The notes beneath the pieces are model-generated. The model did not search any database, was not told where the DNA came from, and was given only the letters and a program-made list of their open reading frames with translations. From positions 130,596 to 194,595 of the forward strand of contig JAWKUH010000006.1 in NCBI GenBank assembly GCA_041398665.1: DNA of 64,000 bases. Direction: 5' to 3'. Source of the DNA: Planctomycetota bacterium. GTDB lineage: Bacteria; Planctomycetota; UBA1135; GCA-002686595. Within the stretch, counting starts at the first letter, position 1. Each line of letters begins with the position of its first letter. The position numbers and the translations under genes are program-made. Shown here piece by piece: positions 1-64,000 of the stretch.

Positions 1-823
1 AGTCGAACGCGAAGACGCCGCGCACGACCGCCGCGGCGGGACCCTCGAAGCGCACCATCGCGTCGATCCACGCGCCGACGCCGGCCTCGCGCTTGAAGAA
101 GCGCGGGTCGACGAGGTTGCGACTGCCGGTGTAGGCGATGCGACCGTCGACCACGGCGATCTTGCGGTGGTTGCGCAGGTCCGCGCGCGCGAACACGCTG
201 CGCAGGAGCCCGGTCGGCAGCGCCGCGACGAGCCGCACGCCCGCCGCTCGAAGACGCCGCGCCGAGTCCGACGCGAGGAACGCCTCGCTCCCCGTCGAGT
301 CGGCGATGGCGCGACAGCGCACGCCGCGCCCCGCGGCTCGGACCAGCGCGTCGACGACGTCGGCGACGCGACCTCCCTCGCTCCAGATGTAGAAGCCGAG
401 GTCGCAGCTCTCGCGCGCTGCGTCGACGTCGGCGACGAGCCGGTCGAACGACGCGTCGTCGTCCGTCAGGAGCTCGACGCGGTGCGCGGCGACCGGCGGG
501 ATCCCGACCGTCACCTCGGCCTGACGCGCGAGGTCGGCCGAGGCGTCGCCGCCGACGCTCGCGCGGAACGCGAGGAGTTCCCGACACAGCCGCTCGACCT
601 CGCCGCGCCGCGCCTCGATCCGTCTCCGCCGACGCGGACCGACGCGGCGCTCGCCGAACATGAGGTAGAGCACCGCGCCGACGAACGGGAGGCTGAACGC
701 CACGGCGAGCCACGCCATCGACACCCCGACCGGCGAGCGGCGCGAGATCACGCGCAGCGACAGCGCGACCACGAGCACCCAGTGCGCGGCGAGCAGCGCG
801 GTGGAGGCGGCCGGTGCGCTCAT
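1..823 (-). CDS. cls: Cardiolipin synthase / phospholipase-D family protein; window holds the N-terminal ~270 aa, C-terminus lies before position 1
   Basis: Minus-strand translation starts MSAPAAST..., has two N-terminal TM helices then an HxKxxxxD motif (HRKIAVVDGRIAYTGSRN, reverse complement of nt ~150-200). ATGA overlap with upstream dedA stop. Confidence 0.75.
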   Translation of the reverse strand, partial: MSAPAASTALLAAHWVLVVALSLRVISRRSPVGVSMAWLAVAFSLPFVGAVLYLMFGERRVGPRRRRRIEARRGEVERLCRELLAFRASVGGDASADLARQAEVTVGIPPVAAHRVELLTDDDASFDRLVADVDAARESCDLGFYIWSEGGRVADVVDALVRAAGRGVRCRAIADSTGSEAFLASDSARRLRAAGVRLVAALPTGLLRSVFARADLRNHRKIAVVDGRIAYTGSRNLVDPRFFKREAGVGAWIDAMVRFEGPAAAVVRGVFAFD

Positions 824-1617
824 CCCGCTCGACCGCCCTCGTCGCGACCGCTCGACCCGAGCTCCTCCGCCTCGAGCTCCTCCTCGTCCTCCGCGCGTTC
901 CACCGCCGCCCGCGCGGCGCGCGCGACGAACAGCACGGCGACGAGCGCGGCGACCGCGCCGACGACGTAGAGCGCGTCCTCGAGTCCGGCGCTCTCGCGC
1001 GTCCGACCGACGACGCCGGCGGCTCGGTGACCGGCGACACCGACCCAGACCTCGACGCCGAGCGCGGGCAGGTGCGCGAGGCTCGCGACGAGGAACGGCG
1101 CGAAGCGCACGCCGGCTCCGGCCAGGGCGAAGCTCACCATCGCGACGTTGAGCGGCGCGAGTCGGATCACGGTCTGCAACCCGAGCCCGCGGTGGACGAC
1201 CGCGCGCTGCATCGCACCGAGCCTCGGCGCGTGCGCGACGAGTCGTTCGACCGGACCCGCGAGGACGCCGCGCGCGACCGCGAACTGCAGCGACACCGCC
1301 AAGAGGTGACCGATCGCGACCGCCGCCGCGCCGCGCGGGAAGCCGAGGAGCGCTCCGGCGGCGACCGTGAACACGCTGGCTGGCGCGAGCAGCGTCGTCG
1401 CGACGGTGTACGCGAGGGCGAAGACCGCGACCCCGATCGCGCCGTGCGCCGCGACCCAGGCGCGCCAGGCCTCGAGGTGCTGCACGAACTGGTCGCCGGC
1501 CCCGAACAGGAGCGCCGCGCCGACGACGAGGAGGAGCGCGACGAGCGCCGCGCGGACCCGATTGGTCCGGGGCGAACGTTCGTCGCCCGACCGAGCCGCT
1601 GCGCCGACGTCCGCCAT
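820..1617 (-). CDS. DedA / TVP38-TMEM64 family membrane protein
   Basis: 265-aa hydrophobic protein (MADVGAAARS...) with the typical DedA core LAYTVATTLLAPASVFTVAAGALLG. Real-looking part of minus ORF 820..2022. Confidence 0.7.
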   Translation of the reverse strand: MADVGAAARSGDERSPRTNRVRAALVALLLVVGAALLFGAGDQFVQHLEAWRAWVAAHGAIGVAVFALAYTVATTLLAPASVFTVAAGALLGFPRGAAAVAIGHLLAVSLQFAVARGVLAGPVERLVAHAPRLGAMQRAVVHRGLGLQTVIRLAPLNVAMVSFALAGAGVRFAPFLVASLAHLPALGVEVWVGVAGHRAAGVVGRTRESAGLEDALYVVGAVAALVAVLFVARAARAAVERAEDEEELEAEELGSSGRDEGGRAG

Positions 1618-1667
1618 CGCCTCCGACGATACCCCCGGAGCGACCCGGACCGGCGCGGCACGGCCCG

Positions 1668-4090
1668 GTGATCGAAGATCGGCGGGCGGACCGCAGAAAG
1701 GCTCGCGCCGATGCCGACAGAGGAGCGATGGGCTGGGCCCTCCTCGTCGGACTCGTGGCTGCGCTGGGTGCGGCGCTCCTCGGCGTCGCGCTGGTCCGTC
1801 GCAGTCGCCGCGAGCAGCACGGGACGCTGCACGAACGGCGCCGCGCGGAACGCACCGGTGCGGCGAGGGCGGAGCTCCAGCACCCCGTCGTCGACCTGAC
1901 GCGCTGCCTCGGGTGCGGCACGTGCGTGCGCGCGTGTCCCGAGGAGGGCGTGCTCGCGCTGCTGCACGGGCAGGCCGTCGTCGTGCGCGGCTCGGGCTGC
2001 GTCGGGACGGCGAGCTGTGCACGCGAGTGTCCGACCGGAGCGATCACGGTCACGCTCGCCGATCTCGCGACGCGGCGCGACGTGCCGGTGCTCGACGAGG
2101 GACTCGAAGCGGTGGGGCGCCCCGGTCTGTTCCTCGCGGGCGAGGTGACGGCGCACGCGCTCGTGAAGACCGCGGTCGACCACGGCACGCTGGTCGCCGC
2201 GACGGTGGCGGAGCGCGCGCAGCGCGAGGGCGCGGCGCGCGAGACCGGCGTGCTCGACCTCGCGATCGTCGGCGCGGGTCCGGGCGGACTCGCGTGCGCG
2301 CTGGAGGCGAAGCGTCTCGGGCTCGACTTCGTCCTGCTGGAGCGCGAGAGCGACCTCGGCGGCACGGTCGCGCGCTACCCGCGCCGCAAGCTCGTCGCGA
2401 CACGACCCATCGACCTCCCGCTGCACGGTCGGCTGCCCGAGCGCACCTACCTCAAGGAGGAGCTGATCGAGCTGTGGCGCGGGCTCGCCGCGGAGCACGA
2501 CCTGCCCGTCGTGTGCGACTCGACGTTCGAGTCGCTCGACCGGGACGACGCGGGCACCTACACCGTGCACGCGAGCACCGGCGAGGTGCGCGCACGCAAC
2601 GTGTGCCTCGCGATCGGGCGGCGCGGCGTGCCGAACCGGCTCGGCGTCCCGGGCGAGGACGCGCCGAACGTCGCGTACAGCCTGCTCGACGCGGACGCCT
2701 ACGAGGGCGAGCGCATCCTCGTCGTCGGCGGCGGCGACAGCGCGGTCGAGGCGGCGCTCGGTCTCACCGCGCGCGGTGCGAACGAGGTCACGCTGAGCTA
2801 CAGGCGCTCCGACTTCTTCAGGCTCGAGCCCTCGAACGAGCGCCGCATCCGCGAGGCGGCGGCGAGCGGGCGCGTCACGGTGCTGTTCGAGAGCGAGGTG
2901 CTCGAGATCGACGCGGGCGAAGTGCGCCTGCTCGCGCGTTCGGCGGACGTGGCGGGTCGCGGCACGGGCCGCACGAGCACCGACGGAGCCCCGAGCCTGG
3001 TGCCGGGCGGTCCGGGGCGCGTGCACCACGGCGCGTCGCACGAGACGCTCGAACGTCGCGTCGCCGTCTCGACCGAGGCGCGCGCCGAGCTCGTGCTGCC
3101 GTGCGACCGCGTGTTCGTGATGGTCGGCGGCACGCCGCCGATCGCACAGCTCGAGGCGGCGGGCGTCAGCTTCGACCCGACGCTGCGCCCGGCGGCGCCG
3201 GAGATCGGCGAGCAGGGCAGCGGCCTCGTCCGCGCGCTCGGCGCGGGCTTCGCCGTCGCGCTGTTCGGCCTCGCGTTCGCGCTGTGGCACCGCGACTACT
3301 ACCTCCTGCCGACGTTCGAGCGCGCGGCGTCGCCGAAGCACGACCTCCTGCGGCCCGGACTCGGACTCGGGCTGTGGCTCGGGGTCGGGTCGATCGCGCT
3401 CGTCGTCGCGAACCTCGCGTACGTGCTGCGCCGCTCGCCGCGCTCGCGCGTGCGCTTCGGGTCGCTCGCGAACTGGATGACGGTGCACGTCGCGACGGGC
3501 GTGCTCGCGCTGCTCACCGCACTCGTCCACTCCGGGATGGAGCCGCGCGACACGGTCGGGGGCCGAGCGCTGTGGGCCATGGTCGCGCTGTTCGCGACGG
3601 GAGCCGTCGGGCGCTACCTCTACGCCTACGTCCCGCGGGCGGCGAACGGGCGCGAACTCGAACTCGCCGAGATCCGCGGCCGACTCGCGCGTCTGGCGGA
3701 GGGCTTCGTCCGTGTCGACGCGCGACTCGCGGCGCTGGTGCGCGACGAGACGCTGGAGCTGGTCGAGCGGCGGCAGTGGAACACGTCGTTGCCGGCGCGC
3801 CTGCTCGCGCTCGTCGGCGCGGAGACCGGGCTGCGCCGACTTCTGCGCCGCGTGCGGACCGAGGGCGCCGCCGCCGGACTCGCGCAGGACCAGATCGACG
3901 AGGTGACGGAGCTCGCGCGCCGCGCGCACCGCTCGGCGCTCGCGACGGCGCACATCGACGACCTGCGCGGGATCATGGCGAGCTGGCGCTGGCTGCACCG
4001 CTGGGCGCGCTGCTCCTGCTCGTGCTCGTCGCGCTGCACGTGGTCTACGCGCTGGCGTACGGCGGCTACCTCGCGGGAGGCGCGCGGTGA
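1668..4090 (+). CDS. Membrane-bound fusion oxidoreductase: N-terminal TM helix, two 4Fe-4S ferredoxin-type CxxCxxCxxxCP motifs, FAD/NAD(P)-binding pyridine-nucleotide-disulfide-oxidoreductase-like domain, C-terminal 5-TM domain with conserved His. Apparent 1-nt frameshift near 4003-4008.
   Basis: Frame of ORF 1668..8069 gives CLGCGTCVRACPEEG and CVGTASCARECPTG, GAGPGG and GGGDSAVE dinucleotide-binding motifs, then TM helices (FALWHRDYY, WMTVHVATGVLALLTALVHSG). The last TM helix and stop are read in the frame of ORF 1367..4090 (LLLLVLVALHVVYALAYGGYL*). Start could alternatively be M at 1728. GTGA overlap with next gene. Confidence 0.65.
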
Positions 4091-6225
4091 ACGCCGACGA
4101 TCCGCCGCCGCCGTCCGTCGCGTGGTACCGCCGCCCGCAGTTGTGGGTCGCGGTCTGCAGCGCCGTGCTCGTCACGACGCTCGGCGTCGTCGGCAAGGAC
4201 CGCAAGTCGCCGGGTCCGCTCGCCGCGGCGCACGCGCGCGTCGCCGAGCTCGCGGGCGGTGCGAGCTGCTCGGAGTGCCACGGCGGCTGGTTCCAGGACA
4301 TGTCGAGCGCCTGTCTCGACTGTCACGAGGCGATCGAGTCGCAGATGGACGACGGGCGCGGCCTCCACGGGCGACTCGCCGAGGACCGGCGCGCGTGCGC
4401 GTCCTGCCACTCCGACCACCACGGCGCGAACTTCGCCATGGTGAACGACGTCTCGTTCCGCAAGGCGGGCGTGCCGAACGTCGACGCCTTCGACCACTCG
4501 CTCGTCGGCTTCGACATGGACGGGAAGCACGTCGAGCTGGCGTGCACGGACTGCCACGCGCACGCCTTCGACGAGGTCGTCCCGGAGGGCGTCACGCGCT
4601 TCACGGGACTCTCGCAGCGTTGCGCGGCGTGCCACGAGGACGAGCACCACGGCGCGTTCGGCCAGGACTGCGCGAGTTGCCACGTGCAGGAGAGCTTCAC
4701 CGAGCACGTCGCGACGTTCCACGACGACGTCCTCCCGCTGATCGGCGGGCACGGCGGCATGGACTGTCGCGCGTGCCACGCGGAGGGCGAGGTGCACAGC
4801 CTCGAGGTCGTCGCGGGCAACGGCTCGAAGCCGACGGCGCGCGCCTGTCTCGACTGCCACGACTCGCCGCACGGCGAGGCGTTCGTGACCCGCAACGCCC
4901 GCGACTCGCGCACCAGTCTCGAGGCGTCGTGCGTCGTCTGTCACGCCGCGGCGCACACGAGCTTCCGCGACGAGGCGCTCGAAATCACCGCGGAGCAGCA
5001 CGCGGCGTCGGGCTTCCCGCTCGCGCTGCCCCACGACGAGGTGACGTGCGACGGATGCCACGCGCCGGAGCCGGAGGACTTCGCCGCGCGCTACCCGGGT
5101 CGCGACGCCGATCGTTGCGCGGCGTGCCACGAGGACCCGCACGGCGGGCAGTTCGCGACGGGACCGTTCGCGCAAGAGGGCTGCGTCGCCTGCCACGGGC
5201 GCGAGCGCTTCGAACCGCACGGTTTCACCGCGGAACTGCACGCGCGGGCCGCCCTGCCGCTCGAGGGCGGTCACCTCGGGGCGGCGTGCGAGGACTGCCA
5301 CACCGTCGCCCACGACGGCGAACCGCGCACGTTCCGCGGCACGAGCGACACGTGCTCGGCGTGCCACGAGGACGCGCACAACGGGTTCTTCGACTCGCGC
5401 ACACAGGCGCTCGAACCGGTGGCGCACGGCGACTGCGCGCGCTGTCACGGCGCGACGGCGTTCGCGCAACTGGTGCCGGAGAGCTTCGACCACACGCGCT
5501 GGACGGGCTTCCCGGTCGACGGCGCGCACGAGGCGGAGGGCTGCGCGAGCTGTCACGCGAGCACGGCGGAGCCCGACGCCGCGGGCCGCACGTTCGGACG
5601 CGTCGCGCCCGAGCACGGCGAACTCGTCGCCATGCACGCCGGGCCCGAGGTCGGCCGCTCGTGCGCGGCCTGCCACGAGGACCCGCACGGCGGCCGCTTC
5701 GACGCGGAGGGACTGCCGGAGCGGTACGACGAGCGCGAGGGCTGCGCGCGCTGCCACACCGACGCGTCGTTCCGCGACCTCTCGCGCGGCTTCGACCACG
5801 GACTGTGGACCGGTTTCCCGCTCGACGGCGCGCACGGCGAACAGTCGTGCAGCACGTGCCACGCGCCGCTGCGCGCACCGACGACGGAGGGGCGCACGTG
5901 GGGCTTCGCGAAGGGCGCGGACTGCGCGTCGTGCCACGCCGACCCGCACGGCGGTCAGTTCCGCGAGCGCGACGCGCAGGGGACCCTCGGAGCGACGGAC
6001 TGCGCGCGCTGCCACCAGAACACGACGTCGTTCGCGAAGCTGCGCTTCCGCCACAACTGGGACTCGCGCTTCAAGCTCGACGAAACGCACGCGAAGGTGG
6101 ACTGCGCGCAGTGCCACCGCCCCGAGGTGATCTCGGGTGCGCCGACGTTCCACTACAAGCCGCTCGGAACGAATTGCACGGACTGCCACGGGGTGGGGGC
6201 GAGTTCGCTGAGGAAGGACGGGTAG
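4087..6225 (+). CDS. Periplasmic multiheme cytochrome c, about 23 CxxCH motifs, paired-CXXCH / cytochrome c7-like repeats, N-terminal signal anchor
   Basis: 712-aa ORF with roughly 23 CxxCH motifs (CSECH, CLDCH, CASCH ... CTDCH), many in CH..DxH / doubled arrangement. Hydrophobic N-terminus LWVAVCSAVLVTTLGVV without lipobox. Confidence 0.85.
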   Translation: MNADDPPPPSVAWYRRPQLWVAVCSAVLVTTLGVVGKDRKSPGPLAAAHARVAELAGGASCSECHGGWFQDMSSACLDCHEAIESQMDDGRGLHGRLAEDRRACASCHSDHHGANFAMVNDVSFRKAGVPNVDAFDHSLVGFDMDGKHVELACTDCHAHAFDEVVPEGVTRFTGLSQRCAACHEDEHHGAFGQDCASCHVQESFTEHVATFHDDVLPLIGGHGGMDCRACHAEGEVHSLEVVAGNGSKPTARACLDCHDSPHGEAFVTRNARDSRTSLEASCVVCHAAAHTSFRDEALEITAEQHAASGFPLALPHDEVTCDGCHAPEPEDFAARYPGRDADRCAACHEDPHGGQFATGPFAQEGCVACHGRERFEPHGFTAELHARAALPLEGGHLGAACEDCHTVAHDGEPRTFRGTSDTCSACHEDAHNGFFDSRTQALEPVAHGDCARCHGATAFAQLVPESFDHTRWTGFPVDGAHEAEGCASCHASTAEPDAAGRTFGRVAPEHGELVAMHAGPEVGRSCAACHEDPHGGRFDAEGLPERYDEREGCARCHTDASFRDLSRGFDHGLWTGFPLDGAHGEQSCSTCHAPLRAPTTEGRTWGFAKGADCASCHADPHGGQFRERDAQGTLGATDCARCHQNTTSFAKLRFRHNWDSRFKLDETHAKVDCAQCHRPEVISGAPTFHYKPLGTNCTDCHGVGASSLRKDG

Positions 6226-6305
6226 GTCCGAGCTCCGCAGACTTCCTCGAACTCCACTCCCGTCGCGCGGCGGAGGCGGCCGATCTGCTCCCTCCGGGGT
6301 CCTCC

Positions 6306-8069
6306 ATGCGAAGGAACGGGGCGGGGAGAGCGGCGGCGGCGTGGACCGCGGTGTGGGTGCTCGCGGGTGCGGCTTCGGCCGACGGCGCGACGGCTCCCGC
6401 CGTCGACGCGCAGGAGGAGGCGCAGGACGAGGTGCGCCTCGAGCTGCGCGTCACCGTCGTCCTCACCGAGCGGCGCGCGTCGGTCGACCGCGGCGCGAGC
6501 GACGGGCTCGCGGTCGGCGACGTCGTCTGGTTGCTTCCGCGCGAGGGCGGCCGGTTCCGCGCGTCGGTCGTCGCCGTCGAGGAGCGCTCCGCGGTGGTGG
6601 AGCTCGACGGCGCGGACGTCGCGCTGGCCGCGGGGCTGAAGGCCGAGGCGACGGTGCCGGCGTCGCGCTTCGAGAGCGAGGACGGCGCGAGCGAACCGAC
6701 GGGCGCGACCGACGCGCCGACTCCCGCCGCGAACGCTTCGAACGACGCGACCGGTGCGCGTCCAAGCCCGAACTCGATCTGGCGCGACCGCGACGAGGAG
6801 TTCGCGGACGGGATGCCGCTGCTCGCCGGCGTGGAGGCGGTGTCGCCCGGCGACCGCACGCCGTTCGTGCGCGGTCGCGTGTGGCTCTCCGTCGACGGGA
6901 CGTACACGGGACAGGACGGGCGCTCCGACCAGTTCGTGCGCGCGGGCACCGACGTCACGTACGAGAACCCGTTCGGACAGGGAGGCGTGCTCGACCTCGG
7001 CGTCGACTGGGAACGGTTGCGCTTCGACCGTCCCGAGCTCGACGACCTCGCCGACACCGAGCTCCGCTTCGAACGCCTCTCGTACGCCTTCGGCGGCACG
7101 CGCTTCGACGGCGACCGCTACCAGTTCGGGCGCTTCCTGCAACACGGCATGCCCGAGTTCGGCGTGCTCGACGGCGCGGAGTGGTCGCGGCGCACGGACG
7201 AGCACCACAGCTTCGGTGCGAGCGTCGGCTACATGCCCGAACCCGACGCGGAGTACGAGAGCGGACACGACTTCCAGCTCGCCGGCTGGTACCGCTGGAC
7301 GTCGGACGCGACGGAGCTCGCAGCGGCGAAGGTCGGCTTCCAGAAGACCTGGCACGACGGCGCGCCGGACCGCGACCTCGTCGTCCTCCAGGGCCACTAC
7401 CTCCCGCGCGACGGGTGGAGCACGCAGGCCTCGGTGTGGATCGACGCGACGGGCGGCGGCGAGATCGAGGGCTCGGGGCCGTCGGTGTCGCACGCCTACC
7501 TCTCGGCCTCGCCGTACACCGCGAGCCGCTTCGGGCTCGAACTCAACTACAGCTACCTCGACTTCCCGGAGCTCGAGCGCGACGAGTACCTGCCGACCCC
7601 GGCACCGATCGAGATCGCCGACCAGCGCGTCCACCGCCTCGGCGCGGACTGGTGGGTGCCGATGGGGGACGGCTCGCGTTTCACGGGTCGACTCGGCGGG
7701 TGGAGCGACGCGACGAACGACGGCGGCGACGTCGAGGTCGGCGTCGACGTCGTCGACATCGTGGGGCGCGGTTCGCACCTGCGGCCGCTCCTGTTCCTCG
7801 CGCGCGGCGCGGGCACGAGCGTGTGGGGCACGCGGCTCGGACTCTCGTTCGGCGGCGAGAAGGTGCGCTACGACCTCTTCTACGAGCTCGCCAACTACCG
7901 ACAGAACGGGTTCCCCGGGGGCAACGACGACTTCGTGCAGCACCGGCTGCGGACGAGCGTCTCGTGGTACCCGACGCCGCACTGGGCGCTCACCGCGCAC
8001 GTCGACGGCACGACCTACCACGAGGAACGCGGAGCGACGGCGGGGGTGTACGCGCAATGGAGTTTCTGA
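6306..8069 (+). CDS. Outer-membrane beta-barrel (porin-like) protein, putative porin component of a porin-cytochrome complex
   Basis: Signal peptide MRRNGAGRAAAAWTAVWVLAGAASA, acidic linker, then alternating hydrophobic/aromatic beta-strand pattern with many Gly/Asp/Tyr/Trp. C-terminal AQWSF (terminal Phe typical of OMPs). Lies between two cytochrome genes. Confidence 0.6.
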   Translation: MRRNGAGRAAAAWTAVWVLAGAASADGATAPAVDAQEEAQDEVRLELRVTVVLTERRASVDRGASDGLAVGDVVWLLPREGGRFRASVVAVEERSAVVELDGADVALAAGLKAEATVPASRFESEDGASEPTGATDAPTPAANASNDATGARPSPNSIWRDRDEEFADGMPLLAGVEAVSPGDRTPFVRGRVWLSVDGTYTGQDGRSDQFVRAGTDVTYENPFGQGGVLDLGVDWERLRFDRPELDDLADTELRFERLSYAFGGTRFDGDRYQFGRFLQHGMPEFGVLDGAEWSRRTDEHHSFGASVGYMPEPDAEYESGHDFQLAGWYRWTSDATELAAAKVGFQKTWHDGAPDRDLVVLQGHYLPRDGWSTQASVWIDATGGGEIEGSGPSVSHAYLSASPYTASRFGLELNYSYLDFPELERDEYLPTPAPIEIADQRVHRLGADWWVPMGDGSRFTGRLGGWSDATNDGGDVEVGVDVVDIVGRGSHLRPLLFLARGAGTSVWGTRLGLSFGGEKVRYDLFYELANYRQNGFPGGNDDFVQHRLRTSVSWYPTPHWALTAHVDGTTYHEERGATAGVYAQWSF

Positions 8070-8734
8070 AGAACGTGCTGCAGCGCCTCCGCCGCCTCGG
8101 CGTCCCCGCGCTCGGGACCGTCGTGCTCGGCGCGTCGCTCGTCGCGTGCGCGCTCCAGCGCACGGGCGGGCTCGAAGTGCACCGCTGGTGGGCCGGCCTC
8201 GGACCCGTCGTGCCGCACGAATCGTTCCCCGAGGACTGCTCGCTCTGCCACGTCGGCGACACCTGGAACACGCTGCGCGCCGACTTCGAGTTCGACCACG
8301 AGGAACGCACGGGCGTGCCGCTGCTCGGCGCGCACTCCGCGGCGCAGTGCCTGCGCTGCCACAACGACCGCGGTCCGGTGCAGACCTTCGTGCAGCGCGG
8401 CTGCGCGGGTTGCCACGAGGACGTCCACCAGGGGCACCTCGGCACGAACTGCTCGGAGTGCCACGAGCAGAACACCTGGCGCGCCGTCGGACAGGTCGAG
8501 CGGCACTCGCGCACGCGCTTCCCGCTGACCGGCGTGCACGCCGTCACGAGCTGCCAGCGCTGCCACCCCGGAGTCGACTCCGGCCGCGTCGCGCCGACGA
8601 GCACGGAGTGCGTCTCGTGCCACCTCGACAACCTGAACTCCGCCGTCGTGCCCGACCACTTCGCGTTCGGGTGGGTGAACGACTGCGGTCGCTGTCACCT
8701 GCCGACGACGTGGCAGGAAGCGGTCGGCTTCTGA
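8057..8734 (+). CDS. Lipoprotein heptaheme cytochrome c (outer-membrane cytochrome candidate)
   Basis: 225 aa with lipobox LVAC. 7 CxxCH motifs (CSLCH, CLRCH, CAGCH, CSECH, CQRCH, CVSCH, CGRCH). Start overlaps OMP stop by 13 nt. Confidence 0.8.
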   Translation: MEFLKNVLQRLRRLGVPALGTVVLGASLVACALQRTGGLEVHRWWAGLGPVVPHESFPEDCSLCHVGDTWNTLRADFEFDHEERTGVPLLGAHSAAQCLRCHNDRGPVQTFVQRGCAGCHEDVHQGHLGTNCSECHEQNTWRAVGQVERHSRTRFPLTGVHAVTSCQRCHPGVDSGRVAPTSTECVSCHLDNLNSAVVPDHFAFGWVNDCGRCHLPTTWQEAVGF

Positions 8735-8744
8735 CCGCGCGGGA

Positions 8745-10913
8745 TCAGCGCTCCGTCGGGTCCTGCGAGAGGTAGCCCAGACTCTCCAGTTCGTCGCGGA
8801 GGTCGCTCGCGAGGTTGCCGAGGTCGGCGGGTTCCCGGTCCGGCGCGACGGCTCCGTCGACGACGTCCGCGACGCGACGTGCGAGCGCGTCGGGCCAGGA
8901 CGCGTCGGCGCTCCGGATCGGACGGAGCTCGTCGGGATCGGTCGCGAGGTCGAACGCGCGCCGCGGTGAGAGCGCGACGGGGTCGAGCATCAGCTTCGTC
9001 GCGCCGTCCGTCGCCGTGAGGCGGGCGTCGCGCCTCGCGCGGGCGAACGGAGCCGCGTCGTCGCCCGACGTCCACGACGTGAAGGCCAGCGCGTCGTCGC
9101 GCTCCTCGGCGAGGTCGCGACCGCGGAAGCTCGGCGGCGCCGCGACGCCGGCCAGGCCGAGGAGCGTCGGCGCGAGGTCGATCGTCGACGTCGCGTCGCG
9201 CCGCACGCCCGGCTCGACACCGGGGCCGCTCCAGAGCAGCGGCACGCGCGTCTGCGACTCGTACGCCGGACCGATGTGGCGGAACCAGTCGTGGTCGCCG
9301 AAGGCCTCGCCGTGGTCGCTCGTGAACAGGAGGTGCGAGTTGGCGCGCCAGCCCTTCGCGTCGAAGTCGCGCAGCCAGTCGCCGAAGGCGGCGTCGAAGT
9401 CGAGCATCTGCGCGCGGTAGAGCGCGAGGATCTCGCGCATCTCGGGCCGCGCGTAGTCGCCCGACATGCGCTCGAGCAGTTCGCTCTCGCTCGGTCCGTC
9501 CGCCGGGAGTCCGACGGCGACGCGCGACGCGTCGGACGGCTCGAGCGGGTCGTGCGTGAAGTACGTCTGCACGAACAGGAACGTCGGCCGACCGTCGTGG
9601 GCGTCGAGCACGGCTTGCGCGCGCCGCAGGCCGCTCGTGCGGCTCCGCGAACCCTGGACGTACGACTCGAAGCCCTGCGCCAGCCCGAAGGCCGACGACG
9701 TGTACGCGCCGTCCGTGACCGCGACGGTGCGGTAGCCGGCGTCGCGCAGACTCTCGGCGAGCGTCTCGACGCTCGCCGGGAGCGCCTGCGTCGAACTCTC
9801 CACCCGGTGCCCGCGCGGCAGCTGACTCGCGAAGAGCGACGCGTGCGACGGCAGCGTCCACGTCGCCGCGGACCACGAGTTCGCGAACTCGATCGACCCG
9901 CGGCGGAGGCGCTCGAGGTTCGCGAGGTCGAGGTCCCGCGGCGAGTCGGCGTAGCGTCGCTGGGTCGAGAGTCCGTCCGCGCGGAAGGTGTCGGCGAGGA
10001 AGACGACGAGGTTCGGTCGGTCGGGGTCGGTCGGCGGCTCGTCCGACGGCACGGGGCCGAGCATCGGCGCGGCGAACCCCGTGAGGGCGAACGACCCGCT
10101 CGTCTCGAAGCGCAGCGTCGCGCGCTCCGCGATCGGCGGGAGGTCGACGGAAGCGAAGTGGAAGCTGCCCGTCGGCGAGTCGTCGCCGGGGTCGACGGTG
10201 CGCGACCACACCGGTCGGCCGTCGAGCAGCACGCGGAACCGGACCTCGCCCTCGGCGACGGGGAGCGTCGAGAAGCAGCCGAACGAGAGTCGTCGTTCGC
10301 CGCCGGGAGCGATCGTCCGCGCCGTGCTCGTCCCGGGCAGTACGAGCATCCCCTCGCCCGCGTAGGGGCCGACGTCGACGCGCCACACGTCGTCGTCCGG
10401 TTCGCCCACCGGGACGGGGACGAGGTGCTCGATGCGGACCGGTCGCGGCTCGCCCTCCTCGAGCCGCACGAACAGCGCGTCGTCGTTGAAGGAGAACGTG
10501 CCTCTCGGCGCCGACGCGGGGTCGAAGGCGACGTCGCCGATGGCGAGCTGTGTCAGCGGTCGACCGTCGACGACGACGACCTGCTCGATCGGGGCGACGG
10601 CGCTCGTGCTCAGGTTCGGCAGGTGCCGCGGCGCGTAGAACCCGCCCTCGAGGGGCAGCGGCATCCAGGCGTCGTCGTCGTAGGCGACCGAGATCCAGGG
10701 GCGACCGCCGACCTCGACGAGTCGCACGACCGAGCGGTCGTGGCGCGCGATCTCGAGCGGGTACTCGACCTCGCCGTCGTCGAAGTCGGTCGCGAGGTGC
10801 ACGCGACCGGCGTCCGCATCGGGGAGCGCGCGCGGCGCTCCGCCGCAGCCCGCGAGCGACAGCACGACGGCGGTCGCGGCGAGCCGCCGGGTCTGTCGAG
10901 AGGGGCGCGACAT
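8745..10913 (-). CDS. Sulfatase-family lipoprotein (arylsulfatase / alkaline-phosphatase superfamily)
   Basis: Lipobox LSLAGCGG. Sulfatase signatures TWTLPSHASLFASQLP and LLFTSDHGEAFGDHDWF. Confidence 0.75.
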   Translation of the reverse strand: MSRPSRQTRRLAATAVVLSLAGCGGAPRALPDADAGRVHLATDFDDGEVEYPLEIARHDRSVVRLVEVGGRPWISVAYDDDAWMPLPLEGGFYAPRHLPNLSTSAVAPIEQVVVVDGRPLTQLAIGDVAFDPASAPRGTFSFNDDALFVRLEEGEPRPVRIEHLVPVPVGEPDDDVWRVDVGPYAGEGMLVLPGTSTARTIAPGGERRLSFGCFSTLPVAEGEVRFRVLLDGRPVWSRTVDPGDDSPTGSFHFASVDLPPIAERATLRFETSGSFALTGFAAPMLGPVPSDEPPTDPDRPNLVVFLADTFRADGLSTQRRYADSPRDLDLANLERLRRGSIEFANSWSAATWTLPSHASLFASQLPRGHRVESSTQALPASVETLAESLRDAGYRTVAVTDGAYTSSAFGLAQGFESYVQGSRSRTSGLRRAQAVLDAHDGRPTFLFVQTYFTHDPLEPSDASRVAVGLPADGPSESELLERMSGDYARPEMREILALYRAQMLDFDAAFGDWLRDFDAKGWRANSHLLFTSDHGEAFGDHDWFRHIGPAYESQTRVPLLWSGPGVEPGVRRDATSTIDLAPTLLGLAGVAAPPSFRGRDLAEERDDALAFTSWTSGDDAAPFARARRDARLTATDGATKLMLDPVALSPRRAFDLATDPDELRPIRSADASWPDALARRVADVVDGAVAPDREPADLGNLASDLRDELESLGYLSQDPTER

Positions 10914-11115
10914 GGAACAGCGTCGGCTGCGCGCCAGGGTAGCAGCTCGCGTCCGACGATCGCGCGGCGTCACCGACTCGTCCGCGCGATCGACGTCGGC
11001 GCGCGACCGCTGCGCGGGCCGACGTGCGTCGGAGCGGCGACGGAGCGCATTCGCTCAGGACTCTCTCGGGGTTCCCTCCGCGAGCGCCGCGCCGCGTGCG
11101 ACGTAGGTTCGGGCC

Positions 11116-12540
11116 ATGCAGCTCGTCGATCGCCGCGCGTTCCTGGCCCGATCCTCCGTCCTCGTCGCGACGCTCGCCGCCGGACGGCACCTCGTCCCGC
11201 GCGTGCCGCGCGCCGACGTCGAGGCCTTCTTCCGCGCCGTCGCCGCGGGCGACCTCGCCGAGGTCCGCGCGAGGCTCGCGGCGGCACCGGAACTGCTTGC
11301 AGCCGTCGACGAGCTCGGTCGCAGCGGGTTCGCCGTCGCGCTGCTCCGCGGCCGCGTCGAGGTGGCGGCGCACCTGCGGGCCGCCGGTCACGCGCCGGAT
11401 CTGCACGAAGCGGCGCTCGCACTCGACTGGGACCTGTTCGAGCGTCTCGCGACGGCGTCCCCGGGACGAGCTGACGCGCTGCACCCGATCGGCGGGACCG
11501 CGATGCACGCGGCGGCACTCGGGGGAGCGGGTCCCGCCATCTGGCACGTCTACGCCGCGCCGGCGCACCCGAACCCCGACCGGCCGAGCGACCGCGTCCC
11601 CTCGCCGCTGCGCGCGGCGTTCGAGTACGGCGACCTCGAGGTGGCCGAGCTCACCGCCGCCGCGCTGCTCGCCAACGGCGCCGACCCGAACGCGCGCGAG
11701 CCGCGCGGGGACGGCGCGCTCCACGCCGCGGCGCGCCGCGGTTCGACCGAGCTCGTCGAGCTGCTCGTGCGCGTCGGAGCGGACACGCGAGCGCGCGACG
11801 AGGACGGACTCGACGCGAAGGAAGCCGCGGAGCGCGCGGGGGCGAGCGCCGTCGTCGCCCTCCTCGAGCGCGCCGACGAGCTGCCGCGCGACCGCTCGAC
11901 CTCGCGTCGCGCACGCACGGTCGACGGCGAGTCCTACGCGCCGCCCTCGATCGACGACCTGCCCCTCGCGGAGCGGGGCAGGGTCGTCGGGAACGCCCAC
12001 CGCGACCTCGACGCGGTCCGTTCGGCGGTCGAACGAGAGGAACGCTTCGTCCACTCCGTCGCGACGACGACGGAGGGCGCGGTCGAGGCGGCGGCGCACA
12101 TGGGGCGCCGCGACATCGCCGAGTACCTCCTCGAGCGCGGCGCGCCGTGCTCCCTCCCGACGGCTGCGTCGCTCGCTCTGCGGGACCGCGTCGACGCGCT
12201 CCTCGCCGAGGATCCGCTGCGCGTGCACGAGCACGGTGCGCACCGCTATCCGCTCCTCTGGTACGCGGCGATCGGCGACGGCGGCGTCGGACTCGCCGAG
12301 CGCCTCGTCGCGGCGGGTGCGGACGTCGAGAGCCAGCACCACCTCGGGACGACGGCGCTCCACCTGGCGGCGCGCGACGGTCTGACGGACCTCGTCGCGT
12401 TCCTCCTCGAGCACGGCGGCGACCCGACCCGCGTCGGGAGACAGTTCCAGGGTCGGCGCGAGACGCCGATCGACCTGGCGCGGGCGCGCGGGAACGAGCG
12501 CGAGCTCGAACTGCTGGAGCGCGCCGCACGCGCGCGGTGA
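11116..12540 (+). CDS. Tat-exported ankyrin-repeat protein
   Basis: Twin-arginine motif RRAFLARSSVLVATLAAG. Repeated G-x-T/A-LH-AA...G-x-x-x-V-x-LL motifs (GTAMHAAALGG, GDGALHAAARRGSTELVELLV, GTTALHLAARDGLTDLVAFLLEHGGDP). Confidence 0.65.
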   Translation: MQLVDRRAFLARSSVLVATLAAGRHLVPRVPRADVEAFFRAVAAGDLAEVRARLAAAPELLAAVDELGRSGFAVALLRGRVEVAAHLRAAGHAPDLHEAALALDWDLFERLATASPGRADALHPIGGTAMHAAALGGAGPAIWHVYAAPAHPNPDRPSDRVPSPLRAAFEYGDLEVAELTAAALLANGADPNAREPRGDGALHAAARRGSTELVELLVRVGADTRARDEDGLDAKEAAERAGASAVVALLERADELPRDRSTSRRARTVDGESYAPPSIDDLPLAERGRVVGNAHRDLDAVRSAVEREERFVHSVATTTEGAVEAAAHMGRRDIAEYLLERGAPCSLPTAASLALRDRVDALLAEDPLRVHEHGAHRYPLLWYAAIGDGGVGLAERLVAAGADVESQHHLGTTALHLAARDGLTDLVAFLLEHGGDPTRVGRQFQGRRETPIDLARARGNERELELLERAARAR

Positions 12541-12580
12541 CGTTCCGCCTCACCGAAGGGCGCGCGGCTATCCTCGGGCG

Positions 12581-13465
12581 ATGGTGAGGTACCGCTTCGA
12601 CGACTTCGCGTTCGACCCGACGACGGGCGAGATCACGCGCGGCTCGGAACACGTCGCGCGCCTCGCGCCGCAGCCCGCGCGGTTGCTCGAACTCCTCGTC
12701 GAGCGCCGCGGCGAACTCCTCGGACGCGACGAGATCCGCGCCGCCCTGTGGTCCGACGTGCAGGTCGAGTTCGATCAGAGCCTCCACTTCTGCGTGCGCC
12801 AGGCGCGACAGGCGCTCGGCGACTCGGGTCGCGAGCCGCGGTACGTGCTCACGCTGCCGCGCCGGGGCTACCGCTTCGGCGCCGAGGTGGTGATCGAGGA
12901 CGAGCGCGAGGGCGTCCGCGATCCGGCGCCGCCGTCCGCGCACGAAGTCGACGCGAGCCGGGAGACCGCGCCGCCCGCGTCGTCGCGTCGCTCCGCGCGA
13001 CGGCTCGTGCTCGTCGCCGTCCCGCTGCTCGTCGCCGTGCTCGCCGCGGCCGCGTACCTCGTCGGACGCGAGGACGACGTCGTGCTCGCGATCCTCCCGT
13101 TCGAGGTCCCGCAGGCGTTCGCCGCGACCTTCGCGCCGGGCGTCGCGGACGTACCGACGTTGCTCGTCGACCGACTCGTTCGCGAGGAGCGTCTCGCCGT
13201 CGTCGGTCCCACGACGACCGAGGGGCTCGCGGTCGGACCCGCGCCGATCGCCGCGGTCGCCGCCGCGACGGGCGCCGCGTTCGTCGTCAACGCGCGCTTC
13301 GTCCGCGACCCGGAGAGCGGCGGACTCCTCGCGGAAGTCGTGCGCTCGACCGACGGCGTCCACGTGTGGACGCAGCTGTTCGGCCGCGACGCGCGACCGG
13401 AGGAGATCGCCGATGCCGTGGCCGCGGGGCTGCGCTCCGAGCTCCTCCACGGGGATCGGCGCTGA
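12581..13465 (+). CDS. Membrane-anchored CadC/ToxR-like transcriptional activator (OmpR-type winged-helix N-terminus, single TM, periplasmic C-domain)
   Basis: N-terminal trans_reg_C-like region (ARLLELLVERRGELLGRDEIRAALW, YVLTLPRRGYRF) followed by TM helix LVLVAVPLLVAVLAAAAYLV. Confidence 0.7.
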   Translation: MVRYRFDDFAFDPTTGEITRGSEHVARLAPQPARLLELLVERRGELLGRDEIRAALWSDVQVEFDQSLHFCVRQARQALGDSGREPRYVLTLPRRGYRFGAEVVIEDEREGVRDPAPPSAHEVDASRETAPPASSRRSARRLVLVAVPLLVAVLAAAAYLVGREDDVVLAILPFEVPQAFAATFAPGVADVPTLLVDRLVREERLAVVGPTTTEGLAVGPAPIAAVAAATGAAFVVNARFVRDPESGGLLAEVVRSTDGVHVWTQLFGRDARPEEIADAVAAGLRSELLHGDRR

Positions 13466-13618
13466 CCGGATTCTGCGCCCGAGACCGTGCTGCCGACGGA
13501 GGTTGCAGTTCCGTCACGAGGGTCCGTCAAGCGGCCCGTCCCCGCGCTCCGATAGGACCGAGCGGGAAGGTCCGGATCGACGCGCACGAGGCACGCGCGG
13601 ACGATCCATCGCGAGCGG

Positions 13619-16501
13619 GTGACGGAGGGGAGCATGCACCGGACCGAGTCTTGTCTCGGGCGGTCGGAGGGGGCGGACGCGTTCCGTGAGGAGCGCGTCG
13701 GAACGAAGATCGAAGGTCCTGGACGCGGGCGCGCGGCGCGCGCACTGGGAGCGGTCGCGCTGGCTCTGGCCGGGATCGCGGCGACGCTCAGCGGTTGCGG
13801 CGGCGGAGGCGGCGACTCGGGCGCGCTCACGGCGCAGCTCACCTCGTCCTGCATGCTCTGCCACAACGGCGCCTCGTCCGCGCCCTACGCCGGACCGGGC
13901 ATCGAGAACCCGCACCACTTCCCGGGCGCGGAGGACCTCGACTGCGCGGTCTGCCACGGCGGAAACCCGCACGGCGAGTCGAAGGAGGAGTCGCACGTCC
14001 CTCCGCCGCCGCAGATCGGCGACCGCGCGTTCCAGGACACGAACGCGCTGGCGTACTTCAACGCGCTCACGCTGACCGGCATCGACAAGTTCCCGAACTA
14101 CACCGTCGACGGCGTCACGTACACCGGCATCGACTATCTGCAGTTCAAGAACCCCGGCGACCTGCGCGTGACGACCAGCGGTCGCGGCTGCGGACAGTGC
14201 CACGCTCCGCACTCCGACGCGGTGTCGCACTCGATGCTCGCATCGTCCGCGGGCATCTTCTCGGGCGCGTCGTTCGCGATCGGTGCGGACAACGTCGTGC
14301 CGTCGCAGGTCGGGCTGTGGGAAGACACGGCCGCCGACCTCGGTTGGCGCGCGGCGAACGACCCGGCCTTCGACGTCGGGACCGCGGCCGTCGGCGAGGT
14401 CGGGAGTCTCGAGGAGTTCCCGGTCTTCAGCGTGCGCAACAGCACGACGCCTGGCGACATCCACAACAACGACGACTACCTCGTCGACGAGCTGCTCGAC
14501 GACCAGTACGCGGACGGGCGCGTCATCACCGACTCGCCGCTGCACAAGCTCTTCATGGAGCAGGTCGCGTTCACCTGCGGCGACTGCCACCTCGGGAGCC
14601 GCGGCGCGAACAACCGCACGGGCGACTACCGCAGCTCGGGCTGCACGGCCTGCCACATGCCCTACAGCCTCGGCGGCCGGAGCGGGAGCAAGGACCCGCA
14701 CGTCGACAAGACGGAGCCGCTCGATCCCGACGACATCGACGACCCCGAACAGCCGCACGTCGCCGCGCACCGGATCGTCAGCGTCTCGAAGACGCTCTCG
14801 AACGGAACGGTCGTGCAGGGCATGGGCGACCTCACGTGCGCCGGTTGCCACCAGGGCAGCAACCGCACGGTGATGCAGTACTGGGGCATCCGGCTCGACC
14901 AGAACCGCGACGTCCAACGCCACCGCCAGTACCCGGCGAACCCCGTGACGTTCCAGACGACGCAGAACGACACCAGGCTCTTCGACCCGGTGCTCGGGAA
15001 CCACGAGTTCAACGGTCGCGACCATCGTCAGTACCTCGCGAAGGAGGACTACGACGGCGACGGTCGCGACGACACGCCGCCCGACGTGCACCACGAGGCC
15101 GGCATGGGCTGCATCGACTGCCACGGCAGCGTCGACCTGCACGGCGGCGAGGTCGGCGACGGGCGCAACGAGATCCGGTCGCGCCAGGAACAGGGCGTCG
15201 CGATCCGCTGCGAGAACTGCCACGGCACGGCGGACGCGTACGCGCCGACCGTCGCGGGGACGAACTACGCCGGAGCGAGCGGACAGCACGCCGTCGACTC
15301 GCGCGGCAACGTCCTGCGCCACGTCCGTCGCGAGGGCGACGGGAACATGTACCTCTACAGCCGTCTCGACGGCGTGAAGCACTTCGTGCCGCAGACGTTC
15401 GACACGATCGTCGACCACGGCGTCGTCGACCCGATCGGCGGCGGACCGGTCTACAGCGAGGCCGCGTCCTACGCGATGGGACGCATCGACGGCTCGCCGA
15501 GCACCGGTATCGGTCCGCAGCAGAAGAACCACGCGGCGAACGGCTTCAGCCACACCGACAGGCTGGACTGCGCGACGTGCCACGCGTCGTGGACGAACAC
15601 CTGCATGGGCTGCCACCTCGAGGGCGAGTACGACCTCGGCAACAACTTCTCGAACATCACGGGCGAGCGCATCGTGTTCAAGCAGAGGTTCGCCGACTTC
15701 GTCTACCAGTCGCCGCTGATGTTCCAGCTCGGCGTCGACCACAACGGCGAGATCGCGCAGTTCAGCGCGAACACGAAGACGTTCTTCCGCTGGGACGACA
15801 AGGCGGACGCGAGGAGCGAGGTCTTCGCCTTCTCGAACCGCAACGGCGGCGGCAACTCGCCCGTGGCGAGCTTCCCGGCCCTGTCGCACAACGCGATGAT
15901 GGCGCACTCCATCCGCGGGCGCGTCGACGCCCAGAACGAGGGGCCGCGCTACTGCGTGGCGTGCCACCTCACGGACGAGGGCATGACGAACTTCGGCGCG
16001 GACTACGCGGCGTTCCGGACCGCGATCCAGACCGGCGACTACGGCAGCCTCGACTGGACGCTGCTCCAGTCGCACATCGGCAAGAACCCCGGCAACCAGC
16101 TGAACTCGCCGATGTTCGTGCACATGGTGGCCGGACTCGGTTCGGGCATGTTCCTGTTCGACGCGGGCGGTGCGCCGATCAACGACCTCGACATCGACAC
16201 CGCGCGGAAGCCGAACAACGTCGCTCCGAAGACGGTGTACGACCCGACCAAGGTCGTCTACGACCTCGACCGCATCGTCGACGAGTCGGGCCTCTCGTTC
16301 GCGTCGAACAACCACATGCTGCTGTCGCCCGGCATGGCGAACGCGACGCGCGACGGAGCGACCGACACGAACATGGCGGGCCCGCTCGGCGTGACGCTGC
16401 TCACGCTCCTGGCGGACCCCACGGGCGGTCTCGTGCTCGACTCGTGGTACGACGCGGACGGCCTGCCGCGAGGCAATGCGTCGGACTACGTCGGTCCGTA
16501 G
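13619..16501 (+). CDS. Large lipoprotein multiheme cytochrome c (11 CxxCH), outer-membrane cytochrome candidate
   Basis: 960 aa with lipobox ATLSGCGGGGG. CxxCH motifs CMLCH, CAVCH, CGQCH, CGDCH, CTACH, CAGCH, CIDCH, CENCH, CATCH, CMGCH, CVACH. The N-region before the lipobox is unusually long, so the true start may be an internal non-ATG codon. Confidence 0.8.
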   Translation: MTEGSMHRTESCLGRSEGADAFREERVGTKIEGPGRGRAARALGAVALALAGIAATLSGCGGGGGDSGALTAQLTSSCMLCHNGASSAPYAGPGIENPHHFPGAEDLDCAVCHGGNPHGESKEESHVPPPPQIGDRAFQDTNALAYFNALTLTGIDKFPNYTVDGVTYTGIDYLQFKNPGDLRVTTSGRGCGQCHAPHSDAVSHSMLASSAGIFSGASFAIGADNVVPSQVGLWEDTAADLGWRAANDPAFDVGTAAVGEVGSLEEFPVFSVRNSTTPGDIHNNDDYLVDELLDDQYADGRVITDSPLHKLFMEQVAFTCGDCHLGSRGANNRTGDYRSSGCTACHMPYSLGGRSGSKDPHVDKTEPLDPDDIDDPEQPHVAAHRIVSVSKTLSNGTVVQGMGDLTCAGCHQGSNRTVMQYWGIRLDQNRDVQRHRQYPANPVTFQTTQNDTRLFDPVLGNHEFNGRDHRQYLAKEDYDGDGRDDTPPDVHHEAGMGCIDCHGSVDLHGGEVGDGRNEIRSRQEQGVAIRCENCHGTADAYAPTVAGTNYAGASGQHAVDSRGNVLRHVRREGDGNMYLYSRLDGVKHFVPQTFDTIVDHGVVDPIGGGPVYSEAASYAMGRIDGSPSTGIGPQQKNHAANGFSHTDRLDCATCHASWTNTCMGCHLEGEYDLGNNFSNITGERIVFKQRFADFVYQSPLMFQLGVDHNGEIAQFSANTKTFFRWDDKADARSEVFAFSNRNGGGNSPVASFPALSHNAMMAHSIRGRVDAQNEGPRYCVACHLTDEGMTNFGADYAAFRTAIQTGDYGSLDWTLLQSHIGKNPGNQLNSPMFVHMVAGLGSGMFLFDAGGAPINDLDIDTARKPNNVAPKTVYDPTKVVYDLDRIVDESGLSFASNNHMLLSPGMANATRDGATDTNMAGPLGVTLLTLLADPTGGLVLDSWYDADGLPRGNASDYVGP

Positions 16502-16504
16502 GTC

Positions 16505-16625
16505 GCGCGGGACGAATCACAGGGAGCCGGGGCGGGCGGGGAGACGCCACGCGATCCGTCGCGTTCGACGCTCCCCGGCCTCCCCGGCTCCCTGTGATTC
16601 GCGTGGTCCGGCGCCGCAGCCGACG
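16505..16625. repeat. Intergenic repeat element copy A: 30-bp imperfect inverted repeat (gaatcacagggagccggggcgggcggggag / ctccccggcctccccggctccctgtgattc) plus conserved tail gtggtccggcgccgcagccg. Between convergent genes; probable bidirectional terminator.
   Basis: Arms at ~16514-16543 and ~16571-16600 with a 27-bp spacer. Same modules recur at ~41045-41215. Confidence 0.6.
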
Positions 16626-16639
16626 GACCAGCGGCGGAC

Positions 16640-18184
16640 TCAGTTGTGCAGCGACTCCGTGCGCTTCACGAGCAGGCCCTTGAGCCGGCCCATGACGTTG
16701 CTGTGGATCTGGCAGACGCGGCTCTCCGTGAGCGCCAGCATCTCGCCGATCTCGCGCATCGTGTGGCCGTACTGGTAGTACTGCTCGATGATGAAGCGCT
16801 CCTTGTGCGTGAGGGAGCGCGTGATGAACTTCATCAGGTCGCGGCGGTTGAGCTCGTGGACGGGGTCCACCGCGTCGTGGTCCTCGAGGACCTCGACCTT
16901 CTCGACCGCGCCGTCCTCGTCGTCGTCCCACTTCTCCGAGAGGGAGAACATGGCCTTCGCCTGGGACTCGTTGAGCTCCTTCGCGAGCTCGTCGTGCGTC
17001 ATGCCGAGCACTTTCGCGAGCTCGGAGTGGGTCGGCTCGCGCCCGAACTCGCCGGTGAGCTGCTGGAGCGCGCGTTCGATCCGGCTCCACTTGATGCGCA
17101 CGAGGCGCGGCACCCAGTCCTGCGAGCGCAGTTGGTCGAGGATCGAGCCGCGGATGCGGGTCGAGCAGTAGGTCTTGAACTTGATGCCGCGGTCCGGGTC
17201 GAAGCCGCGGATCGCGTCCATCAGTCCGAACTGCCCCGCGCTGACGAGGTCGTCCAGCTCGATCGACTTGGGCAGCGTCTGGAGCAGGCGCTCCGCGATG
17301 TAGCGCACGAGCGGGTAGTGGCGCTCGATCAGCTCGTTGCGCAGTCGCTCCAGCTCGGGCGACGTGATCTCGCGCTTGCGCGACGTGACCTCGGGCGAGT
17401 CCTTGGTGACGCCGAGCTCCTCGGCCATCTCGACCATGAGCCGATCGCTCTCGACCCGGTAGGCGTCCCACAGGTCGTCCGTCGAGACGTCCGCCATCTC
17501 GTCGTCCGGCGGTTCGACGTCGACGGAGTCGTCCTCCTCCTCGATCTCCTCGGCCTCCGCCTCGGAAGCCTCGAGTTCCTGGTCGACGGCCGCCTCGGCG
17601 TCCTCGTCGGTGCGCATGAGTTCGGCCGGTTCCGTGCGCTCCTCCGACCGCGACCTGGACGGCAGCGCGGCCTTGGCCTCCTTCGCCGGCTTCGCCGCGG
17701 CCTTCTTCGACGAGCCGGCCGCCTTCGTGGCGGCCCCCGACTTCGACGAACCGGTGGCGCCGGCGGCCTTCGTCGACTTCGCGGCGGCTCGGCCGCGGGC
17801 GCGCTCGGGCACGATCTCGTTGGTCTCCGTCAACTCGACCTCGGTCCTGCTCTTCGACTTCGTGTTCTTGGAAGCGGCGCTCGCCGACTTCTTCTTCGAG
17901 GACCCGGTCTTCGCCTTCGGCGCCGGCTTCGCGGACCCGGCGGCAGCCGACTTCGCAGGCTTCGACGCCTTCGAAGTCGCTTTCGCGGGTGCCTTCGCGC
18001 CGGCCTTCTTCGCGCCGGCGGAGCTCTTCGCGACCTTGCTCGCGGACTTGCTCGCCGAGCCCTTCGACGCCGCGTTCGACCTCGTGGTCGAGCCGCGCGA
18101 CGCGGTGCTCGGGGAAGCTTTGGTCGACCGCTTCTTCGAGCGATCGGCGGACGTGCTGCGGGCGGAAGAGCGCTCGGCGGCCAT
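16640..18184 (-). CDS. FliA/WhiG-family (sigma-28-like) RNA polymerase sigma factor with ~280-aa Lys/Ala/Ser-rich histone-H1-like N-terminal extension and acidic linker
   Basis: C-terminal half has FliA-type regions 2 and 4 (DLVSAGQFGLMDAIRGFDPDRGIKFKTYCSTRIRGSILDQLRSQDWVPR, TMREIGEMLALTESRVCQIHS). N-terminus is AK(S/P)-rich low complexity (AKKAGAKAPAKATSKASKPAK...) then EEIEEEDD. Confidence 0.8.
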   Translation of the reverse strand: MAAERSSARSTSADRSKKRSTKASPSTASRGSTTRSNAASKGSASKSASKVAKSSAGAKKAGAKAPAKATSKASKPAKSAAAGSAKPAPKAKTGSSKKKSASAASKNTKSKSRTEVELTETNEIVPERARGRAAAKSTKAAGATGSSKSGAATKAAGSSKKAAAKPAKEAKAALPSRSRSEERTEPAELMRTDEDAEAAVDQELEASEAEAEEIEEEDDSVDVEPPDDEMADVSTDDLWDAYRVESDRLMVEMAEELGVTKDSPEVTSRKREITSPELERLRNELIERHYPLVRYIAERLLQTLPKSIELDDLVSAGQFGLMDAIRGFDPDRGIKFKTYCSTRIRGSILDQLRSQDWVPRLVRIKWSRIERALQQLTGEFGREPTHSELAKVLGMTHDELAKELNESQAKAMFSLSEKWDDDEDGAVEKVEVLEDHDAVDPVHELNRRDLMKFITRSLTHKERFIIEQYYQYGHTMREIGEMLALTESRVCQIHSNVMGRLKGLLVKRTESLHN

Positions 18185-18265
18185 GGTGGATCCCGTCCCT
18201 GCGCGTTCGACCCTGAACCCGCGGGGACGTCAAGGATCGGGCATCCGCCGGAAAAACCTTCGGCC

Positions 18266-18775
18266 CTATTCGACGCGCAGGAGCGAATGGACGGGAATCG
18301 CGCCCAGTTTCCCCCGGCCGGGAAGGAAGGCCAGCTCGATCACGAACGAGCAGGCGACCGGTTCACCGCCGACCCGGCGGACGAGTTTGAGGCCGGCTTC
18401 CATCGTCCCGCCCGTCGCGAGCAGGTCGTCGACCATGAGCACGCGCTTGCCCTCGCAGGCGTCGACGTGGATCTCGATCGTGTCGGTGCCGTACTCGAGT
18501 TCGTACGACTCCGCCGCCGTCTTCCAGGGCAGCTTGCCGGGCTTGCGGATCGGCACGAATCCCTTGTCGAGCTGGCGCGCCAACGCCGTTCCGAAGATGA
18601 AGCCGCGCGACTCGATCCCGCACACGATGTCGTACGACGCGGGGTCGACCGACCTGGCCATGAGGTCGATCGTCGTGCGCAGACCCTCGGCGCTCTGGAG
18701 GAGCGGCGTGATGTCCTTGAAGACGATGCCGGGCTTCGGGAAGTCGGGGACGTCGCGGATGAACTTCTCGATCAC
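18266..18775 (-). CDS. apt: Adenine phosphoribosyltransferase
   Basis: 169 aa. PRPP-binding motif [16 protein letters not shown], typical APRT length and N-terminus. Confidence 0.9.
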
Positions 18776-18940
18776 GATGGGGAGCTCGGTGGGGGGTCAG
18801 CGGGGAGCCGTCGCGGTCCGACGAGGGTAGCGGAAGCCGTCGTCCCGGGGCCCGACGAGCATCGGCTCGCGACGAGTCCGGACTCCACCGCCCCGGGCCC
18901 GCCGCCCTCGACGCGGCCCGGAGCGGGTCCGCCGACCGCG

Positions 18941-20707
18941 TCACATCGCGTCGACGGGCTCGACGCCGAGCGTGCGCAACCCCGCGCTCATCACCTGCTC
19001 CGTCGCGCGCACGAGCGCGAGCCGCGCGTCGCGCAGCGCCGGCTCGGCCTTGAGCACCGGGCAGTCGTGGTAGAAGCGGCTGAACGTCTTGGCGCCGTCG
19101 AACAGCCAGTTCGCGAGGTGCGACGGGTCGCAGGTCGACTCGACCTGAGCGAGCACGCGCGGGTAGCGCAGGAGGTGCCCGAGGAGGGCGCGCTCCGCGA
19201 GTTCGCCGAAGCCGGACTCCGCGCGCGCCGCCGCCGCGAGGTCGAGCGCCGCCGCGCCGTCCGCGCGACGGAAGATGCCGGAGATGCGCGCGAGGCTGTA
19301 GAGCAGGTACGCGCCCGACTCGCCCTCGAGGTTCGTCCAGGCGTCGACGTCGAAGATCACGCGCGTCGTGTTCGCGACCTGGAGCATGCCGTAGCGCAGA
19401 CACGCCACCGCGACGCGGTCGACGGTCTCGCTCCACTTCTCCTCGCTCCAGCCGGAGCGCGTGTCGCGCTCGTCCTCGCGCATCTTCGTCTCGATCGCCT
19501 CGCGCAGGACGCGGCGCAGCTCGAAGAACGGGATGACCTTGCCCTTGCGGCTCGACATCTTGCCCTCGGGCAGCATGACGAGCTCGTAGGCGACGTGGCG
19601 GCAGTCCTTGGCGCGCTCGTAGCCCATGCGCTCGAGCGTCGCGAAGAGTTGTTTGAAGTGGTAGGTCTGCTCCGAGCCGACGACGTAGAGCGAGCGCTCG
19701 ACGCCGAACTCGTCGAACTTGCGCCGCGCGAGCACGAGGTCCCAGGTCAGGTAGAGGCTCGTGCCGTCGGACTTGCGCACGAGCGCCGGTCCCAGGTCGT
19801 AGTCGTCGAGCATGCAGACGATCGCGCCCTGGCTGTGCTCGAACACGCCGCGCTCGAGGTACTCGTCGACGATCGCCTGACCGGGTTCCTCGAGCTCGGA
19901 CTCGTAGAAGTCGGTGTCGAAGCGGACGTCGAGCCAGCGGTACACCTCGGCGAACTCGTCGAGGCACCACTGCCGCGTCTCCTCGTAGAGGTCGGCGTAG
20001 CCCGGCTCGCCGCTCTTGATCTTCTCGAGGATCTCGCGCAGCTCGGTGTGCAGCGCCTCGAACGCGGGTCGGTCGTTCGCCTCGAGCTCCGCGAGGTGCG
20101 CCGTCGTGCTCGCGTAGGCCTTGCCGAGCCAGGCGCCGCGCTCCTCGGCGGGCGGGTCGCCGACGTCGCGGTGCTTCAGCCACCACAGACACTTCGCGAC
20201 GTCGACACCGAAGTCGCCGTAGTAGTTGGCGGCGACGACCTCGTGGCCGCGCGCGCGGAAGACGCGCTGCAGCGCGTCGCCGACCGCGACGTTGCGGAGG
20301 TGGCCGACGTGGAAGACCTTGTGCGTGTTCGGCTGCGAGAACTCGACCATGACCTTCTCGCGCGCGCCGCTGCGGCAGCTCTCCGCGAAGCTGCCGTCCT
20401 CGACCGACGCGAGCAGGTCGGCGAGCAGGACGCCGGGGTGCGCGAAGAAGTTGAGGTAGGGGCCGGCCGCCTCGACGCGCTGGATCGCGCCGCCGGTCGC
20501 GACCTTGGTCGCGAGATCCGCGGCGATCGCGGGCGGAGCCTTCCGAAGCGCCTTCGCGAGCGTGAAGACCGGGAACGCGAGGTCGCCCTTGCTCGGGTCC
20601 GGCGGGTGCGACAAGGCCTTCGACAGAGCGTCGCGGTCCGGCGCTCCGTCGAGGCCGGAGAGAGCGTTCGTGAGGGCGTCGAGCACCTCGTCGCGGAAGT
20701 CGATCAT
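18941..20707 (-). CDS. argS: Arginine--tRNA ligase
   Basis: 588 aa. Class-I HIGH-type motif SQPNTHKVFHVGHLRNVAVGD and C-terminal DALR-like anticodon-binding region. Confidence 0.9.
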   Translation of the reverse strand: MIDFRDEVLDALTNALSGLDGAPDRDALSKALSHPPDPSKGDLAFPVFTLAKALRKAPPAIAADLATKVATGGAIQRVEAAGPYLNFFAHPGVLLADLLASVEDGSFAESCRSGAREKVMVEFSQPNTHKVFHVGHLRNVAVGDALQRVFRARGHEVVAANYYGDFGVDVAKCLWWLKHRDVGDPPAEERGAWLGKAYASTTAHLAELEANDRPAFEALHTELREILEKIKSGEPGYADLYEETRQWCLDEFAEVYRWLDVRFDTDFYESELEEPGQAIVDEYLERGVFEHSQGAIVCMLDDYDLGPALVRKSDGTSLYLTWDLVLARRKFDEFGVERSLYVVGSEQTYHFKQLFATLERMGYERAKDCRHVAYELVMLPEGKMSSRKGKVIPFFELRRVLREAIETKMREDERDTRSGWSEEKWSETVDRVAVACLRYGMLQVANTTRVIFDVDAWTNLEGESGAYLLYSLARISGIFRRADGAAALDLAAAARAESGFGELAERALLGHLLRYPRVLAQVESTCDPSHLANWLFDGAKTFSRFYHDCPVLKAEPALRDARLALVRATEQVMSAGLRTLGVEPVDAM

Positions 20708-20744
20708 CGGGTGGAAGGTCGCGGAGGATTCGGGCGAACGATTT

Positions 20745-21128
20745 CAACACGTGTCGAGGCGCGGGTCACGTGTGGCGGCCCTTCGGGCCCCGGGAAACAC
20801 GAAGGACCGGAAGCACACGGAGCACACGGAGGAACACAGGACGCGCGATCCCAGCGCCGCGCAGCGGCGCCTCCGTGTGCTTCGTGTGCTCGGTGGTTCC
20901 CCACCGTGCGGCCGGCAGGCCGCACGAACAACCCGCCACACGGCGCGTCCTTCGGCCGCGCAGATCTCACAGGGAGGCACAGAGAACACAGAGGCGCCGC
21001 TTCGCGGCGCAACACCCGATCGTCCGGCTGTGCTTGCGGCGCCGAAGGCGCCGCTCGTGCTCCTCTGTGTCCTCTGTGTCTCCCTGTGAACCCTCCGGCG
21101 CCGCCGGCGCCGTTCGGGCAGCGCGCTG
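20745..21128. repeat. Intergenic repeat element copy B (~380 bp, mosaic of palindromic modules cacacggagcacacggagg / cctccgtgtgcttcgtgtg, tcacagggaggcacagagaacacagagg / cctctgtgtcctctgtgtctccctgtga, gcgccgcttcgcggcgc, ggcgccgttcgggc)
   Basis: No protein-like ORF. The antisense translations of copies B and C share the peptide HTEHTEEH, an artefact of the same repeat. Lies between argS and the ABC-F gene. Confidence 0.6.
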
Positions 21129-21130
21129 GA

Positions 21131-23119
21131 TCAGGACCAGTTCGCCCAGGTCTCGTTCTTCTCCTCGAGGTCGCGCTCGATCTCGGCCAGCCGGTACTGC
21201 CGCTCGACGAGGGCCTCGTGGTCGCGGTAGACCTCCTCGCTCTGCATCTCGCGGGTCAGGCGCTCCTTCTCCTCCTCGAGCGCCATGATCTCCTTCTCGA
21301 GCTTCTCGAAGAGGTAGGGATTGCGGACGCGCTGGCCGCCCTGGTTCTTGGGTTGGTTCTTTGCAGCCTTCGCCGGCGCAGCGGCGGCCTGCTGCGGCTT
21401 CGGCGCGGGTTGCGGCGCGGGCTTCGACTTCCTGGCCTGCTCGGGCTTCGGCGGCGCCGGCTGCGGCTTGCTCGCCTTCGCCGCGGCCGCGGCCCTGCGA
21501 TCCACCTCGGCCGCACGCTCCGCCTCGATGGCCGCGCGGTACTCCGAGTAGTTGCCCCGGAACTCGCGGAAGCCCTTCGGCCCGAGCTCCCACACCTTGT
21601 TGCAGAGGTTGTCCATGAACTCCCGGTCGTGGCTGATGCACAGCATCGCCCCCGGGAAGCCGGACAGCATCTCCTCGAGCGCGGTCCGCGCCGCGAGGTC
21701 GAGGTGGTTCGTCGGCTCGTCGAGCGCGAGCCACGTCGGCTTGGAACCGATCAGCCTGGCCAGCGCGACGCGCGCGCGCTCGCCGCCGGACAGGCGGCCG
21801 ATCTCCGCGTCCACGTCGTCGCCGCGGAACAGGAACAGCGCGAGGTGGCTGCGGATCTCCTCGTCCGTCGCCGTCGGCCAGTCCTTGCGCATCGTCGTGA
21901 ACGGCGTCGCCGCGGGATCGAGGTCGCCCGACTCCTGGTCGAAGTAGCCGACCTCGGCCTTGTGACCCTTCTTCACCTCGCCGGCGAGCGGCGCCTTCTT
22001 CTCGCACAGCGTGCGCATCAGCGTGGTCTTGCCCGCGCCGTTCGGACCGACCAGGGCGATGCGGTCGCCGCGAGCGATGCGCAGCTCGAGTCCCTTCGCT
22101 AGCACGTTGGCGCCGTGCCCGATCGAGAGGTCCTCGCAGGACACGATCGTCTCCCCCGAACGCTCGACCTGTGTGAGCCTCAGGATGGGCTTGCGCACGT
22201 CGTCGTAGGGCCGCTCGAGCCGTTCGACGCGCTGGAGCCGTTTCTGCCGGCCCTTCGCCTCGGACGTCCGCTGGCTGCCCATGTGCTTCTTGATGAACTG
22301 TTGTTCCTTGCGGATCTTGTCGCGCTGGATCTCCCAGGCGCGCAGTTCGCTCGCGAAGCGTTCCTGCCTCAGGTCGACGTACTTGTTGTAGTTGCCGGGG
22401 TAGCGGCGGAGCTGGCCCCACTCGAGCTCGACGATCACCGTCACCACGCGGTCGAGCATCCGACGGTCGTGGCTGATGAGCATCAGCGCGCCGCGGTACT
22501 CGCGCAGGTAGTTCTCGAGCCACTCGATGCCCTCGAGGTCGAGGTGGTTCGTCGGCTCGTCGAGCATCAGGAGGTCGGGCCGACGCACGAGTTCGCGCGC
22601 CATCGCGACGCGCGCCTTCTCGCCGCCCGAGAGCGTCCGCGCCTCGCGCTCCCACAGCTCGCGCGACAGCCCGATGCCGTCGAGGACGACCTCGGCCTGG
22701 CGCTCCGCGTTCCAGCCGTCGAGGAGGTCGATCTGCTCGGTGACGCGGCCGAAGCGCTCCACCGCGCGCTCGAGCGCCTCGCCCTCGTACTCCGCGAGGT
22801 GCGACTCGAGGTCCTTGGCCTCGGCCAGCAGGGTCTTCACCTCGTCGAGTCCGTGCTCGACATACTCGAACGCGCGCACGCCGGGCTCGAACTCGGGCCT
22901 CTGCGCGACGTAGCCGACGCGGGTGCCGCGCGGCACGGTCAGCTCGCCGCGCTCCGGCGGCTCGATGCCCGCGGCGATGCGCATCATCGTCGTCTTGCCG
23001 CCGCCGTTGCGACCGACGACGCCGACCTTCTCGCCCGCCTCGATGGCGAGGTCGAGGCCGCGCAGGACCTCGAGCGCCCCGAAGTGCTTCTCGAGGCCGC
23101 GGATGATGAGGACGCTCAC
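21131..23119 (-). CDS. ABC-F family ATPase (two ABC domains, no TM; Uup/EttA-like translation factor)
   Basis: Two Walker A (GRNGGGKTT, GPNGAGKTT), two signatures (LSGGEKARV, LSGGERARV), inter-domain linker, C-terminal coiled-coil with PAPKP-rich spacer. Confidence 0.9.
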   Translation of the reverse strand: MSVLIIRGLEKHFGALEVLRGLDLAIEAGEKVGVVGRNGGGKTTMMRIAAGIEPPERGELTVPRGTRVGYVAQRPEFEPGVRAFEYVEHGLDEVKTLLAEAKDLESHLAEYEGEALERAVERFGRVTEQIDLLDGWNAERQAEVVLDGIGLSRELWEREARTLSGGEKARVAMARELVRRPDLLMLDEPTNHLDLEGIEWLENYLREYRGALMLISHDRRMLDRVVTVIVELEWGQLRRYPGNYNKYVDLRQERFASELRAWEIQRDKIRKEQQFIKKHMGSQRTSEAKGRQKRLQRVERLERPYDDVRKPILRLTQVERSGETIVSCEDLSIGHGANVLAKGLELRIARGDRIALVGPNGAGKTTLMRTLCEKKAPLAGEVKKGHKAEVGYFDQESGDLDPAATPFTTMRKDWPTATDEEIRSHLALFLFRGDDVDAEIGRLSGGERARVALARLIGSKPTWLALDEPTNHLDLAARTALEEMLSGFPGAMLCISHDREFMDNLCNKVWELGPKGFREFRGNYSEYRAAIEAERAAEVDRRAAAAAKASKPQPAPPKPEQARKSKPAPQPAPKPQQAAAAPAKAAKNQPKNQGGQRVRNPYLFEKLEKEIMALEEEKERLTREMQSEEVYRDHEALVERQYRLAEIERDLEEKNETWANWS

Positions 23120-23244
23120 GGTCGTTCCTTGTCGTTCGTCGGTCCCGCCGCGAGCGTTCTCGCCGCCGAATCGGGCGGAAGAGGATAGCAGGGGACGCGA
23201 CCCGATCGCAGCGTCGCGCGCTCCCGGTCGCTATCCTGCGCGGC

Positions 23245-24099
23245 GTGCCCGCCCCCCCGAAGGACGCCAGGAGTCGAGTCGCCCGCGTCGTCTCCGTGCG
23301 CCCGTGCGGGAGCGATGCGATCGTGCTCCGCGTCGCGACCGACGAACCGGTCGGACCGGTGCGCGCGAGTCGCTTCTTCATGCTGCGGCGCGAGGACGGG
23401 ACCGCGCCCCTGATCCCGCGGCCCTACTCGATCTACCGTCAGGGCGACGACTGGATCGAGTTCCTCGTGAAGCGCATGGGGCGGGGCAGCCGGTCGCTGG
23501 CCGCCGCCGCGCCGGGCACCGAGCTCCGACTGATCGGCCCGCTCGGCAACGGGTGGCCGACGCTCGACGGCGACGGACCGCCGTGGGTCCTGCTCGCGGG
23601 CGGCGTCGGCTCCGCGCCGATCCCGATGGCGGTCGAGCAGGCGCTCGCGGGCATGGACGGAGCCCGACCGTGCCCGCCTTCGAAGCTGTTCGTGCTCTTC
23701 GGCGCGCGCGACGGTGGTCTGCTCTACGACCTCGACGCGCTGCGCGAGCTCGGCGTCCCGGTCCACGCGGCGACGCTCGACGGCTCCGTCGGCTTCCGCG
23801 GCAACGTCCTCGAGCTCCTCGACGACCTCGTGTCGCGCGGCGAGGTGCCCGCGCAGCACCGCCTGCTCGCCTGCGGCCCCGACCCGATGCTCGAGGCGGT
23901 GCACGCGCGCGCGCTCGAGCGCGGTGTCGACGCGTGGCTCAGCCTCGAGACCCTGATGGGGTGCGGCGTCGGCATCTGCAACGGCTGTCCCGTCGTGACG
24001 CGCGCCGAGGGCTCGCTCGCCGCCTGGTCGAACGCGAAGTGCTGCGTCGAGGGACCGGTGTTCGCGGCGCGCGACATCGTGCTCGCGCACGCGCACTGA
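23245..24099 (+). CDS. PyrK-like FAD/NAD(P)-binding oxidoreductase with C-terminal 2Fe-2S cluster (dihydroorotate-dehydrogenase electron-transfer-subunit family)
   Basis: RPYS FAD-binding motif (PRPYSIY), GGVGSAP NAD-binding motif, C-terminal CGVGICNGCPV...KCCVEGPVF cysteine cluster. No pyrD next to it. Confidence 0.7.
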   Translation: MPAPPKDARSRVARVVSVRPCGSDAIVLRVATDEPVGPVRASRFFMLRREDGTAPLIPRPYSIYRQGDDWIEFLVKRMGRGSRSLAAAAPGTELRLIGPLGNGWPTLDGDGPPWVLLAGGVGSAPIPMAVEQALAGMDGARPCPPSKLFVLFGARDGGLLYDLDALRELGVPVHAATLDGSVGFRGNVLELLDDLVSRGEVPAQHRLLACGPDPMLEAVHARALERGVDAWLSLETLMGCGVGICNGCPVVTRAEGSLAAWSNAKCCVEGPVFAARDIVLAHAH

Positions 24100-24150
24100 C
24101 CGGGCGCGGGCGCGACGGACCACCCGGCCGCTCGGCGGTCGGCGAAAGCC

Positions 24151-26900
24151 ATGAAGCACGTCCGCACCCGCGGTCGCGCGGCGCTCGTCGTCGCCGCCGC
24201 CCTCCTCGTCCCGCTCCTCGGTCCGGCCTCCGTCGCGCAGCAGGAGCGCTCGCCGTCGGGCGAGCAGCTCGTGCCGGGCGCGACGCTGCGCCTCTTCGAA
24301 CTCGCGACGAGCGTGTCCGAGCTGCCCGAGCTCGCGCCGGGTCAGACGCCCAACGTCGACAAGGTCGTCGAGCGCCTCGACCTCGACTCGCGCGAGGACT
24401 TCGGCGGACCCGAGGACGCCTTCTACTGCGAGGTGACGGGCTGGCTCGTCGTCGAGCGCCCGGGCGAGACCGCGTTCCGCCTCGAGAGCGACGACGGTTC
24501 GTCGCTCGAGGTCGACGGGAACCTCGTCGTCGACAACGACGGCGAGCACGCGCCGGAGTCGGTCGACGGGAGTGCGAAGCTCGAGCGCGGGCTCCACGGC
24601 TTCCGCGTGCGCTTCTTCGAGGCCGGCGGCGGTCAGGTGCTGCGGCTCTCGTGGAAGCCCGCCGGCGCCGACGAGTTCACGGTGCTCGGGCCACGCTCGC
24701 TCCGCACCGAGAAGAACGTGGTCCGCGTGACGTCGCCCGGTCCGAAGGTCCTGATGGGGCCCGGCGGTCCGATGCGTCCCGGTGCGGGCATGCCGCTCGA
24801 CCGCATGCACCCCTCGTTCCGCGTGGTCGACCTGCGACCCGAAGGCTTTCGCCCGCAGGTCGGCGGACTCGCGGTGCTGCCGGACGGCGACCTCGTCGTC
24901 GCGAGCTTCCGGCCGAACCAGGAGGGTTGGGCCGACGGCGTCGACACCGATCCCGACGGCGTGCTCTACCGCGTCTCGAACGCCGTCGCGGCCGAGGGAC
25001 CGGACGACGTGCGCGTGTCCGTGATGGCGGAGGGCTTCCACGAGCCGGCGGGGTTGCTCCTCCTCGACGGCGCGCTCTACGTCTCGCAGCGCGAGGAGAT
25101 CACGCGCCTGCGGGATCCCGAGGGCGACCTCTCGTTCTCCGACCGCGGGAAGCTCGCGGGCGGCTGGACCGCCGACAACTACCACCACTTCACGTTCGGG
25201 CTCGGCTACTCGCGCGGAACGCTCGGCGCGACGCTCTACGCGGCGCTCTCCACGTCGATCTACCTCGACGCGAGCGAGGGCGAGTTCCCCGGGCTCAACG
25301 GACCGAACCCGCCGAACCGCGGCACGCTCGTGGAGGTCTCGCTGTGGGACGGCAGCGTGCGCTACACGGCCGGCGGGTTCCGCACGCCCGACGGCGTGTG
25401 CGCCGCGGACGGAAGGGTGTACGTGACCGACAACCAGGGCGCGTGGAACCCGTCGAACAGCCTGTACGTGGTCCGTCCGGGCCGCTTCTACGGGCACTAC
25501 AACAGTACGCAGAAGAGTGAGCGTTACCCCGACGGCGGGTACGCCGGTCCGTTCGACGACCGACCGGTGTCGCCGCCGGCCGTGCACCTGCCCCAGAACG
25601 AGTGCGCGAACTCGCCGACGCAACCCGTCCCGATCGAGGGCGGCGAGTTCGCGGGGCAGTTGCTCGTCGGCGACCTCAAGGCCGGCGGCATCCGTCGCAT
25701 CTTCCTCGAGGAGGTCGGCGGCGAGGAGCAGGGCTGCGTGTTCCGCTTCGCGCAGGGACTCGAGTGCGGCGTGCACCGTCTCGCGTGGGGCCCGGACGGG
25801 AAGTTGTTCGTCGGCGGGACCGGCGCGTCGGACACGTGGAGCTGGAACGGCACGCGCTGGGGACTGCAGCGGCTCGACCCGACGGGCGAGACCGCGTTCG
25901 AGATGAAGGCGGTGCGTGCGACGCCCGACGGCTTCGTCGTCGAGTACACGCGGCCCGTCCCGTTCGACCAGCTCGTGGACACGGCGCGCTGGCACGTCTC
26001 GCAGTGGCGCTACGAACCGACGCCGGAGTACGGCGGCGAGAAGGTCGACCGCGAGGACCTCGCGGTGGCGTGGGCCGAGCCGTCGGAGGACGAGAGGAGC
26101 GTGCGCCTCGTGATCCCCGGGCTGCGCGAGGGTCGCGTCGTGCACCTCTACGGCGACGCGACCGACGAGTCGGGCGAGAGCCTCTGGTCGCCGGAGACCT
26201 GGTACACGCTCAACGCGCGTCCGCACGACCGGGTCGACGAGGAGGCGAAGCGCGCGCTCGTGTTCACGCGGACGACGGGCTTCCGCCACGGCTCGATCCC
26301 CGACGGCTGGCGCTGCATGGAGGAGCTCGCTCGCGAGAACGGCTTCACGGTGCGCATCACCGAGGACCCCGCGTGGTTCACGGACGACGTGCTCGCCGGC
26401 TTCGACGCCGTCGTCTTCCTCAACACGACGGGCGACGTGCTCGACGACGAGCAGCAGGCCGCGACGGAGCGCTTCGTCGCGAACGGCGGCGGCTACCTCG
26501 GCGTGCACAGCGCGTCGGACACCGAGTACGACTGGCCCTGGTACGGACGGCTCGTCGGTGCGTACTTCGCGAGCCACCCGCGCATCCAGGACGCCGTCGT
26601 CCGCGTCGTCGACGGCAGCCACCCCTCGACCGAGATGCTGCCCCTCGAGTGGAAGCGTCGCGACGAGTGGTACAACTTCCGCGCACCGGTCGGCGACGAC
26701 GTGCGCGTGCTGCTGTCGCTCGACCAGTCGAGCTACGAGGGCAGCGCGATGCCGCCGGGACGACACGCCACGGCGTGGTGCCACGAGTACGGCGGGGGGC
26801 GCGCGGTCTACACCGCGGGCGGTCACACCGAGGCCTCGTACACCGAGCCCTGTTCCGCGAGCACCTGCTCGGCGCGCTGCGTTGGGCCGCCGGATGGTGA
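24151..26900 (+). CDS. Secreted multidomain protein: signal peptide, PA14-like domain, central beta-propeller-like region, C-terminal ThuA-like (class-I glutamine-amidotransferase-like) domain. Apparent 1-nt frameshift at ~26848-26850.
   Basis: PA14-like GWLVVERPGETAFRLESDDGSSLEVDG. ThuA-like LVFTRTTGFRHGSIPDG...FDAVVFLNTTGDVLDDEQQ...GGGYLGVHSASDT. The conserved-looking C-terminus LFREHLLGALRWAAGW* is in the frame of ORF 25602..26900; one C missing in a ccc run joins the two frames. Confidence 0.6.
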
Positions 26901-27024
26901 GCCCGCGCGCGGCTCGACCGTTCGCGCACGCGAGCGGTGTCGCTCGCGCGGCGAGCGGTCGGGCGGGCGACCGATCGCCGGGTCACACTTCGTCCGGGAG
27001 TAGACTCCCGTCGAAGGACCACGC

Positions 27025-28500
27025 GTGAAGGGCGAGAACGGGAACGGCGAGGAGCGGATCGGCGGGGCGACCTCGCGCGCCGCCATGTCGGCGATCGAGC
27101 GGACGCTCGCGTCGCCGTGGCGGACGGCGGTCGTCGCGGCGCTCGCCGTCCTCGCACTGAGCTGGATCTCGACCGACCAGCAGCGCCGCTTCGCCGAGAC
27201 GCGGATGCTGAGTTCCGACACGTTCCGGCTGAACGTGTGGGCGCTGTTCCTGCCGGAGCTCGCGCACTTCGCCCTGTGGGCCGTGATCGCTCCGACGCTC
27301 CTCGCGTTCATGCTCTGGAGCTGGAACCGGCTCCATCCGCTCCTCTTCGCCGTCGCGCAGCTCGCGGCGTGCTTCGGCGCGGCCTGGAGCATGGGCTACC
27401 TCGAGTTCCACGTGTCGCGCGAGATCGTCCGCAACGTCACGGGCAGTCCGATCGTGCGCGTCGACGGGCGCGAGTCGGAGGACGTGCCGTTCATCGAGGG
27501 GGACGTCGAGCTCGACGGTCGCGACGCAGCGGTCGCGCCGAGCGACGAGCTCGAGGGTCCGCCGCCGGGCGGACCTCCGCCGCTCGGTCCCGACGGCGCG
27601 CCCCGGCCGCGACCCGGCGAGGCGCCGCCGCCGGACCGACAGCAGCGCCGTTTCGACCGCGGCGGCGACCGGGGCGGCGAACGCGGCGGGCGCTTCGACC
27701 CGCGTCGGTTCCGCGGGCGACCGGTCGACGGCGCGGACAACGCGAGTCGGCAGTTCGGCCGCGAGGTCCTGCTGTACCTGCTCGCGCTCGGGGTCTCGGG
27801 CTCCGCGTTCGCCTTCCTCCGTCAGCGCAAGGGCGAGCGCCGCGCGCACGAGCTCGAGCTCGAGACCGCGGCGCTCGAGGGGGAGCTCGCGCGCACGCAG
27901 CTCCGCTCTCTGCGCGCCCAGCTCCAGCCGCACTTCCTGTTCAACGCGTTGCACGGCATCGGCGGACTCGTGCGCGAGAAGCGCGACGGCGAGGCGCTGC
28001 GGACGCTCTCGGACCTCGGCGGGCTGCTGCGGCGCACGCTCGACGCGGACCGCGTGGACCGCTGGTCGCTCGACAGCGAGATCGCGCTCGTCGAGGAGTA
28101 CCTCTCCGTCGAGAGCGTGCGCCTCGGCGACCGCCTCGCGACGCACGTCGACGTCGAGGACGACGTACGCGGGGTGCAGCTCCCGCCGTTGCTGCTCCTG
28201 CCGATCGTCGAGAACTCGATCCGGCACGGCGTCGCGACCCAGGCGCGCGGCGGGAGCGTCGACGTGAGCTGCGCGCGGATCGGCGACCGGCTCCGCATCG
28301 AGGTCGCCGACACCGGCCCCGGTTTCGACGCGGCCGTGCTGCGCGCCGGGCGACACCCCGCCGACGACGAGGTGCACGTCGGCCTCCAGAACACGCGCGA
28401 GCGACTCGAGCGGCTCTTCCCGGGCCGCCACACGTTCGCGCTCTCGAACCGCCCGGGCGGCGGTGCGTCGGTCGTGATCGAGATCCCGTCGGAGGCGTGA
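27025..28500 (+). CDS. LytS-type (His_kinase PF06580-like) membrane sensor histidine kinase
   Basis: N-terminal TM helices, Pro/Gly/Arg-rich linker, then LRAQLQPHFLFNALHGI and an HATPase_c region (VENSIRHG...DTGPGF). Confidence 0.8.
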   Translation: MKGENGNGEERIGGATSRAAMSAIERTLASPWRTAVVAALAVLALSWISTDQQRRFAETRMLSSDTFRLNVWALFLPELAHFALWAVIAPTLLAFMLWSWNRLHPLLFAVAQLAACFGAAWSMGYLEFHVSREIVRNVTGSPIVRVDGRESEDVPFIEGDVELDGRDAAVAPSDELEGPPPGGPPPLGPDGAPRPRPGEAPPPDRQQRRFDRGGDRGGERGGRFDPRRFRGRPVDGADNASRQFGREVLLYLLALGVSGSAFAFLRQRKGERRAHELELETAALEGELARTQLRSLRAQLQPHFLFNALHGIGGLVREKRDGEALRTLSDLGGLLRRTLDADRVDRWSLDSEIALVEEYLSVESVRLGDRLATHVDVEDDVRGVQLPPLLLLPIVENSIRHGVATQARGGSVDVSCARIGDRLRIEVADTGPGFDAAVLRAGRHPADDEVHVGLQNTRERLERLFPGRHTFALSNRPGGGASVVIEIPSEA

Positions 28501-28505
28501 GACAC

Positions 28506-29330
28506 ATGAACCAGGAGCCCGTCGAACCGATCCGCTGCGCCATCGTCGACGACGAGCCGATGGGGCGCGCGAGTCTGCGCCACGTGCTGTCGGCCGATCC
28601 CGAGGTCGAGCTCGTCGGCGAGGCCGGCGACGGTGACGCCGCGCTCGAACTCATCCGTCGCGAGATGCCCGACGTCGTCTTCCTCGACGTGCACATGCCG
28701 GGTCGCTCCGGACTCCAGGTCGTCGAGGCCCTCTCCGAGGACGAGCGACCGCTCGTCGTGTTCGCGACCGCCTACGACCACTACGCCGTCGAGGCCTTCG
28801 AGAAGAGCGCGGTCGACTACCTGCTCAAGCCCTTCGACGACCGGCGGCTCGCGCAGGCGCTCGAGCGCGTGAAGGACCACCTGCGTCGCGAACAGGCGCT
28901 CGAGGCCAAGAACCGCCTGGCGGCGCTGCTCGACGAACTGCGGCCGGACGGCGCGTCCGCGGACGCGAGCACGGCGGCACCGGACGGGACCGACGACGAC
29001 GGACCGCTCGACCGCATCGTCATCCATCGCGAGAGCCAGGTGCAGATCGTCCCGGTCGACGACGTGCGCTTCATCCAGGCCGCCGACCAGTACGTGGAGA
29101 TCTTCACGGACAAGGGCCCGCAGCTCATGCGCGAGTCGATGGCGAACCTCGAGCAGCGGCTCGACAAGGAGCGCTTCATGCGCATCCACCGCTCCTACAT
29201 CGTCGCCATGGACCAGGTGCGGCTCATGGAGAGCCGGCCCGGCGGCACGGCTCGGGTGAAGCTGGTCGACGGCCGTTGGCTCCCCGTCGCGCGCACGCGC
29301 GTCCCGGCGCTGCGCCGTCGCCTGGGCTGA
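28506..29330 (+). CDS. LytTR-family response regulator (REC + LytTR DNA-binding domain)
   Basis: REC motifs CAIVDDEP...DVVFLDVHMPGRSG...YLLKPF. C-terminal LytTR fold (RFMRIHRSYIV). 6 nt downstream of the kinase. Confidence 0.85.
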   Translation: MNQEPVEPIRCAIVDDEPMGRASLRHVLSADPEVELVGEAGDGDAALELIRREMPDVVFLDVHMPGRSGLQVVEALSEDERPLVVFATAYDHYAVEAFEKSAVDYLLKPFDDRRLAQALERVKDHLRREQALEAKNRLAALLDELRPDGASADASTAAPDGTDDDGPLDRIVIHRESQVQIVPVDDVRFIQAADQYVEIFTDKGPQLMRESMANLEQRLDKERFMRIHRSYIVAMDQVRLMESRPGGTARVKLVDGRWLPVARTRVPALRRRLG

Positions 29331-29531
29331 ACCGGCGCCCGGCGACGGGACGGGAGGGCGCCCCAGGGACCGCCTTCGCAACCCCCGGGGCACCGCCGGC
29401 TCCACGGGGCTCCGGTGGATTCGCGCGAACCGTCGATCCCGGGCAAGATCGACCGTCCGGAAGCCCCGCGACGCGACTCCTCGCGACGCGCCGACCGGAC
29501 ACGAAGAGGACCGAACCACCTCGCACGCACC

Positions 29532-30374
29532 ATGAGCAGCATCCTTCCCGCCGCCGTCGTCGGTATCGCCAGCGGATCCCTCGCCGCCGTCGCCACGGTC
29601 TTCATCCTCGCGCCCACCCCCGGCGCGGCCCACGAGGCCGCTTCGATCTCGCCGAAGGGCGCCGAGGTCGAAGGTGACGTCCGGGACGTGCTCGCACGCC
29701 ACGACAAAGATATCCGCACCCTCCGCGACGACTTCCAGGTCGCGAACACGAGCCTCGACCAGAAGCTCGACGAGGTGCTCGCCCAGCTCAACCGCCGCTC
29801 GCTCCCCGTCGAGGGGACGACGACCGGCGGCTCCGACGTCGAACTCGCCGCCGCCGTGCGCGACGTCATGACGAACGACGGCGGCACGCTCCTCACGACG
29901 GACCCGACGTTCGACGCCGCGGTCGCGGACGCGATCACGCGGATCGAGGAGCAGAAGCGGGCGGACGAGGCCGAGGCGCGCCGTCAGCGCGAGCTCGACC
30001 AGATCGAGGACCGCCTCTCGAAGATGCGCGACGACCTCGGACTCGACCAGTACCAGGAGTCCGAGATGCGCACGATCATGATCGACAGTCTCGACCGCAT
30101 GACCGAGATCCGCGACCAGATGCGCAGCGGCGACTTCGGTCGCGACGACATGCGCACGCTGTTCTCCGACTTCCGCACCGAGGTCGACGGCAAGGTCCAG
30201 AAGGTCCTCGCGCCCGACCAGTACACGAAGTACCAGGAGTCGAACATGAGCTCCTTCGGCGGCTTCGGCGGCGGACGCACGCGCGGCGGCAACAACGGCG
30301 GGGGTCCGGGCGGTTTCGGCGGCGGAGGCTTCGGAGGCGGCGGCTTCGGCGGCGGCCCCGGCGGAGGGAATTGA
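29532..30374 (+). CDS. Hypothetical membrane-anchored protein with coiled-coil region and Gly-rich (GGFGGG) C-terminal tail
   Basis: Start MSSILPAAVVGIASGSLAAVATVFILAP (TM). Tail GGFGGGRTRGGNNGGGPGGFGGGGFGGGGFGGGPGGGN. Followed by a weak hairpin at ~30396-30413. Confidence 0.5.
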   Translation: MSSILPAAVVGIASGSLAAVATVFILAPTPGAAHEAASISPKGAEVEGDVRDVLARHDKDIRTLRDDFQVANTSLDQKLDEVLAQLNRRSLPVEGTTTGGSDVELAAAVRDVMTNDGGTLLTTDPTFDAAVADAITRIEEQKRADEAEARRQRELDQIEDRLSKMRDDLGLDQYQESEMRTIMIDSLDRMTEIRDQMRSGDFGRDDMRTLFSDFRTEVDGKVQKVLAPDQYTKYQESNMSSFGGFGGGRTRGGNNGGGPGGFGGGGFGGGGFGGGPGGGN

Positions 30375-30547
30375 CCGCTCCCCGGTGAGAACCGTCCCCG
30401 CGCGAATGCGGGGATGAAGAGCGGCGTAGGGCTCGCTACCCTGGCGCCGGCGCGACGACGCCCGACCCTCCGGTCGGGCGTTCGCATTGGAGGCGCGCTC
30501 TCCGCGCGTCGCCTCGCACGTCGCACCGCTGTCAGGAGGAGGTTCCC

Positions 30548-31171
30548 GTGTCGGCTCTCGCCCAGCTCTTCGCCTCGCCCTTCCTCTCGCTCGGGTGGTT
30601 GCCCGAGGAGTGGTCGATGTATGCGGCGTACTTCGTGTGCGCCGTCGTCGGCGGGACGATCCTCCTGCTCCAGATCGGACTCTCGCTCCTCGGTCTCGGC
30701 GACCACGACGTCGACGGCGACGGCATCGACGCCGACCACGACTTCGACCACGAGCACGGCGCCGGGCTGCCCGTGCTGTCGATCCGCGCGATCACGAGCG
30801 CCCTCCTGATGTTCGGGCTCGTCGGCATGATCGGGTCGACGGAGGAGTGGGGGACGGCTCCGACCATCGCCCTCTCGAGTCTGTCGGGGCTGACCGTGCT
30901 CCTGCTCGTGGCCTGGGTCATCAAGCTCCAGATGAAGCTGACCCAAAGCGGCTCCGAGGACCCGCGCCTCGCGGTCGGATCCGTCGCACGGGTCTACCTC
31001 CGGATCCCCGCGCGCAACGAGGGGCGCGGGAAGGTCACCGTCGAGATCCAGGGACGCAGCGTCGAGTACGACGCCTTCACCAACGGCGAGGCCATCCCCA
31101 CGGGAGCGCGCGTGCGCGTCGTCGCGCTCGCCGCTCCCGCCTACTTCGAAGTCGCCGCGCTCGAGGAGTAA
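30548..31171 (+). CDS. NfeD-family membrane protein (short form, C-terminal OB-fold)
   Basis: TM helices then OB-fold-like GSVARVYLRIPARNEGRGKVTVEIQGRSVEYDAFTNGEAIPTGARVRVVAL. Immediately upstream of the flotillin gene. Confidence 0.75.
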   Translation: MSALAQLFASPFLSLGWLPEEWSMYAAYFVCAVVGGTILLLQIGLSLLGLGDHDVDGDGIDADHDFDHEHGAGLPVLSIRAITSALLMFGLVGMIGSTEEWGTAPTIALSSLSGLTVLLLVAWVIKLQMKLTQSGSEDPRLAVGSVARVYLRIPARNEGRGKVTVEIQGRSVEYDAFTNGEAIPTGARVRVVALAAPAYFEVAALEE

Positions 31172-31177
31172 CTCGCC

Positions 31178-32824
31178 ATGAACGCTCTCTCCATGCCTTC
31201 CTTCGCAATGCTCGCACAGATCGACTCGGGCGCGCTGTGGGTCGTCCTCCCGGTGGCGTTGGTCGTCATCGCCGTCGGACTGATCCTCACCGTCGTCACG
31301 CGCTACAAGCGCTGCCCCTCGAACCGGATCCTCGTGATCTACGGTCGCACGGGCAAGGGGCGCAGTTCGCGCACGCTGCACGGCGGCGGTGCGTTCGTGC
31401 TGCCGCTGGTGCAGGACTACCAGTACCTGAACCTCGATCCGATGCAGATCGAGATCCCGCTCGAGAACGCGCTGTCCTCCGAGAACATCCGCATCTCGGT
31501 GCCGAGCGTGTTCACGGTCGCGATCGGGACCGAGCAGTCGCTCATGAACAACGCCGCGGTGCGTCTGCTCGGGCTCAAGACCCCCGAGATCATGAAGCAG
31601 GCCGAGGACATCATCTTCGGTCAGCTCCGCCAGGTCATCGCGGGCATGGGCATCCAGGACATCAACCGCGACCGCGACCTGTTCCTGACGAACGTGCAGG
31701 CGGGTCTCGAGCCCGAACTCGCGAAGATCGGCCTCGTCCTGATCAACGTCAACATCAAGGACATCACGGACGAGTCCGGCTACATCCGAGCCATCGGTCA
31801 GAAGGCCGCGGCCGAGGCCATCCAGTCCGCGCAGATCGACGTCGCCGACCAGGAGCGTCGCGGCGCGATCGGCGTGGCGGACGCCGAGAAGGAGCGCGCC
31901 ATCCAGGTCGCGAACGCCCAGAAGCTCCAGCTCATCGGCACCAAGGAGGCGGAGCGCGAGCAGATCGTGCGCGTCGCCGAGCTCTCCAAGGAGCAGACGG
32001 TCGGCGAGAAGACGGCCGAGTTCGAGCGCGACGTCCAGGTCACCGACGCGCAGCGCGAGATGCGTATCCGCGTGGCGGAGGCCAACGCGCGCGCCGTCGA
32101 GGGCGAGAACGAGTCGAAGGCGGCGATCGCGCGCACGAACGCCGACCTGCGCATCCAGGAGGCCGAGGCGTTCCAGCGCTCGGAGACGCGCAAGCGCGAG
32201 GCCGACGCCGCGGTGCGCGAGGCGCAGTACCTCGCCGAGGCCAAGGCGGCCGAGGCGCAGGCGAAGAAGCTCGAGGCCGAGAAGCGCGCCGAGCTCGAAG
32301 CCGTCGCGAAGGCCGAGAAGGCGCAGACGATCGTCGACGCGGAGGCCGAGGCGGCCAAGCGCAAGATCGCGGCCGAGGCCGACGCCGCGGCGATCTTCAT
32401 GCAGCTCGAGGCGGAGGCGCGCGGTCAGTACGAGATCCTCGCCAAGAAGGGCGAGGGTCTGAAGGCCATCGTGCAGAGCTGCGGCGGCGCCCAGCAGGCG
32501 TTCCAGATGCTCATGCTCGAGCACATCGAGGCGCTGTCGCGCAACGCCGCGCAGGCCATCAGCAACATCAAGTTCGACAAGGTCGTCGTCTGGGACGGCG
32601 GCACCAAGGACGGCAAGAGCGCCACGAGCAACTTCCTCCAGAACCTCGGCGCGACGATCCCGCCCGTTCTCCAGATGATGCGCGACATCGGCGGCGTCGA
32701 GATGCCGGAGCACTTCGGCAAGCTGATGGAGGACGAGATCGTGCCGAAGCGCCGCAAGGGCGGCTCGGACGAGAAGTCGGAGAAGTCGTCCGAGGCCTCC
32801 GCCGGGAGCGCCGGCGAGGCGTGA
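31178..32824 (+). CDS. Flotillin / SPFH (band-7) domain protein
   Basis: N-terminal TM, SPFH core, long EA-rich coiled coil (AEAKAAEAQAKKLEAEKRAELEAVAKAEKAQ), flotillin-like C-terminus. Confidence 0.85.
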   Translation: MNALSMPSFAMLAQIDSGALWVVLPVALVVIAVGLILTVVTRYKRCPSNRILVIYGRTGKGRSSRTLHGGGAFVLPLVQDYQYLNLDPMQIEIPLENALSSENIRISVPSVFTVAIGTEQSLMNNAAVRLLGLKTPEIMKQAEDIIFGQLRQVIAGMGIQDINRDRDLFLTNVQAGLEPELAKIGLVLINVNIKDITDESGYIRAIGQKAAAEAIQSAQIDVADQERRGAIGVADAEKERAIQVANAQKLQLIGTKEAEREQIVRVAELSKEQTVGEKTAEFERDVQVTDAQREMRIRVAEANARAVEGENESKAAIARTNADLRIQEAEAFQRSETRKREADAAVREAQYLAEAKAAEAQAKKLEAEKRAELEAVAKAEKAQTIVDAEAEAAKRKIAAEADAAAIFMQLEAEARGQYEILAKKGEGLKAIVQSCGGAQQAFQMLMLEHIEALSRNAAQAISNIKFDKVVVWDGGTKDGKSATSNFLQNLGATIPPVLQMMRDIGGVEMPEHFGKLMEDEIVPKRRKGGSDEKSEKSSEASAGSAGEA

Positions 32825-33789
32825 GGTCGTTCGCACAGTGGGCGGCGGCGATCGCACTGGCGGTCGCCGCCGCCTGTGCGCACACGCGACCCGCGGAGGA
32901 GCCTGCGATGGTGGAGTACGAGACTGCGTCCTGGCGTCCGCTCTGGGACTACGGCGATCCGGCGGGCAGCGAGGAGCGTCTCCGCGACGCCGCGGTGCGA
33001 GCGGGCGACACCGAGCTCCGGCTCGAGATCCGGACGCAGGTGGCTCGCGCCCTCGGGCTGCAGCGTCGCTTCGACGAGGCCTTCGCGGAGCTCGCGGCGG
33101 TGGAGTCCGAGGCGGCACCGGCGAGCGCGCGGCTCGAGTCGCTCCTGCACCTCGAACGCGGCCGCACGCTGCGGTCGAGCGGCGACGTCGACGCGGCCCG
33201 GCCCGAATTCGTCGCGGCCTTCGAGGCGGCGCACCGCGCGCACCTCGACTACCTCGCGGTCGACGCCGCGCACATGCTCGGGATCGTCGAGCCCGGGGAC
33301 GCGGGCCTCGACTGGAACGCGCGCGCGCTCGACGTCGCGGCGACGAGTCCGGACCCCGCGGTGCGCGGCTGGGCCGCCGTGATCGCGAACAACCGCGGTT
33401 GGACGCTGTTCGACCTCGGGCGCTACGAGGAGTCGCTCGCGAGTCTCGAACGCGCGCTCGTGCTCCGGCGCGAGCGGCCCGAGCAGGAGGAGCCGATCCG
33501 CATCGCGCGCTGGTGCGTCGCGCGCCTCCACCGAGCGCTCGGCCGGAACGAGGAGGCGCTCGCCGAACAGCGGGCGCTCCTCGCGGAGTACGAGGCGCTG
33601 GGCGAGCCGAGCGGCTACGTGCACGAGGAGCTCGGCGAGCTCCTGCTCCTCGCCGGGGACGTCGACGCCGCCCGGCCGCACCTCGCCGTGGCCCACGAGC
33701 TGCTCTCGCAGGATCCCTGGCTCGTCGAGAGCGAGCCCGCGCGCCTCGAGCGGTTGAGGTCGCTCGCGCGGGGGGAAGAAGGGAAGTAG
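32821..33789 (+). CDS. TPR-like repeat lipoprotein, hypothetical
   Basis: GTG start overlapping flotillin stop (GTGA). Lipobox LAVAAAC. Helical repeat-like composition. Confidence 0.5.
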   Translation: MRSFAQWAAAIALAVAAACAHTRPAEEPAMVEYETASWRPLWDYGDPAGSEERLRDAAVRAGDTELRLEIRTQVARALGLQRRFDEAFAELAAVESEAAPASARLESLLHLERGRTLRSSGDVDAARPEFVAAFEAAHRAHLDYLAVDAAHMLGIVEPGDAGLDWNARALDVAATSPDPAVRGWAAVIANNRGWTLFDLGRYEESLASLERALVLRRERPEQEEPIRIARWCVARLHRALGRNEEALAEQRALLAEYEALGEPSGYVHEELGELLLLAGDVDAARPHLAVAHELLSQDPWLVESEPARLERLRSLARGEEGK

Positions 33790-33794
33790 GCGAG

Positions 33795-34050
33795 GTCCGG
33801 TGTCGAGGGTGCGCGGCCTGCCGGCCGCGCGGGGAACGCGCGCCGCTTCGCGCCGCGCGGGAGAACACAGCGCGCCGCTTCGCGCCGCGCGGGAGAACAC
33901 AGCGCGCCGCTTCGCGCCGCGCGGAAGGAACCACCGAGCACACGGAGCACACGAAGAAGAGCCCTTCGTGTTCCTCCGTGTGCTCCGTGTTTCCGCGGCC
34001 CGCAGGGCCGCCGGGTCCGGCCTTCGTTCCGGTGTCGAGGCGTGCGCGCG
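33795..34050. repeat. Intergenic repeat element copy C: three tandem ~32-bp units (cgcgccgcttcgcgccgcgcgggagaacacag) followed by a ~54-bp palindrome (cacacggagcacacgaagaa...cttcgtgttcctccgtgtgctccgtgt), flanked by near-identical ~20-bp direct repeats tccggtgtcgagg(c)gtgcgcg
   Basis: Tandem units at ~33837-33934; palindrome ~33937-33990; flanking direct repeats at ~33795-33815 and ~34027-34050. Between convergent genes. Confidence 0.6.
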
Positions 34051-34066
34051 GTCGACCCACCGCACC

Positions 34067-35005
34067 TCACCGTCGCCGTTCGCGCGACGGTCGGCTCGAT
34101 CCGTTCGTCCCCACGAAGGTGAGCCACCGCCCGCGCCGCCGCGTCTCGCGGATCTCGAGACCGACGTGTTCGATCGCCCTCGCGGTGTCGGGGCCGTGCC
34201 GGTCGAGGCAGCCCGAGAACACGAAGGTGCCGCCGGGACGCAGGCGCGCGGCGAGGTTCGCGGCTTCCTGCTGGACGACGTCGGCGTAGATGTTCGCGAG
34301 GACGACGTCGAATTCGCGGTCGCCCTCGCCGAGGACGGAGAAGTCGCCCGTGAGGAACCGACAGCGTTCGGCGACGCCGTTCGCCGCCGCGAGCTCCGCG
34401 CCCTCGACCTCGCTCCTCGGGTCGACGTCGAAGCCCATGGCGCTCGCCGCTCCGAGCAGCGCCGACGCGACGGCGAGGATGCCCGTCCCCGTGCCCGCGT
34501 CGAGCACGCGAGCACCGTCGAGGTCGCGCTCCTCGAGCGCCATCAGACACTGGCGCGTCGTCGCGTGGCGCCCCGTGCCGAACGCGCCGGCCGGCTCGAG
34601 CGCGAGGCGCACGTCGCTCGCGCGCAACGGCCGCGCGAAGTCGTGCGTCACGACCGCGAGTCGTCCCACGCGGAACGGCTTCCACGTCTTGCGCCAGCTC
34701 GTCGCCCAGTCCTCGCGCGGGAGGGGGTGGAACGTCGGACGGAGCTCGGCGAGCGACGCGTCACCCGTCGTGTCGGCGAGCGACCGGAGCGCCGCCGCGA
34801 TTCGCTCGCGCAGCTCCGGACCGTCGTCGCCCGCGGAGTAGAAGGTGCGCACGTAGTCGCTCCCCTCCGGTGCCGCGTCGACCGCGAGGTTGGGGCGACC
34901 GAACGCCACCGACGTGCACGGTCCGAGCGCCAGCACCTCGGCCACGAGTTCGTGCCACGCGAGCGGCGCGACGACCCGCACCTCGACCCAGTCGGAATTC
35001 GTCAC
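34067..35005 (-). CDS. prmA: Ribosomal protein L11 methyltransferase
   Basis: GTG start. WRKTWKPFRVGRLAVV, GTGRHATTRQCL, SAM-binding VLDAGTGTGILAVAS. 312 aa. Confidence 0.85.
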   Translation of the reverse strand: MTNSDWVEVRVVAPLAWHELVAEVLALGPCTSVAFGRPNLAVDAAPEGSDYVRTFYSAGDDGPELRERIAAALRSLADTTGDASLAELRPTFHPLPREDWATSWRKTWKPFRVGRLAVVTHDFARPLRASDVRLALEPAGAFGTGRHATTRQCLMALEERDLDGARVLDAGTGTGILAVASALLGAASAMGFDVDPRSEVEGAELAAANGVAERCRFLTGDFSVLGEGDREFDVVLANIYADVVQQEAANLAARLRPGGTFVFSGCLDRHGPDTARAIEHVGLEIRETRRRGRWLTFVGTNGSSRPSRERRR

Positions 35006-38000
35006 AGCCAGGTCTCCGAGAAGTCGGTGTCGAGTCCCTCCGCGCGCACGCGCTCCTCGATCCCCATGTGCCGCAGGGCCTCGCGGATCGAGTCGTCCGT
35101 GCTCGTACGCGTACAACGCGCACCCGTCCTCTCGCCGTCCGCCGACGCGAGCGGGAGTTCGCGTCCGAACGCCTTGTGACGCGGCTCGGTGAAGCGGCGG
35201 TCCAGCACGAAGACGCAGCCCCGGTCGTCCACGCGCCGCATCAGTCGACCGAAGCCCTGGCGGAAACGCGCCAGCGCGCGCGGCTGGTAGATCGTTCGGC
35301 GCTGTTCCTCGCGACCCATCGCGGCGCACTGCGCGTGGTGGTAGCGGTCGGGCACGCCGTAGGGGAGCTTCGCGATGACGAGGTACTCGAGCGCCTCGCC
35401 CGGGAAGTCCGCGCCGAACCAGAAGCTGTCGACCCCGAGCAACACGGCGCGACCGTGGGTGCGGAAGCGATCGGCGAGGCGCTCCGCGCTCCAGCCCTGC
35501 GCGCCCTGCACGAGCGTCTCGACGCCGTGTTCGGCGAGGAAGGGTGCGATCGTCGCGCCGACGCGCGCGAGGTCGTCGAGGTTCGTGTAGAGCGCGAGCG
35601 TCCGGCCGCCCGTCCGAGCCGCGAGGTGCGCGACGAGACGAGCGCCGTGCTCGAGCCAGCCGCGCTTGTCGCTGCGGTAGTCCGGCACGTCGTCGGGCGC
35701 GAAGACGCGCACGCGGCCGTAGTCGAACGACTCCGGTGCCGCGTGGTCGGACACGCGCACCGGCTCGCGCTCCTCGTCCTCGTCCGGCGCGGCGGCGCGC
35801 GCGAGACCGAGGTAGCGGCGCGCGTCCTCGAAGCCCCCGCGCAGCAGCGTCGTCGCCGACAGGAGCACGCCGCCCGCGAGCTTCGGGTAATGGAAGCGAC
35901 CGAGGTACTCGTGCGGCAGGAGGACGCGCGTCTCGAGCGCGAGGTCGCCGTCGGGGCGCTCCTCGACGTCGTAGAAGGTGCCGCGGTCGAACGCGAGCGC
36001 ACCCTCCTTCAGCGGCAGCCACGGCGCGATCGCGTCGAGCAGCTCCTCCACGTCCGTGCGCGTGTCGTCGAGCTGGAAGCGAATGCGTTCGCGCCGCGGG
36101 ACGCGCACCTCGAACAGTCCCTCCGACAGCGCGCCGAGCGCGACGGAGAGTTCCTGCAGTGCGCGGCACAGTTCGCCGTGCCCGGAGAGGAGCTTCTCCG
36201 CCTGCTCGAGTCCGGCGTCGCCGCGTTCGCCGTCGACGCCGCTCTCCACGTACTCGCGCAACAGCCCGTGGTCGTCGCCGTCGCGCCGTTCGTGCTGACG
36301 CTCGCGCCGCCAGCGCGCGAACTCGCGGCACGCGCTCCCGAGTCGGGTCAACGCGCGGCTGCCGCGGGTACGCGCCTGGAACGCGCGGTCGAGCTCGGAC
36401 TCGGCGGAGCCGAACGCGAGCATCCCCGAGACGGACCGCCGCAGCGTGTCGAGCACGCCGCGCCCCCGGCGCGAACCGCTCAGGTCGTCGAGCAGACGCT
36501 TCGCGCGCGACAGCGAGACGGAGCGCGAGAACGCGCCGTGCGCCTGGTCGTGGAGGTGCTCGCACTCGTCGAAGACGACGTGCCGGAAGAACTCGGGGCG
36601 CGCGAGCGCGAAGGCGTGGTTCGTGACGACGCCGTGGCTGCGCTCCGCCTTCTTGCGCGCGGCCTCCGCCGCGCAGCGCAGGCGGTCGCCCGGTCGGTTG
36701 CAGCAGCTCGTCCGTGCGCCGAGCGAGCGGCGCAGGAGCTCCCACTCCACCTCGACGCCGTCGACGTCGGCGAACGGGTCGATGCCGTTGCGCGGCACGC
36801 GGTCGAGGTCGCCGTCGGGACTCGTCAGGGAGAAGGCGAGGAGGTTGCACCATGCGAGCCAGCGCGCCGCTCCGTCGGCCGGTCCCGGCGCGAGCGACAG
36901 CAGTGCGCGCCAGCACACGTAGTTCGCGCGCCCCTTCAGCACCGCGACCTTCGGCAGCGGGTCGACGCCCGTGCGCTGGAGCAGTTCGAGCGCGATCGGC
37001 AGGTCGCGGTCGAAGGCCTGGCGTTGGAGCGCCTTCGTGAACGTCGCGAACCCGAAGCGGATCCCGTTCCTCTGCGCGAACAAGAGTCCGGGCACGAGGT
37101 ACGCGAGCGTCTTGCCCGTCCCGGTCGGCGCGTGCAGCAGCAGCAGTTCGCCGGTGCCGAGCGACGCCGCCACGTGCTTCGCCACGTCGACCTGCGCGGG
37201 GCGCGCGGACATCGGACGGCCGCGCGCCGTCCGTCCGCCGCCCATGTTCGGCAGCACCTCGGCGAGCGCGCGCTCCACGCGATCGCGGTCGGCGTCGTCG
37301 AGAGGCACGACGTCCTTGTGGTCGGGCGGTATCGGCGCGCCCTGCGGGTCCTCGGCCCACGGCGGCGACGCTTCCGCGAGCGCCATGTCGAGGTCTCCGA
37401 ACTCGCCGCGCGCGCCGACCAGGCGACCGTCCACGACGTCGACGTCGGCGCCGAGCACGCTCTCGCCCGCACCGGCCCAACCGCTCGGACGGTCGACGAG
37501 TCGCGCGAGGAGCGTCAGGCGCCGCGCGACCTCGGGTGCCGAGGCGGCGAGTCGCGCACCGGCTTCCTCCCACGAGCGCGCGATGCAGCCCAGGCTCGCG
37601 AGCGGCAGCGACTGGATCTCCGCGACGAGGGCGCGCGTCGCGCGTTCGAGCGCGAGCGGTGCCGCGTCGTCGAGCCCGCCGCGCACGCCCGCGCGCTGCG
37701 TCAGGAGCCGTTCGAGGTCGCTGCCCAGTCCGCCGGGCGAGAGCCAGGCCGCGAGGTCGTCGAGTCCGACGACGACCTCCGCGGCGACGGCGACGCCGCG
37801 ACCCCCCAGTGCGCGCAGGAACGGCTCGCGCCGCGGGACGACCACGACGGCGCCGCGGAGCACCTCGGCGAGCTCCCCGGCCCCCTCACCGGTCGCGGTG
37901 CGGACGGCGGTGCCCGGCTCGAGCACCTCGAGCCCATCCGGCGTCGCCCGCGCGAACACGGTCGGGACGCCGCGCGCGCGACGTGCGGAGACGGGCTCCG

Positions 38001-38151
38001 TTCCTTCCTCCAGTCGTTCGATCAAGGCTGCCTCGGCTCCGTGCGACGGCGGAGGGTAGGTCCGAGGCGGCCCCGGCGCACCTCCGCGCGGGAGGAAGGA
38101 CCCCCCAGGTCGGCGCCGGTGTCGCTGCGGTTCCTCACGAGTCGTCGGCAA
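35002..38151 (-). CDS. DinG/Rad3-family ATP-dependent DNA helicase with ~330-aa N-terminal extension of unknown function (start uncertain)
   Basis: Walker A LLHAPTGTGKTLAYLVP, DEAH-like VVFDECEHLHD, helicase C-terminal motifs (LLSATT, FVLDRR). First ATG of ORF at 38151; an internal TTG near 38034 is an alternative start. Confidence 0.75.
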   Translation of the reverse strand: MPTTREEPQRHRRRPGGSFLPRGGAPGPPRTYPPPSHGAEAALIERLEEGTEPVSARRARGVPTVFARATPDGLEVLEPGTAVRTATGEGAGELAEVLRGAVVVVPRREPFLRALGGRGVAVAAEVVVGLDDLAAWLSPGGLGSDLERLLTQRAGVRGGLDDAAPLALERATRALVAEIQSLPLASLGCIARSWEEAGARLAASAPEVARRLTLLARLVDRPSGWAGAGESVLGADVDVVDGRLVGARGEFGDLDMALAEASPPWAEDPQGAPIPPDHKDVVPLDDADRDRVERALAEVLPNMGGGRTARGRPMSARPAQVDVAKHVAASLGTGELLLLHAPTGTGKTLAYLVPGLLFAQRNGIRFGFATFTKALQRQAFDRDLPIALELLQRTGVDPLPKVAVLKGRANYVCWRALLSLAPGPADGAARWLAWCNLLAFSLTSPDGDLDRVPRNGIDPFADVDGVEVEWELLRRSLGARTSCCNRPGDRLRCAAEAARKKAERSHGVVTNHAFALARPEFFRHVVFDECEHLHDQAHGAFSRSVSLSRAKRLLDDLSGSRRGRGVLDTLRRSVSGMLAFGSAESELDRAFQARTRGSRALTRLGSACREFARWRRERQHERRDGDDHGLLREYVESGVDGERGDAGLEQAEKLLSGHGELCRALQELSVALGALSEGLFEVRVPRRERIRFQLDDTRTDVEELLDAIAPWLPLKEGALAFDRGTFYDVEERPDGDLALETRVLLPHEYLGRFHYPKLAGGVLLSATTLLRGGFEDARRYLGLARAAAPDEDEEREPVRVSDHAAPESFDYGRVRVFAPDDVPDYRSDKRGWLEHGARLVAHLAARTGGRTLALYTNLDDLARVGATIAPFLAEHGVETLVQGAQGWSAERLADRFRTHGRAVLLGVDSFWFGADFPGEALEYLVIAKLPYGVPDRYHHAQCAAMGREEQRRTIYQPRALARFRQGFGRLMRRVDDRGCVFVLDRRFTEPRHKAFGRELPLASADGERTGARCTRTSTDDSIREALRHMGIEERVRAEGLDTDFSETWL

Positions 38152-38309
38152 TGCGACGCAAGTCGTTGCCCTGGCGTGGTTTGCATGGTGCTCGCCGGGC
38201 CGCCGTCGCGCGCGCGCGGCGCGGCGCCGACTTGGAACCCGCCGCCGCGATCTGGTAGCGGTGTACGGCTCGGTCCGCCGGACGAACGCCCAGAGAACCC
38301 CACCCGCAC

Positions 38310-40997
38310 GTGGTCAAGAAGAACGCAGACGGCATCACCCTCGTCATCGTCGAGTCGCCCACCAAGGCCAAGACGATCACGGGCTTCCTCCCCAAGGGGT
38401 ACGTGGTGGAGGCGTCCGTGGGCCACGTCCGCGACCTGCCCACCTCCGCCAAGGAGATCCCGGCCTCCCACAAGGGCGAGAAGTGGGCGCGCCTCGGCAT
38501 CGACATCGACAACGACTTCGCGCCGCTCTACGTGGTGCCGCAGTCGAAGAAGGAGCAGGTCCGGAAGCTCAAGGACCTCGTCAAGCAGGCGGACGAGATC
38601 TATCTCGCGACCGATGAGGACCGCGAGGGCGAGTCGATCTCGTGGCACCTCATGGAGGTGTTGCAGCCCAAGGTGAAGCCGAAGCGCCTCGTGTTCCACG
38701 AGATCACGCGCGAGGCCATCCACGAGGCGCTCGAGCACCCGCGCGACCTCCACGAGGGTCTGGTGCAGGCGCAGGAGACGCGGCGCCTGCTCGACCGCCT
38801 CTACGGCTACGAGGTGTCGCCGATCCTGTGGAAGAAGATCGGTCCCGGTCTCTCCGCGGGGCGCGTGCAGTCGGTCGCCGTGCGACTGATCGTGCAACGC
38901 GAGCGCGAGCGCAAGTCCTTCCGTCGCGCGACGTACTGGGACCTCGTCGGGAGCTTCGCGGCGCCGCAGGGGCGCTTCGACGCGACGCTCGTCACGGTCG
39001 ACGGCAAGCGCGTCGCGTCGGGTCGCGACTTCGACCCCGACACCGGACTCCTCTCGGCCGGTTCGAACGCGCTGTGGATCGACGAAGCGGGTGCCCAGTC
39101 GCTCATCGACGAACTGCGCGACGTCGCCTGGTCCGTCGAGTCGATCGAGAGCAAACCGTTCACCGAGCGGCCGAGCCCGCCGTTCACGACGTCGACGCTG
39201 CAGCAGGAGTCGAACCGCAAGTTGCGCCTCAGCGCGCGCGACACCATGCGGGCCGCGCAGCGACTCTACGAGAGCGGCTTCATCACCTACATGCGTACGG
39301 ACTCGACGACTCTCAGCGAGCAGGCCCTCGGCCACACGCGCGAGCAGATCGAACGGTTGTACGGCAAGGACTACCTGCCCGCCGAACCGCGCCGCTACAA
39401 GACGAAGGTCCAGAACGCGCAGGAGGCGCACGAGGCGATCCGTCCGGCCGGCGACTTCAGGACGCCCGACGACGTGCGCAAGCAGGTCGGTGCCGACGAG
39501 GCCCGCGTCTACGAGCTCATCTGGAAGCGCACGATGGCGTGCCAGATGGCCGACGCGAAGGGGCACCGCGTCACGCTCAAGGTGAAGGGCGGTCGCGCCG
39601 TCATGCAGACCTCGGGCAAGACCATCGACTTCCCGGGCTTCCTGCGCGCCTACGTCGAGGGCGCCGACGACCCGGAGGCGGAGCTCGCGGACAAGGAGAC
39701 CGTGCTGCCCGCCGTGACCGCGGGTCAGTCCGTCGACTGCGAGAAGCTGGTCGCCAAGGACCACACGACGCAGCCGCCAGCGCGCTACACCGAGGCGTCG
39801 CTCGTGAAGGAGCTCGAGTCGAACGGCGTGGGTCGCCCCAGCACGTACGCCTCGATCATCGACACGATCCTGAGGCGCGAGTACGTCGTGAAGCAGAGCA
39901 ACGCGCTCGTCCCGACGTTCACGGCGTTCGCCGTCGTCGGACTGCTCGAACGCCACTTCGAGAACCTCGTCGACGTCGAGTTCACGGCGCGCATGGAGAG
40001 CGACCTCGACCGCGTCTCGCTCGGCGAGATCGAGTCGACGCCGTACCTGCGCTCCTTCTACTTCGGGAACGGTCAGCCGGGCCTCAAGGACCTGCTCGTG
40101 CAGGAGATCGACCCGCGCGAGGCCTGCACGTTGCCGCTCGGCGAGGACGAGCAGGGCCGCACGATCAACGTGCGCGTCGGTCGTTACGGTCCGTACCTCG
40201 AGCGCGGCGACGAACGCGCGAGCATCCCGGAGGGGACGCCGCCCGACGAGATCACGCTCGAGCACGCGACGCTGCTGCTCGAGCGCGGCTCGGGACCGCA
40301 GGAGCTCGGGACGCATCCCGAGAGCGGCGAACCGGTGTTCCTGAAGTCCGGTCGCTTCGGCCCGTACGTCCAGCTCGGGACCGGCGACGACGGCGAGAAG
40401 CCGAAGATGAAGTCGCTCTTCCCCGGCATGGTGCCGGAGGAGGTCGACCTCGAGACCGCGCTCCGACTGCTGTCGATGCCGCGCACCGTCGGCACGCACC
40501 CGGAGAACGGCGAGCCGATCCTCGCCGACCTCGGTCGCTACGGTCCGTACCTGCGCTGCGGCAGCGAGACGCGCAGCCTCCAGACCCCCGAGCAGATCTT
40601 CGCGATCGACGTCGACGAGGCGCTGAAGATCCTCGCCACGGAGAAGCGCGGAGGTCGCCGCGGCACGCCCGAGGTGCTGAAGGACCTCGGTGCGGAGGAC
40701 GGCGGCGAGCCGGTGAAGCTGCTGAAGGGCCGCTACGGTCCCTACGTCACCGACGGCACGACGAACGCGTCGCTGCCGAAGGACCGCGAGCCGGACGGCG
40801 TGACGCTCGCCGAGGCGCGCGAGTGGCTGGCGGCCCGAGCCGCCGCCGGTCCGCGCAAGAAGAAGCGCTCGGCGAAGAAGACGTCGACCAAGAAGACCGC
40901 GAAGAAGGCGGCCAAGAAGGCGACGAAGAAGGCGGCCGGGAAGAAGACCGCCAAGAAGGCCGCGAAGAAGGCCGCCAACAAGTCGGCCGACGCGTAG
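38310..40997 (+). CDS. topA: DNA topoisomerase I with Lys/Ala-rich histone-H1-like C-terminal tail
   Basis: Toprim N-terminus (LVIVESPTKAKTI), active-site region GFITYMRTDS, C-terminal repeats, tail KKKRSAKKTSTKKTAKKAAKKATKKAAGKKTAKKAAKKAANK. Confidence 0.9.
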   Translation: MVKKNADGITLVIVESPTKAKTITGFLPKGYVVEASVGHVRDLPTSAKEIPASHKGEKWARLGIDIDNDFAPLYVVPQSKKEQVRKLKDLVKQADEIYLATDEDREGESISWHLMEVLQPKVKPKRLVFHEITREAIHEALEHPRDLHEGLVQAQETRRLLDRLYGYEVSPILWKKIGPGLSAGRVQSVAVRLIVQRERERKSFRRATYWDLVGSFAAPQGRFDATLVTVDGKRVASGRDFDPDTGLLSAGSNALWIDEAGAQSLIDELRDVAWSVESIESKPFTERPSPPFTTSTLQQESNRKLRLSARDTMRAAQRLYESGFITYMRTDSTTLSEQALGHTREQIERLYGKDYLPAEPRRYKTKVQNAQEAHEAIRPAGDFRTPDDVRKQVGADEARVYELIWKRTMACQMADAKGHRVTLKVKGGRAVMQTSGKTIDFPGFLRAYVEGADDPEAELADKETVLPAVTAGQSVDCEKLVAKDHTTQPPARYTEASLVKELESNGVGRPSTYASIIDTILRREYVVKQSNALVPTFTAFAVVGLLERHFENLVDVEFTARMESDLDRVSLGEIESTPYLRSFYFGNGQPGLKDLLVQEIDPREACTLPLGEDEQGRTINVRVGRYGPYLERGDERASIPEGTPPDEITLEHATLLLERGSGPQELGTHPESGEPVFLKSGRFGPYVQLGTGDDGEKPKMKSLFPGMVPEEVDLETALRLLSMPRTVGTHPENGEPILADLGRYGPYLRCGSETRSLQTPEQIFAIDVDEALKILATEKRGGRRGTPEVLKDLGAEDGGEPVKLLKGRYGPYVTDGTTNASLPKDREPDGVTLAEAREWLAARAAAGPRKKKRSAKKTSTKKTAKKAAKKATKKAAGKKTAKKAAKKAANKSADA

Positions 40998-41040
40998 CGC
41001 GCGAGCGCGTACGGCGCCGCTTCGCGGCGCGCGCCCCACG

Positions 41041-41235
41041 CAGGTTCACAGGGAGCCGGGGAGGACGGGGAGGAAGGCCCGTTCGTCGTTCCGCAACTCG
41101 ACGAATCCAGCGACTCGACGTCACCGCGCGCCGCAGCGGCTCATCGATCGCCGACAACGTTCGACCTCCCCGTCCTCCCCGCCTCCCTGTGATTCGTGTG
41201 GTCCGGCGCCGCAGGCGCCGTTCGGGCGGAGGAGG
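41041..41235. repeat. Intergenic repeat element copy D: 28-bp inverted repeat (tcacagggagccggggaggacggggagg / cctccccgtcctccccgcctccctgtga) separated by ~90 bp, plus tail gtggtccggcgccgcaggcgccgttcgggc
   Basis: Arms ~41045-41073 and ~41165-41195. Shares the modules of copy A and the ccgttcgggc module of copy B. Confidence 0.6.
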
Positions 41236-41416
41236 GCCGCGCGGAAGCCCGCGGCGCAGGAGACGGAGGGGCTCGCGGGCGCTACGATGGCCGGACTCGG
41301 GCGCGCGCACCAGGCTCGCTCGGAACCGCAACCACGCGAGCGCCGCGACCCCTCCGCGCGACTCGCGGATCGACACGGCGCGCGAAGCACGCCCTCACGA
41401 AGACGCCACCTCCCAC

Positions 41417-42478
41417 ATGGACATCACCGAGATCCCGGTCGACGGCTACGAGCGCGTCGCCCGCTGCCGCGACCAGGCCACGGGGCTCCACGCGATCATC
41501 GCGGTGCACGACACCACCCTCGGGCCCGCGCTCGGCGGCATGCGCATGCTGCCCTACGCGTCGGAGGACGAGGCGCTGTTCGACGTGAAGCGCCTCGCGC
41601 GCGGCATGACGTACAAGTCGGCGGTCGCGGAGACGGGTCTCGGCGGCGGCAAGTCCGTCGTGATCGGCGACCCCGGCGAGGTGAAGTCGCCCGAGCTCTT
41701 CCAGGCGATGGGTCGCTTCGTCGACAGCTTCGGCGGCAAGTACATCACCGCCGAGGACATGAACATCGGCATCGCGGACCTCGAAGAGGTGCGCAAGTCG
41801 ACGAAGTACGTCACCGGACTCTCGCGCGAGGCCGGCGGCTCGGGCAACCCGAGCCCCTACACCGCGCGCGGCGTGGTGCAGGGGATGCGCGCGGTGCTCC
41901 GCGAGGTGTTCGGCGACGAGTCGTTCACCGGCCGGTCCGTCCTGATCCAGGGCGTCGGCGCCGTCGGCGGTGCCATGGCGCGGATGCTCGTCGAGCGCGG
42001 TGCGAAGGTCCTCGTGTGCGACCTCAACGAGAAGCGCGCGAAGGACCTCGGGCGCGAGCTCGGCGTCGACGTCGTCGCCGACAAGGGCCACCACGCGCTC
42101 GAGGTCGACGTGTACGCGCCCTGCGCGCGCGGCGCCGGCGTCAACGACCAGACCATCGGCGAACTGCGCTGCAAGGCGATCGCGGGCTGCGCCAACAACG
42201 TGCTGCTCGAGGAGCGCCACGGCGACGAGCTCAAGGAGCGCGGGATCCTCTATGCCCCGGACTACGTGATCAACGCGGGCGGCATCATCAACGTGTCGGT
42301 CGAGGTCCAGCCCGGCGGCTACGACGAGAAGCGCGCGGTCGAGCGCATCGACCGGATCTACGACAACCTCCTCGAGGTCTTCGCCATCTCGCGCGGCGAG
42401 GGCATCTCGACCAACCTCGCGGCGGATCGCCTGGCCGAGCGCCGACTCGCCGAGGCGCGCCAGCAGCAGAACGTCTGA
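41417..42478 (+). CDS. Glu/Leu/Phe/Val dehydrogenase-family enzyme (leucine/valine dehydrogenase-like)
   Basis: 353 aa. Catalytic GGGK (ETGLGGGKSVVIGDP), Rossmann GVGAVGGAMARMLVERGAKVLVCD. Confidence 0.8.
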   Translation: MDITEIPVDGYERVARCRDQATGLHAIIAVHDTTLGPALGGMRMLPYASEDEALFDVKRLARGMTYKSAVAETGLGGGKSVVIGDPGEVKSPELFQAMGRFVDSFGGKYITAEDMNIGIADLEEVRKSTKYVTGLSREAGGSGNPSPYTARGVVQGMRAVLREVFGDESFTGRSVLIQGVGAVGGAMARMLVERGAKVLVCDLNEKRAKDLGRELGVDVVADKGHHALEVDVYAPCARGAGVNDQTIGELRCKAIAGCANNVLLEERHGDELKERGILYAPDYVINAGGIINVSVEVQPGGYDEKRAVERIDRIYDNLLEVFAISRGEGISTNLAADRLAERRLAEARQQQNV

Positions 42479-42499
42479 CACGTCCGGACGTCGAACGAA

Positions 42500-42542
42500 C
42501 CGCGGGAGACGGGCGAGCAGAGGGCTCGCCCGTCTCCCGCGG
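42500..42542 (+). terminator. GC-rich perfect hairpin (19-bp stem ccgcgggagacgggcgagc / gctcgcccgtctcccgcgg, loop agagg) downstream of the dehydrogenase gene; intrinsic-terminator candidate without a T-tract
   Basis: Perfect inverted repeat read directly from the sequence, 20 nt after the stop codon. Confidence 0.45.
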
Positions 42543-42685
42543 CTCCGTTCCCGCGCCGTCTCGACGCGAGGTCGCTCGATGCGCGCTGACCGCCGATTGA
42601 CCCGGACTTCACGCTCCCTTCGTCCGGCTTTGCGAGCGTGTTGACGTTCCGGCGCACCGCGCCGCCGTCCGAAGCCCCGAAGGTC

Positions 42686-43708
42686 ATGCGCCACCAACCG
42701 AGCCACCGCCTCGCCCTCGTCCTCGCCCTCGCGTCCGCTCTCGCGAGCTGCGGCACGCCGAACCTCTCCGGCGACCCGTCGACGGGCGCACAGCTCGCCC
42801 CGCAGGCTCGCGCGGAAGGGCCCGCCGCGAACGCACCGTCGACGCAGCCCGCCGCGGCGCGCGAGGAGACGGAGGACGACTCGCCAGCACCGCTGCCGCA
42901 CGCCGTCTACCGCAAGGACGGCTTCTTCGTGAGCGAGGCGTCGTCGAAGCGCGGTCGCCTGCTGTGGGTCTTCGCCGAGGGGTCGCAGGACCTCGCCGAG
43001 TGGCGCCGCGACGGCGAACTCGCGAAGAGCACGAGCCTGATCGGCGCGGGGCCCGCCGGAGCGACGCTGCGCTCGGGCGACCGCGACACGCTCCTCCGCT
43101 ACCTCGGTGCGAAGGACGGCTTCTGGGTCGACGTCGGCCACCTGGGTCGACGCGAGTTCCTGTGGGTGTTCCGCGAGGACTCGGACGAGCTGCGCGAGTA
43201 CGCCGCGAACGGCGAGCTCGGCAAGAACGTCACGCTCATCGGCGCGGGACCGCTCGGCGTCACGCTGCGCGGCGGCGATCGCGAGACGCTCCTCGAGTAC
43301 GCCGGCACCAAGCCGGGCTACGTCGTCTCGCTCGGCCACATCGGTTCGCGCGAGTTCCTGTGGGTCTTCGAGGAGGGCTCGGCGGCTCTCGACGAGTTCC
43401 GTGCGAAGGGCGAGCCCGCGCAGAGCGTCACGTTCGTCGGCGGCGGTCCGCAGGGACTGACGCTGCGCGGTGCGGATCGCGGAACGCTGCTGCTGTACGC
43501 GGCGCGCAAGCCGGGCTACCACGTCGAGCTCGGCCGCCTCGGGAACCGCGAGTTCGTCTGGGTCTTCGAGGAAGGCACGCCGGAGCTCGAGCGCTTCCTC
43601 GCGAGCGGCGACCCCACGCAGAACGTCACGCTCGTCGGAGAAGGTCCGATGGGGGCGACGCTGCGCGGGCCCGACCGCCGGACGCTGCAGCGCTACCGCG
43701 CGCTCTGA
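42686..43708 (+). CDS. Lipoprotein with four tandem ~60-aa internal repeats, hypothetical
   Basis: Lipobox LASALASC. Four repeats of pattern G..V.LG.LG.REFLWVF.E.S..L.E....GE....VTLIGAGP.G.TLRG.DR.TLL.Y...KPG. Confidence 0.6.
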   Translation: MRHQPSHRLALVLALASALASCGTPNLSGDPSTGAQLAPQARAEGPAANAPSTQPAAAREETEDDSPAPLPHAVYRKDGFFVSEASSKRGRLLWVFAEGSQDLAEWRRDGELAKSTSLIGAGPAGATLRSGDRDTLLRYLGAKDGFWVDVGHLGRREFLWVFREDSDELREYAANGELGKNVTLIGAGPLGVTLRGGDRETLLEYAGTKPGYVVSLGHIGSREFLWVFEEGSAALDEFRAKGEPAQSVTFVGGGPQGLTLRGADRGTLLLYAARKPGYHVELGRLGNREFVWVFEEGTPELERFLASGDPTQNVTLVGEGPMGATLRGPDRRTLQRYRAL

Positions 43709-43727
43709 GTCGACGTCGGAGCCGCAC

Positions 43728-43777
43728 GAACGCCGGGAGCCCGGTGCACCGCGAGGCGCACCGGGCTTCCGGCGTTC
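43728..43777. terminator. 20-bp near-perfect inverted repeat (gaacgccgggagcccggtgc / gcaccgggcttccggcgttc) between convergent genes; bidirectional terminator candidate
   Basis: Read directly; one mismatch. Confidence 0.4.
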
Positions 43778-43808
43778 GCGCGGGACGTCGTCCCGCACCG
43801 TGTCCCGT

Positions 43809-44735
43809 TCACTGCTTGCGCAGGAACGCGACGAGGTCCGCCTCGAGCTCCTCGAGGCCGTAGTCCGGCACCGTGAGGCACTTGTAGACGAGCTTCTCGA
43901 GCGCCGGCGGCGAGTTCGGGTTGAGCTCGGAGGGCGGCGTGTAGGAGAGGAAGTAGGACAGGCTGAGGCGTTCGACCTCGCCGCCCTGCTCGCGACCCGC
44001 GTACTTCCACGGCGCGTCCTCGAAGGGCAGCGCACCGGTGAGGATCTCGTAGAGCATCACGCCGATGCCCATGACGTCCGCCTTGCTCGTCATGAGCAGC
44101 AGCGGGTTGTAGTGCGGCGTCGTCGAGACCAGCGCGCGCTCGCCGTCGCGCATCGCGGGGTCGATCATCACGACCGAGCCCGACGGTTTGACGATGACGT
44201 TCTCCGGCTTGAGGTCGCCGTGGTAGGCGAGCGAGCCGCTCCGCTCGAGGCGCATGAGCGTGCGCACGATCGAGAGGAACCAGTTGAGGCGGATGCCTTC
44301 GAGCGCACGGATCTTCTCGCGCAGCGTCTTGCCCTGCACGTAGTCCATGACGAGGACAGGGCGTCCCTCGTGGTCGATGACGTCGCGCAGGCGAACCACG
44401 TTCTGGCTGCGGACGCTCTCGAGCAGCGAACCCTCGTGGCGCAGCAGCGAGTCGATCTCGTGCAGGTCGAGGAAGTCGATGCGCGCTCCGTCGTTGCGGA
44501 AGAACACGGCTTCGCCCGGCGACTCGTCCGGACTGATCCAGTCCGGCGAGCGACGGTTGGTGACCTCGAGGCAACGCGTCAGATAGCGACCGCCGCCGGC
44601 CATGTCGCCGACCTTGAGGGCGACGCGGTTCCCGCGCGGGTCCTCCGCCAGATAGACGCAGGAGAACGCGCCGCGGGCGAGGAAGTCGACGACTTGGTAG
44701 CGACCGATGGCGGCGCCGGTTTCGAGCCTGATCAT
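43809..44735 (-). CDS. Hanks-type serine/threonine protein kinase (kinase domain only)
   Basis: GRYQVVDFLARGAFSCVYLA...VALK. Catalytic loop HGDLKPENV; no obvious TM or sensor domain. Confidence 0.75.
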   Translation of the reverse strand: MIRLETGAAIGRYQVVDFLARGAFSCVYLAEDPRGNRVALKVGDMAGGGRYLTRCLEVTNRRSPDWISPDESPGEAVFFRNDGARIDFLDLHEIDSLLRHEGSLLESVRSQNVVRLRDVIDHEGRPVLVMDYVQGKTLREKIRALEGIRLNWFLSIVRTLMRLERSGSLAYHGDLKPENVIVKPSGSVVMIDPAMRDGERALVSTTPHYNPLLLMTSKADVMGIGVMLYEILTGALPFEDAPWKYAGREQGGEVERLSLSYFLSYTPPSELNPNSPPALEKLVYKCLTVPDYGLEELEADLVAFLRKQ

Positions 44736-44846
44736 GGGGCGGATGGGGGTGCCTGGTGATCCGCGACGCAGCGGTCGCACGCCCTCCTTCGACCCGCGCG
44801 CCCCCGCGCATTGAGTCCCCGCCGACCCCGATCCGCCCCGATGCCG

Positions 44847-45272
44847 TCAGCGCCCCCGGGAGGCCGCGATGTCGGGCGCGCGCTCGAGCCCGAGGAGCCG
44901 CATCACCCCCTCCTCGAGCGTCCCGCTCCCGATGTGTTCCGGCGTGTCCCGGTGGGGGCGGTGGGCCCAGAAGCGGCCGCGCTCGTCGACCATCCCGACC
45001 TCCTGGTCCCAGCGGTTCCTGACGGAGTAGTAGTGACCTTGGGGTGAAGTCGCGCTTCCGTACTCGTGAACATGGCCGACGACGGCCCCGTCGAGCCGGA
45101 CGTCGTACACCGCGCTCAGGCTGCGGTGCACGGCGGCTCCGCCGGGATCGGACGGCGACTCCCGCTCGGTGACGATGCAGCCTTGGAGCAGGGCGGCGAG
45201 GAGTGCGGACGCGAGTCCCATCGGCGCGACCCGTCGGGCCCGTTCGGAGCGGTGGTGGGAGGAGCGGTTCAT
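44847..45272 (-). CDS. Small lipoprotein, hypothetical
   Basis: Lipobox LLQGC. 141 aa, protein-like composition at the 3' end of the otherwise Arg-rich ORF 44847..46556. Start overlaps the yfhO-like stop. Confidence 0.45.
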   Translation of the reverse strand: MNRSSHHRSERARRVAPMGLASALLAALLQGCIVTERESPSDPGGAAVHRSLSAVYDVRLDGAVVGHVHEYGSATSPQGHYYSVRNRWDQEVGMVDERGRFWAHRPHRDTPEHIGSGTLEEGVMRLLGLERAPDIAASRGR

Positions 45273-47413
45273 CCCGGAGGGGCATCGGCGCGTCGGCGAC
45301 GCGGCAGGAGCAGGAAGGCGAGCGCGACCGCGCCCAGCCCCGCCAGCAGGAGGCCGGTCCGGAAGGACGCGGGCTCGTACCGCATCTCGACGCGGTGGTC
45401 GCCGCTCGTGAGCCACACGCCGCGCAGGGCGTGGTCGACGGCGACGATCTCCGACTCCTCGCCGTCGACCTCCGCGATCCAGCCCGGATAGTTCGCGTCG
45501 GCGACGACCAGGAGTGCCGGAGCGTCGGCGCGCACGTCGATCGCGAGGCGCCTCGGTTCGTCGACGACGAGCTCCGCGCGCCCCGGCGGCGCGTCGTGCG
45601 CGGCGACCTCGAAGGGAGGCGGCGCCTCCACGATCGCGACGAGCGGGTCGAAGTCCTCGGCGCCGAGCAGGGCGAGCCGCTGCTCGGCGTCCGACACGAC
45701 GCGGTGACCGCGCGCCAGGTACGCGCGGTCGAGCGCTCCCGGGTTCTCGTAGACGCGCAGCCCGCCGGGTCCCTCGAACGCGAGTGCGAAGGGCGGCGGC
45801 ATCGCCGAGCTCGTGACGACCCAGCGCAGCGCGAGCGCGTTCGCGAGCGGGATCGAGCGGTCGAAGTACGCCACGTACTTCAGGAACGTGCGCCGCGCCG
45901 GGTCGGTCGTGAGCAAACCGACGAGCTCGGTCACCCGGTCGAGCTCGATCGAGTCGTAGCCGTGGGGCACCGACACGTGGAACGGCAGGTTCGCGTTCGG
46001 GGCGAGCGTCATCGCGTCGGTCCCGATCGCGCGTCCCTCGACGCCGCCGAGGAACGACAGCGTCGGCGTCGGCGCGAACACGTCGTCCCGTGCACAGGTC
46101 GGGTTGATCCCGCGCCCGAACGCCACGAGCTCGATCGCGGCGACGGCGACGGCGACGGCCGCCGCGGCGGGGCGACCGCCGCGAGGGAGCCGCGCGAGCA
46201 CCGCGTCGAGCCCGTACGCCGCGAGACACGCGAGCCCGAACGCGAGCAGGAGCGCGAAGCGCATGACCTTGGTCGACGCGAGCACCGGCGTCGCGCGCGC
46301 GAGGTCGTAGATCGGCGGGACCTGCCACGCGAGGCACGCGGCGAGCGCCGTCCCGAGGAGCGCGAGCGTCCAACCGCGCGAGCGGCGCCGGATCGCGACC
46401 GCCGCTCCGACGAGGGCGAGGCCGAGCGCCACGAGGCCCACGTGACCGCCGACGACCTCGTTGAAGTTGAGGTGGCTCCCGTTCGGACCCGTGTAGCTCC
46501 CGTCGAGCGGACTGCCGTGGAACCACGGGTCGAGGAGGAGCACGGCGGCGCGCCACGGCTCGAGCGAGGACGTCACGTCGACGTCGGCGAAGAGCGAACT
46601 CGCGCGCGACAGGCCGAGGTACTCGACGAACGGGAGGACCTGCGGAGCGGCGAGCGCCGCTCCGATCGCGGCGCCGACGGCGAGTCGCGCGAGAGCCGAC
46701 GCTCCGACCCTCGGCGCTCCGACGACCGTCGCGCGGGCCGCGACGTACGCGGCCACGGCGACGCCGACGTGCAGCGCGGTCTGCACGTGTCCCCCGACGC
46801 CGGCGGCGGCGACCCAGAGTGCGACGACCGCGGTGCCGCGCGCGTCGGGGCGCGACGCGACGCGCTCAACGCTCCACAGGGCGAGCGGCAGGAGCAGCGC
46901 GACGTTCGTGTGCGGATGGCCGAGCCAGACGACCTGGAACCCGCACAGCGCGTACGCGACCGAGCCCAGCGTCGCCGCGGCCCGACCGAGTCCGATCCGC
47001 CGGAGGAACGCGCCGCAGAGCACGCCGGCGAGGACGAGCTTCGCCGCCGCGATCCACGCGAGGAGCGACCAGTTCCCCGTCGCGAGCAGCGGCCAGTCGA
47101 GCGGCCACAGCAGTCCGCCCGTCACCGCCGCGTGGACGGGCTGCCCGAGGTAGTCGTAGGGGTTCCAGAGCGGCACCTCGCCCGCCGCGAGCCGCTCGGC
47201 GAAGAAGGCCTTCCACGGCAGGGTCACGAGCGGCTGGTCGAGGAGCAGCTCGTTCGTCGGCGCGAGGGTCGTCTCGCTCCTCCACGGCTCGAACGGCGCG
47301 AGCGCGTCGTACGGCGCCAGCACACGACCGCCGAACAGGCTCTCGGAGAGGAGCGCCGCGACCGCGGCGAGCACCACGAGCGTCGGGAGGAGGGAGCGGA
47401 TCCGGTCGAACAT
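45269..47413 (-). CDS. YfhO-family polytopic membrane protein (putative membrane glycosyltransferase)
   Basis: ~715 aa, more than 10 TM helices; YfhO-like N-terminal region (PYDALAPFEPW, LWNPYDYLGQP) and C-terminal soluble domain. Confidence 0.65.
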   Translation of the reverse strand: MFDRIRSLLPTLVVLAAVAALLSESLFGGRVLAPYDALAPFEPWRSETTLAPTNELLLDQPLVTLPWKAFFAERLAAGEVPLWNPYDYLGQPVHAAVTGGLLWPLDWPLLATGNWSLLAWIAAAKLVLAGVLCGAFLRRIGLGRAAATLGSVAYALCGFQVVWLGHPHTNVALLLPLALWSVERVASRPDARGTAVVALWVAAAGVGGHVQTALHVGVAVAAYVAARATVVGAPRVGASALARLAVGAAIGAALAAPQVLPFVEYLGLSRASSLFADVDVTSSLEPWRAAVLLLDPWFHGSPLDGSYTGPNGSHLNFNEVVGGHVGLVALGLALVGAAVAIRRRSRGWTLALLGTALAACLAWQVPPIYDLARATPVLASTKVMRFALLLAFGLACLAAYGLDAVLARLPRGGRPAAAAVAVAVAAIELVAFGRGINPTCARDDVFAPTPTLSFLGGVEGRAIGTDAMTLAPNANLPFHVSVPHGYDSIELDRVTELVGLLTTDPARRTFLKYVAYFDRSIPLANALALRWVVTSSAMPPPFALAFEGPGGLRVYENPGALDRAYLARGHRVVSDAEQRLALLGAEDFDPLVAIVEAPPPFEVAAHDAPPGRAELVVDEPRRLAIDVRADAPALLVVADANYPGWIAEVDGEESEIVAVDHALRGVWLTSGDHRVEMRYEPASFRTGLLLAGLGAVALAFLLLPRRRRADAPPG

Positions 47414-47481
47414 CGCGATCGGCGGGCGGAAGCGGCCAGTCTCCTGGCCGTTCGCCTCCCGCGGCACTATCTTCTGCCCCG

Positions 47482-48381
47482 GTGGAGCCCCAAGGACTCG
47501 AGTGCTCGCGACGCGCGGGCCGCATCGCCGCCGAGTGCCGGGAATGGGCACGCAGCGCCATCGCGCCCGGAGTGCGCGTGCGCGCGGTGCTCGAAGGCGT
47601 CGAGGAGCGCATCCGCGCGGCGGGAGCGATTCCCGCCTTCCCCGCGCAGTCGAGCATCAACCACGTCGCGGCGCACTACTGCTCGCCCCCCGACGACGAG
47701 ACGACCTACTCCGAGGGCGACTGCGTCAAGGTCGACCTCGGCGTGTGCGTCGACGGCTGGATCGCCGACACCGCCTGCACGGTCGACCTCTCGACGGACG
47801 GACGCTGGGCGGAGCTGATCGGAGCCTCGCAGGCCGCGCTCGCCGCCGCGATCGCGCTGGTCGAGCCGGGCCGACCCGTGGCGGAGATCGGCGCGGCCGT
47901 GGAGCGCGCGATCACGTCGGCGGGCTTCCGCCCCGTGCGCAACCTCACGGGTCACGGTCTCGCGCGCTGGCAGGTCCACACGGCGCCGCAGATCCCCTCG
48001 GTCGACGACCGCAGTCGCGAGAAGCTCAAGGCTGGATCGGTCGTCGCGATCGAACCCTTCGCGTGCACGGGCGAGGGCTACACGCACGAGCGCGGCAAGG
48101 CCGAGGTCTTCATGATGATGCGACCGCCGCGCAACGCGAAGGGCATCGACCGCGACGTGCTGAGGGCGATCGACTCCTGGCGGGGACTGCCGATCGCGCG
48201 GCGCTACTTCGCGGACCTCGACCAGGAGGCCGTCGAGGGCGCGTTCGCGAAGCTCGCGCGCCAGGCCGTGCTCGTCCGCTTCCCTCCGCTCGTCGAGAAG
48301 GAGGGCGTCATGGTCGCGCAGACCGAGCACTCGCTCTACGTGGGGCCGGACGGCGTCGAGATCCTGACAGCGGCGAGCTGA
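47482..48381 (+). CDS. map: Methionine aminopeptidase (short archaeal/type-2-like pita-bread-fold peptidase)
   Basis: GTG start. AGAIPAFPAQSSINHVAAHY, metal-ligand context DCVKVDLGVCVDGWIADTA, VVAIEPFACTGEGY. Confidence 0.7.
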   Translation: MEPQGLECSRRAGRIAAECREWARSAIAPGVRVRAVLEGVEERIRAAGAIPAFPAQSSINHVAAHYCSPPDDETTYSEGDCVKVDLGVCVDGWIADTACTVDLSTDGRWAELIGASQAALAAAIALVEPGRPVAEIGAAVERAITSAGFRPVRNLTGHGLARWQVHTAPQIPSVDDRSREKLKAGSVVAIEPFACTGEGYTHERGKAEVFMMMRPPRNAKGIDRDVLRAIDSWRGLPIARRYFADLDQEAVEGAFAKLARQAVLVRFPPLVEKEGVMVAQTEHSLYVGPDGVEILTAAS

Positions 48382-48400
48382 GCCGACGGGAGTCGCTCCC

Positions 48401-50088
48401 ATGCGCATCGCCCTCGTCACGACGCCGCCCTCCGTCCGATCCGGCATCGGCGACTACACGCGCCACCTCGTTCCCTACGTGAGGGAGCACGCCGACGTCG
48501 ACGTCTACGTCGCGCCGCCGCTCGCGGGCGAGCCGCTCGACGAGGCGCTCGGCGGGGCGTCGCGCGCTCCGTCGACGATCTCGACCCGGTGCAGTACGAC
48601 CACGTCCTGTACCAGCTCGGCAACGAGTCGAACCACGCCTTCGTCGTGCGCGCGCTCCCGCGCCTCGGCGGGACCGTCGTGCTGCACGACTGGGTCCTGT
48701 TCGACATGGCGCTCGCCGCGTACCCGGCCATCGCCCGCGGAGGTCCGAAGGGCGCCGCGCTCGTCCTGCGCGAGGGCGGACTCGGTCAACTCGCACGCTA
48801 CGTCCGCAACTTCGCGGACCGCCGCGTGCAGAAGCGTCGTCCCGAGCGCGAGCCCGACCACACGTCCCTCGTGGGTGAGATCCTCGCGGGCTGGCACGCG
48901 CCCGAGGACCGCGGGCGCTGGACCTGCGACTTCGGCTCGTTCCGCGTGCCCGACCCGGACGCCGACGCGCTCGAGGTCGAGTTCCACGCGCCGCCGGGAC
49001 GCACCGTCACGCTCTGGCGCGACGGGGAGCGACTCGCCGGCTTCGTGACGACGCCGCAGTGCGCGGACACGACCTTCGAGATCGAGCTGCACCGTCCGAG
49101 CGACGCGCCGTTCGTGCTGCGGGCGGACCCCGTCGTCGTCACCGACGAGCAGCGGCGGTACGGCGACTCGCGGAGGCTCGGGACGTTCGTCAAGTCGATC
49201 CGCTACCGCAGCGGCGAGGCCTGGCGCGAGGTCGGTCTCGCGCTCCCGCCCGCCCACCACACGATCCCGGTCACGCTCTCGCGCGACCGCTTCGACCTCC
49301 CGCTCAACGGCTCCGTCCTCCGACACGCCGACTCGTTCATCGTGCACTCCGACTACGTCGGCGATCGCATCCGCGCGGAGCGCGGCGACCACGTGCAGGT
49401 GGGCCGCGTCTGGCACGGCGCCGAGGACCGCAGCGACGACCGCGACCGACGCGACGTCCGCTCGGCGCTCGGTCTGCCCGGAGCGTGGCGCGACGACTTC
49501 GTCGTCGTCAGCTTCGGCGGTGTGCAGCCGCACAAGCGGATCGACAAATTGCTCGACGGTCTGGTGCTCGCGCGCCGCGAACGCCCCGACATCCGACTGG
49601 TCCTCGCGGGCAAGGTCGCGGGCGACTTCTTCGACGCGGCGGACGAGGTCCGACGGCGTCACCTCGACGACGCGGTGCGCCTGACGGGGTTCGTGCCGGA
49701 GGAGATCGGCTGGGAGTGGCTGCGCGCCGGCGACCTCTCCGTGAACCTGCGCGGACCGACGTCGGGCGGCACGTCGGGCGGGATCTTCCAGAGCTTCGGG
49801 CTCGGTCGCGCCGTCATCGCGAGCGACGCCGCCGAGCAGCGCGAGCTGCCCGACGAGTGCACGCTCAAGGTGCCGCTCGGCGAGGGCGAGGTCGAAGCCA
49901 TCGCGCGCACGCTCGTCGACCTGCGCGACCACCCCGAGAAACGCGACGCGCTGGAGCGCGCCGTGCGCCGCTTCGTCGCGACGGAGTGCCACTGGCGGAT
50001 CCAGGCCGAGCACTACCTCGAGCTGCTCGAACGCTTCCGGCCCCCGAGGAGCTCGGGGCGGAGTCGGCCGCTCGTGGCGACGACGTGA
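48401..50088 (+). CDS. GT4-family (GT1-fold) glycosyltransferase; apparent 1-nt frameshift at ~48551-48570
   Basis: N-terminus MRIALVTTPPSVRSGIGDYTRHL in the frame of ORF 48401; the rest (DLDPVQYDHVLYQLGN...EX7E-like AEQRELPDE) in the frame of ORF 48589..50088. Frame change within ggcggggcgtcgcgcgc. Confidence 0.65.
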
Positions 50089-50097
50089 ACCTGCGCG

Positions 50098-50445
50098 TCA
50101 CCCGAGCCTGAGCCCGCACGACGGACAGCGCGTCGGCACGCCGCGGATCGGGTCGCCGCAGGCGGGACACGTGTTCTCGTCGGACTCGAGGTCGACGACG
50201 GTGGAGGCGCGCTCGCGCGCCTCCTCGGGGATCGCCGAGTCGAACTCCGCCTCGATCGCGGCGACCGCCGCTCGCGCCGAGCTGCCCGCGACCGCGAGCA
50301 GGTACTTGGTGCCTCAGGCGTTCGCGTTCTGGCCGGGCGGCTGGACGATCTCCGCGGGGATGCCGGTGGCCGCGAGGGTGCGGCGCATCTCGCGCAGTCG
50401 TTGGAAGCCGCCCTGCGCGACGAAGATCAGGTCGTCGCCGTTCAC
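50098..50445 (-). CDS. Small (115-codon) protein with C-terminal zinc-ribbon (CPACGDP...CPSCG) interrupted by an in-frame TGA at codon 44 (50314-50316); pseudogene, recoding or base-call error
   Basis: GTG start 9 nt inside the end of the upstream gene. Translation VNGDDLIFVAQGGFQRLREMRRTLAATGIPAEIVQPPGQNANA*GTKYLLAVAGSS...CPACGDPIRGVPTRCPSCGLRLG*. No start codon after the TGA. Confidence 0.4.
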
Positions 50446-51071
50446 GGTGCGATCCTAGCAAGCCTGCGTCCGCGGCGTCCGCTCCGCGCGGCCTCGTCCT
50501 CGGTCACGAAGTTGGCGATCAGCGGCGTGCCCCACACGTCGCACCCGAGCTCGCGCAACCAGGTCCGCGTGCGGTCGTTGCAGTGGTGGAGCACCGAGTA
50601 GGAGTTCGCGTCGTCGGGGACGAACTCGAGTCGGTAGAGCGTGCTGTAGAGGCGCTCGTCGCGCGCCTCCTCGAAGCGCGCGACGAGGCGCGACTCGAGG
50701 GCGGCCGCCGCACCGCGCTCGACGTCGAGCCCGATCACCTTCTCGGCCCAGAACGCGCGGGCGATCGCGTCCGCTTCGGGCGGCCCGTTCCAGGGCGCGC
50801 GACCGAGCGCCGCGCGCGTCGGCCAGAACAGCACGGCGGGCAGGCGCCACCAGTCCGTGTCGTCGAGCGCGAACCAGCGCCACTCGCCCCACGCCCACAG
50901 GTCGTGACCCGTGCCGTCCGAGCGCGGCAGCACGAGCGCGGAATGGCGACCCTGGTCGACGACGAAGACGCGAACGGGGTCGACGACGTCCCGCGGGGGG
51001 ACGACGACGGCGCGACAGCTCGCGAGCGTGAGCGCGGCGGCGAGCGCGAGGGCCCGCGCGTCGCGCTTCAC
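50442..51071 (-). CDS. Lipoprotein, DUF2459-like (conserved hypothetical)
   Basis: GTG start. Lipobox LTLASC. Conserved-looking HCNDRTRTWLRELGCDVWG. 4-nt overlap with the upstream His-rich lipoprotein gene. Confidence 0.5.
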   Translation of the reverse strand: MKRDARALALAAALTLASCRAVVVPPRDVVDPVRVFVVDQGRHSALVLPRSDGTGHDLWAWGEWRWFALDDTDWWRLPAVLFWPTRAALGRAPWNGPPEADAIARAFWAEKVIGLDVERGAAAALESRLVARFEEARDERLYSTLYRLEFVPDDANSYSVLHHCNDRTRTWLRELGCDVWGTPLIANFVTEDEAARSGRRGRRLARIAP

Positions 51072-51556
51072 GGGATCAGTCGGATCACGGCCGTCGCCTT
51101 CGTGCCGTCGGGTCCCTCGAGCTCGAGCGAGAGCGTCGCTCCGCTCTCGATCCCGGCGGGCAGCTCGCCGACGTGCAGGTCGAAGTCGGAGCCGTTCTCG
51201 GCCTTGGCGGAGGCGCGCAGCGACTTCGCGCCGGTCGCGTCGATCACCTCGCCGCGCACGATCGACACACCCTCCGCCTCGATCTCGAAGGCGAGCTCCT
51301 CGACCGGCGTCGTGCGCGGCCGGAACCACGTGACGTGGACGTCGGCGAAGTCGCCCATCGCGCCCTCGTGGACCGTGACGGGGTCGCCCAGGTCGGCGTG
51401 GTCGTGCGCGTGGTCGTGGTCGGCGTGGTCCTCCGCGCCGTGGTCGTGATCGGCGTGGTCGTCGGCATGGGTCGCAGCCTGACCGCCGTCGTTCGAGCCG
51501 CCGCCGCAGGACGGCAGGAACGCGAGGAGGGCGAGGAGGATCGTCGTCGAACGCAT
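51068..51556 (-). CDS. Lipoprotein with His/Asp-rich metal-binding-like tract
   Basis: Lipobox FLPSCGGG followed by HADDHADHDHGAEDHADHDHAHDHADLGD, then a beta-rich domain. Confidence 0.6.
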   Translation of the reverse strand: MRSTTILLALLAFLPSCGGGSNDGGQAATHADDHADHDHGAEDHADHDHAHDHADLGDPVTVHEGAMGDFADVHVTWFRPRTTPVEELAFEIEAEGVSIVRGEVIDATGAKSLRASAKAENGSDFDLHVGELPAGIESGATLSLELEGPDGTKATAVIRLIP

Positions 51557-51644
51557 GGTGGTGTCTCCGTGGGGTGCGTCGGTTCGGGTTCGTCTCGTCG
51601 AACGCCGCGGTGGCGCGTCGACATGGGCCGGGTCTCGGCGAACG

Positions 51645-54329
51645 TCAGCGACGCTCGAGGTCGTCGCGCCAGCGCTGGAGCAGCGTCAGCGCCTGGATCG
51701 GCGTCGTCCGATCGAGGTCGAGCGCGCGGATCTCGCGTTCGACCTCGCTCTCCGGTGCGTCGAAGAACGAGAGCTGGCGCGGTGCGCCGGGACGCCGCTC
51801 GGGACCGCCGGGTTCGAGGTACGCCGACTCGTCCTCGAGGCTCGCGAGGACCTGGCGCGCGCGTTCGAGCACGGGCGCCGGCACGCCGGCGAGTCGCGCG
51901 ACGTGGATGCCGTACGAGCGGTCGGTCCCGCCCTCCTGGATCGTGTGCAGGAACACGATCTCCTCGCCCCATTCGCGCACGGCGACGGAGAGGTTGAAGA
52001 CGCCGGCGAGGCGGTCCGCGAGATCCGTGAGCTGGTGGTAGTGCGTGGCGAACAGCCCGCGCGCACGGACGGCCTCGTGGAGGTGCTCCACGATCGCCCA
52101 GGCGAGTGCGAGGCCGTCGAACGTGCTCGTACCGCGCCCCACCTCGTCGAGCACGACGAGCGAGCGCTCCGTCGCGTTGTTGAGGATGTTCGCGATCTCG
52201 ACCATCTCGACCATGAAGGTCGACTCGCCGCGGCTGATGTCGTCGCCGCTCCCCACGCGCGTGAAGATGCGGTCGACGACGCCGACGCGCGCCGACTCGG
52301 CCGGGACGAAGCTCCCGATCTGCGCGAGCAACGCGATCAGTGCGGTCTGGCGGATGTAGGTCGACTTGCCCGCCATGTTCGGCCCCGTGAGGATGCCGAC
52401 GAGACGACCGTTCGACGCGTCGCCGTCGAGCCGCGTGTCGTTCGGCACGAACGTCTCGCAGGTCGGCGAGAGCTCGATCACGGGGTGCCTGCCGCCGACG
52501 ACCTCGAGGACCGTCGAGTCGTCGACCTCGGGGCGGACGTAGCGGTTCGTCGCGGCGCACTCCGCGAGCGAGACCAGGGCGTCGAGCGTCGCGACCGCGT
52601 CCGCCGTCTCGAGGATGCGGTCGGTGTGCTTCGCGATCTCGTCGCGGAGCGCCATGAAGATCTCGTACTCGAGCTCCTGCGCGCGCTCCTCGGCGGTGAG
52701 GACCTTGGTCTCGAACTCCTTGAGCTCCGACGTGATGTAGCGCTCGGCCGTCTTGACCGTCTGCTTGCGCACCCACTCCGGCGGCACGCGGTCGACCTGG
52801 CCGCGGGGCACCTCGATGAAGTAGCCGAAGACCGAGTTGAAGCCGACCTTGAGGCCGTTGATGCCGGTGCGCTCGGCCTCGTCGGCCTGCATGCGCGCCA
52901 TCCACGACTTGCCGTCGCCCGCGATGCTGCGCAGCTCGTCGAGCCTCTCGTCGAAGCCGTCGCGCACGAGTCCGCCCTCGCGCAGCGTCATCGGGGGCTC
53001 GTCGACGACCGTCGTGAGCACGCGCTCCGTGACGTCCGTGAGCGGGTCGAGCCGTGCCAGGAGTTCGACGAGCAACGGCGCGCCGCGATCCTCGAGGAGC
53101 TTGCGCAGTTCGGGCACACGTCGCGTCGACTCCGCGAGCGCGCGCACGTCGCGCCCGTTCGCTCGACCCGTCGACACCTTGGCGACGAGTCGTTCGAGGT
53201 CGCGCACGTCGGAGAGGACGCCGCGCAGGTCCTCGCGCACGAAGGACTCCTCGACGAGCTCGGCGACGGCCGTCTGGCGCGCGCGGATCGTCCCGACGTC
53301 GCGCAGCGGAGCGAGGACCCACTCGCGCAGCATCCTGCCGCCCATCGGCGTCGACGTCGCGTCGAGGACGTCGAGCAGCGTGCCTTCGCGCCGCGACCCG
53401 CGCTGCGTCTCGACCAGCTCGAGCGTCGAGCGCGTCGCGCGGTCGAGCACGAGGTGGCGCGAGGGGTCGACGGGCTCGATGCGTCGCACGTGCTGGCACG
53501 CCGCCTTCTGCGTCTCCTCGAGGTACTCGACGAGCGCTCCCGCGGCGGGCACGACGGCCGATCCGTCGTCGACGCCGAAGCCGCCGAGCGTGCGCACGCC
53601 GAAGTGGCGCTCGAGCACGCGACGCGCGGCGCTGCGGTCGAAGCGCCAGGCCTCGCGGTCGCTCGCGAGTTCGTGGTGGAGTCGCTGGAACTCGGTGTGG
53701 ACCTGCGAGTCCGGGTCGAGCGAGTCGAAGGGGACGAGGACCTCGGCCGGCGCGATGCGCGCGAAGAGGTCGAGCAGTCCGGCGTCGTCGGTCTCGCAGA
53801 CCTGGAAGCGTCCGGTCGAGACGTCGACCCAGGCCACGCCGTTCCTCGCTCCTTCTCCTTCGCGGGCCGCGGCCACAGTGCGACGAGGTAGTTCGACGCG
53901 CGCGCGTCGAGCGCGTCCTCCTCCGTCAGCGTCCCGGCGGTGACGACCCGGACGATGCCGCGGTCGACGATACCTTGGTCTTCTTCGGGTCGGCGAGCTG
54001 TTCGCAGATGGCGACCTTGAAGCCCTTGCGCACGAGGCGCAGCAGGTAGCCGTCCACCGACCGGACGGGCACGCCGCACATGGGCAGCGCGGCCTCGTCC
54101 TTGTCGCGCTTGGTGAGCGTGATCCCGAGCTCGCGCGACGCGGTGACCGCGTCGTCCCCGAACATCTCGTAGAAGTCGCCCATCCGGAAGAAGAGCAGTG
54201 CGTCGGGCTGCTCGTCCTTCGCCCGCACTGCTCCATCATCGGCGTCTGCTTGCCGTCGCGGGCACCCGGGCCGGGTGCCCGCCCCGGCCAACTTCCGTCC
54301 GGCGACGCGGGTGGTGCTGCGGGGGTCAT
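51645..54329 (-). CDS. mutS: DNA mismatch repair protein MutS; N-terminal mismatch-binding domain carries three apparent 1-nt frameshifts (~54223, ~53970, ~53849)
   Basis: ATPase/clamp/C-terminal domains intact in one frame ([29 protein letters not shown]). N-terminal TPMMEQ..., [41 protein letters not shown] are distributed over three reading frames. Gene length is a multiple of 3, so the shifts cancel. Confidence 0.85.
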
Positions 54330-54542
54330 GTGGGTCTTCCGGGAGATTCGGGCGGGCGGCAGCGTACTCTGAGCGGCCCGCGTCGCGACCCGCGACGCGC
54401 CGTTCGCGACCCGACGTCCGTGCTCGCCGCCGACTTCCGACCCGAGACGCTCCGCGCTCCCTCCGACCGTCGTCACGACGCTCGTCGAGGCGTCCCTCCC
54501 GCCGCACCGCGCCGACGGAGGACCGCTCTCGTCGTCGCGTCG

Positions 54543-55800
54543 ATGTTCCTCGCCGTCGCGGCGTCGGGATGCGCGGGGTACCCCGAGCGCGCGGGTCGCG
54601 CACTCGCGCAGTACCGCGCCGGCGCCCTCGACGAGGCCGCGACGAGCTTCGAGTCGGGCGACGTCACGGACAGCGCGTTCCTCTCCGGCGCCGAGGTCGG
54701 GATGATCCGCCTCTCGGCCGGTGAGTGGGAGGCGGCGCGCGACGCGCTGACCAGGGCCGCGGAAGCGGCGCGCGACGCCGAGGAGAAGTCGCTGCTCTCG
54801 GTGTCCGAGGGCGCGGAGTCGGTCGGCACGCTGCTCGTCAACGACACCGTGGCGGCGTACACGGGCGAGGGCTACGAGCGCGTGCTCGTCCACGCCGCGC
54901 TCGCGATCGCCTACCTCGCGCTCGGCGACGTCTCCGGCATGCGCGTCGAGACGCGGCGCGCGAACCAGGTCCTCGAGGGCGAGGAGGCGCTGTACGAGAC
55001 GAAGTACGGCGCGGGCGGGCTCGGGCACCTCCTGTCCGCGGTGAGCTACGAGATGGAGCGGCGCCTCGACGAGGCCCTGATCGACTACCGGCGGATGGTG
55101 GAGAAGGGGGTCGGCCTCGAGATCGCGGGGCCGAGGCTGCGCGAGCTCGCGGACTTCTTCGGACGCGACGACGTGGCCGAACTCGTCGCGGACTACGAGC
55201 CGGCGGTGTCCACCGACGAGCCGTACGCGACGGTGTGGGTCCTCGGCGCGATGGGGCTCGCGCCCCAGAAGGTCGAACGGAGCCTCAACCTCCCGACGCC
55301 CGTCGGCTTCGTGCGCATGACGGCGCCGGACTACGTGTCGAGCGGCGGCGCGCGGACGCTCACGCTCGTGCTCCCCGACGCGGGTGAGTCCGTGGCCTGC
55401 ACGGTCGTCGAGGACGTCGACGCCGTCTCGCGCGAGAACCTCTCGGACCGGCTCGCCTGGATCGCGGCGCGGACGGCCGTGCGCGCCGGCATCCGCGCCG
55501 GTGTGCACGAGTACGTCGAGAAGGAGCACGGCGCGCTCGCCGCGTTCGGCGTCGACGTCCTCGGCCTCGCGCTGGAGCGCGCGGATCTGCGCTCGTGGCT
55601 CACGCTCCCGCGCGAGTGGCAGGCGGCGCGCGCCGTCCTGCCCCCGGGGGGCCCACACCCTCGAACTGACCACCTCCGGCGGCGACAGCGTCCGACTCGG
55701 TCGCTACGAACTGGAGGAAGGAGAGACCATGCTGATCTTCGCGCGTAGCGTGGACGGCTGGCTCGAAGCACACCCGATCGGCGGCCTCCGGGTGGAATGA
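54543..55800 (+). CDS. Lipoprotein, hypothetical (helical repeat-like); apparent frameshift at ~55641-55650 in cccccgggggg
   Basis: Lipobox AVAASGC. C-terminal beta-like segment [49 protein letters not shown] in the frame of ORF 55384..55800. Confidence 0.5.
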
Positions 55801-55835
55801 GCCGCCCCTGTCGCACACCCTCGCCACGAACCACG

Positions 55836-56480
55836 ATGAAACTCCTCCAACGCACCACCGTCCTCGCCGCCGCCGCGCTCGCCGTCCTCGCGACGAGCTC
55901 GTGCAGCAGTACGCGCTACGGCGACGCCAAGGCCGTCGAGACCGTCACCGTCGACTGGGGCTCGACCGACCTCCAGACGCTCGCCGGCGGGATGTCGGAC
56001 TCGCTCGTCGACGAACCGAACCTCCAGTACCTCGACCACTCCGGCAAGGGCGACGACAAGCGCGTCATCGTCTACTTCGGCGGCATCGAGAACCGCACCT
56101 CCGAGCACATCGACACGATCGCGATCCGGGACGCGATCCAGTCGACCCTGTTCGACTCGCGCAAGTTCCGCTTCGTCGCGGACACGGCGGGGCAGGACGA
56201 GATCGGCGACCAGGTCCGCTTCCAACAGGGCTCGGGTCGCGTCGACGTCGACCAGGCCAAGGCCTTCGGCAAGCAGCTCGGCGCCGACGTGATCGTCTAC
56301 GGCCGCCTCTTCTCGATCGACAAGCGCAAGGGCGCGAGCGTCGAGAGCCTCGGCACCCGGACGCAGGACGTCTACTACCAGTTCTCGCTGCAGTGCGTGA
56401 ACATCGAGACGAGCGAGGTCCTGTGGACCGAGACCAAGGACATCCGCAAGACGAAGCGGACCGGGCTGTTCGGTAGCTGA
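55836..56480 (+). CDS. LpoB-like lipoprotein (penicillin-binding-protein activator family), tentative
   Basis: Lipobox LATSSC. Pattern resembling the LpoB C-terminal domain (ADVIVYGRLFSI...YQFSLQCVNIETSEVLW). Followed by the perfect palindrome gcgaaacgcggcgtttcgc. Confidence 0.45.
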   Translation: MKLLQRTTVLAAAALAVLATSSCSSTRYGDAKAVETVTVDWGSTDLQTLAGGMSDSLVDEPNLQYLDHSGKGDDKRVIVYFGGIENRTSEHIDTIAIRDAIQSTLFDSRKFRFVADTAGQDEIGDQVRFQQGSGRVDVDQAKAFGKQLGADVIVYGRLFSIDKRKGASVESLGTRTQDVYYQFSLQCVNIETSEVLWTETKDIRKTKRTGLFGS

Positions 56481-56488
56481 CGGCGCCG

Positions 56489-56507
56489 GCGAAACGCGGC
56501 GTTTCGC
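56489..56507 (+). terminator. Perfect 9-bp-stem palindrome gcgaaacgc-g-gcgtttcgc immediately after the lpoB-like stop; terminator candidate
   Basis: Read directly. Confidence 0.4.
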
Positions 56508-57009
56508 GAAGGCCCGCCCCTGGGAGCCGCTCCCGAGGCGGGGATCGTCGGTCGGGCCGCACCCTCCCGCGCGGCTCGACCGGCTGGTTCCCGTCAAGAG
56601 TCTCACAAGCTCCCAGCGACCTCCCACGGGCCACCTGGAGGCCGCTCGGCGGGGACTTCGGGGCCCGCAGAGGCCGCCGAAACCCGCGGAATTCCCGAAC
56701 CTCGCCGGTGCCTCGGCCGCGTAGACAAGGAGTCGAGGCGGCGGCCGGACCGCCTCGGAGCGCCGCCCGGCTCCCCCTGGGCGGTGACCGATGGGAAATA
56801 GGGGGTCTGTGAATGACCGGTGGGGCGTCGCTCTCGCGAGGGAGCGGCGCCCTTCTCGTTCGGGTGCGTTCCGCGCCGAGGGCGAGAGGCAGGGGGTACG
56901 GCTCGACGGCGGCGCCGCGTGCGGCCGATGGAGGGAGTCGGTGCGAAACCGGCCGCTCCCGCGGACCGAGCGCTCCGCCCCGTCGCGCGAACGCCTACCC
57001 TCCTCGCCC

Positions 57010-57984
57010 ATGTCCCTCCTGCACCTCGTGACCGGCGGCGCCGGCTTCGTCGGTTCGCACCTCGTCGCCGCGCTCGTCGCCCGCGGCGATCGGGTCCGGG
57101 TGCTCGACGACCTCTCCACCGGGCGCCCGACGAACCTCGAGGGCCTCGAGGTGGGGGAGCTCGGGAGCGGCGCGCCGGTCGAGTTCCAGGAGGGCTCGGT
57201 GACCGACGCCGAAGCCGTGGGCCGAGCGACCCTCGGTGTCACCGGCGTGCTCCACGAAGCCGCCCAGGTCTCGGTGCCGCTCAGCGTCGAGCGCCCCGTC
57301 CGGAGCGTCGAGATCAACGCGCTCGGCACGCTCACGGTCCTCGAGGCGGCGCGGCGCAACGGCGTGCGGCGGGTCGTCCTCGCCGCGTCGTCGGCGGCCT
57401 ACGGGAACAACGAGGTGCTCCCGAAGCACGAGGACATGCCGGTCGCCCCGCTCTCGCCGTACGCGGTCGGCAAGGTCGCGGCCGAACAGCTCATGACGGT
57501 CTACGCGGGGCTGCACGGTCTGCACACGACCTCGCTCCGCTACTTCAACGTGTTCGGTCCGCGGCAGGCCGACGACAGTCCCTACACGGGCGTCATCGCG
57601 ATCTTCGCCCGGCGGATCCTCTCGGGCCTGCCCGTCACGATCAACGGCGACGGCTCGCACAGCCGCGACTTCACCTACGTCGACGACGTCGTCCAGGCCA
57701 ACCTGCGAGCACTGGACGCGGACCACGCACCGGGGCGCGTCTACAACGTCGGCGCGGGCGCGAGCACGACCATCGAGCAGCTCTACCGCTCGATCGCCCG
57801 CCTGGCGGGCAGCGACGCCGAACCGAGTTTCGGCGTGGAGCGCGCGGGCGACGTGAAGCACAGCCTCGCGTCGCTCGACCGCATCCGCGCGGAACTCGGG
57901 TACGAGCCCGGCGTCACCTTCGAGGAAGGACTCCGGCGCACGTTCGAGTGGTACCGCTCGAACGCACCGGCGGGTTCCCGCTGA
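57010..57984 (+). CDS. NAD-dependent epimerase/dehydratase (UDP-glucose 4-epimerase family SDR)
   Basis: GGAGFVGSH Rossmann motif, catalytic YAVGK, 324 aa. Confidence 0.85.
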   Translation: MSLLHLVTGGAGFVGSHLVAALVARGDRVRVLDDLSTGRPTNLEGLEVGELGSGAPVEFQEGSVTDAEAVGRATLGVTGVLHEAAQVSVPLSVERPVRSVEINALGTLTVLEAARRNGVRRVVLAASSAAYGNNEVLPKHEDMPVAPLSPYAVGKVAAEQLMTVYAGLHGLHTTSLRYFNVFGPRQADDSPYTGVIAIFARRILSGLPVTINGDGSHSRDFTYVDDVVQANLRALDADHAPGRVYNVGAGASTTIEQLYRSIARLAGSDAEPSFGVERAGDVKHSLASLDRIRAELGYEPGVTFEEGLRRTFEWYRSNAPAGSR

Positions 57985-58043
57985 AACCCGCGGGGTCCGT
58001 CACCGGCCTCCTCCGACCCGCGCCGGAAGCGCGGAGTCGGACG

Positions 58044-58307
58044 TCACTTGTCCTGGTCGGCGAACCGGAAGCGCGGGTCGCGGGTCATCCTCGGATCGAG
58101 CACCACGTGCTCGCAGTAGGGCTCGGGACAGGTCCATCCGATGACGGAGCGTTCGCCTCCGTGCACCTTGTGGATCGGGACGAGTCGGTACCCGTGGTCC
58201 GGGCACGTCGACGTCCGCGCTTCGCGCTGCGGGTTCGAGTCGCCCCGTTGGATCGCCATCTGCATCGTCGTCTCCATCTCTCGGGGGCCCCCTGCCCCCT
58301 CTCGCAC
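58044..58307 (-). CDS. Small Cys/His-rich protein (possible zinc-binding), hypothetical
   Basis: CPDHGYRLVPIHKVHGGERSVIGWTCPEPYCEHV. Start ambiguous (METTMQMA). Confidence 0.4.
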   Translation of the reverse strand: MREGAGGPREMETTMQMAIQRGDSNPQREARTSTCPDHGYRLVPIHKVHGGERSVIGWTCPEPYCEHVVLDPRMTRDPRFRFADQDK

Positions 58308-58659
58308 CGGCCCCCTCGGCCGGTGACCCGGGCAGCACCGTTCCCGTGCGCCCGCCGTCGTTCCTCTTTCATCGGCCGAACGGCCGTTTTCCTCGACGGT
58401 CCCGGCCCCAGCCGGGGCTCGTCGCGGACCGTACGTCCCGAAAGCTAGCCTTCTGCCCGCAAGCCACCGTCAAGCTCCCGTGGAAGGACGGTGACGGCGC
58501 TCGACGACGAGCCGCCGTGTTCCTTGCCGGTGGGTCTCCCCAGGGGTACCTTGCCCGCTTCCGCGCCGTCCGGTGAAGGCTCCGCGAACCCTCGCAGCGA
58601 GCTCCCGGGGCGCCCTCGGAACCCAGACAACCGCGGCGGCTCCGGACCGCCGAAGCTCG

Positions 58660-60318
58660 ATGGACTACAGCGCCCACCTGAAGAGCCTCTTGGGCCTCGA
58701 CACCGTCCAGTACAAGTACGGTCTCTCCAAGGAGGAGCTCTTCCACGAAGCGATCGCGAACGACCGCGGCCGCGTCCGTGTGGGAGGAGCGTCCGACGAG
58801 CCGAAGGCCTTCGCGACGAGCCTCGGGGTCGCCGGTCCGCTCGTCTACTACACCGACCCCGACTGCACGGGTCGTCGGGTCAAGGACACCTACGCGGTGG
58901 CCTGGCCCGAGGTGGACGCGAACGTCTGGTGGAAGAACGACCTCCAGAAGTACGACCCCGCGAAGTACGAGGGTCTCCTGAAGCGGGTCGTCGAGCACCT
59001 GAACAAGAAGCGCGCGACGCTCTACGTCAAGGACGTCTACGTCGGCTCCGACCCGAGCTACGCGCTGCCCTACCGCTTCGTGGGCGAGTACGCGACGCAC
59101 GCGATGTTCGCGCACAACATGTTCCCGAAGGACCTGGCGGGGGTCGCGAACGAGGAGGGCAAGCGCTGGACGATGCTGAACTCGCCGTCGTTCGTGTGCG
59201 AACCCGAGCGCGACGGCTGTCGCGCCGAGGCGGCGATCGTCATCGACTTCAAGAACCGCATCTGCCTGGTCGCGGGGCGCGCCGACTACAACGGCGTCGT
59301 CAAGAAGACGATCTTCACCGTGATGAACTACGTCCTGCCGAACCAGGGCATCCTCTCGATGCACTGCTCGGCGAACGTCGGTTCGAACGACGACGCCGCG
59401 ATCTTGTTCGGCCTCTCGGGCACGGGCAAGACCACGCTCTCGGCCGATCCGGCGCGTCGGCTCGTCGGTGACGACGAGACGGCCTGGAACGAGCGCGGCA
59501 TCTCGAACCTCGAGGACGGCTGCTACGCCAAGCTGATCGACCTCGACAAGGCGGCGGAGCCGGTGATCGCGGAAGCGCTCAGCAAGCCCGGCACCATCGT
59601 CGAGAACGTGCCGCCGCTGCCCGGCAAGACGATGGCCCAGTGCCACCCGCAGGAGCTCGACCTCAACGATCGCTCGATCACCGAGAACACGCGCTTCTCG
59701 TACCCGCTGTCGGCGAACCCGAACGTGATGCCGGACGCCTGCGGTCCCGCGCCGCAGACGATCGTGCTGCTCACCGCCGACGCGTTCGGCGTGCTGCCCC
59801 CGATCGCGGTGCTCGAACCGAAGGACGTCATGTACCACTTCGTGAGCGGCTTCACGGCCAAGCTCGCGGGTACGGAGGTCGGCGTCACCGAACCGCAGGC
59901 CGCGTTCTCCGCCTGCTTCGGCGCGCCGTTCATGGCCCACAAGCCGTCGGTGTACGCCAAGCTGCTCGCCGAGAAGATGCAGAAGAACCACGCGCGCTGC
60001 ATCCTCCTCAACACCGGCTGGTCGGGCGGCGCCTACGGGACCGGCAAGCGGATCTCGATCAAGCACACGCGCGCGCTCCTCGACGCGGCGCTGGCGGGCG
60101 ACCTCGACGCCGACAAGGTGGACTACGAGGTGCACTCGACCTTCAACCTGCGCATGCCGAAGTCCTGCCCCGGCGTGCCCTCCGAGATCCTGAACCCGCG
60201 CAACACCTGGAGCGACAAGGCCGCCTACGACGCGGCCGCCACCAAGCTGCGCGACATGTTCCGGGCGAACTTCGAGACCAAGGGGTTCGGTCAGCTCGGG
60301 ATCGAACCCGTCATGTGA
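58660..60318 (+). CDS. pckA: Phosphoenolpyruvate carboxykinase (ATP)
   Basis: 552 aa. Kinase-1a GLSGTGKTT, PEPCK signatures (CYAKLIDL, NTGWSGG). Confidence 0.9.
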   Translation: MDYSAHLKSLLGLDTVQYKYGLSKEELFHEAIANDRGRVRVGGASDEPKAFATSLGVAGPLVYYTDPDCTGRRVKDTYAVAWPEVDANVWWKNDLQKYDPAKYEGLLKRVVEHLNKKRATLYVKDVYVGSDPSYALPYRFVGEYATHAMFAHNMFPKDLAGVANEEGKRWTMLNSPSFVCEPERDGCRAEAAIVIDFKNRICLVAGRADYNGVVKKTIFTVMNYVLPNQGILSMHCSANVGSNDDAAILFGLSGTGKTTLSADPARRLVGDDETAWNERGISNLEDGCYAKLIDLDKAAEPVIAEALSKPGTIVENVPPLPGKTMAQCHPQELDLNDRSITENTRFSYPLSANPNVMPDACGPAPQTIVLLTADAFGVLPPIAVLEPKDVMYHFVSGFTAKLAGTEVGVTEPQAAFSACFGAPFMAHKPSVYAKLLAEKMQKNHARCILLNTGWSGGAYGTGKRISIKHTRALLDAALAGDLDADKVDYEVHSTFNLRMPKSCPGVPSEILNPRNTWSDKAAYDAAATKLRDMFRANFETKGFGQLGIEPVM

Positions 60319-60366
60319 ACCGTCGGCGTGCCGCTCGGGTGCGCCGTACAACGACGACAGAGCGAG

Positions 60367-60744
60367 ATGGAACCCTGGGTCCAGGCCTACATGGCCGGAA
60401 TGAAGCGCTTCGGCGCGGACGACTACCCCGGCGCCGCGGTGCACTACCGCGAGTCGCTCGAGCTGCGTCCCGACAACACCGAGGTGCTGCACGCACTCGC
60501 CGCCGCGCTCATGTACGCCGGTGACCTCGACGAGGCCATCGCGACCGCGGACCGCATCGTCGAGCTCGACCCGACGGACCACCTCGTCCACACGAGCCTC
60601 TCGATGATGTACCAGCGCAAGGGCATGATCGACGAGGCCGAGGCGCAGGCCGCGAAGGCGCGCCTCAAGGCGTGGAAGGCCGAGCTCAAGCAGAACCCCA
60701 ATGCTCCGCCGCCCGACGACGGGCCGATGAACGTGATCCAGTGA
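60367..60744 (+). CDS. Small TPR-repeat protein
   Basis: 125 aa. TPR-like helices (AAVHYRESLELRPDNTEVLHALAAALMYAGDLDEAIATADRIVELDP). Confidence 0.55.
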   Translation: MEPWVQAYMAGMKRFGADDYPGAAVHYRESLELRPDNTEVLHALAAALMYAGDLDEAIATADRIVELDPTDHLVHTSLSMMYQRKGMIDEAEAQAAKARLKAWKAELKQNPNAPPPDDGPMNVIQ

Positions 60745-60838
60745 GGGTCACCGCGGCCGGGAACGCGAACGGGGCGCGCTGCACGAGCAGCGCGCCCCGT
60801 TCGCGTGTTCGGGCGCTCGCGCGCCGGCGTCTCGCTGG

Positions 60839-61165
60839 TCAGGCTTCGTCCTCGTCGATGCCGAGGATCTTGCGTCCCTCCTCGGAGATGCGGTGCGGTC
60901 CCCAGGCGGGCTCCCACACGATGTCGACGCGCGTGTCGTCGATCCCGGTGACGGAGTTCGCGCGGCGCTTCACCATGTCGGGGATCGTCCGCGCCTCGGG
61001 GCAGGCCTGCGACGTGAGCGTCATCGTCACCACGCAGTTCGGGCCCTCGACCTGGACCTCGTAGATCAGGCCGAGGTCGACGATGTTGACGGGGATCTCG
61101 GGGTCGAAGATCTGCCGGAGCTGGGAGTAGACGGCTTCGACGGGATCGGTGGTGGACTCGGTCAT
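60839..61165 (-). CDS. DUF59 / SufT-like Fe-S cluster assembly protein (MIP18 family)
   Basis: 108 aa. IFDPEIPVNIVDLGLIY...TLTSQACPEA motif. Confidence 0.7.
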   Translation of the reverse strand: MTESTTDPVEAVYSQLRQIFDPEIPVNIVDLGLIYEVQVEGPNCVVTMTLTSQACPEARTIPDMVKRRANSVTGIDDTRVDIVWEPAWGPHRISEEGRKILGIDEDEA

Positions 61166-61299
61166 CGCGATGTGGGGTGGCTTCGTCGTTCGGGCGGAGA
61201 AGGGTAGCGCAGCCGAGCCCTTCGGACACGGCGGACCCGGTTTCGAGTGTGTGCGGCGCCCGAGGGCCCCGGCCCGCAGCGGTTACGATCCGCGCCGAC

Positions 61300-62181
61300 A
61301 TGCTCCGCTACGAAGGCACGCTGTACCGCCCGCCGTCGGAGGCGGACTCCCTGATCCTCCAGGCGACGATCGGGTGTTCGTACAACCGCTGCACCTTCTG
61401 CGGGATGTACCGCGACAAGCGCTTCCGGGTCCGCCCGCTGGCCGAGGTCGTGGCCGAGATCGAGTGGGCGCGGGCCGAGTTCGGGCCCGACGTCGCCAAG
61501 GTGTTCCTCGCGGACGGCGACGCGCTCGTCGCGAAGGCCTCGTACCTCGAGAGCCTGTGCGGCGAGCTGAGGGACGCCTTCCCGACGCTGCGCCGGATCA
61601 GTTGCTACGCCTCTCCGCAGTCGCTCCAGGTGCGCAGCGTCGAGGAGATGGCGCGGCTGCGCGAGGCCGGGCTCACGCAGTACTACCTCGGCGTGGAGAG
61701 CGGCCACGACGCCGTGCTCGAGCGGCTCGAGAAGGGCGTGGACGCCGCCGAGATGGTCCGCGTCGCGAGCAAGGCGACCGAGGCCGGCGTGCGGCTCTCG
61801 ACCATGATCCTGCTCGGAGCCGGCGGGCGGGCGCTGTCGGAGGCGCACGCCCGGGAGTCCGCGCGCGTCGTCAACGCCATCGCCCCGCGCTTCGTCTCGA
61901 CCCTCGTCATGACGCCGGTCGAGGGCACGCCGCTCTTCGACGAGGACCTCCGAGGGGACGTCGAGCACCTCGACCCGATCGAACTCGCGCGCGAGCTCCG
62001 CACCTTCGTCGGCGCGCTCGAGCTGCGCGGCTCCGTCTTCCGCTCGAACCACGCGAGCAACTATCTCGCGCTCGGCGGCACGCTGCCGAAGGACAAGCCG
62101 GCGATCCTCGAGGCGCTCGATCGCGTGCTCGCGAACCCCGACGCGGTCCGGTTCCGTCCGGACTGGATGCGGGGGTTGTGA
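61300..62181 (+). CDS. Radical SAM domain protein
   Basis: CSYNRCTFC (Cx3Cx2C) motif, TIM-barrel-like succession. Confidence 0.7.
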   Translation: MLRYEGTLYRPPSEADSLILQATIGCSYNRCTFCGMYRDKRFRVRPLAEVVAEIEWARAEFGPDVAKVFLADGDALVAKASYLESLCGELRDAFPTLRRISCYASPQSLQVRSVEEMARLREAGLTQYYLGVESGHDAVLERLEKGVDAAEMVRVASKATEAGVRLSTMILLGAGGRALSEAHARESARVVNAIAPRFVSTLVMTPVEGTPLFDEDLRGDVEHLDPIELARELRTFVGALELRGSVFRSNHASNYLALGGTLPKDKPAILEALDRVLANPDAVRFRPDWMRGL

Positions 62182-62206
62182 GACGAGCGATCGACCCCGC
62201 GCCGGG

Positions 62207-63112
62207 TCAGATCTCGAACTCAACCGCGTCGCCGACGGACGCCGGTCCGGCGAGCACGAGTTCGTCCGGGCGCACCTCGACGCCGAGCACGCCGCCGCGT
62301 TGGCGGACCTCGACGGAAGGGTCGGTGAGTCCGAGCGCGTACGACACGAACGCCGAGGCGCACGCGGCCGTCCCGCAGGCCGCCGTCTCGCCCGATCCGC
62401 GCTCGTGCGTGCGCGTCGCGATCGCGTCGGCGGACACCCGACGCATCAGCGTCACGTTGACCCGAGCGGGGAACGCGGGGTGGCACTCGAGCCCCTCGAA
62501 TCCGAGCGGTTCGCCCTCGCGGAGGTCGTCGGTGGGGAGCACGAGGTGCGGATTGCCGACGGAGAGGACGTAGCCGGAGAACTCGCGCCCCGCGGCGACG
62601 AGCTCGAGTCGTTGGAGTCCCCGAGGTCCCGTGCTGCACGCTCCGGCGCGTCGCGCGTCGCACGGGACGGCGTCGAGCTCGACCCGCGGCGGCGGCAACG
62701 TGACGCGCACGCGCGGCTCGCTCCCGCTCACGACCACCTCGTACCGGTGCACGGCGGAGTCGCTCCGCAGCGCGCCCTCGGCGGAGCCGCGTCGCGTCCG
62801 CGCCAGCAGTGCCGCGGCGCGCAGGCCGTTCCCGCACACCTCGCCGCGCGACCCGTCCGCGTTCCACACCGTGAGGCGCCGTTCGCACGTCGCGTCGAGC
62901 TCGAGCAGGATCACGCCGTCGAGCCGCGCTCCACCGAGCGCGGAGAGCCAGCGTGGCGTCGCGTGCGGCGCGCAATCACGCAACCGCGCCGCGGCGTCGC
63001 TTCCGACGTCCTCCTCGTCGACGAAGACGTAGGCGTTCCCGCAGCCCTCGGCGCGCGTTCCCCGGACCTTCGTCACGACGCGAGCGTACCGCGACGCGAA
63101 CTCCCGCTCCAT
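62207..63112 (-). CDS. dapF: Diaminopimelate epimerase
   Basis: Two catalytic Cys contexts (EVCGNG and GSGETAACGTAACAS). 301 aa. Confidence 0.85.
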   Translation of the reverse strand: MEREFASRYARVVTKVRGTRAEGCGNAYVFVDEEDVGSDAAARLRDCAPHATPRWLSALGGARLDGVILLELDATCERRLTVWNADGSRGEVCGNGLRAAALLARTRRGSAEGALRSDSAVHRYEVVVSGSEPRVRVTLPPPRVELDAVPCDARRAGACSTGPRGLQRLELVAAGREFSGYVLSVGNPHLVLPTDDLREGEPLGFEGLECHPAFPARVNVTLMRRVSADAIATRTHERGSGETAACGTAACASAFVSYALGLTDPSVEVRQRGGVLGVEVRPDELVLAGPASVGDAVEFEI

Positions 63113-63126
63113 GCGTCCGCCGTCGC

Positions 63127-64000
63127 TCAGCGCGGGGCGCGTGCCAGGTCGCGCGCGAGGACCGGCGCGGGCTCGGCGGCGAGTTCGCCCTCGAGCCCCA
63201 GCCAGTCGCGTTCGATCGCGGCGTAGATCGAACGGAAGTCGACGCGGTGGGGGAGGTCGCCGTCGACGAGGTCGGTGAGGTCTGGCACTTCGCCGACGAA
63301 TCCGCCGCGCGTCGACGGTCCGAGCAGGAACACGGGCCCTGCCGCGCCGTGATCGGTGCCCAGCGACGCGTTCTCGCGGACGCGCCGTCCGAACTCGCTG
63401 AAGACGAGCGTGACGACGTCGCGATCGCGCCCCGCCGCCGCGAGTTCGCGGCGGAACGCCGCCAACGCTCCGTCGAGTCGGGCGAGGAGCGCTGCGTGCT
63501 GCACCGGTTGGTCGCGGTGCGTGTCGAAGCCGCCGAGCTCCACCTGGTAGATGCGCGCCCCGAGCCCCGAGCGGACGAGCTGCGAGACGAGCGCGAGGTG
63601 CTGGGCGAACCGGTCCTGCGGCCAGTCGGCCGAGGCGCCGCGCAACGACGCGCTCTCGAGCCGCCGCGAGAGCGCGACGGCCTCCCGCCCCGTGCGGCGC
63701 AGGAAGCCGAGCTCTCCCGCGGCGTCGTCCGAATAGGTCAGCTCGAGCGCGCGGCGCGTCGCGTCGCCGCCGGGGACGCGCAGTCGTTCGAGATCCTCGA
63801 TCGAGGGCGCCGGACCTTCGTCGCCGACGAGCGACCTCGGCAGGCTCCCGTCGCCGACGTACAGCGCGACCGGCCCCGAAGCGCCGCGACGTGCCGCGCG
63901 CTCCGCCATGCGCGCGAGCCAGCCCGAGCTCCGCGCTGCACCGTCCCGCGCCGCCGGATCGCCGGTGTGCCAGATGTCCATCGACCGGAAGTGCGATCGG
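63127..64000 (-). CDS. DUF1501 (sulfatase-like) family protein, 5' end beyond window
   Basis: C-terminal signature TLVFSEFGRRVRENASLGTDHGAAGPVFLLG. Reading frame continues past 63981 to the window edge. Confidence 0.6.
   Translation of the reverse strand, partial: RSHFRSMDIWHTGDPAARDGAARSSGWLARMAERAARRGASGPVALYVGDGSLPRSLVGDEGPAPSIEDLERLRVPGGDATRRALELTYSDDAAGELGFLRRTGREAVALSRRLESASLRGASADWPQDRFAQHLALVSQLVRSGLGARIYQVELGGFDTHRDQPVQHAALLARLDGALAAFRRELAAAGRDRDVVTLVFSEFGRRVRENASLGTDHGAAGPVFLLGPSTRGGFVGEVPDLTDLVDGDLPHRVDFRSIYAAIERDWLGLEGELAAEPAPVLARDLARAPR

Follow-up and report, generated by a model that had tools for sequence, protein, structure and literature searches.

The region analysed here, part of a 64,000-nucleotide stretch of planctomycete DNA (the window), is probably a composite of two independent units: a multihaem cytochrome that belongs to a conserved electron conduit, and a signalling cassette made up of an ankyrin-repeat protein and a membrane-bound regulator. 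The initial annotation had treated the three genes concerned as one module in which the regulator acts directly on the cytochrome gene. Our analysis partly supports that interpretation. The three genes are as follows:

11116..12540, + strand: ankyrin-repeat protein, 474 aa (Pfam Ank_2, 83 bits, cutoff 27.3)
12581..13465, + strand: ToxR/CadC-type transmembrane transcription regulator, 294 aa (Trans_reg_C at residues 27-99, 52 bits, cutoff 26.2)
13619..16501, + strand: 11-haem lipoprotein cytochrome, 960 aa from the annotated GTG start

All three have a strong coding signal (GC3 0.90-0.94, GC2 0.49-0.57), and their products are those originally described: an ankyrin protein with a Tat signal, a ToxR/CadC-type membrane regulator and a 960-residue lipoprotein with 11 CxxCH motifs. 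The gap between the ankyrin and regulator genes is 40 nt and that between the regulator and cytochrome genes is 153 nt. The grouping of the three into a module did not hold. None of 83 non-redundant loci encoding relatives of the cytochrome (55-78% identity to the window protein) has a homologue of the ankyrin protein or the regulator, the closest relative (77% identity) included. In the synteny comparison that the initial annotation had suggested, the regulator and the cytochrome are thus not co-conserved.

The conserved cluster of a probable electron conduit

Upstream of these genes lies the ‘Pcc-like conduit’ noted previously, with a 23-CxxCH cytochrome, a putative porin and a 7-CxxCH lipoprotein. 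The conserved cluster begins with an oxidoreductase gene:

1728..4090, + strand: FeS/FAD membrane oxidoreductase, the first conserved cluster gene
4087..6225, + strand: 23-CxxCH cytochrome by motif count, 712 aa, with an N-terminal membrane anchor or signal
6306..8069, + strand: putative outer-membrane porin, 587 aa, with a signal peptide, no cysteine motifs and a C-terminal ...YAQWSF
8057..8734, + strand: 7-CxxCH lipoprotein cytochrome, 225 aa, with the lipobox LVAC

The proposed association of the 11-haem cytochrome with this conduit is borne out by related genomes, where its gene lies directly 3' of the 7-haem lipoprotein gene in 62 of the 79 loci that hold both. The usual gene order is (DUF2959), FeS/FAD membrane oxidoreductase, 23-haem cytochrome, porin, 7-haem lipoprotein and 11-haem lipoprotein. 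Among the 58 loci with at least 7.5 kb of upstream sequence, all four partner genes are present in 49 and collinear in 48. The oxidoreductase was found in 51 loci (median 51% identity), the 23-haem cytochrome in 61 (49%), the putative porin between both cytochrome genes in 66 (37%) and the 7-haem lipoprotein in 74 (56%). Of the cluster's proteins, the 11-haem cytochrome is conserved best (median identity 60%), which one would not expect of an electron outlet exposed on the cell surface.

The oxidoreductase consists of an N-terminal transmembrane helix, a 4Fe-4S dicluster domain (Fer4_10, 34 bits), an FAD/NAD(P)-type pyridine-nucleotide-disulphide oxidoreductase domain (Pyr_redox_3, 130 bits) and a C-terminal, histidine-bearing domain with multiple transmembrane helices. 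It shares 71% identity over 778 aa with its orthologue in one of the closest relatives (L083). In the window its gene carries a one-base frame shift at a G-run near 4003, and the conserved C-terminus, ...LHVVYALAYG, carries on in another frame. The 23-haem cytochrome, presumed to be the periplasmic electron wire of the conduit, matches Pfam Cytochrome_C7 (100 bits) and scores 64 bits for the NCBIfam DmsE family, below the cutoff of 192, which sets it apart from the MtrA/DmsE family. A Pfam search with the putative porin gave no match.

Taken as a whole, the data are best explained by a porin-cytochrome type electron conduit that is kept in the Saltatorellus/Engelhardtia branch of Planctomycetota and has the 11-haem protein as its distal component, a reading that we consider likely. 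Electrons from a cytoplasmic reductant would pass through flavin and FeS centers to the membrane domain of the oxidoreductase and on to the 23-haem wire, and from there through the porin to the two lipoprotein cytochromes, if the conduit runs outwards.

ExtABCD of Geobacter sulfurreducens is encoded in the order periplasmic cytochrome, porin, lipoprotein, lipoprotein, and the window cluster matches this order. Its make-up is that of ExtABCD and OmaB-OmbB-OmcB, with a multihaem cytochrome for the periplasm, a porin-like protein of the outer membrane and one or two multihaem cytochromes that are lipoproteins. The Geobacter Ext/Omc clusters, with these same components, are outward conduits. The window cluster differs from them in its host, a planctomycete, in the 23 haems of its periplasmic cytochrome (not 8 to 12) and in being headed by a membrane FeS/FAD oxidoreductase, which to our knowledge is not found in Geobacter conduits. 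No orthology to the Geobacter porin-cytochrome clusters, which form outer-membrane conduits (PMC12307469), is detectable; the best NCBIfam match is ExtM, with 70 bits against a cutoff of 800.

The 11-haem lipoprotein cytochrome

The cytochrome has exactly 11 CxxCH motifs (residues 78, 109, 191, 320, 342, 407, 498, 531, 651, 662 and 779) and an LSG-C60 lipobox. The 33 residues of the haem motifs and C60 do not vary among 40 family members, and neither do 11 histidines outside the motifs; an acidic loop beside haem 7, EDYDGDGRDD, is invariant in the family as well. The start codon kept in relatives is ATG 13634, which is preceded by GGAGG and gives a protein of 955 aa and a gap of 168 nt.

The Shewanella proteins MtrC, OmcA and UndA are likewise lipoproteins of comparable size in which haems are sparse (here 11 in 960 aa), and with MtrAB they are encoded beside a porin and a periplasmic multihaem cytochrome. 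UndA also has 11 haems. However, the window protein scores 26.1 bits for the Pfam MtrC/MtrF domain, below the threshold of 30, and MtrC, OmcA, MtrF and UndA were not found in a PDB profile search with it. The sole matches in that search were weak ones to NrfA nitrite reductases (E 0.003), and no significant similarity to solved or characterized cytochromes was found. The predicted fold (pLDDT 53) is unusable for comparison.

The lipobox, size and gene order suggest that the 11-haem cytochrome is the outer terminal component of the conduit. It is possible, though we consider it rather unlikely, that the protein has a role other than that of a terminal reductase outside the cell. As a lipoprotein it might face the periplasm, or it might be a multihaem enzyme with a catalytic function; alternatively, electrons could flow inwards through the conduit, taken up by oxidation of Fe(II) or Mn(II) outside the cell or of a cathode. 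The conservation of the protein relative to its partners (median 60% versus 37-56%), the invariant loop beside haem 7 and the NrfA matches are consistent with such a role, and the membrane side of a planctomycetal lipoprotein cannot be read from its sequence. On the other hand, the 11 invariant non-motif histidines are enough to give each of the 11 haems bis-His ligation, as in an electron-transfer protein, and the residue at +2 after the lipid-modified cysteine is never aspartate in the 40 sequences. In addition, the order of periplasmic multihaem cytochrome, porin and lipoprotein cytochromes mirrors that of known outward conduits such as the Geobacter Ext/Omc clusters (see also PMC12307469).

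A 4.9-kb segment splits the cluster

In the window, the 7-haem and 11-haem genes are split by a lineage-specific segment of 4.9 kb (8735-13618), which carries the ankyrin and regulator genes and begins with a third gene:

8745..10973, - strand: sulfatase-family lipoprotein (Pfam Sulfatase, 100 bits), first gene of the segment

None of the 83 related loci has a counterpart of the sulfatase gene at this position. The closest relatives (L083-L087) share the genes downstream in the window (sigma factor, APRT, ArgRS and ABC-F), and neither the ankyrin gene nor the regulator gene was found in them. Compared with the 83 cytochrome loci, only this genome has the ankyrin-regulator cassette and the sulfatase gene placed between the two haem genes. 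The same junction has taken unrelated genes in 17 other loci, and these inserts are heterogeneous (a PRC-barrel protein, a LysR regulator, a hybrid kinase with an HDOD protein, AsnB, CotH and a SurA-like protein). The insertion is not bordered by repeats and bears no other marks of a mobile element, and the GC3 of the segment matches that of the host.

The ankyrin-regulator cassette

The ankyrin protein belongs to a family of more than 120 clusters (41-60% identity) in Planctomycetota, Myxococcota, Acidobacteriota and Bacteroidota. Its N-terminus, MQLVDRRAFLARSSVLVATLAAG, contains a twin-arginine motif, and RR motifs are kept in its homologues, in agreement with the Tat-type signal assigned previously. 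The ToxR/CadC-like architecture proposed for the regulator is also supported. Its AF2 model (pLDDT 82) comprises a winged helix-turn-helix (wHTH) domain (residues 1-107), a disordered linker, a transmembrane helix (146-161) and an alpha/beta domain (167-293), and the best Foldseek matches are to the DNA-binding domains of ToxR (8b4b, TM 0.88, 30% identity) and CadC (5ju7). The periplasmic alpha/beta domain in the model resembles the N-terminal domain of TolB (7mx5_B, E 5e-4). The motif LHFCVRQxRxALGD lies on helix 64-78 of the model, and its H, C, R, Q and R residues are invariant in nine homologues.

An ankyrin-like gene neighbours the regulator gene at all 30 informative full-length regulator loci, and in a search begun from ankyrin homologues a Trans_reg_C gene lies directly 3' in three of four informative loci. 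No other conserved neighbour of the regulator was found. We presume that the ankyrin protein is the periplasmic partner of the regulator. A multihaem gene is absent from 62 of 63 regulator/ankyrin loci, and unrelated genes follow 11 of 12 informative long-form cassettes, for example a Zn-peptidase gene and a nuo operon in L152. In the cassette closest to that of the window (L149; 60% identity for the ankyrin protein and 43% for the regulator), the regulator gene is followed 13 nt on by a multihaem gene with at least nine CxxCH motifs, related to the 23-haem cytochrome. In the sub-lineage of the window and L149, siting beside cytochrome genes may not be accidental.

Like ToxR-ToxS, VtrA-VtrC, TcpP-TcpH and CadC, the cassette has a regulator with an N-terminal cytoplasmic OmpR-type wHTH domain, a single transmembrane helix and a periplasmic domain, with no receiver domain. 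As in ToxR-ToxS-type systems, the gene of the regulator has an obligate neighbour, which encodes a periplasmic partner. VtrC and ToxS are membrane-anchored, lipocalin-like partners (PMC9214523), whereas the partner here is a soluble ankyrin-repeat protein with a Tat signal, and its gene is upstream or divergent, not downstream. The regulator also differs from ToxR and CadC in its TolB-N-terminal-like periplasmic domain (33 bits for the CadC NCBIfam against 400), and its cassette comes from environmental members of Planctomycetota, Myxococcota, Acidobacteriota and Bacteroidota rather than from enteric bacteria.

A predicted operator upstream of the ankyrin gene

A direct repeat of the form CTCAGGGTT-N2-CTCAGGGTT is associated with the cassette family. 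Its copy in the window ends 43 nt 5' of the ankyrin start codon:

11054..11073, + strand: predicted regulator operator, CTCAGGACT-ct-CTCGGGGTT, a direct repeat with an 11-bp period

The consensus CT[C/A]AGGGTT-N2-CT[C/A]AGGGTT is present in 17 of 17 non-redundant cassettes, 36-108 nt 5' of the ankyrin or ankyrin-like gene; it was derived from these same sequences, and the independent evidence comes from the window test and the additional loci. In 14 of the 17 cassettes, none of 300 shuffles reached the observed repeat score. With a matrix built without the window, 11054-11073 ranks first of 127,962 positions in the 64 kb (15.3 bits versus 7.1 for the next best). The repeat is also present in many further loci outside the matrix set, and L149 has a copy upstream of its ankyrin gene. 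The regulator would bind the two CTCAGGGTT repeats 11 bp apart, and would thereby control its own ankyrin-regulator operon. Direct repeats one helical turn apart are also a feature of ToxR-type systems.

The regulator-cytochrome gap and its promoter-like motif

In the model of the initial annotation, a cue from the periplasm reaches the regulator, by way of the ankyrin protein or in parallel with it, and the regulator then binds 13465-13619 and activates the cytochrome gene directly. The regulator gene does lie immediately 5' of the cytochrome gene on the same strand, as the cadC gene lies immediately upstream of cadBA, and L149 too has a multihaem gene downstream. CadC is a ToxR-like receptor that activates cadBA (PMC5430869). 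We nevertheless consider direct activation highly improbable. The cassette occurs in none of the 83 cytochrome loci and nearly all cassette loci are without a multihaem gene. The operator-like repeat, present before the ankyrin gene, was not found in the gap (13466-13633), where the best score with the same matrix is -10.4 (rank 1297). An 11-nt element is common to both intergenic regions, but its copy in the gap (13594-13604) is inside a block that aligns in regulator-free relatives. The gap also retains the 5' region of regulator-free genomes, together with an ancestral promoter-like motif, listed here with the gene next to the cytochrome gene:

13527..13554, + strand: promoter-like motif TCAAG-N17-CCGATA, 80 nt 5' of the conserved ATG of the cytochrome gene
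16640..18184, - strand: FliA/WhiG-family sigma factor (TIGR02479, 234 bits, cutoff 189.6), given for context only

The motif has a single match in the window and aligns with the copies in relatives, which suggests that it dates from the ancestral arrangement, in which only a gap separated the 7-haem gene from the 11-haem gene. Motifs of the form TCAAG-N15-18-CGA[TA] precede the cytochrome gene in 43 of 83 loci (about 0.6 expected), with or without upstream gene inserts, and the same type of motif precedes the cluster head in 21 of 45 loci (about 1.6 expected). The 11-haem gene is probably a transcription unit of its own, driven by the conserved TCAAG-N17-CCGAT(A/G), and since the motif also precedes the cluster head, the two units are probably co-regulated by one factor. 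The letters resemble those of sigma-28 promoters, whose elements are TCTAAAG (-35) and GCCGATAA (-10) (PMC12784957), with letters in common in (C)TCAAG ... CCGAT(A/G), although the spacer exceeds theirs by about 2 nt (17 versus 15 nt, from the G of TAAAG/TCAAG to CCGAT). The sigma factor gene adjoins the cytochrome gene convergently and encodes a K/A/S-rich N-terminal extension of about 270 aa. It is at the same position in the four closest relatives, and only in the closest relatives is it adjacent to the cytochrome gene.

A coupling of another kind would arise if the insertion put the cytochrome gene 3' of an autoregulated ankyrin-regulator operon. Transcripts from the ankyrin promoter would run on and add to those from the cytochrome's own promoter, and a periplasmic signal would modulate the cytochrome level with no binding site in the gap. 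The genes share a strand with only 153 nt between them, and a scan of 8000-17000 found no + strand terminator-like site and no unusually stable RNA structure, so that such read-through could occur. In L149, where the operator is upstream of the ankyrin gene, the 13-nt spacing makes co-transcription of the multihaem gene almost certain. Still, we regard read-through in the window as unlikely. It leans on a missing terminator signal, and such a scan may overlook terminators at 72% GC; the genes downstream of long-form cassettes are mostly unrelated (11 of 12), and the likelihood that one adjacency among about 12 arises by chance should not be neglected (p roughly estimated at ~0.04).

Ankyrin is not mentioned in the ToxR-family papers that our search listed, nor in a survey of transmembrane regulators (PMC10269533), and the ankyrin-regulator pair is apparently an undescribed sensor cassette. 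It is probably a signalling unit complete in itself and spread over several phyla. Its Tat-exported periplasmic ankyrin protein would act on a membrane-bound, ToxR-like wHTH regulator through the periplasmic domain of the latter.

A conserved cytochrome with two unusual neighbours

The window comes from a Planctomycetota MAG with a GC content of ~72%. It lies on a contig of 214,796 bp, and its 11-haem cytochrome is 100% identical to NCBI R3F34_03595. The initial annotation had described an ankyrin protein gene (ank), a regulator gene (reg) and the cytochrome gene side by side, and in this it was correct: the ORFs, their coordinates, the ankyrin repeats, the winged helix, the 11 CxxCH motifs and the lipobox were all recovered. 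Codon-position GC indicates that all three plus-strand ORFs are real genes.

Features of the ank-reg-cytochrome region
11116-12540, +, ank: 474-aa ankyrin-repeat protein (Ank; Ank_2, 83 bits); N-terminus MQLVDRRAFLARSSVLVATLAAG with a twin-arginine motif
12581-13465, +, reg: 294-aa protein (Reg) with a Trans_reg_C winged helix at residues 27-99
13619-16501, +, 11-haem cytochrome gene: 960 aa, exactly 11 CxxCH, lipobox LSG-C60
16640-18184, -, FliA/WhiG-family sigma factor gene (TIGR02479, 234 bits) with a ~270-aa lysine/alanine/serine-rich N-terminal extension

The gaps are 40 nt between ank and reg and 153 nt between reg and the cytochrome gene. The cytochrome start conserved among relatives is the ATG at 13634, with GGAGG ahead of the codon.

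By its sequence, the cytochrome is one of a large family with unusually high conservation. A homologue search gave 908 matches, the best 120 of which are all 59-78% identical and ~920 aa long. Among these 120, the named sources are nearly all Planctomycetota, including the cultured Engelhardtia mirabilis and Saltatorellus ferox Poly30, and every match with a name is annotated either as hypothetical or as a generic cytochrome domain. In 40 family sequences the haem-motif residues of the 11 CxxCH are all invariant, as are 11 additional histidines beyond the haem motifs and the lipobox cysteine (C60). The cysteine is preceded by G, A or S in all 40, and 29 of the 40 fit the strict lipobox pattern. 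Further, more distant relatives came from a profile search against 1.84 billion representative proteins; ten were looked up, of which three carry a taxon label (Myxococcota, 'Deltaproteobacteria' and 'Alphaproteobacteria'), and by name three are 'hypothetical protein', one is 'multiheme c-type cytochrome' and six are nameless. Just ahead of haem 7 (window 14947-15075, residues 444-486) is an invariant acidic loop, EDYDGDGRDD (E476-D485), which looks like a cation-binding site. The loop and the very high conservation hint that the cytochrome is perhaps more than a plain electron relay.

Similar to MtrC, OmcA and UndA, the cytochrome has a lipoprotein signal with a lipobox cysteine, and its 11 CxxCH motifs fall within the 10-11 expected of that class. 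It differs from them in that PF22113 scores only 26.1 bits against a cutoff of 30. Searches of the PDB with phmmer and with a 40-sequence profile returned no MtrC, OmcA, MtrF or UndA at E up to 10; the only matches were to NrfA and were sub-significant. Proteins of the MtrC class fold into four domains, two beta-barrels and two pentahaem domains, with the haems in a staggered cross. The AF2 model built from the 40-sequence alignment has a pLDDT of 53 and a pTM of 0.53, and a Foldseek search of this low-confidence model against the PDB returned nothing at E up to 0.001.

The cytochrome as the last gene of a conduit cluster

A set of 80 genome loci and five additional contigs was searched with the window proteins. 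The usual gene order is an FeS/FAD membrane oxidoreductase, a ~700-aa cytochrome, a ~590-aa putative porin, a ~225-aa lipoprotein cytochrome and the 11-haem protein, with median identities of 51%, 49%, 37%, 56% and 60%, respectively. The putative outermost component, the 11-haem cytochrome, thus shows the highest conservation in the cluster. The window copies of the ~700-aa and ~225-aa cytochromes contain 23 and 7 CxxCH motifs. In the 58 loci with sufficient upstream DNA, all four partners are present in 49 and collinear in 48, and the 11-haem gene lies directly 3' of the 7-haem gene in 62 of 79 loci. Cultured relatives in which the cluster is intact are Engelhardtia mirabilis Pla133, Rohdeia mirabilis Pla163 and Saltatorellus ferox Poly30. 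Since the 11-haem gene is normally the last in a collinear cluster, these data strongly support the earlier suggestion that its product serves the Pcc-like conduit at 1728-8734.

The cluster resembles Pcc/Ext-type conduits in grouping a periplasmic multihaem cytochrome, a porin-like protein and lipoprotein cytochromes. The porin assignment is tentative; it rests on a signal peptide, a C-terminal ...WSF and the position between cytochrome genes, and the protein has no Pfam match. The organisation is similar to that of the Geobacter and Shewanella porin-cytochrome conduits, but by sequence the proteins are not members of the same families, as they score far below the NCBIfam cutoffs for ExtM (70 versus 800 bits), the DmsE family (64 versus 192) and the GSU2203 family (24 versus 325). 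No account of the planctomycetal cluster was found in the literature searched, the coverage of which was incomplete.

The first gene of the cluster (1728-4090) and its orthologues encode a protein in which a 4Fe-4S dicluster and an FAD/NAD(P) oxidoreductase domain are joined to a multi-TM domain at the C-terminus; the latter matches no Pfam family and contains conserved histidines. The protein is a candidate for a new type of inner-membrane entry module, passing electrons from a cytoplasmic donor to the 23-haem cytochrome. The window copy has a one-base frame change in a G-run near 4003 (window 3995-4010); the conserved C-terminus ...WLHRW|GALLLLVLVALHVVYALAYG continues after the break in a different frame, whose stop at 4090 overlaps the start codon (ATG) of the 23-haem gene. 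Either the assembly contains an error here or the gene is a pseudogene; a genuine frameshift could mean that this organism has an inactive conduit. In 34 of 45 loci a DUF2959 gene stands at the head of the cluster; the window lacks one and has a divergent gene (820-2022, minus strand) in its place. The product of this gene has a weak match to a VTT/DedA-type membrane domain (30 bits, below cutoff).

An insert between the 7-haem and 11-haem genes

An insert of 4.9 kb interrupts the cluster in the window. The stretch at 8735-13618 contains a sulfatase gene on the minus strand, followed by ank and reg. At E up to 1e-3, none of 83 non-redundant cytochrome loci has a homologue of ank or reg within 10 kb of the cytochrome. 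In the closest relatives (L083-L087, 73-77% identity), the 7-haem and 11-haem genes are adjacent, and genes for a FliA-like sigma factor, APRT, ArgRS and ABC-F lie downstream as in the window. The absence of ank and reg from these loci, together with the intact junction in the closest relatives, argues that 8735-13618 is a lineage-specific insertion. No flanking direct or inverted repeats, which would mark a mobile element, were found at its borders, and its GC3 is host-like. The proposal that ank, reg and the cytochrome gene form one module is therefore not borne out by the synteny comparison (ank and reg absent in 83/83).

The same junction holds unrelated genes, spanning 0.9-8 kb, in 17 other loci. 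They include genes for a PRC-barrel protein, a LysR regulator, a hybrid kinase with an HDOD protein, AsnB, CotH and a SurA-like protein. The junction behaves as an insertion-tolerant operon boundary. In three loci a ~600-aa protein with no Pfam family is encoded between the 7-haem and 11-haem genes (L049, 7835-9616; L050, 7975-9753; L080, 394-2223), and it may be an additional or alternative component of the cluster.

Signals upstream of the cytochrome gene

The last ~100 nt of the gap between reg and the cytochrome gene can be aligned with the 7-haem/11-haem gap of the relatives. Within the aligned part is TCAAG-N17-CCGATA (13527-13554), the sole such match in the window. TCAAG-N15-18-CGA[TA] precedes the 11-haem gene in 43 of the 83 loci (~0.6 expected), independently of upstream inserts. 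Of 45 loci, 21 also have a motif of this type ahead of the start of the cluster; at the cluster head of the window it was not found. Sigma-28 promoter elements are TCTAAAG and GCCGATAA (PMC12784957). The TCAAG...CCGAT(A/G) motif is similar in letters to the -35 and -10 elements of such promoters, with a spacer ~2 nt longer. The FliA/WhiG-family sigma gene is convergent with the cytochrome gene and beside it in the window and in the four closest relatives; a tie between this gene and the motif is a lead only.

Other signals were sparse. Neither a sigma-70-like promoter nor a plus-strand terminator was found, folding of the cytochrome 5' region is unremarkable (z -0.7), and there is no Rfam match in 8000-17000. 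An 11-nt word is common to the regions upstream of ank and of the cytochrome gene. Its copy in the gap (13594-13604) was rejected as a Reg site, because it falls within the block aligned to relatives that have no regulator.

A ToxR-like regulator paired with an ankyrin protein

The AF2 model of Reg (pLDDT 82) comprises a winged helix-turn-helix (residues 1-107), a linker, a TM helix (146-161) and an alpha/beta domain (167-293). Similar to ToxR and CadC, Reg has an N-terminal OmpR/PhoB-type winged helix and no receiver domain (PF00486, residues 27-99, 52 bits versus a cutoff of 26.2), and its best Foldseek matches are the DNA-binding domains of ToxR (8b4b; TM 0.88, rmsd 1.4, 30% identity) and CadC (5ju7). 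The model also predicts the same topology, in which a single TM helix separates a cytoplasmic DNA-binding domain from an external C-terminal domain. The flanking residues, RRSARR before the helix and GREDD after it, agree with the positive-inside rule. Unlike the DNA-binding part, the periplasmic domain shows no homology to that of ToxR or CadC. The CadC NCBIfam model scores only 33 bits against 400, and its match (residues 12-122) falls on the DNA-binding domain and not on the periplasmic one. This domain instead resembles the TolB N-terminal domain (7mx5_B, Foldseek E 5e-4), and a Reg homologue is called 'TolB-like' in its JGI source.

Reg homologues are rare (20 matches, 8 full length, 37-42% identity), and a metagenome scan provided 58 loci. 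An ankyrin-like neighbour is present in all 30 full-length Reg loci with enough flanking DNA, either as a ~480-aa protein encoded directly upstream on the same strand, or as a ~175-aa protein that matches Ank 275-387 and is usually divergent. All of these partners have RR signal motifs. Among ~27 long loci, no third conserved gene accompanies the pair. The Ank family is broad, with >120 clusters in four phyla, and from its side a Trans_reg_C gene lies directly downstream in 3 of 4 informative loci. The exception is Maribacter; the neighbour of the Ank homologue in Maribacter halichondriae was considered as a Reg relative and rejected (hhalign probability 0.1).

Most work to date on membrane-bound transcription factors that act with a partner protein concerns enteric pathogens. 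As in VtrA/VtrC and ToxR/ToxS, the regulator gene here is obligately paired with a gene for a periplasmic partner. The VtrA/VtrC-type partner is a membrane-anchored lipocalin-like sensor whose gene is downstream and partly overlapping (PMC9214523), whereas the partner here is an ankyrin-repeat protein with a Tat signal, encoded upstream or, in the short form, divergently. The ank-reg cassette would work like ToxRS and VtrAC (PMC9214523) but with a different periplasmic domain. We found no description of the cassette, or of ankyrin partners of ToxR-like regulators, in the searchable literature, which is incomplete.

The predicted target of Reg

Two direct CT[C/A]AGGGTT repeats with an 11-bp period lie upstream of the ankyrin or ankyrin-like gene in 17 of 17 non-redundant cassettes. 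In 14 of them the repeat score was reached by none of 300 shuffles, and the repeat is also found in many loci outside the set used to build the matrix. We scanned the window with a matrix built without its own site. The best tandem site in the 64 kb is at 11054-11073, 43 nt before ank, with 15.3 bits compared with 7.1 for the next best; the predicted site in 11030-11115 reads CTCAGGACTctCTCGGGGTT. The gap before the cytochrome (13466-13633) lacks the family repeat (best score -10.4, rank 1297). The sequence LHFCVRQxRxALGD, which spans the Reg model helix 64-78, is conserved family-wide (H, C, R, Q and R invariant), making a common DNA site plausible. Because the repeat is present before ank and absent before the cytochrome, Reg is predicted to autoregulate ank-reg, without direct binding before the cytochrome. 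Two related genomes with no cassette nearby (L055, 2258-2277; L077, 3478-3497) each have a single perfect half-site, CTAAGGGTT, ~100 nt before the 11-haem gene. Chance alone would give ~6 exact half-sites in the 1.6 Mb that were scanned, so these may be a coincidence.

Some observations still speak for the initial proposal of a link between the cassette and the cytochrome gene, which transcriptional read-through could provide. In the closest cassette (L149; 78% GC, Ank 60% and Reg 43% identity), a multihaem gene starts 13 nt after reg. Its product has 9 or more CxxCH within the N-terminal 294 residues and 33% identity to the 23-haem cytochrome, with the N-termini aligned. In the window, neither a terminator nor a stable structure lies between reg and the cytochrome gene. 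Read-through is therefore a live alternative, although we consider it improbable. The L149 gene is the sole multihaem gene in 63 cassette loci, ~12 of them informative, and the rough chance probability of the adjacency is ~0.04. A broader reading is that ank-reg represents an undescribed, multi-phylum class of co-component transmembrane regulator, with ToxRS-like logic, a Tat-exported ankyrin partner, a TolB-N-like domain and the operator CTCAGGGTT at an 11-bp period, and that it is also wired to multihaem cytochrome genes by operon fusion in this genome and the L149 sub-lineage. Taken as a whole, this combination is rather unlikely.

Directly upstream of the Ank-Reg-multihaem operon, L149 (1-5902) has two T2SS-F genes and one T2SS-E gene, of a type II secretion or pilus-type system. 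In Shewanella, surface cytochromes are exported by type II secretion. In L152 (7509-15471), whose Ank is 53% identical, a Zn-peptidase gene and then a nuo (complex I) operon come after reg; the neighbourhood is respiratory but has no cytochrome gene.

Implications

If ank-reg is indeed separate from the conduit cluster, the region is a warning against reading regulation from gene order, as the junction occupied by ank and reg has been invaded in 17 other loci and some of the inserts encode regulators. If the operon-fusion reading shared with L149 were true, an extracellular electron-transfer conduit would be under periplasm-sensed control in Planctomycetota. If the pairing and the autoregulation are right, the ankyrin-regulator pair and its predicted operator are a ready-made, widely distributed signalling system. 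If the assignment of the conduit is true, one whole branch within the non-anammox Planctomycetota, with Engelhardtia, Rohdeia and Saltatorellus as cultured members, has an uncharacterised but conserved electron conduit. It would comprise 41 haems and an unusual FeS/flavoprotein entry module and is open to testing in strains that can be cultured; extracellular electron transfer would thereby reach a phylum in which little is known of it.

Follow-up and report, generated by a model that had tools for sequence, protein, structure and literature searches.

Results

A long sigma factor gene lies downstream of apt

The window, i.e. the whole 64-kb stretch of DNA that was analysed, carries on its reverse strand a complete coding sequence for a sigma factor (16640..18184; 514 aa, ATG start and TGA stop, as given by the ORF list and the sequence). 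Upstream on the same strand lie apt, encoding an adenine phosphoribosyltransferase (18266..18775; Pfam Pribosyltran), and, further away, argS (18941-20707) and abcF (21131-23230). The intergenic spacer between apt and the sigma gene (18185..18265, reverse strand) measures 81 nt, and a consensus scan, which is weak evidence, detected neither a sigma-70 promoter nor a terminator in it. Because the spacing is tight and such consensus elements are missing, the arrangement suggests that the sigma gene is co-transcribed with housekeeping genes. The neighbourhood is conserved: apt was found directly upstream of the sigma gene in 79 of 80 loci, and L081, L085 and L087 likewise showed the gene order of the window. 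In 73 species loci a median of 33 nt separated the stop codon of apt from the first ATG in frame. A palindrome with 31-nt arms that are 94% complementary (16513..16601, without strand assignment) is located between the convergent sigma and cytochrome genes and is a candidate bidirectional terminator or REP-like element. Its arm sequence is also present 3' of topA (41042-41196).

The ATG at 18184 is the earliest possible start, with an in-frame stop 48 nt upstream, and GC3 of the sigma frame was 0.91-0.98 from end to end of the ORF. The public NCBI annotation instead starts at an internal TTG (Leu118; 17831..17833, reverse strand) and yields a 397-aa product (P0001), which begins with MTETNEIV and shows 100% identity over 77% of the ORF. 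The N-terminus of the full ORF, MAAERS..., recurs in orthologues P0002/3/5/7 (M[AP]AER[ST]), and because of these N-termini and the apt-to-ATG spacing the ATG at 18184 was taken as the true start; the 397-aa call is probably truncated. Annotation pipelines shorten these sigma genes, as the NCBI product for Pla163 (313 aa) also illustrates.

The short calls for the source MAG and Pla163, together with the fact that DNA of at least 70% GC yields long open frames by chance, could be taken to mean that the extension is an artefact of annotation or assembly, arising from an internal start (the TTG at aa 118, Met190 or Met229) or from the frameshift fusion of a separate gene. This is very improbable. 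The M[AP]AER[ST] start is kept among orthologues, Met229 is unconserved, and the frame is intact in 72 of 73 species, genomes of 57-61% GC among them. The earlier note had itself considered a separate upstream gene joined by a frameshift, or orthologues without the extension. However, the gene upstream is apt, whose stop codon lies 81 nt away. Tail and core share one reading frame in 72 of the 73 species loci, and the tail is a separate gene in none. Orthologues do have the extension, the long form P0007 having been called independently on 11 separately assembled contigs with identical neighbours. In the 73 species loci the ORF fills the gap between apt and the core; outliers showed non-ATG starts or one frameshift. 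We therefore consider the artefact reading already refuted on comparative grounds and, as judged from the sequence, the 514-aa ORF to be a single genuine protein. Two further candidates were discarded, namely dual isoforms via the internal Met229, because this residue is not conserved, and an antisense ORF (17463-18830, forward strand), which passes the GC3 filter but is a shadow ORF of the genuine genes, spanning apt as well as the tail.

The C-terminal half is a FliA/WhiG-type core

Sigma-70 region 2 (17114..17332; aa 285-357; PF04542, E 1.2e-17), region 3 (16856..17089; aa 366-443; PF04539, E 7.3e-10) and region 4 (16679..16816; aa 457-502; PF04545, E 1.1e-12), all on the reverse strand, follow each other in order over aa 285-502, and all three Pfam models scored above their gathering cutoffs. 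The NCBIfam model TIGR02479 (FliA_WhiG) reached 234.2 bits (cutoff 189.6) and the FliA subfamily model NF005413 204.8 (cutoff 201), while the protein fell below every cutoff of the WhiG, SigD and chlamydial sigma-28 equivalog models. The top solved relatives were WhiG (6pfv, E 4e-45) and E. coli FliA (6pmi, E 4e-41). In an ungapped alignment with chain 6pmi_F, D350, R353 and R360 stand opposite D81, R84 and R91 of E. coli FliA, a correspondence of residue identity only; we take the latter three to be the region 2.4/3.0 residues that read the sigma-28 -10 element. Region 2 is almost invariant throughout the clade. By these profile matches the protein is assigned to the FliA/WhiG family (group 3, sigma-28-type), in agreement with the FliA/WhiG-like regions 2 and 4 first recognised by the earlier note, and its core would give RNA polymerase sigma-28-type promoter specificity. 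Group 3 sigmas are the textbook "minimal" sigmas without an N-terminal domain. Typical FliA/WhiG relatives comprise 250-290 aa, with 20-50 aa ahead of region 2, whereas the 514-aa protein is twice as long, as had been claimed.

The extension consists of a polybasic tail, an acidic block and a conserved helix

The first 185 residues (17630..18184, reverse strand) form an A/S/K-rich polybasic tail with a net charge of +34, composed of 25% Ala, 21% Ser, 17% Lys, 8% Thr and 7% Arg; Ser and Thr together account for 29%. AlphaFold2 (AF2) gave pLDDT values below 50 for aa 1-228 and predicted no secondary structure in the tail, and with only 3.8% hydrophobic residues the tail falls on the disordered side of the Uversky boundary. 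Its Lys content of 17.3% compares with 2.4% in the 27 other ORFs of the window (binomial P ~2e-18), and its K/R ratio of 2.5 with a background of 0.24, in a genome of ~72% GC. This suggests selection for Lys, against the GC/Arg bias. The tail had been described as AKP-rich, which does not hold: proline (4.3%) is rarer in it than in the window at large (6%), and only two AKP motifs occur.

The comparison with histone H1 stands for composition, the tail being cationic, disordered and Lys/Ala-rich (K 17%, A 25%, +34), but not for homology or repeat structure. A Pfam search with aa 1-234 returned no H1, HC2 or linker-histone match even at E <= 10, a PDB search with the tail alone gave no significant relative, SigA and HrdB chains included, and neither SPKK-type nor (S/T)(A/T)AKK repeats were found in it. 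As neither search revealed a relative, the idea that the tail is homologous to H1, to HC2 or to a protein of known structure was rejected. Some orthologues have KKAAKK-type tails, and HC2 scores of 15-27 bits in P0106, P0072 and P0037 remained below the threshold (cutoff 40). Recent tandem-repeat expansion was also excluded as the origin of the tail, TRF finding no DNA tandem repeats within it.

An acidic block follows at aa 186-234 (17483..17629, reverse strand; 47% D+E, net charge about -22; -25 for aa 186-245). It contains the EEIEEEDD patch at aa 212-219 (17528-17551, reverse strand), so that the succession of a basic low-complexity region and an acidic patch had been read correctly. Charges within aa 1-234 are segregated (z = 5.6, 1000 shuffles). 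Of 120 homologues, 26 have such an acidic block; where a basic block occurs as well (20 homologues), the acidic one always lies C-terminal to it. As it occurs in only about one fifth of homologues, it is not essential to the basic mechanism of the clade.

Residues 235-284 (17333..17482, reverse strand) comprise a conserved helix and a spacer ahead of region 2. The TxxLWxxY motif at aa 235-242 was found in 118 of 121 homologues, and xxLWxxY lies close to the N-terminus in most FliA/WhiG relatives. AF2 helices were modelled at aa 235-257, 264-268 and 276-288 (pLDDT 91-97). The LW-to-LRN spacing is 46 aa compared with a median of 25, corresponding to a clade-specific spacer that is 21 aa longer. 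The 280-aa extension previously proposed is thus real as a long extension, but with the TxxLWxxY helix starting at aa 235 its non-canonical part amounts to ~228-234 aa. The AF2 model showed no confident contact between tail and core and no docking on sigma2 or sigma4.

The tail is widespread but hypervariable in Planctomycetota

An apt-linked sigma gene with an in-frame Lys-rich tail was identified in at least several hundred planctomycetal genomes. Core identity over 80 loci was 72-90% (median 77.8%) and exceeded that of apt in 62 of 78. The Lys-rich tails were about 20-340 aa long (median 55), with almost no tail in a few members such as L039, L040 and L013. Tails could not be aligned even where cores are 90% identical, tblastn with the tail gave no match in any of the 80 loci, and no tail motif was conserved other than a short AALP island, which 18 of 121 homologues share. 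What is maintained is the charge: the tail was net positive in 64 of the 73 species loci, with a median Lys content of 17% and genome GC contents from 57 to 75%, and 99 of 120 homologues possessed a 30-aa window of net charge of at least +8. The clade thus combines an extremely conserved core with a hypervariable, disordered, Lys-rich N-terminal tail. In the source lineage the tail has grown to ~185 aa (+34), followed by the acidic block and the helix leading into region 2. A search of the available literature for a description of the planctomycetal FliA tail found none.

Lys-rich segments are confined to a few proteins that bind nucleic acids or the ribosome

TopA, encoded in the same window (38259-40997, forward strand), had been noticed to carry a similar KA-rich tail, and its ORF does have a Lys-rich C-terminal end (...KKKRSAKKTSTKKTAKKAAKKATKKAAGKKTAKKAAKKAANK). 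From this a lineage habit of appending H1-like tails had been suggested. Such a habit would have a smaller reach than the suggestion implies, since a survey of 647 coding-like ORFs from ~80 planctomycetal loci found Lys-rich segments only in the apt-linked sigma and in the ABC-F linker. Lys tails as a general habit of the proteome were rejected, as they are confined to the sigma factor, ABC-F and TopA. The ABC-F family binds the ribosome, and all carriers (sigma, ABC-F and the TopA of the window) bind nucleic acids or the ribosome.

The apt-linked sigma is not part of a flagellar cluster

The earlier note had raised the question of flagellar, chemotaxis or developmental genes with sigma-28-type promoters in the genome. 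In the window, no flagellar or chemotaxis gene was found within the 64 kb, and the TAAA-N15-GCCGATAA-type consensus was not above chance (1 match against 3.9 expected; 22 against 20.5). At the loci examined the apt-linked sigma was downstream of apt/argS and never in a flagellar cluster (flhF-flhG-fliA). In the nearest cultured relatives, Pla133 and Pla163, a different FliA-like gene adjoins FlhG/FlhF in the flagellar cluster, with a FlgM-like gene nearby (10.1101/817700, Table S3). Location in a flagellar cluster and a FlgM partner are typical of the FliA/WhiG family, although not strictly defining. Because of the abcF-argS-apt housekeeping context and the separate FliA-like and FlgM-like genes in the flagellar cluster of relatives, the label "flagellar" is doubtful for the apt-linked sigma. 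Automatic annotation as "flagellar sigma FliA" may misname it, given the additional FliA-like gene in the flagellar cluster of related isolates. Two sequences considered as the flagellar-cluster paralogue of Pla133/Pla163 were rejected: P0130 is a tandem duplicate of the apt-linked gene, and P0133 is a short Gemmataceae FliA that is neither apt-linked nor in a flagellar cluster.

Discussion

The gene at this locus is best explained as a genuine, clade-typical sigma factor whose polycationic tail would serve as an electrostatic tether to nucleic acids and whose acidic block would act as a gate or mask, a reading to which we assign a probability of about 0.5. The mechanism that we infer is as follows. 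The polycationic tail would add sequence-independent electrostatic affinity for nucleic acids and may hold the free sigma or the holoenzyme on the nucleoid, touch promoter-flanking DNA, or both; such contacts could affect how open complexes form or how the holoenzyme is recycled. Positioned immediately ahead of the sigma2-docking helix, the acidic block could work as a gate resembling region 1.1; alternatively, it could be a counter-ion within the molecule, covering either the tail or the DNA-binding surfaces as long as sigma is free. Nucleoid tethering and autoinhibition by the tail are both plausible. Against this explanation, the unaligned tail of ~20 to 340 aa, almost missing in a few members, fits a weakly selected low-complexity expansion too, and it is unusually rich in Ser/Thr (29%) and lacks the regularly repeated KK pairs seen in H1-like proteins whose DNA binding is proven.

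The tail could accordingly be a tolerated, near-neutral low-complexity expansion, for instance an entropic bristle or solubility tag, whose length drifts by slippage and indels. Tails that cannot be aligned between species with 90% identical cores, lengths from ~0 to 338 aa with almost tail-less members (L039, L040, L013), and the lack of any conserved motif except the AALP island (18 of 121 homologues) are what such drift would produce. We nevertheless regard it as unlikely, because a Lys-rich, net positive composition is kept in 64 of 73 loci and across hundreds of species against a strong GC/Arg bias, the order of basic and acidic parts is fixed, the segments are limited to nucleic-acid- or ribosome-binding proteins among 647 ORFs, and recent DNA tandem repeats that would indicate slippage are missing. 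Slightly less likely still is a regulatory role of the tail in place of DNA tethering, for example as a cis-acting anti-sigma or partner site, a degron, or a switch operated by Ser/Thr phosphorylation or Lys acetylation. Regulatory control of this kind would be needed because the gene lies in a constitutive housekeeping operon, for which the short distance between apt and sigma, with no consensus promoter or terminator in it, speaks; the tail offers 29% Ser+Thr and 17% Lys as substrates, charge-segregated polyampholytes are able to fold back on themselves, and in Streptomyces Lys acetylation is reported to tune the DNA affinity of the Lys-rich protein HupS (PMC11229371). However, no conserved linear motif, phosphosite or degron was found in the tail, AF2 placed it neither on sigma2 nor on sigma4, and the FlgM-like gene in cultured relatives means that an anti-sigma acting in trans may exist.

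The target of the polycation might also be RNA or polyphosphate instead of duplex DNA, or the polycation might drive RNA polymerase condensates. The second Lys-rich segment at these loci belongs to ABC-F, a ribosome-binding family, and the H1-like AlgP is reported to act on polyphosphate granules (PMC9239181). We consider this improbable, as the natural polyanionic partner of a sigma factor is DNA and the closest analogue, the actinobacterial sigmaA extension (sigmaA_N), sits at the DNA entry channel. The reading of a DNA tether with an acidic gate or mask is preferred.

Sigma-28 in Chlamydia and WhiG in Streptomyces control non-flagellar regulons. A tentative possibility is that the apt-linked, Lys-tailed factor is likewise a second sigma-28-family sigma, near-universal in the lineage, made from a constitutive operon, controlled post-translationally through its polyampholyte tail by nucleoid association or charge masking, and serving a non-flagellar regulon (cell-cycle, budding or developmental), while the FliA-like gene next to flhF/flhG would serve the flagellum.

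Comparison with known systems

With canonical FliA, SigD and WhiG proteins (E. coli FliA, 6pmi; Aquifex FliA-FlgM, 1rp3; Streptomyces WhiG-RsiG, 6pfv) the planctomycetal protein has the sigma2-3-4 core in common, and with WhiG/SigD-like members also the N-terminal xxLWxxY helix. In E. coli sigma-70, the acidic region 1.1 precedes regions 1.2 and 2, autoinhibits the free sigma and gates the DNA channel (PMC5511352), and the acidic block described here occupies the equivalent position. Unlike region 1.1, which is a folded three-helix domain, this block is predicted to be disordered, follows a large polycation and occurs in only ~20% of the clade.

H1-like tails, as in Streptomyces TopA, DdbA, HupS/Hlp, chlamydial Hc1/Hc2 and AlgP, resemble the tail as Lys/Ala-rich, disordered appendages on DNA- or RNA polymerase-associated proteins. 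Lys repeats stabilise the DNA complex of Streptomyces TopA (PMC5714199). DdbA, in which an H1-like domain is joined to DksA, directly exemplifies such a tail on a factor that binds RNA polymerase, and its H1-like N-domain binds and condenses DNA (PMC3643593). In contrast to these, the planctomycetal tail is Ser-rich, has no regular repeats and a lower Lys density (17%), and does not match the HC2 or linker-histone models.

Among known systems, the closest analogue by layout is found in actinobacterial sigmaA, namely the disordered N-terminal extension of SigA in M. tuberculosis and M. smegmatis and of HrdB in Streptomyces. This actinobacterial extension comprises 160-225 aa and, like the one described here, is disordered, variable in length and restricted to a clade, and both consist of a basic half, an acidic half and, as the sole conserved element, a helix leading into the core. 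In mycobacteria a positive stretch of the disordered extension is followed by a negative one, a single conserved helix precedes region 1.2, and a role in licensing DNA entry has been proposed (PMC5511352); deletion of the 205-aa extension of M. tuberculosis lowered steady-state Vmax ~100-fold (PMC11888270). Phmmer alignments of the planctomycetal protein to HrdB and SigA chains reach low-complexity parts, but there is no sequence homology, the tail alone giving no match in the PDB. SigmaA_N is carried by a group 1 (housekeeping) sigma, whereas the present extension sits on a group 3 core that is of FliA/WhiG and not RpoD type; the mycobacterial extension works beside an Actinobacteria-specific beta' insertion. 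The two probably share their logic as well as their layout, which would have arisen independently in a group 3 sigma. A whole clade of at least several hundred species genomes would then have gained on its own the succession of polycation, polyanion and helix that is special to mycobacterial sigmaA. Such an unrelated second case, carried by a core that is small and very conserved, would provide a clean comparative system for the question of how charge-segregated tails affect promoter search, open-complex formation and sigma recycling.

Domain architecture of the sigma factor

A 514-aa ORF at 16640-18184 on the reverse strand of the window, which is part of a Planctomycetota MAG, encodes a sigma factor in which Pfam recognized Sigma70_r2 (aa 285-357), Sigma70_r3 (aa 366-443) and Sigma70_r4 (aa 457-502). 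The NCBIfam model TIGR02479 (FliA_WhiG) scored 234 bits against a cutoff of 189.6, while the equivalog cutoffs of the NCBIfam WhiG, SigD-type and chlamydial sigma-28 models were not reached. Streptomyces WhiG (6pfv, E 4e-45) and E. coli FliA (6pmi, E 4e-41) were the nearest solved structures, and the counterparts of E. coli FliA D81, R84 and R91 are conserved in the sigma-28-type core. An earlier note, made from the sequence alone, had described a FliA-type factor of about twice the normal length at this location, which agrees with our analysis: relatives at 39-55% identity mostly comprise 250-290 aa and have 20-50 aa ahead of their xxLWxxY motif.

The core is preceded by a disordered, strongly charge-segregated N-terminal polyampholyte. 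Its basic tail (aa 1-185; net charge +34) consists of 25% Ala, 21% Ser, 17% Lys, 8% Thr, 7% Arg and 4% Pro, so that the basic domain of the earlier note was correctly seen as rich in Lys, Ala and Ser, but not in Pro. An acidic block (aa 186-234; 47% Asp+Glu) follows and includes the acidic patch that the note had placed before region 2 (EEIEEEDD, aa 212-219); from aa 235 a conserved helix opens with TDDLWDAY. In an AlphaFold2 model based on a 114-sequence alignment, aa 1-228 had pLDDT <50 and lacked secondary structure, whereas aa 231-300 had pLDDT >90. By the Uversky boundary, the tail with its 3.8% hydrophobic residues counts as disordered, and positive and negative charge were more strongly segregated within aa 1-234 than in any of 1000 shuffles (z = 5.6). 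Only the closest relatives share a small AALP island (aa 172-175).

In DNA of 72% GC a long open frame is by itself of little meaning; the charge segregation, a GC3 of 0.91-0.96 along the tail in the sigma frame and the enrichment of Lys count for more. Lys makes up 17.3% of the tail versus 2.4% of 27 other ORFs of the window (binomial P ~2e-18), and the K/R ratio is 2.5 versus 0.24. An antisense ORF of 456 aa (17463-18830, forward strand; GC3 0.91) runs across apt and the tail region of the sigma gene; in DNA of such high GC it is almost certainly the shadow of these two real genes.

Conservation of the tail among planctomycetal orthologues

The 120 best matches, which formed the homologue set, were all planctomycetal FliA/WhiG proteins of 282-587 aa, and almost all of them carried Lys-rich N-termini. 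Of these 120, 99 contained a 30-aa window with a net charge of +8 or more and 26 an acidic one with -8 or less; the basic block was N-terminal to the acidic block in 20 of the 20 homologues having both. The TxxLWxxY motif was found in 118 of 121 homologues.

A one-genome-per-species scan yielded at least 570 related stretches, of which the best 80 were analyzed. Among these 80 loci, apt lay directly upstream on the same strand in 79, usually preceded by argS and abcF. The sigma core was 72-90% identical (median 77.8%) and surpassed apt in conservation in 62 of 78 loci, abcF (~50%) and argS (~34%) being far less conserved. In contrast, tblastn with the tail gave no match in any of the 80 loci, even where the core was 90% identical. 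The tail keeps bulk properties only; its composition is under selection, its sequence is not. In 73 analyzable loci the segment before the LW motif measured 0-338 aa (median 55), with a median of 17% Lys, and was net positive in 64, at genome GC contents of 57-75%.

The earlier note had named two ways in which the extension could be spurious, a separate upstream gene joined by a frameshift and an assembly artefact lacking in orthologues. Both fail because of the synteny, because the sigma ORF fills the gap between apt and the core (in the 73 loci, the first in-frame ATG follows the apt stop by a median of 33 nt), and because a long form of 490 aa (P0007) has the same neighbours on 11 independently assembled contigs. 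None of the loci with apparently long gaps has a separate gene there; the gaps reflected GTG-type starts, an overshooting heuristic or, at one locus, a frameshift.

The latter was seen in a long-read MAG (locus L070, ~5343-6001), in which a typical MSAKKQ... N-terminus is out of frame with the remaining tail and core, an apparent frameshift due to either an assembly indel or a real pseudogenizing event. In a close relative with an 86% identical core (L002, 4942-5632), the tail comprises only ~80 aa and is acidic overall; here apt and the sigma start are ~690 nt apart without a recognizable ORF between them, and the gap may be what is left of a once longer tail, or may represent another element. 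One lineage has a tandem duplicate of the apt-linked sigma gene (L083, 4326-5243 and 6004-6981; L084, 8343-9260 and 10001-10978) in the order apt, 305-aa sigma, 325-aa sigma. There argS and abcF are inverted, and the tail of the second copy (P0283/P0130 group) is Arg/Pro-rich instead of Lys-rich.

Distribution and genomic context

When 1.8 billion cluster representatives were searched exhaustively with the core as query, Lys-rich tails proved to be concentrated in the clade at least 62% identical to it; long extensions of more distant relatives, where present, were not Lys-rich. FliA of Gemmata obscuriglobus (258 aa), whose close homologue P0133 is 52% identical to the sigma core, has neither a tail nor a link to apt, so that the trait is one of a large planctomycetal sub-lineage and not of the whole phylum. 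This sub-lineage includes the OM190/"Saltatorellus" group with the cultured members Engelhardtia mirabilis Pla133 (393 aa, 82-aa tail), Saltatorellus ferox Poly30 (306 aa, 48-aa tail) and strain Pla163.

No flagellar or chemotaxis genes were found in the 64-kb window, sigma-28 consensus promoters were no commoner in it than expected by chance, and no promoter or terminator consensus was found between apt and the sigma gene. Housekeeping neighbours also occur in other loci; in Pla133, argS is followed by a hypothetical gene, apt and sigma, with birA, rph, rdgB and lepA further downstream. According to a preprint on the closest cultured relatives (10.1101/817700), these have complete flagellar gene sets in two clusters; its Table S3 places a distinct "FliA-like protein" (Pla133_51230, Pla163_36140) next to FlhG, FlhF and FlhA and also names a FlgM-like protein and sigma-54. 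Since the apt-linked orthologue of Pla133 lies elsewhere than the flagellar cluster, at 1.03 Mb, the Pla133 and Pla163 genomes very probably encode two FliA/WhiG-type sigma factors, a paralogy that we infer from gene context and the published table. The apt-linked, tailed sigma factor need not be the flagellar one, and its interest would rise if it proved to be a non-flagellar second sigma-28.

Other features of the window

The convergent sigma and cytochrome genes are separated by a palindromic element (16513-16601; arms of 31 nt, CGAATCACAGGGAGCCGGGG...), which is also the intergenic feature that follows topA; the element occurs between the two genes and recurs just downstream of topA (41042-41196). 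Four arm copies were found versus 0.01 expected by chance, and the element could belong to a REP/MITE-like or bidirectional terminator family. Large multihaem c-type cytochromes that contain MtrC/MtrF-like domains are encoded at two places, 3907-6225 and 13619-16501 (both forward strand). One of the two genes converges on the sigma gene, and the pair may form an extracellular-electron-transfer-like module in this planctomycete; similar cytochromes occur downstream in locus L081. A MutS frame (51645-55703, reverse strand) spans 1352 aa from stop to stop, with MutS domain II only from residue 612 and no domain I detected, so that the protein either begins well inside this frame or has a long and unusual N-terminal region.

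Lysine-rich segments and possible function of the tail

The earlier note had called the extension histone-H1-like. This holds for composition only, since the tail matched no Pfam family at E <= 10, HC2 included, had no relative in the PDB and lacks SPKK or (S/T)(A/T)AKK repeats; HC2 scored sub-threshold in some orthologues with KKAAKK-type tails. TopA (38259-40997, forward strand; Toprim, Topoisom_bac and four Toprim_C_rpt repeats) does carry a similar Lys-repeat tail (KKTAKKAAKKATKK...). According to PMC5714199, Toprim_C_rpt repeats with a Lys-repeat C-terminus are characteristic of actinobacterial TopA, an architecture that the TopA of the window shares although its host is a planctomycete. 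A K/P/A/Q-rich linker precedes the C-terminal domain of an ABC-F ATPase upstream of argS (21131-23230, reverse strand), and 11 ABC-F orthologues (in L001, L004, L014 and other compared loci) have comparable linkers. Among 647 coding-like ORFs of the compared loci, Lys-rich segments were restricted to sigma (45) and ABC-F (11). The proposed lineage habit of appending such tails thus extends to sigma, ABC-F and TopA, but is selective for a few nucleic-acid- or ribosome-binding proteins, which argues for a function in polyanion binding.

Different explanations of the tail have to be weighed. A mis-annotated start is very unlikely: an in-frame TGA lies 48 nt upstream of the ATG at 18184, with no start codon in between, and the closest long homologues start with M[AP]AER[ST], as does the ORF of the window. 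Public annotations place some starts further inside. The NCBI start of P0001, which is 100% identical to the ORF, is an internal TTG (Leu118; 17831-17833, reverse strand) giving 397 aa, and that of the 313-aa Pla163 orthologue P0004 (MSESEVNTAE...) aligns internally to the 506-aa homologue P0002; the low-complexity N-termini of these genes appear to be truncated by gene callers. The tail could also be a neutral low-complexity expansion; it contains no DNA tandem repeats and is therefore not a product of recent slippage. Alternatively it could be a regulatory or degron module, or bind RNA or polyphosphate.

As a mechanism, the polycationic tail would provide non-specific DNA affinity and so tether the factor to the nucleoid or make contact with DNA that flanks the promoter, while the acidic block adjoining the core might act as a region-1.1-like gate or intramolecular mask. 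We infer this because the layout coincides almost exactly with that of mycobacterial sigmaA_N. Further precedents are the Lys repeats of TopA (PMC5714199) and DdbA, an RNAP-binding factor with a fused H1-like DNA-binding domain (PMC3643593).

Taken together, the observation of the earlier note is real and has the right coordinates, and its interpretation is partly right: the protein is a group 3 sigma factor with an actinobacterial-sigmaA-like polyampholyte tail that is widespread in a planctomycetal clade, and no earlier description of such a factor was found in the searchable literature. Mycobacterial sigmaA_N is disordered, positive in its first half and negative in its second, has one conserved helix leading into region 1.2 and is located at the entrance of the DNA channel (PMC5511352); its removal lowers steady-state transcription ~100-fold (PMC11888270). 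The N-terminal part of the sigma factor encoded in the window follows the same order of basic segment, acidic segment and helix.

Follow-up and report, generated by a model that had tools for sequence, protein, structure and literature searches.

Frameshifts in the mutS gene of a Planctomycetota MAG contig are probably consensus indel errors

Natural mutators with a defective mutS are known among clinical Pseudomonas aeruginosa and enteric isolates, where they were established by phenotype and by resequencing of isolates. In mutation-accumulation studies, loss of MMR raises the frequency of one-base indels at mononucleotide runs, and substitutions normally outnumber indels, MMR-deficient lines included. 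Homopolymer indels that break gene calls have also been documented in long-read consensus sequences and low-coverage MAGs (Sereika et al. 2022, PMC9262707), and are worse in MAGs below ~40-fold coverage (PMC9262707). The mutS locus described here lies on a MAG contig within a 64-kb window (the whole stretch of DNA that was analysed; 72% GC, zero Ns), and it can be set beside both kinds of case. It is like the natural mutators in that a frameshifted mutS would be MMR-null and in that the run-associated frameshifts found elsewhere in the window resemble an MMR-deficient spectrum, but it differs from them in that the window is one MAG consensus, with no signal of decay and with three lesions in 379 nt. 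With the errors described for long-read and low-coverage MAGs (PMC9262707) it shares several indels of one base at G/C runs, deletions in the majority, by which otherwise pristine conserved genes are split; in contrast to those errors, the mutS events in the window lie in very short runs, include one 4-nt gap, and are clustered.

The nearest finished genomes are those of Rohdeia mirabilis Pla163 and Engelhardtia mirabilis Pla133 (73% and 67% identity, respectively, over MutS domains II-V). The window is syntenic with Rohdeia from 40 to 64 kb, and the mutS region is colinear with both Rohdeia and Engelhardtia. The window gene shares with the MutS1 of these two organisms an N-terminal extension (MTP...) and the gene neighbourhood, and after repair its domain I is complete with GDFYE. 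It differs from them in that 6 nt which both orthologues have are missing at three points, and in that domain I lies in two other reading frames.

That the N-terminal motifs of MutS are distributed over three frames, as the original prediction had stated, was borne out by three-frame translation, by the ORF list, and by Pfam analysis of the spliced N-terminus. The gene starts at an ATG (54329) that is colinear with the start of Rohdeia mirabilis mutS in the nucleotide alignment, and one frame stays open over 894 codons, of which codons 35-160 are out-of-frame junk. In the three-frame translation of the minus strand (53700-54400), frame A holds the N-terminal part including TPMMEQ (34 codons) and is the same frame as the final 731 codons, which end in LERR and the stop; frame B reads RAKDEQ...GDFYEMF...KVAICEQ...KKTK (84 aa); and frame C reads GIVDRG...PAKEKE (42 aa), after which frame A is read again to the stop at 51645. 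All three frame changes are of the -1 type. A hidden Markov model of codon-position GC tracked the same three frames (51653-53847, 53848-53971, and 53972-54228). Downstream of the junctions, ~2.2-2.3 kb of mutS is colinear with the relatives in a single frame, with zero indels. The parts of the locus are as follows.

51645..54329, minus strand: whole mutS locus, ATG at 54329 and stop at 51645-51647 (ORF list, three-frame translation, Pfam)
54228..54329, minus strand: frame-A N-terminus, 34 aa, aligning with the Rohdeia N-terminus MTPRNRTT...
53974..54225, minus strand: frame-B segment, core of domain I with the Phe-X-Glu motif, 86.9% identical to Rohdeia over 84 aa
53849..53973, minus strand: frame-C segment, 42 aa (three-frame translation, comparison with Rohdeia)
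51645..53837, minus strand: annotated 730-aa 'MutS' from GTG 53837 (VAWVDV...), domains II-V, Walker A and B intact (NCBI record)

The three junctions were mapped by nucleotide alignment of the window against Rohdeia mirabilis mutS, anchored at the common ATG, with the following result.

54226..54227, minus strand: junction 1, orphan TG in place of 6 nt in the relatives (TTCTGG = FW); window GAGCAGT----GCGG, Rohdeia GAGCAGTTCTGGCG; deficit 4 nt
53973..53974, minus strand: junction 2, GG for the expected GGG (ACCAAG GGT ATC); window ACCAA-GGTATC, Rohdeia ACCAAGGGCATC; deficit 1 nt
53848..53849 (G at 53849), minus strand: junction 3, single G for the expected GG (GAG GCG AGG); window AAGGA-GCGAGG, Rohdeia without a conserved match in the alignment table; deficit 1 nt

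The original prediction had described three one-nucleotide indels, at each of which the insertion of one base would restore the MutS sequence. This is correct for junctions 2 and 3, where a single G suffices at each, and has to be revised for junction 1, where the deficit is 4 nt against all relatives. All 28 aligned relatives (28/28) carry two residues (FW, WW, or similar) between Q and R at this point, and one inserted base regains the frame while the protein is still one residue short. As judged from the alignment, the event at junction 1 is a loss of 4 nt, or else the deletion of one codon together with the loss of one G from TGGCGG. The deficit summed over the three mutS junctions is 6 nt relative to Rohdeia, and frame A is thereby regained and open from ATG to stop. 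The shifts do compensate to a multiple of three, as had been pointed out, but little weight can be given to this compensation, because any three shifts that share a sign add up to whole codons and because off-frame stretches are often free of stops; in this genome, 31% or 93% of 126-codon stretches read off frame contain no stop, according to the shift applied. On the same figures, the open 894-codon frame was rejected as a sign of selection for a compensated protein.

As deposited, the 894-aa ORF contains Pfam domains II, III, IV, and V only, namely PF05188, PF05192, PF05190, and PF00488 in this order (85, 179, 102, and 286 bits, respectively; all above the curated cut-offs), together with Walker A (GPNMAGKST) and Walker B; PF01624 (domain I) is absent and GDFYE is missing from the translation. 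The N-terminus spliced from the three frames matched PF01624 over positions 1-112 of 113 with 146.9 bits (E 3e-43), which is far beyond chance. Since PF01624 is obtained only after the three junctions have been bridged, the coding information for domain I is present but not contiguous. With respect to membership of MutS1, domains II-V, Walker A/B, orthology, and synteny were all found, and what is missing is domain I with Phe-X-Glu in frame. NCBI MEZ5977309.1, 'MAG: DNA mismatch repair protein MutS [Planctomycetota bacterium]', which is encoded on a contig of 214,796 bp, matches the C-terminal 730 aa with 100% identity. Because this annotation begins at GTG 53837, just past junction 3, the frameshifts belong to the deposited record. 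MEZ5977309.1 is a singleton cluster.

With the ORF as the query, the best protein matches were all MutS (61-74% identity), and the next best proteins after MEZ5977309.1 were 71-74% identical, all with PF01624. No protein of the same species was found apart from MEZ5977309.1 itself, the closest being 74% identical with the ORF query and 66% identical with the repaired N-terminus as the query; likewise, scans of genome contigs and metagenome contigs for DNA of the same species gave at most 73-74%. The region is covered by 153 related mutS loci, mostly from MAGs and metagenome contigs, of which 144 gave a single full-length match and 9 were cut by contig ends. In none of the 153 are the N-terminal 250 residues split between frames, and the split mutS is therefore not a feature of the lineage.

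To assess conservation, the three junctions were repaired and the result was aligned with 28 relatives, the shifted segment corresponding to residues 35-163. All 49 columns that are invariant in the 28 relatives are kept in the repaired shifted segment (49/49). Among the columns conserved at >=90%, the repaired window keeps 62 of 64, and intact relatives keep 61-64 by the leave-one-out procedure; the two columns not kept are occupied by the junction-1 placeholder and by a Cys that the two closest relatives also have. The dN/dS values, calculated by the method of Nei and Gojobori, are given below.

Window vs Rohdeia: shifted segment 0.19, rest of gene 0.35
Window vs Engelhardtia: shifted segment 0.23, rest of gene 0.39
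Rohdeia vs Engelhardtia (both intact): shifted segment 0.33, rest of gene 0.44

Thus no relaxed constraint was seen in mutS, whether as an excess of non-synonymous change, as lost invariant residues, or as indels spread over the gene, and the coding sequence on either side of each mutS indel is under normal purifying selection. Because the shifted segments show no decay, the frameshifts are either extremely recent or not real.

Further frameshifts in the window were sought with the GC-frame model and then confirmed against homologues. Three were obtained, in agreement with the earlier statement that similar indels recur in other genes.

4003..4005, plus strand: -1 frameshift, GGG for a required GGGG; it cuts off the final transmembrane helix of a Fer4/Pyr_redox/cytochrome-b561-like oxidoreductase
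48554..48557, plus strand: -1 frameshift close to the 5' end of a glycosyltransferase gene; the window reads GGGG against GGGGG in Rohdeia
55646..55651, plus strand: +1 frameshift, G6 in a C5-G6-C3 tract; TPR lipoprotein gene divergent from mutS

Across the equivalent of 4003-4005, ten homologues of the oxidoreductase read ...WRWLHRW.ALL.VLLV.LHVV.AL.YG... in one frame. At 48554-48557, tblastn placed the frame change between residues 81 and 84 of the Rohdeia glycosyltransferase protein, and in the TPR lipoprotein gene the conserved C-terminus, as defined by the Engelhardtia homologue, runs on in another frame of the window. In total, six frameshifts are present in four otherwise conserved genes within 64 kb (~1 per 10 kb), and five of them are net deletions. 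The other positions flagged by the GC-frame model were dismissed as ordinary gene boundaries or low-complexity regions, and are listed on the next line.

Near 833, 8056, 12525, 17645-18190, 26752, 28495, 30267, 32819, 35004, 41402-43718, 45300, 50491, and 51072: dismissed flags

The sequence context of these events is not uniform. By arithmetic from the run counts, G/C runs of >=2 cover ~30% of positions in this window of 72% GC, so the short G/C runs at the mutS junctions are weak evidence when taken alone. The three frameshifts outside mutS lie in G runs of true length 4-5 (G4, G5, and G5-6 runs), and G/C runs of >=4 cover only ~2% of positions. The mutS sites have runs of 1-3 nt only, one gap being 4 nt, and in this respect the mutS events are not like the classical long-homopolymer error. 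The events are also clustered: in 200,000 simulations with six uniformly placed events, three events within 379 nt gave p = 0.002, and four within 1.8 kb gave p = 0.001. Given three hits in mutS, the probability that all fall in the same 380 of its 2685 nt is ~0.003. No local cause of the clustering was seen in base composition (GC 0.66-0.77 across 53-56.5 kb, no spike) or in notable repeats (53.5-56 kb), and there were no Rfam matches in the window. A local process is needed for the clustering, plausible candidates being a local drop in coverage, the collapse of strains, or poor polishing of the stretch.

We consider that the mutS frameshifts are probably indel errors of the consensus in a MAG contig and not a biological feature. 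This reading is favoured because the source is a MAG, because several slips of one base, deletions for the most part, occur at G runs, because conserved and syntenic genes are affected, and because no decay is seen. The homopolymer signature by itself does not discriminate, since an MMR-deficient cell would also yield one-base indels at G runs, and it is here that a rival reading has to be weighed, in which mutS was truly inactivated a very short time ago and the sampled population is a natural MMR-deficient mutator. In such a mutator the first hit would end mismatch binding, and later indels would be neutral in mutS and would arise faster at G runs elsewhere; its product would be either full-length with a scrambled stretch of 126 residues or N-terminally truncated, neither of which could recognise mismatches. 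The lesions are indeed present in the deposited record, the annotation of which begins past junction 3, the clustering departs from uniform error, and raised indels at runs would tie the mutS lesions to the G4, G5, and G5-6 frameshifts in the three other genes. However, neutral decay should spread, whereas all three indels lie within 379 nt and the remaining 2.3 kb is free of them (probability ~0.003); there is no excess of amino-acid change, with 49/49 invariant residues kept and a dN/dS of 0.19; the mutS sites, being GG, GGG, or non-repeat, are poor targets for slippage; and an environmental population would need all six lesions as its majority alleles, including four that affect genes which are conserved and syntenic in Rohdeia or Engelhardtia. 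We therefore regard a genuine inactivation as rather unlikely. The more specific proposal, that an uncultured planctomycete population of the Saltatorellus clade has fixed a real mutS allele in which three indels of the same sign scramble domain I and leave the 894-codon ORF open, and is a mutator with fresh frameshifts at G runs in neighbouring genes, is in our judgement also unlikely. If the lesions are real, their tight clustering might go back to one patch of error-prone repair instead of separate hits.

The clustering bears as well on the possibility that the consensus is mixed or chimeric, related strains having been collapsed or a low-coverage stretch of ~53.8-55.7 kb having been poorly polished, with a burst of small indels as the outcome; in that case the six events may be a mixture of real polymorphisms and errors. 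Four of the six frameshifts within 1.8 kb point to a local cause, a 4-nt gap such as that at junction 1 is more typical of trouble in alignment or consensus than of a homopolymer miscount, and the source is a MAG. On the other hand, the stretch is unremarkable, with a GC of 0.68-0.77 and neither repeats nor Ns, and its gene order is that of Engelhardtia. A mixed consensus appears improbable, and it amounts in practice to a special case of the artefact explanation. Programmed recoding, by which the ribosome or the RNA polymerase would shift frame three times to give a full-length MutS, has as its sole point in favour that the three shifts share one sign and restore the frame. None of the 153 related mutS loci needs a shift, the relatives being in frame at exactly these points, and programmed frameshifting was rejected because the shift site is conserved in 0/153 relatives. 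Moreover, such a product would also be one residue short at junction 1, no long A/T run was seen that could serve transcriptional slippage, homopolymers of >=6 being rare and located elsewhere, and to our knowledge there is no precedent for three consecutive efficient +1 events. The chance that recoding accounts for the locus is accordingly minute. The original prediction had placed consensus error ahead of a mutator pseudogene; the lack of decay and the recurrence of indels in other genes agree with this ranking but do not amount to proof.

If the frameshifts are consensus errors, the organism most likely carries an ordinary intact mutS that encodes the MutS mismatch sensor, predicted to consist of domain I with Phe-X-Glu for mismatch binding, the connector, core, and clamp domains II-IV, and the ATPase domain V. 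The contig would then contain small indel errors, for the most part G/C runs miscounted by one base; three would lie within the first 480 nt of mutS, and others in at least three further genes of the 64-kb window. Those in mutS would push domain I into two other reading frames, and with domain I out of frame the MutS called in the public annotation is limited to 730 aa and lacks it. We infer that the cells do have the missing bases and that only the consensus lacks them.

In the case of an artefact, the annotation of MutS in the public record is incomplete, a 730-aa protein that lacks the mismatch-binding domain, and at least three other genes of the window are mis-called; it would be wrong to infer from this MAG a lineage without mismatch recognition or to use it for statistics on pseudogenes or gene length. 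If the lesions are real, an environmental mutator genotype would have been caught very soon after the loss of mutS, which is a known phenomenon. The finding is ordinary either way, being either no biological feature of the organism or a lesion of a known kind, a mutS frameshift, in a single MAG.

Frameshifts were located in the following genes:

about 1871-4090, forward strand: membrane oxidoreductase gene, frameshift at 4003-4005
48401-50088, forward strand: glycosyltransferase gene, frameshift at 48554-48557
54528 to about 55800, forward strand: TPR-containing lipoprotein gene, divergent from the mismatch-repair gene mutS, frameshift at 55646-55651

The oxidoreductase, composed of 4Fe-4S, pyridine-nucleotide-disulphide-oxidoreductase and cytochrome-b561-like parts, was deprived of its last transmembrane helix (GALLLLVLVALHVVYALAYGGY) by a reading-frame shift of -1 within a G run, and the frame was uninterrupted across the matching site in its homologues. 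The glycosyltransferase gene, conserved and syntenic in both Rohdeia mirabilis Pla163 and Engelhardtia mirabilis Pla133, was shifted by -1 past residue ~52, where the window reads GGGG and Rohdeia GGGGG. Close to the 3' end of the lipoprotein gene, a C5-G6-C3 tract carried a +1 frameshift, past which 50 conserved C-terminal residues were encoded in a different frame. Two genes at 54528-56472 separate mutS from the next conserved gene; both were found in Engelhardtia mirabilis and were missing from the Rohdeia mirabilis region, which is syntenic elsewhere.

Among other predicted products, a lipoprotein (42590-43811, forward strand) was built from a ~62-aa unit present in four tandem copies, with the pattern …GRREFLWVF.EGS..L.E....GEL.K.VTLIGAGP.G.TLRG.DR.TLL.Y…, and a small protein (29579-30374, forward strand) ended in a glycine-rich tail (GGFGGGRTRGGNNGGGPGGFGGGGFGGGGFGGGPGGGN).

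A spurious 1342-aa ORF (51645-55673, reverse strand) spanned mutS and continued antisense to the neighbouring gene, further very long spurious ORFs occurred elsewhere in the window, and many tblastx matches were antisense or off-frame. These long ORFs and matches show that off-frame stops are rare at 72% GC. Coding status in the window is not supported by ORF length alone.
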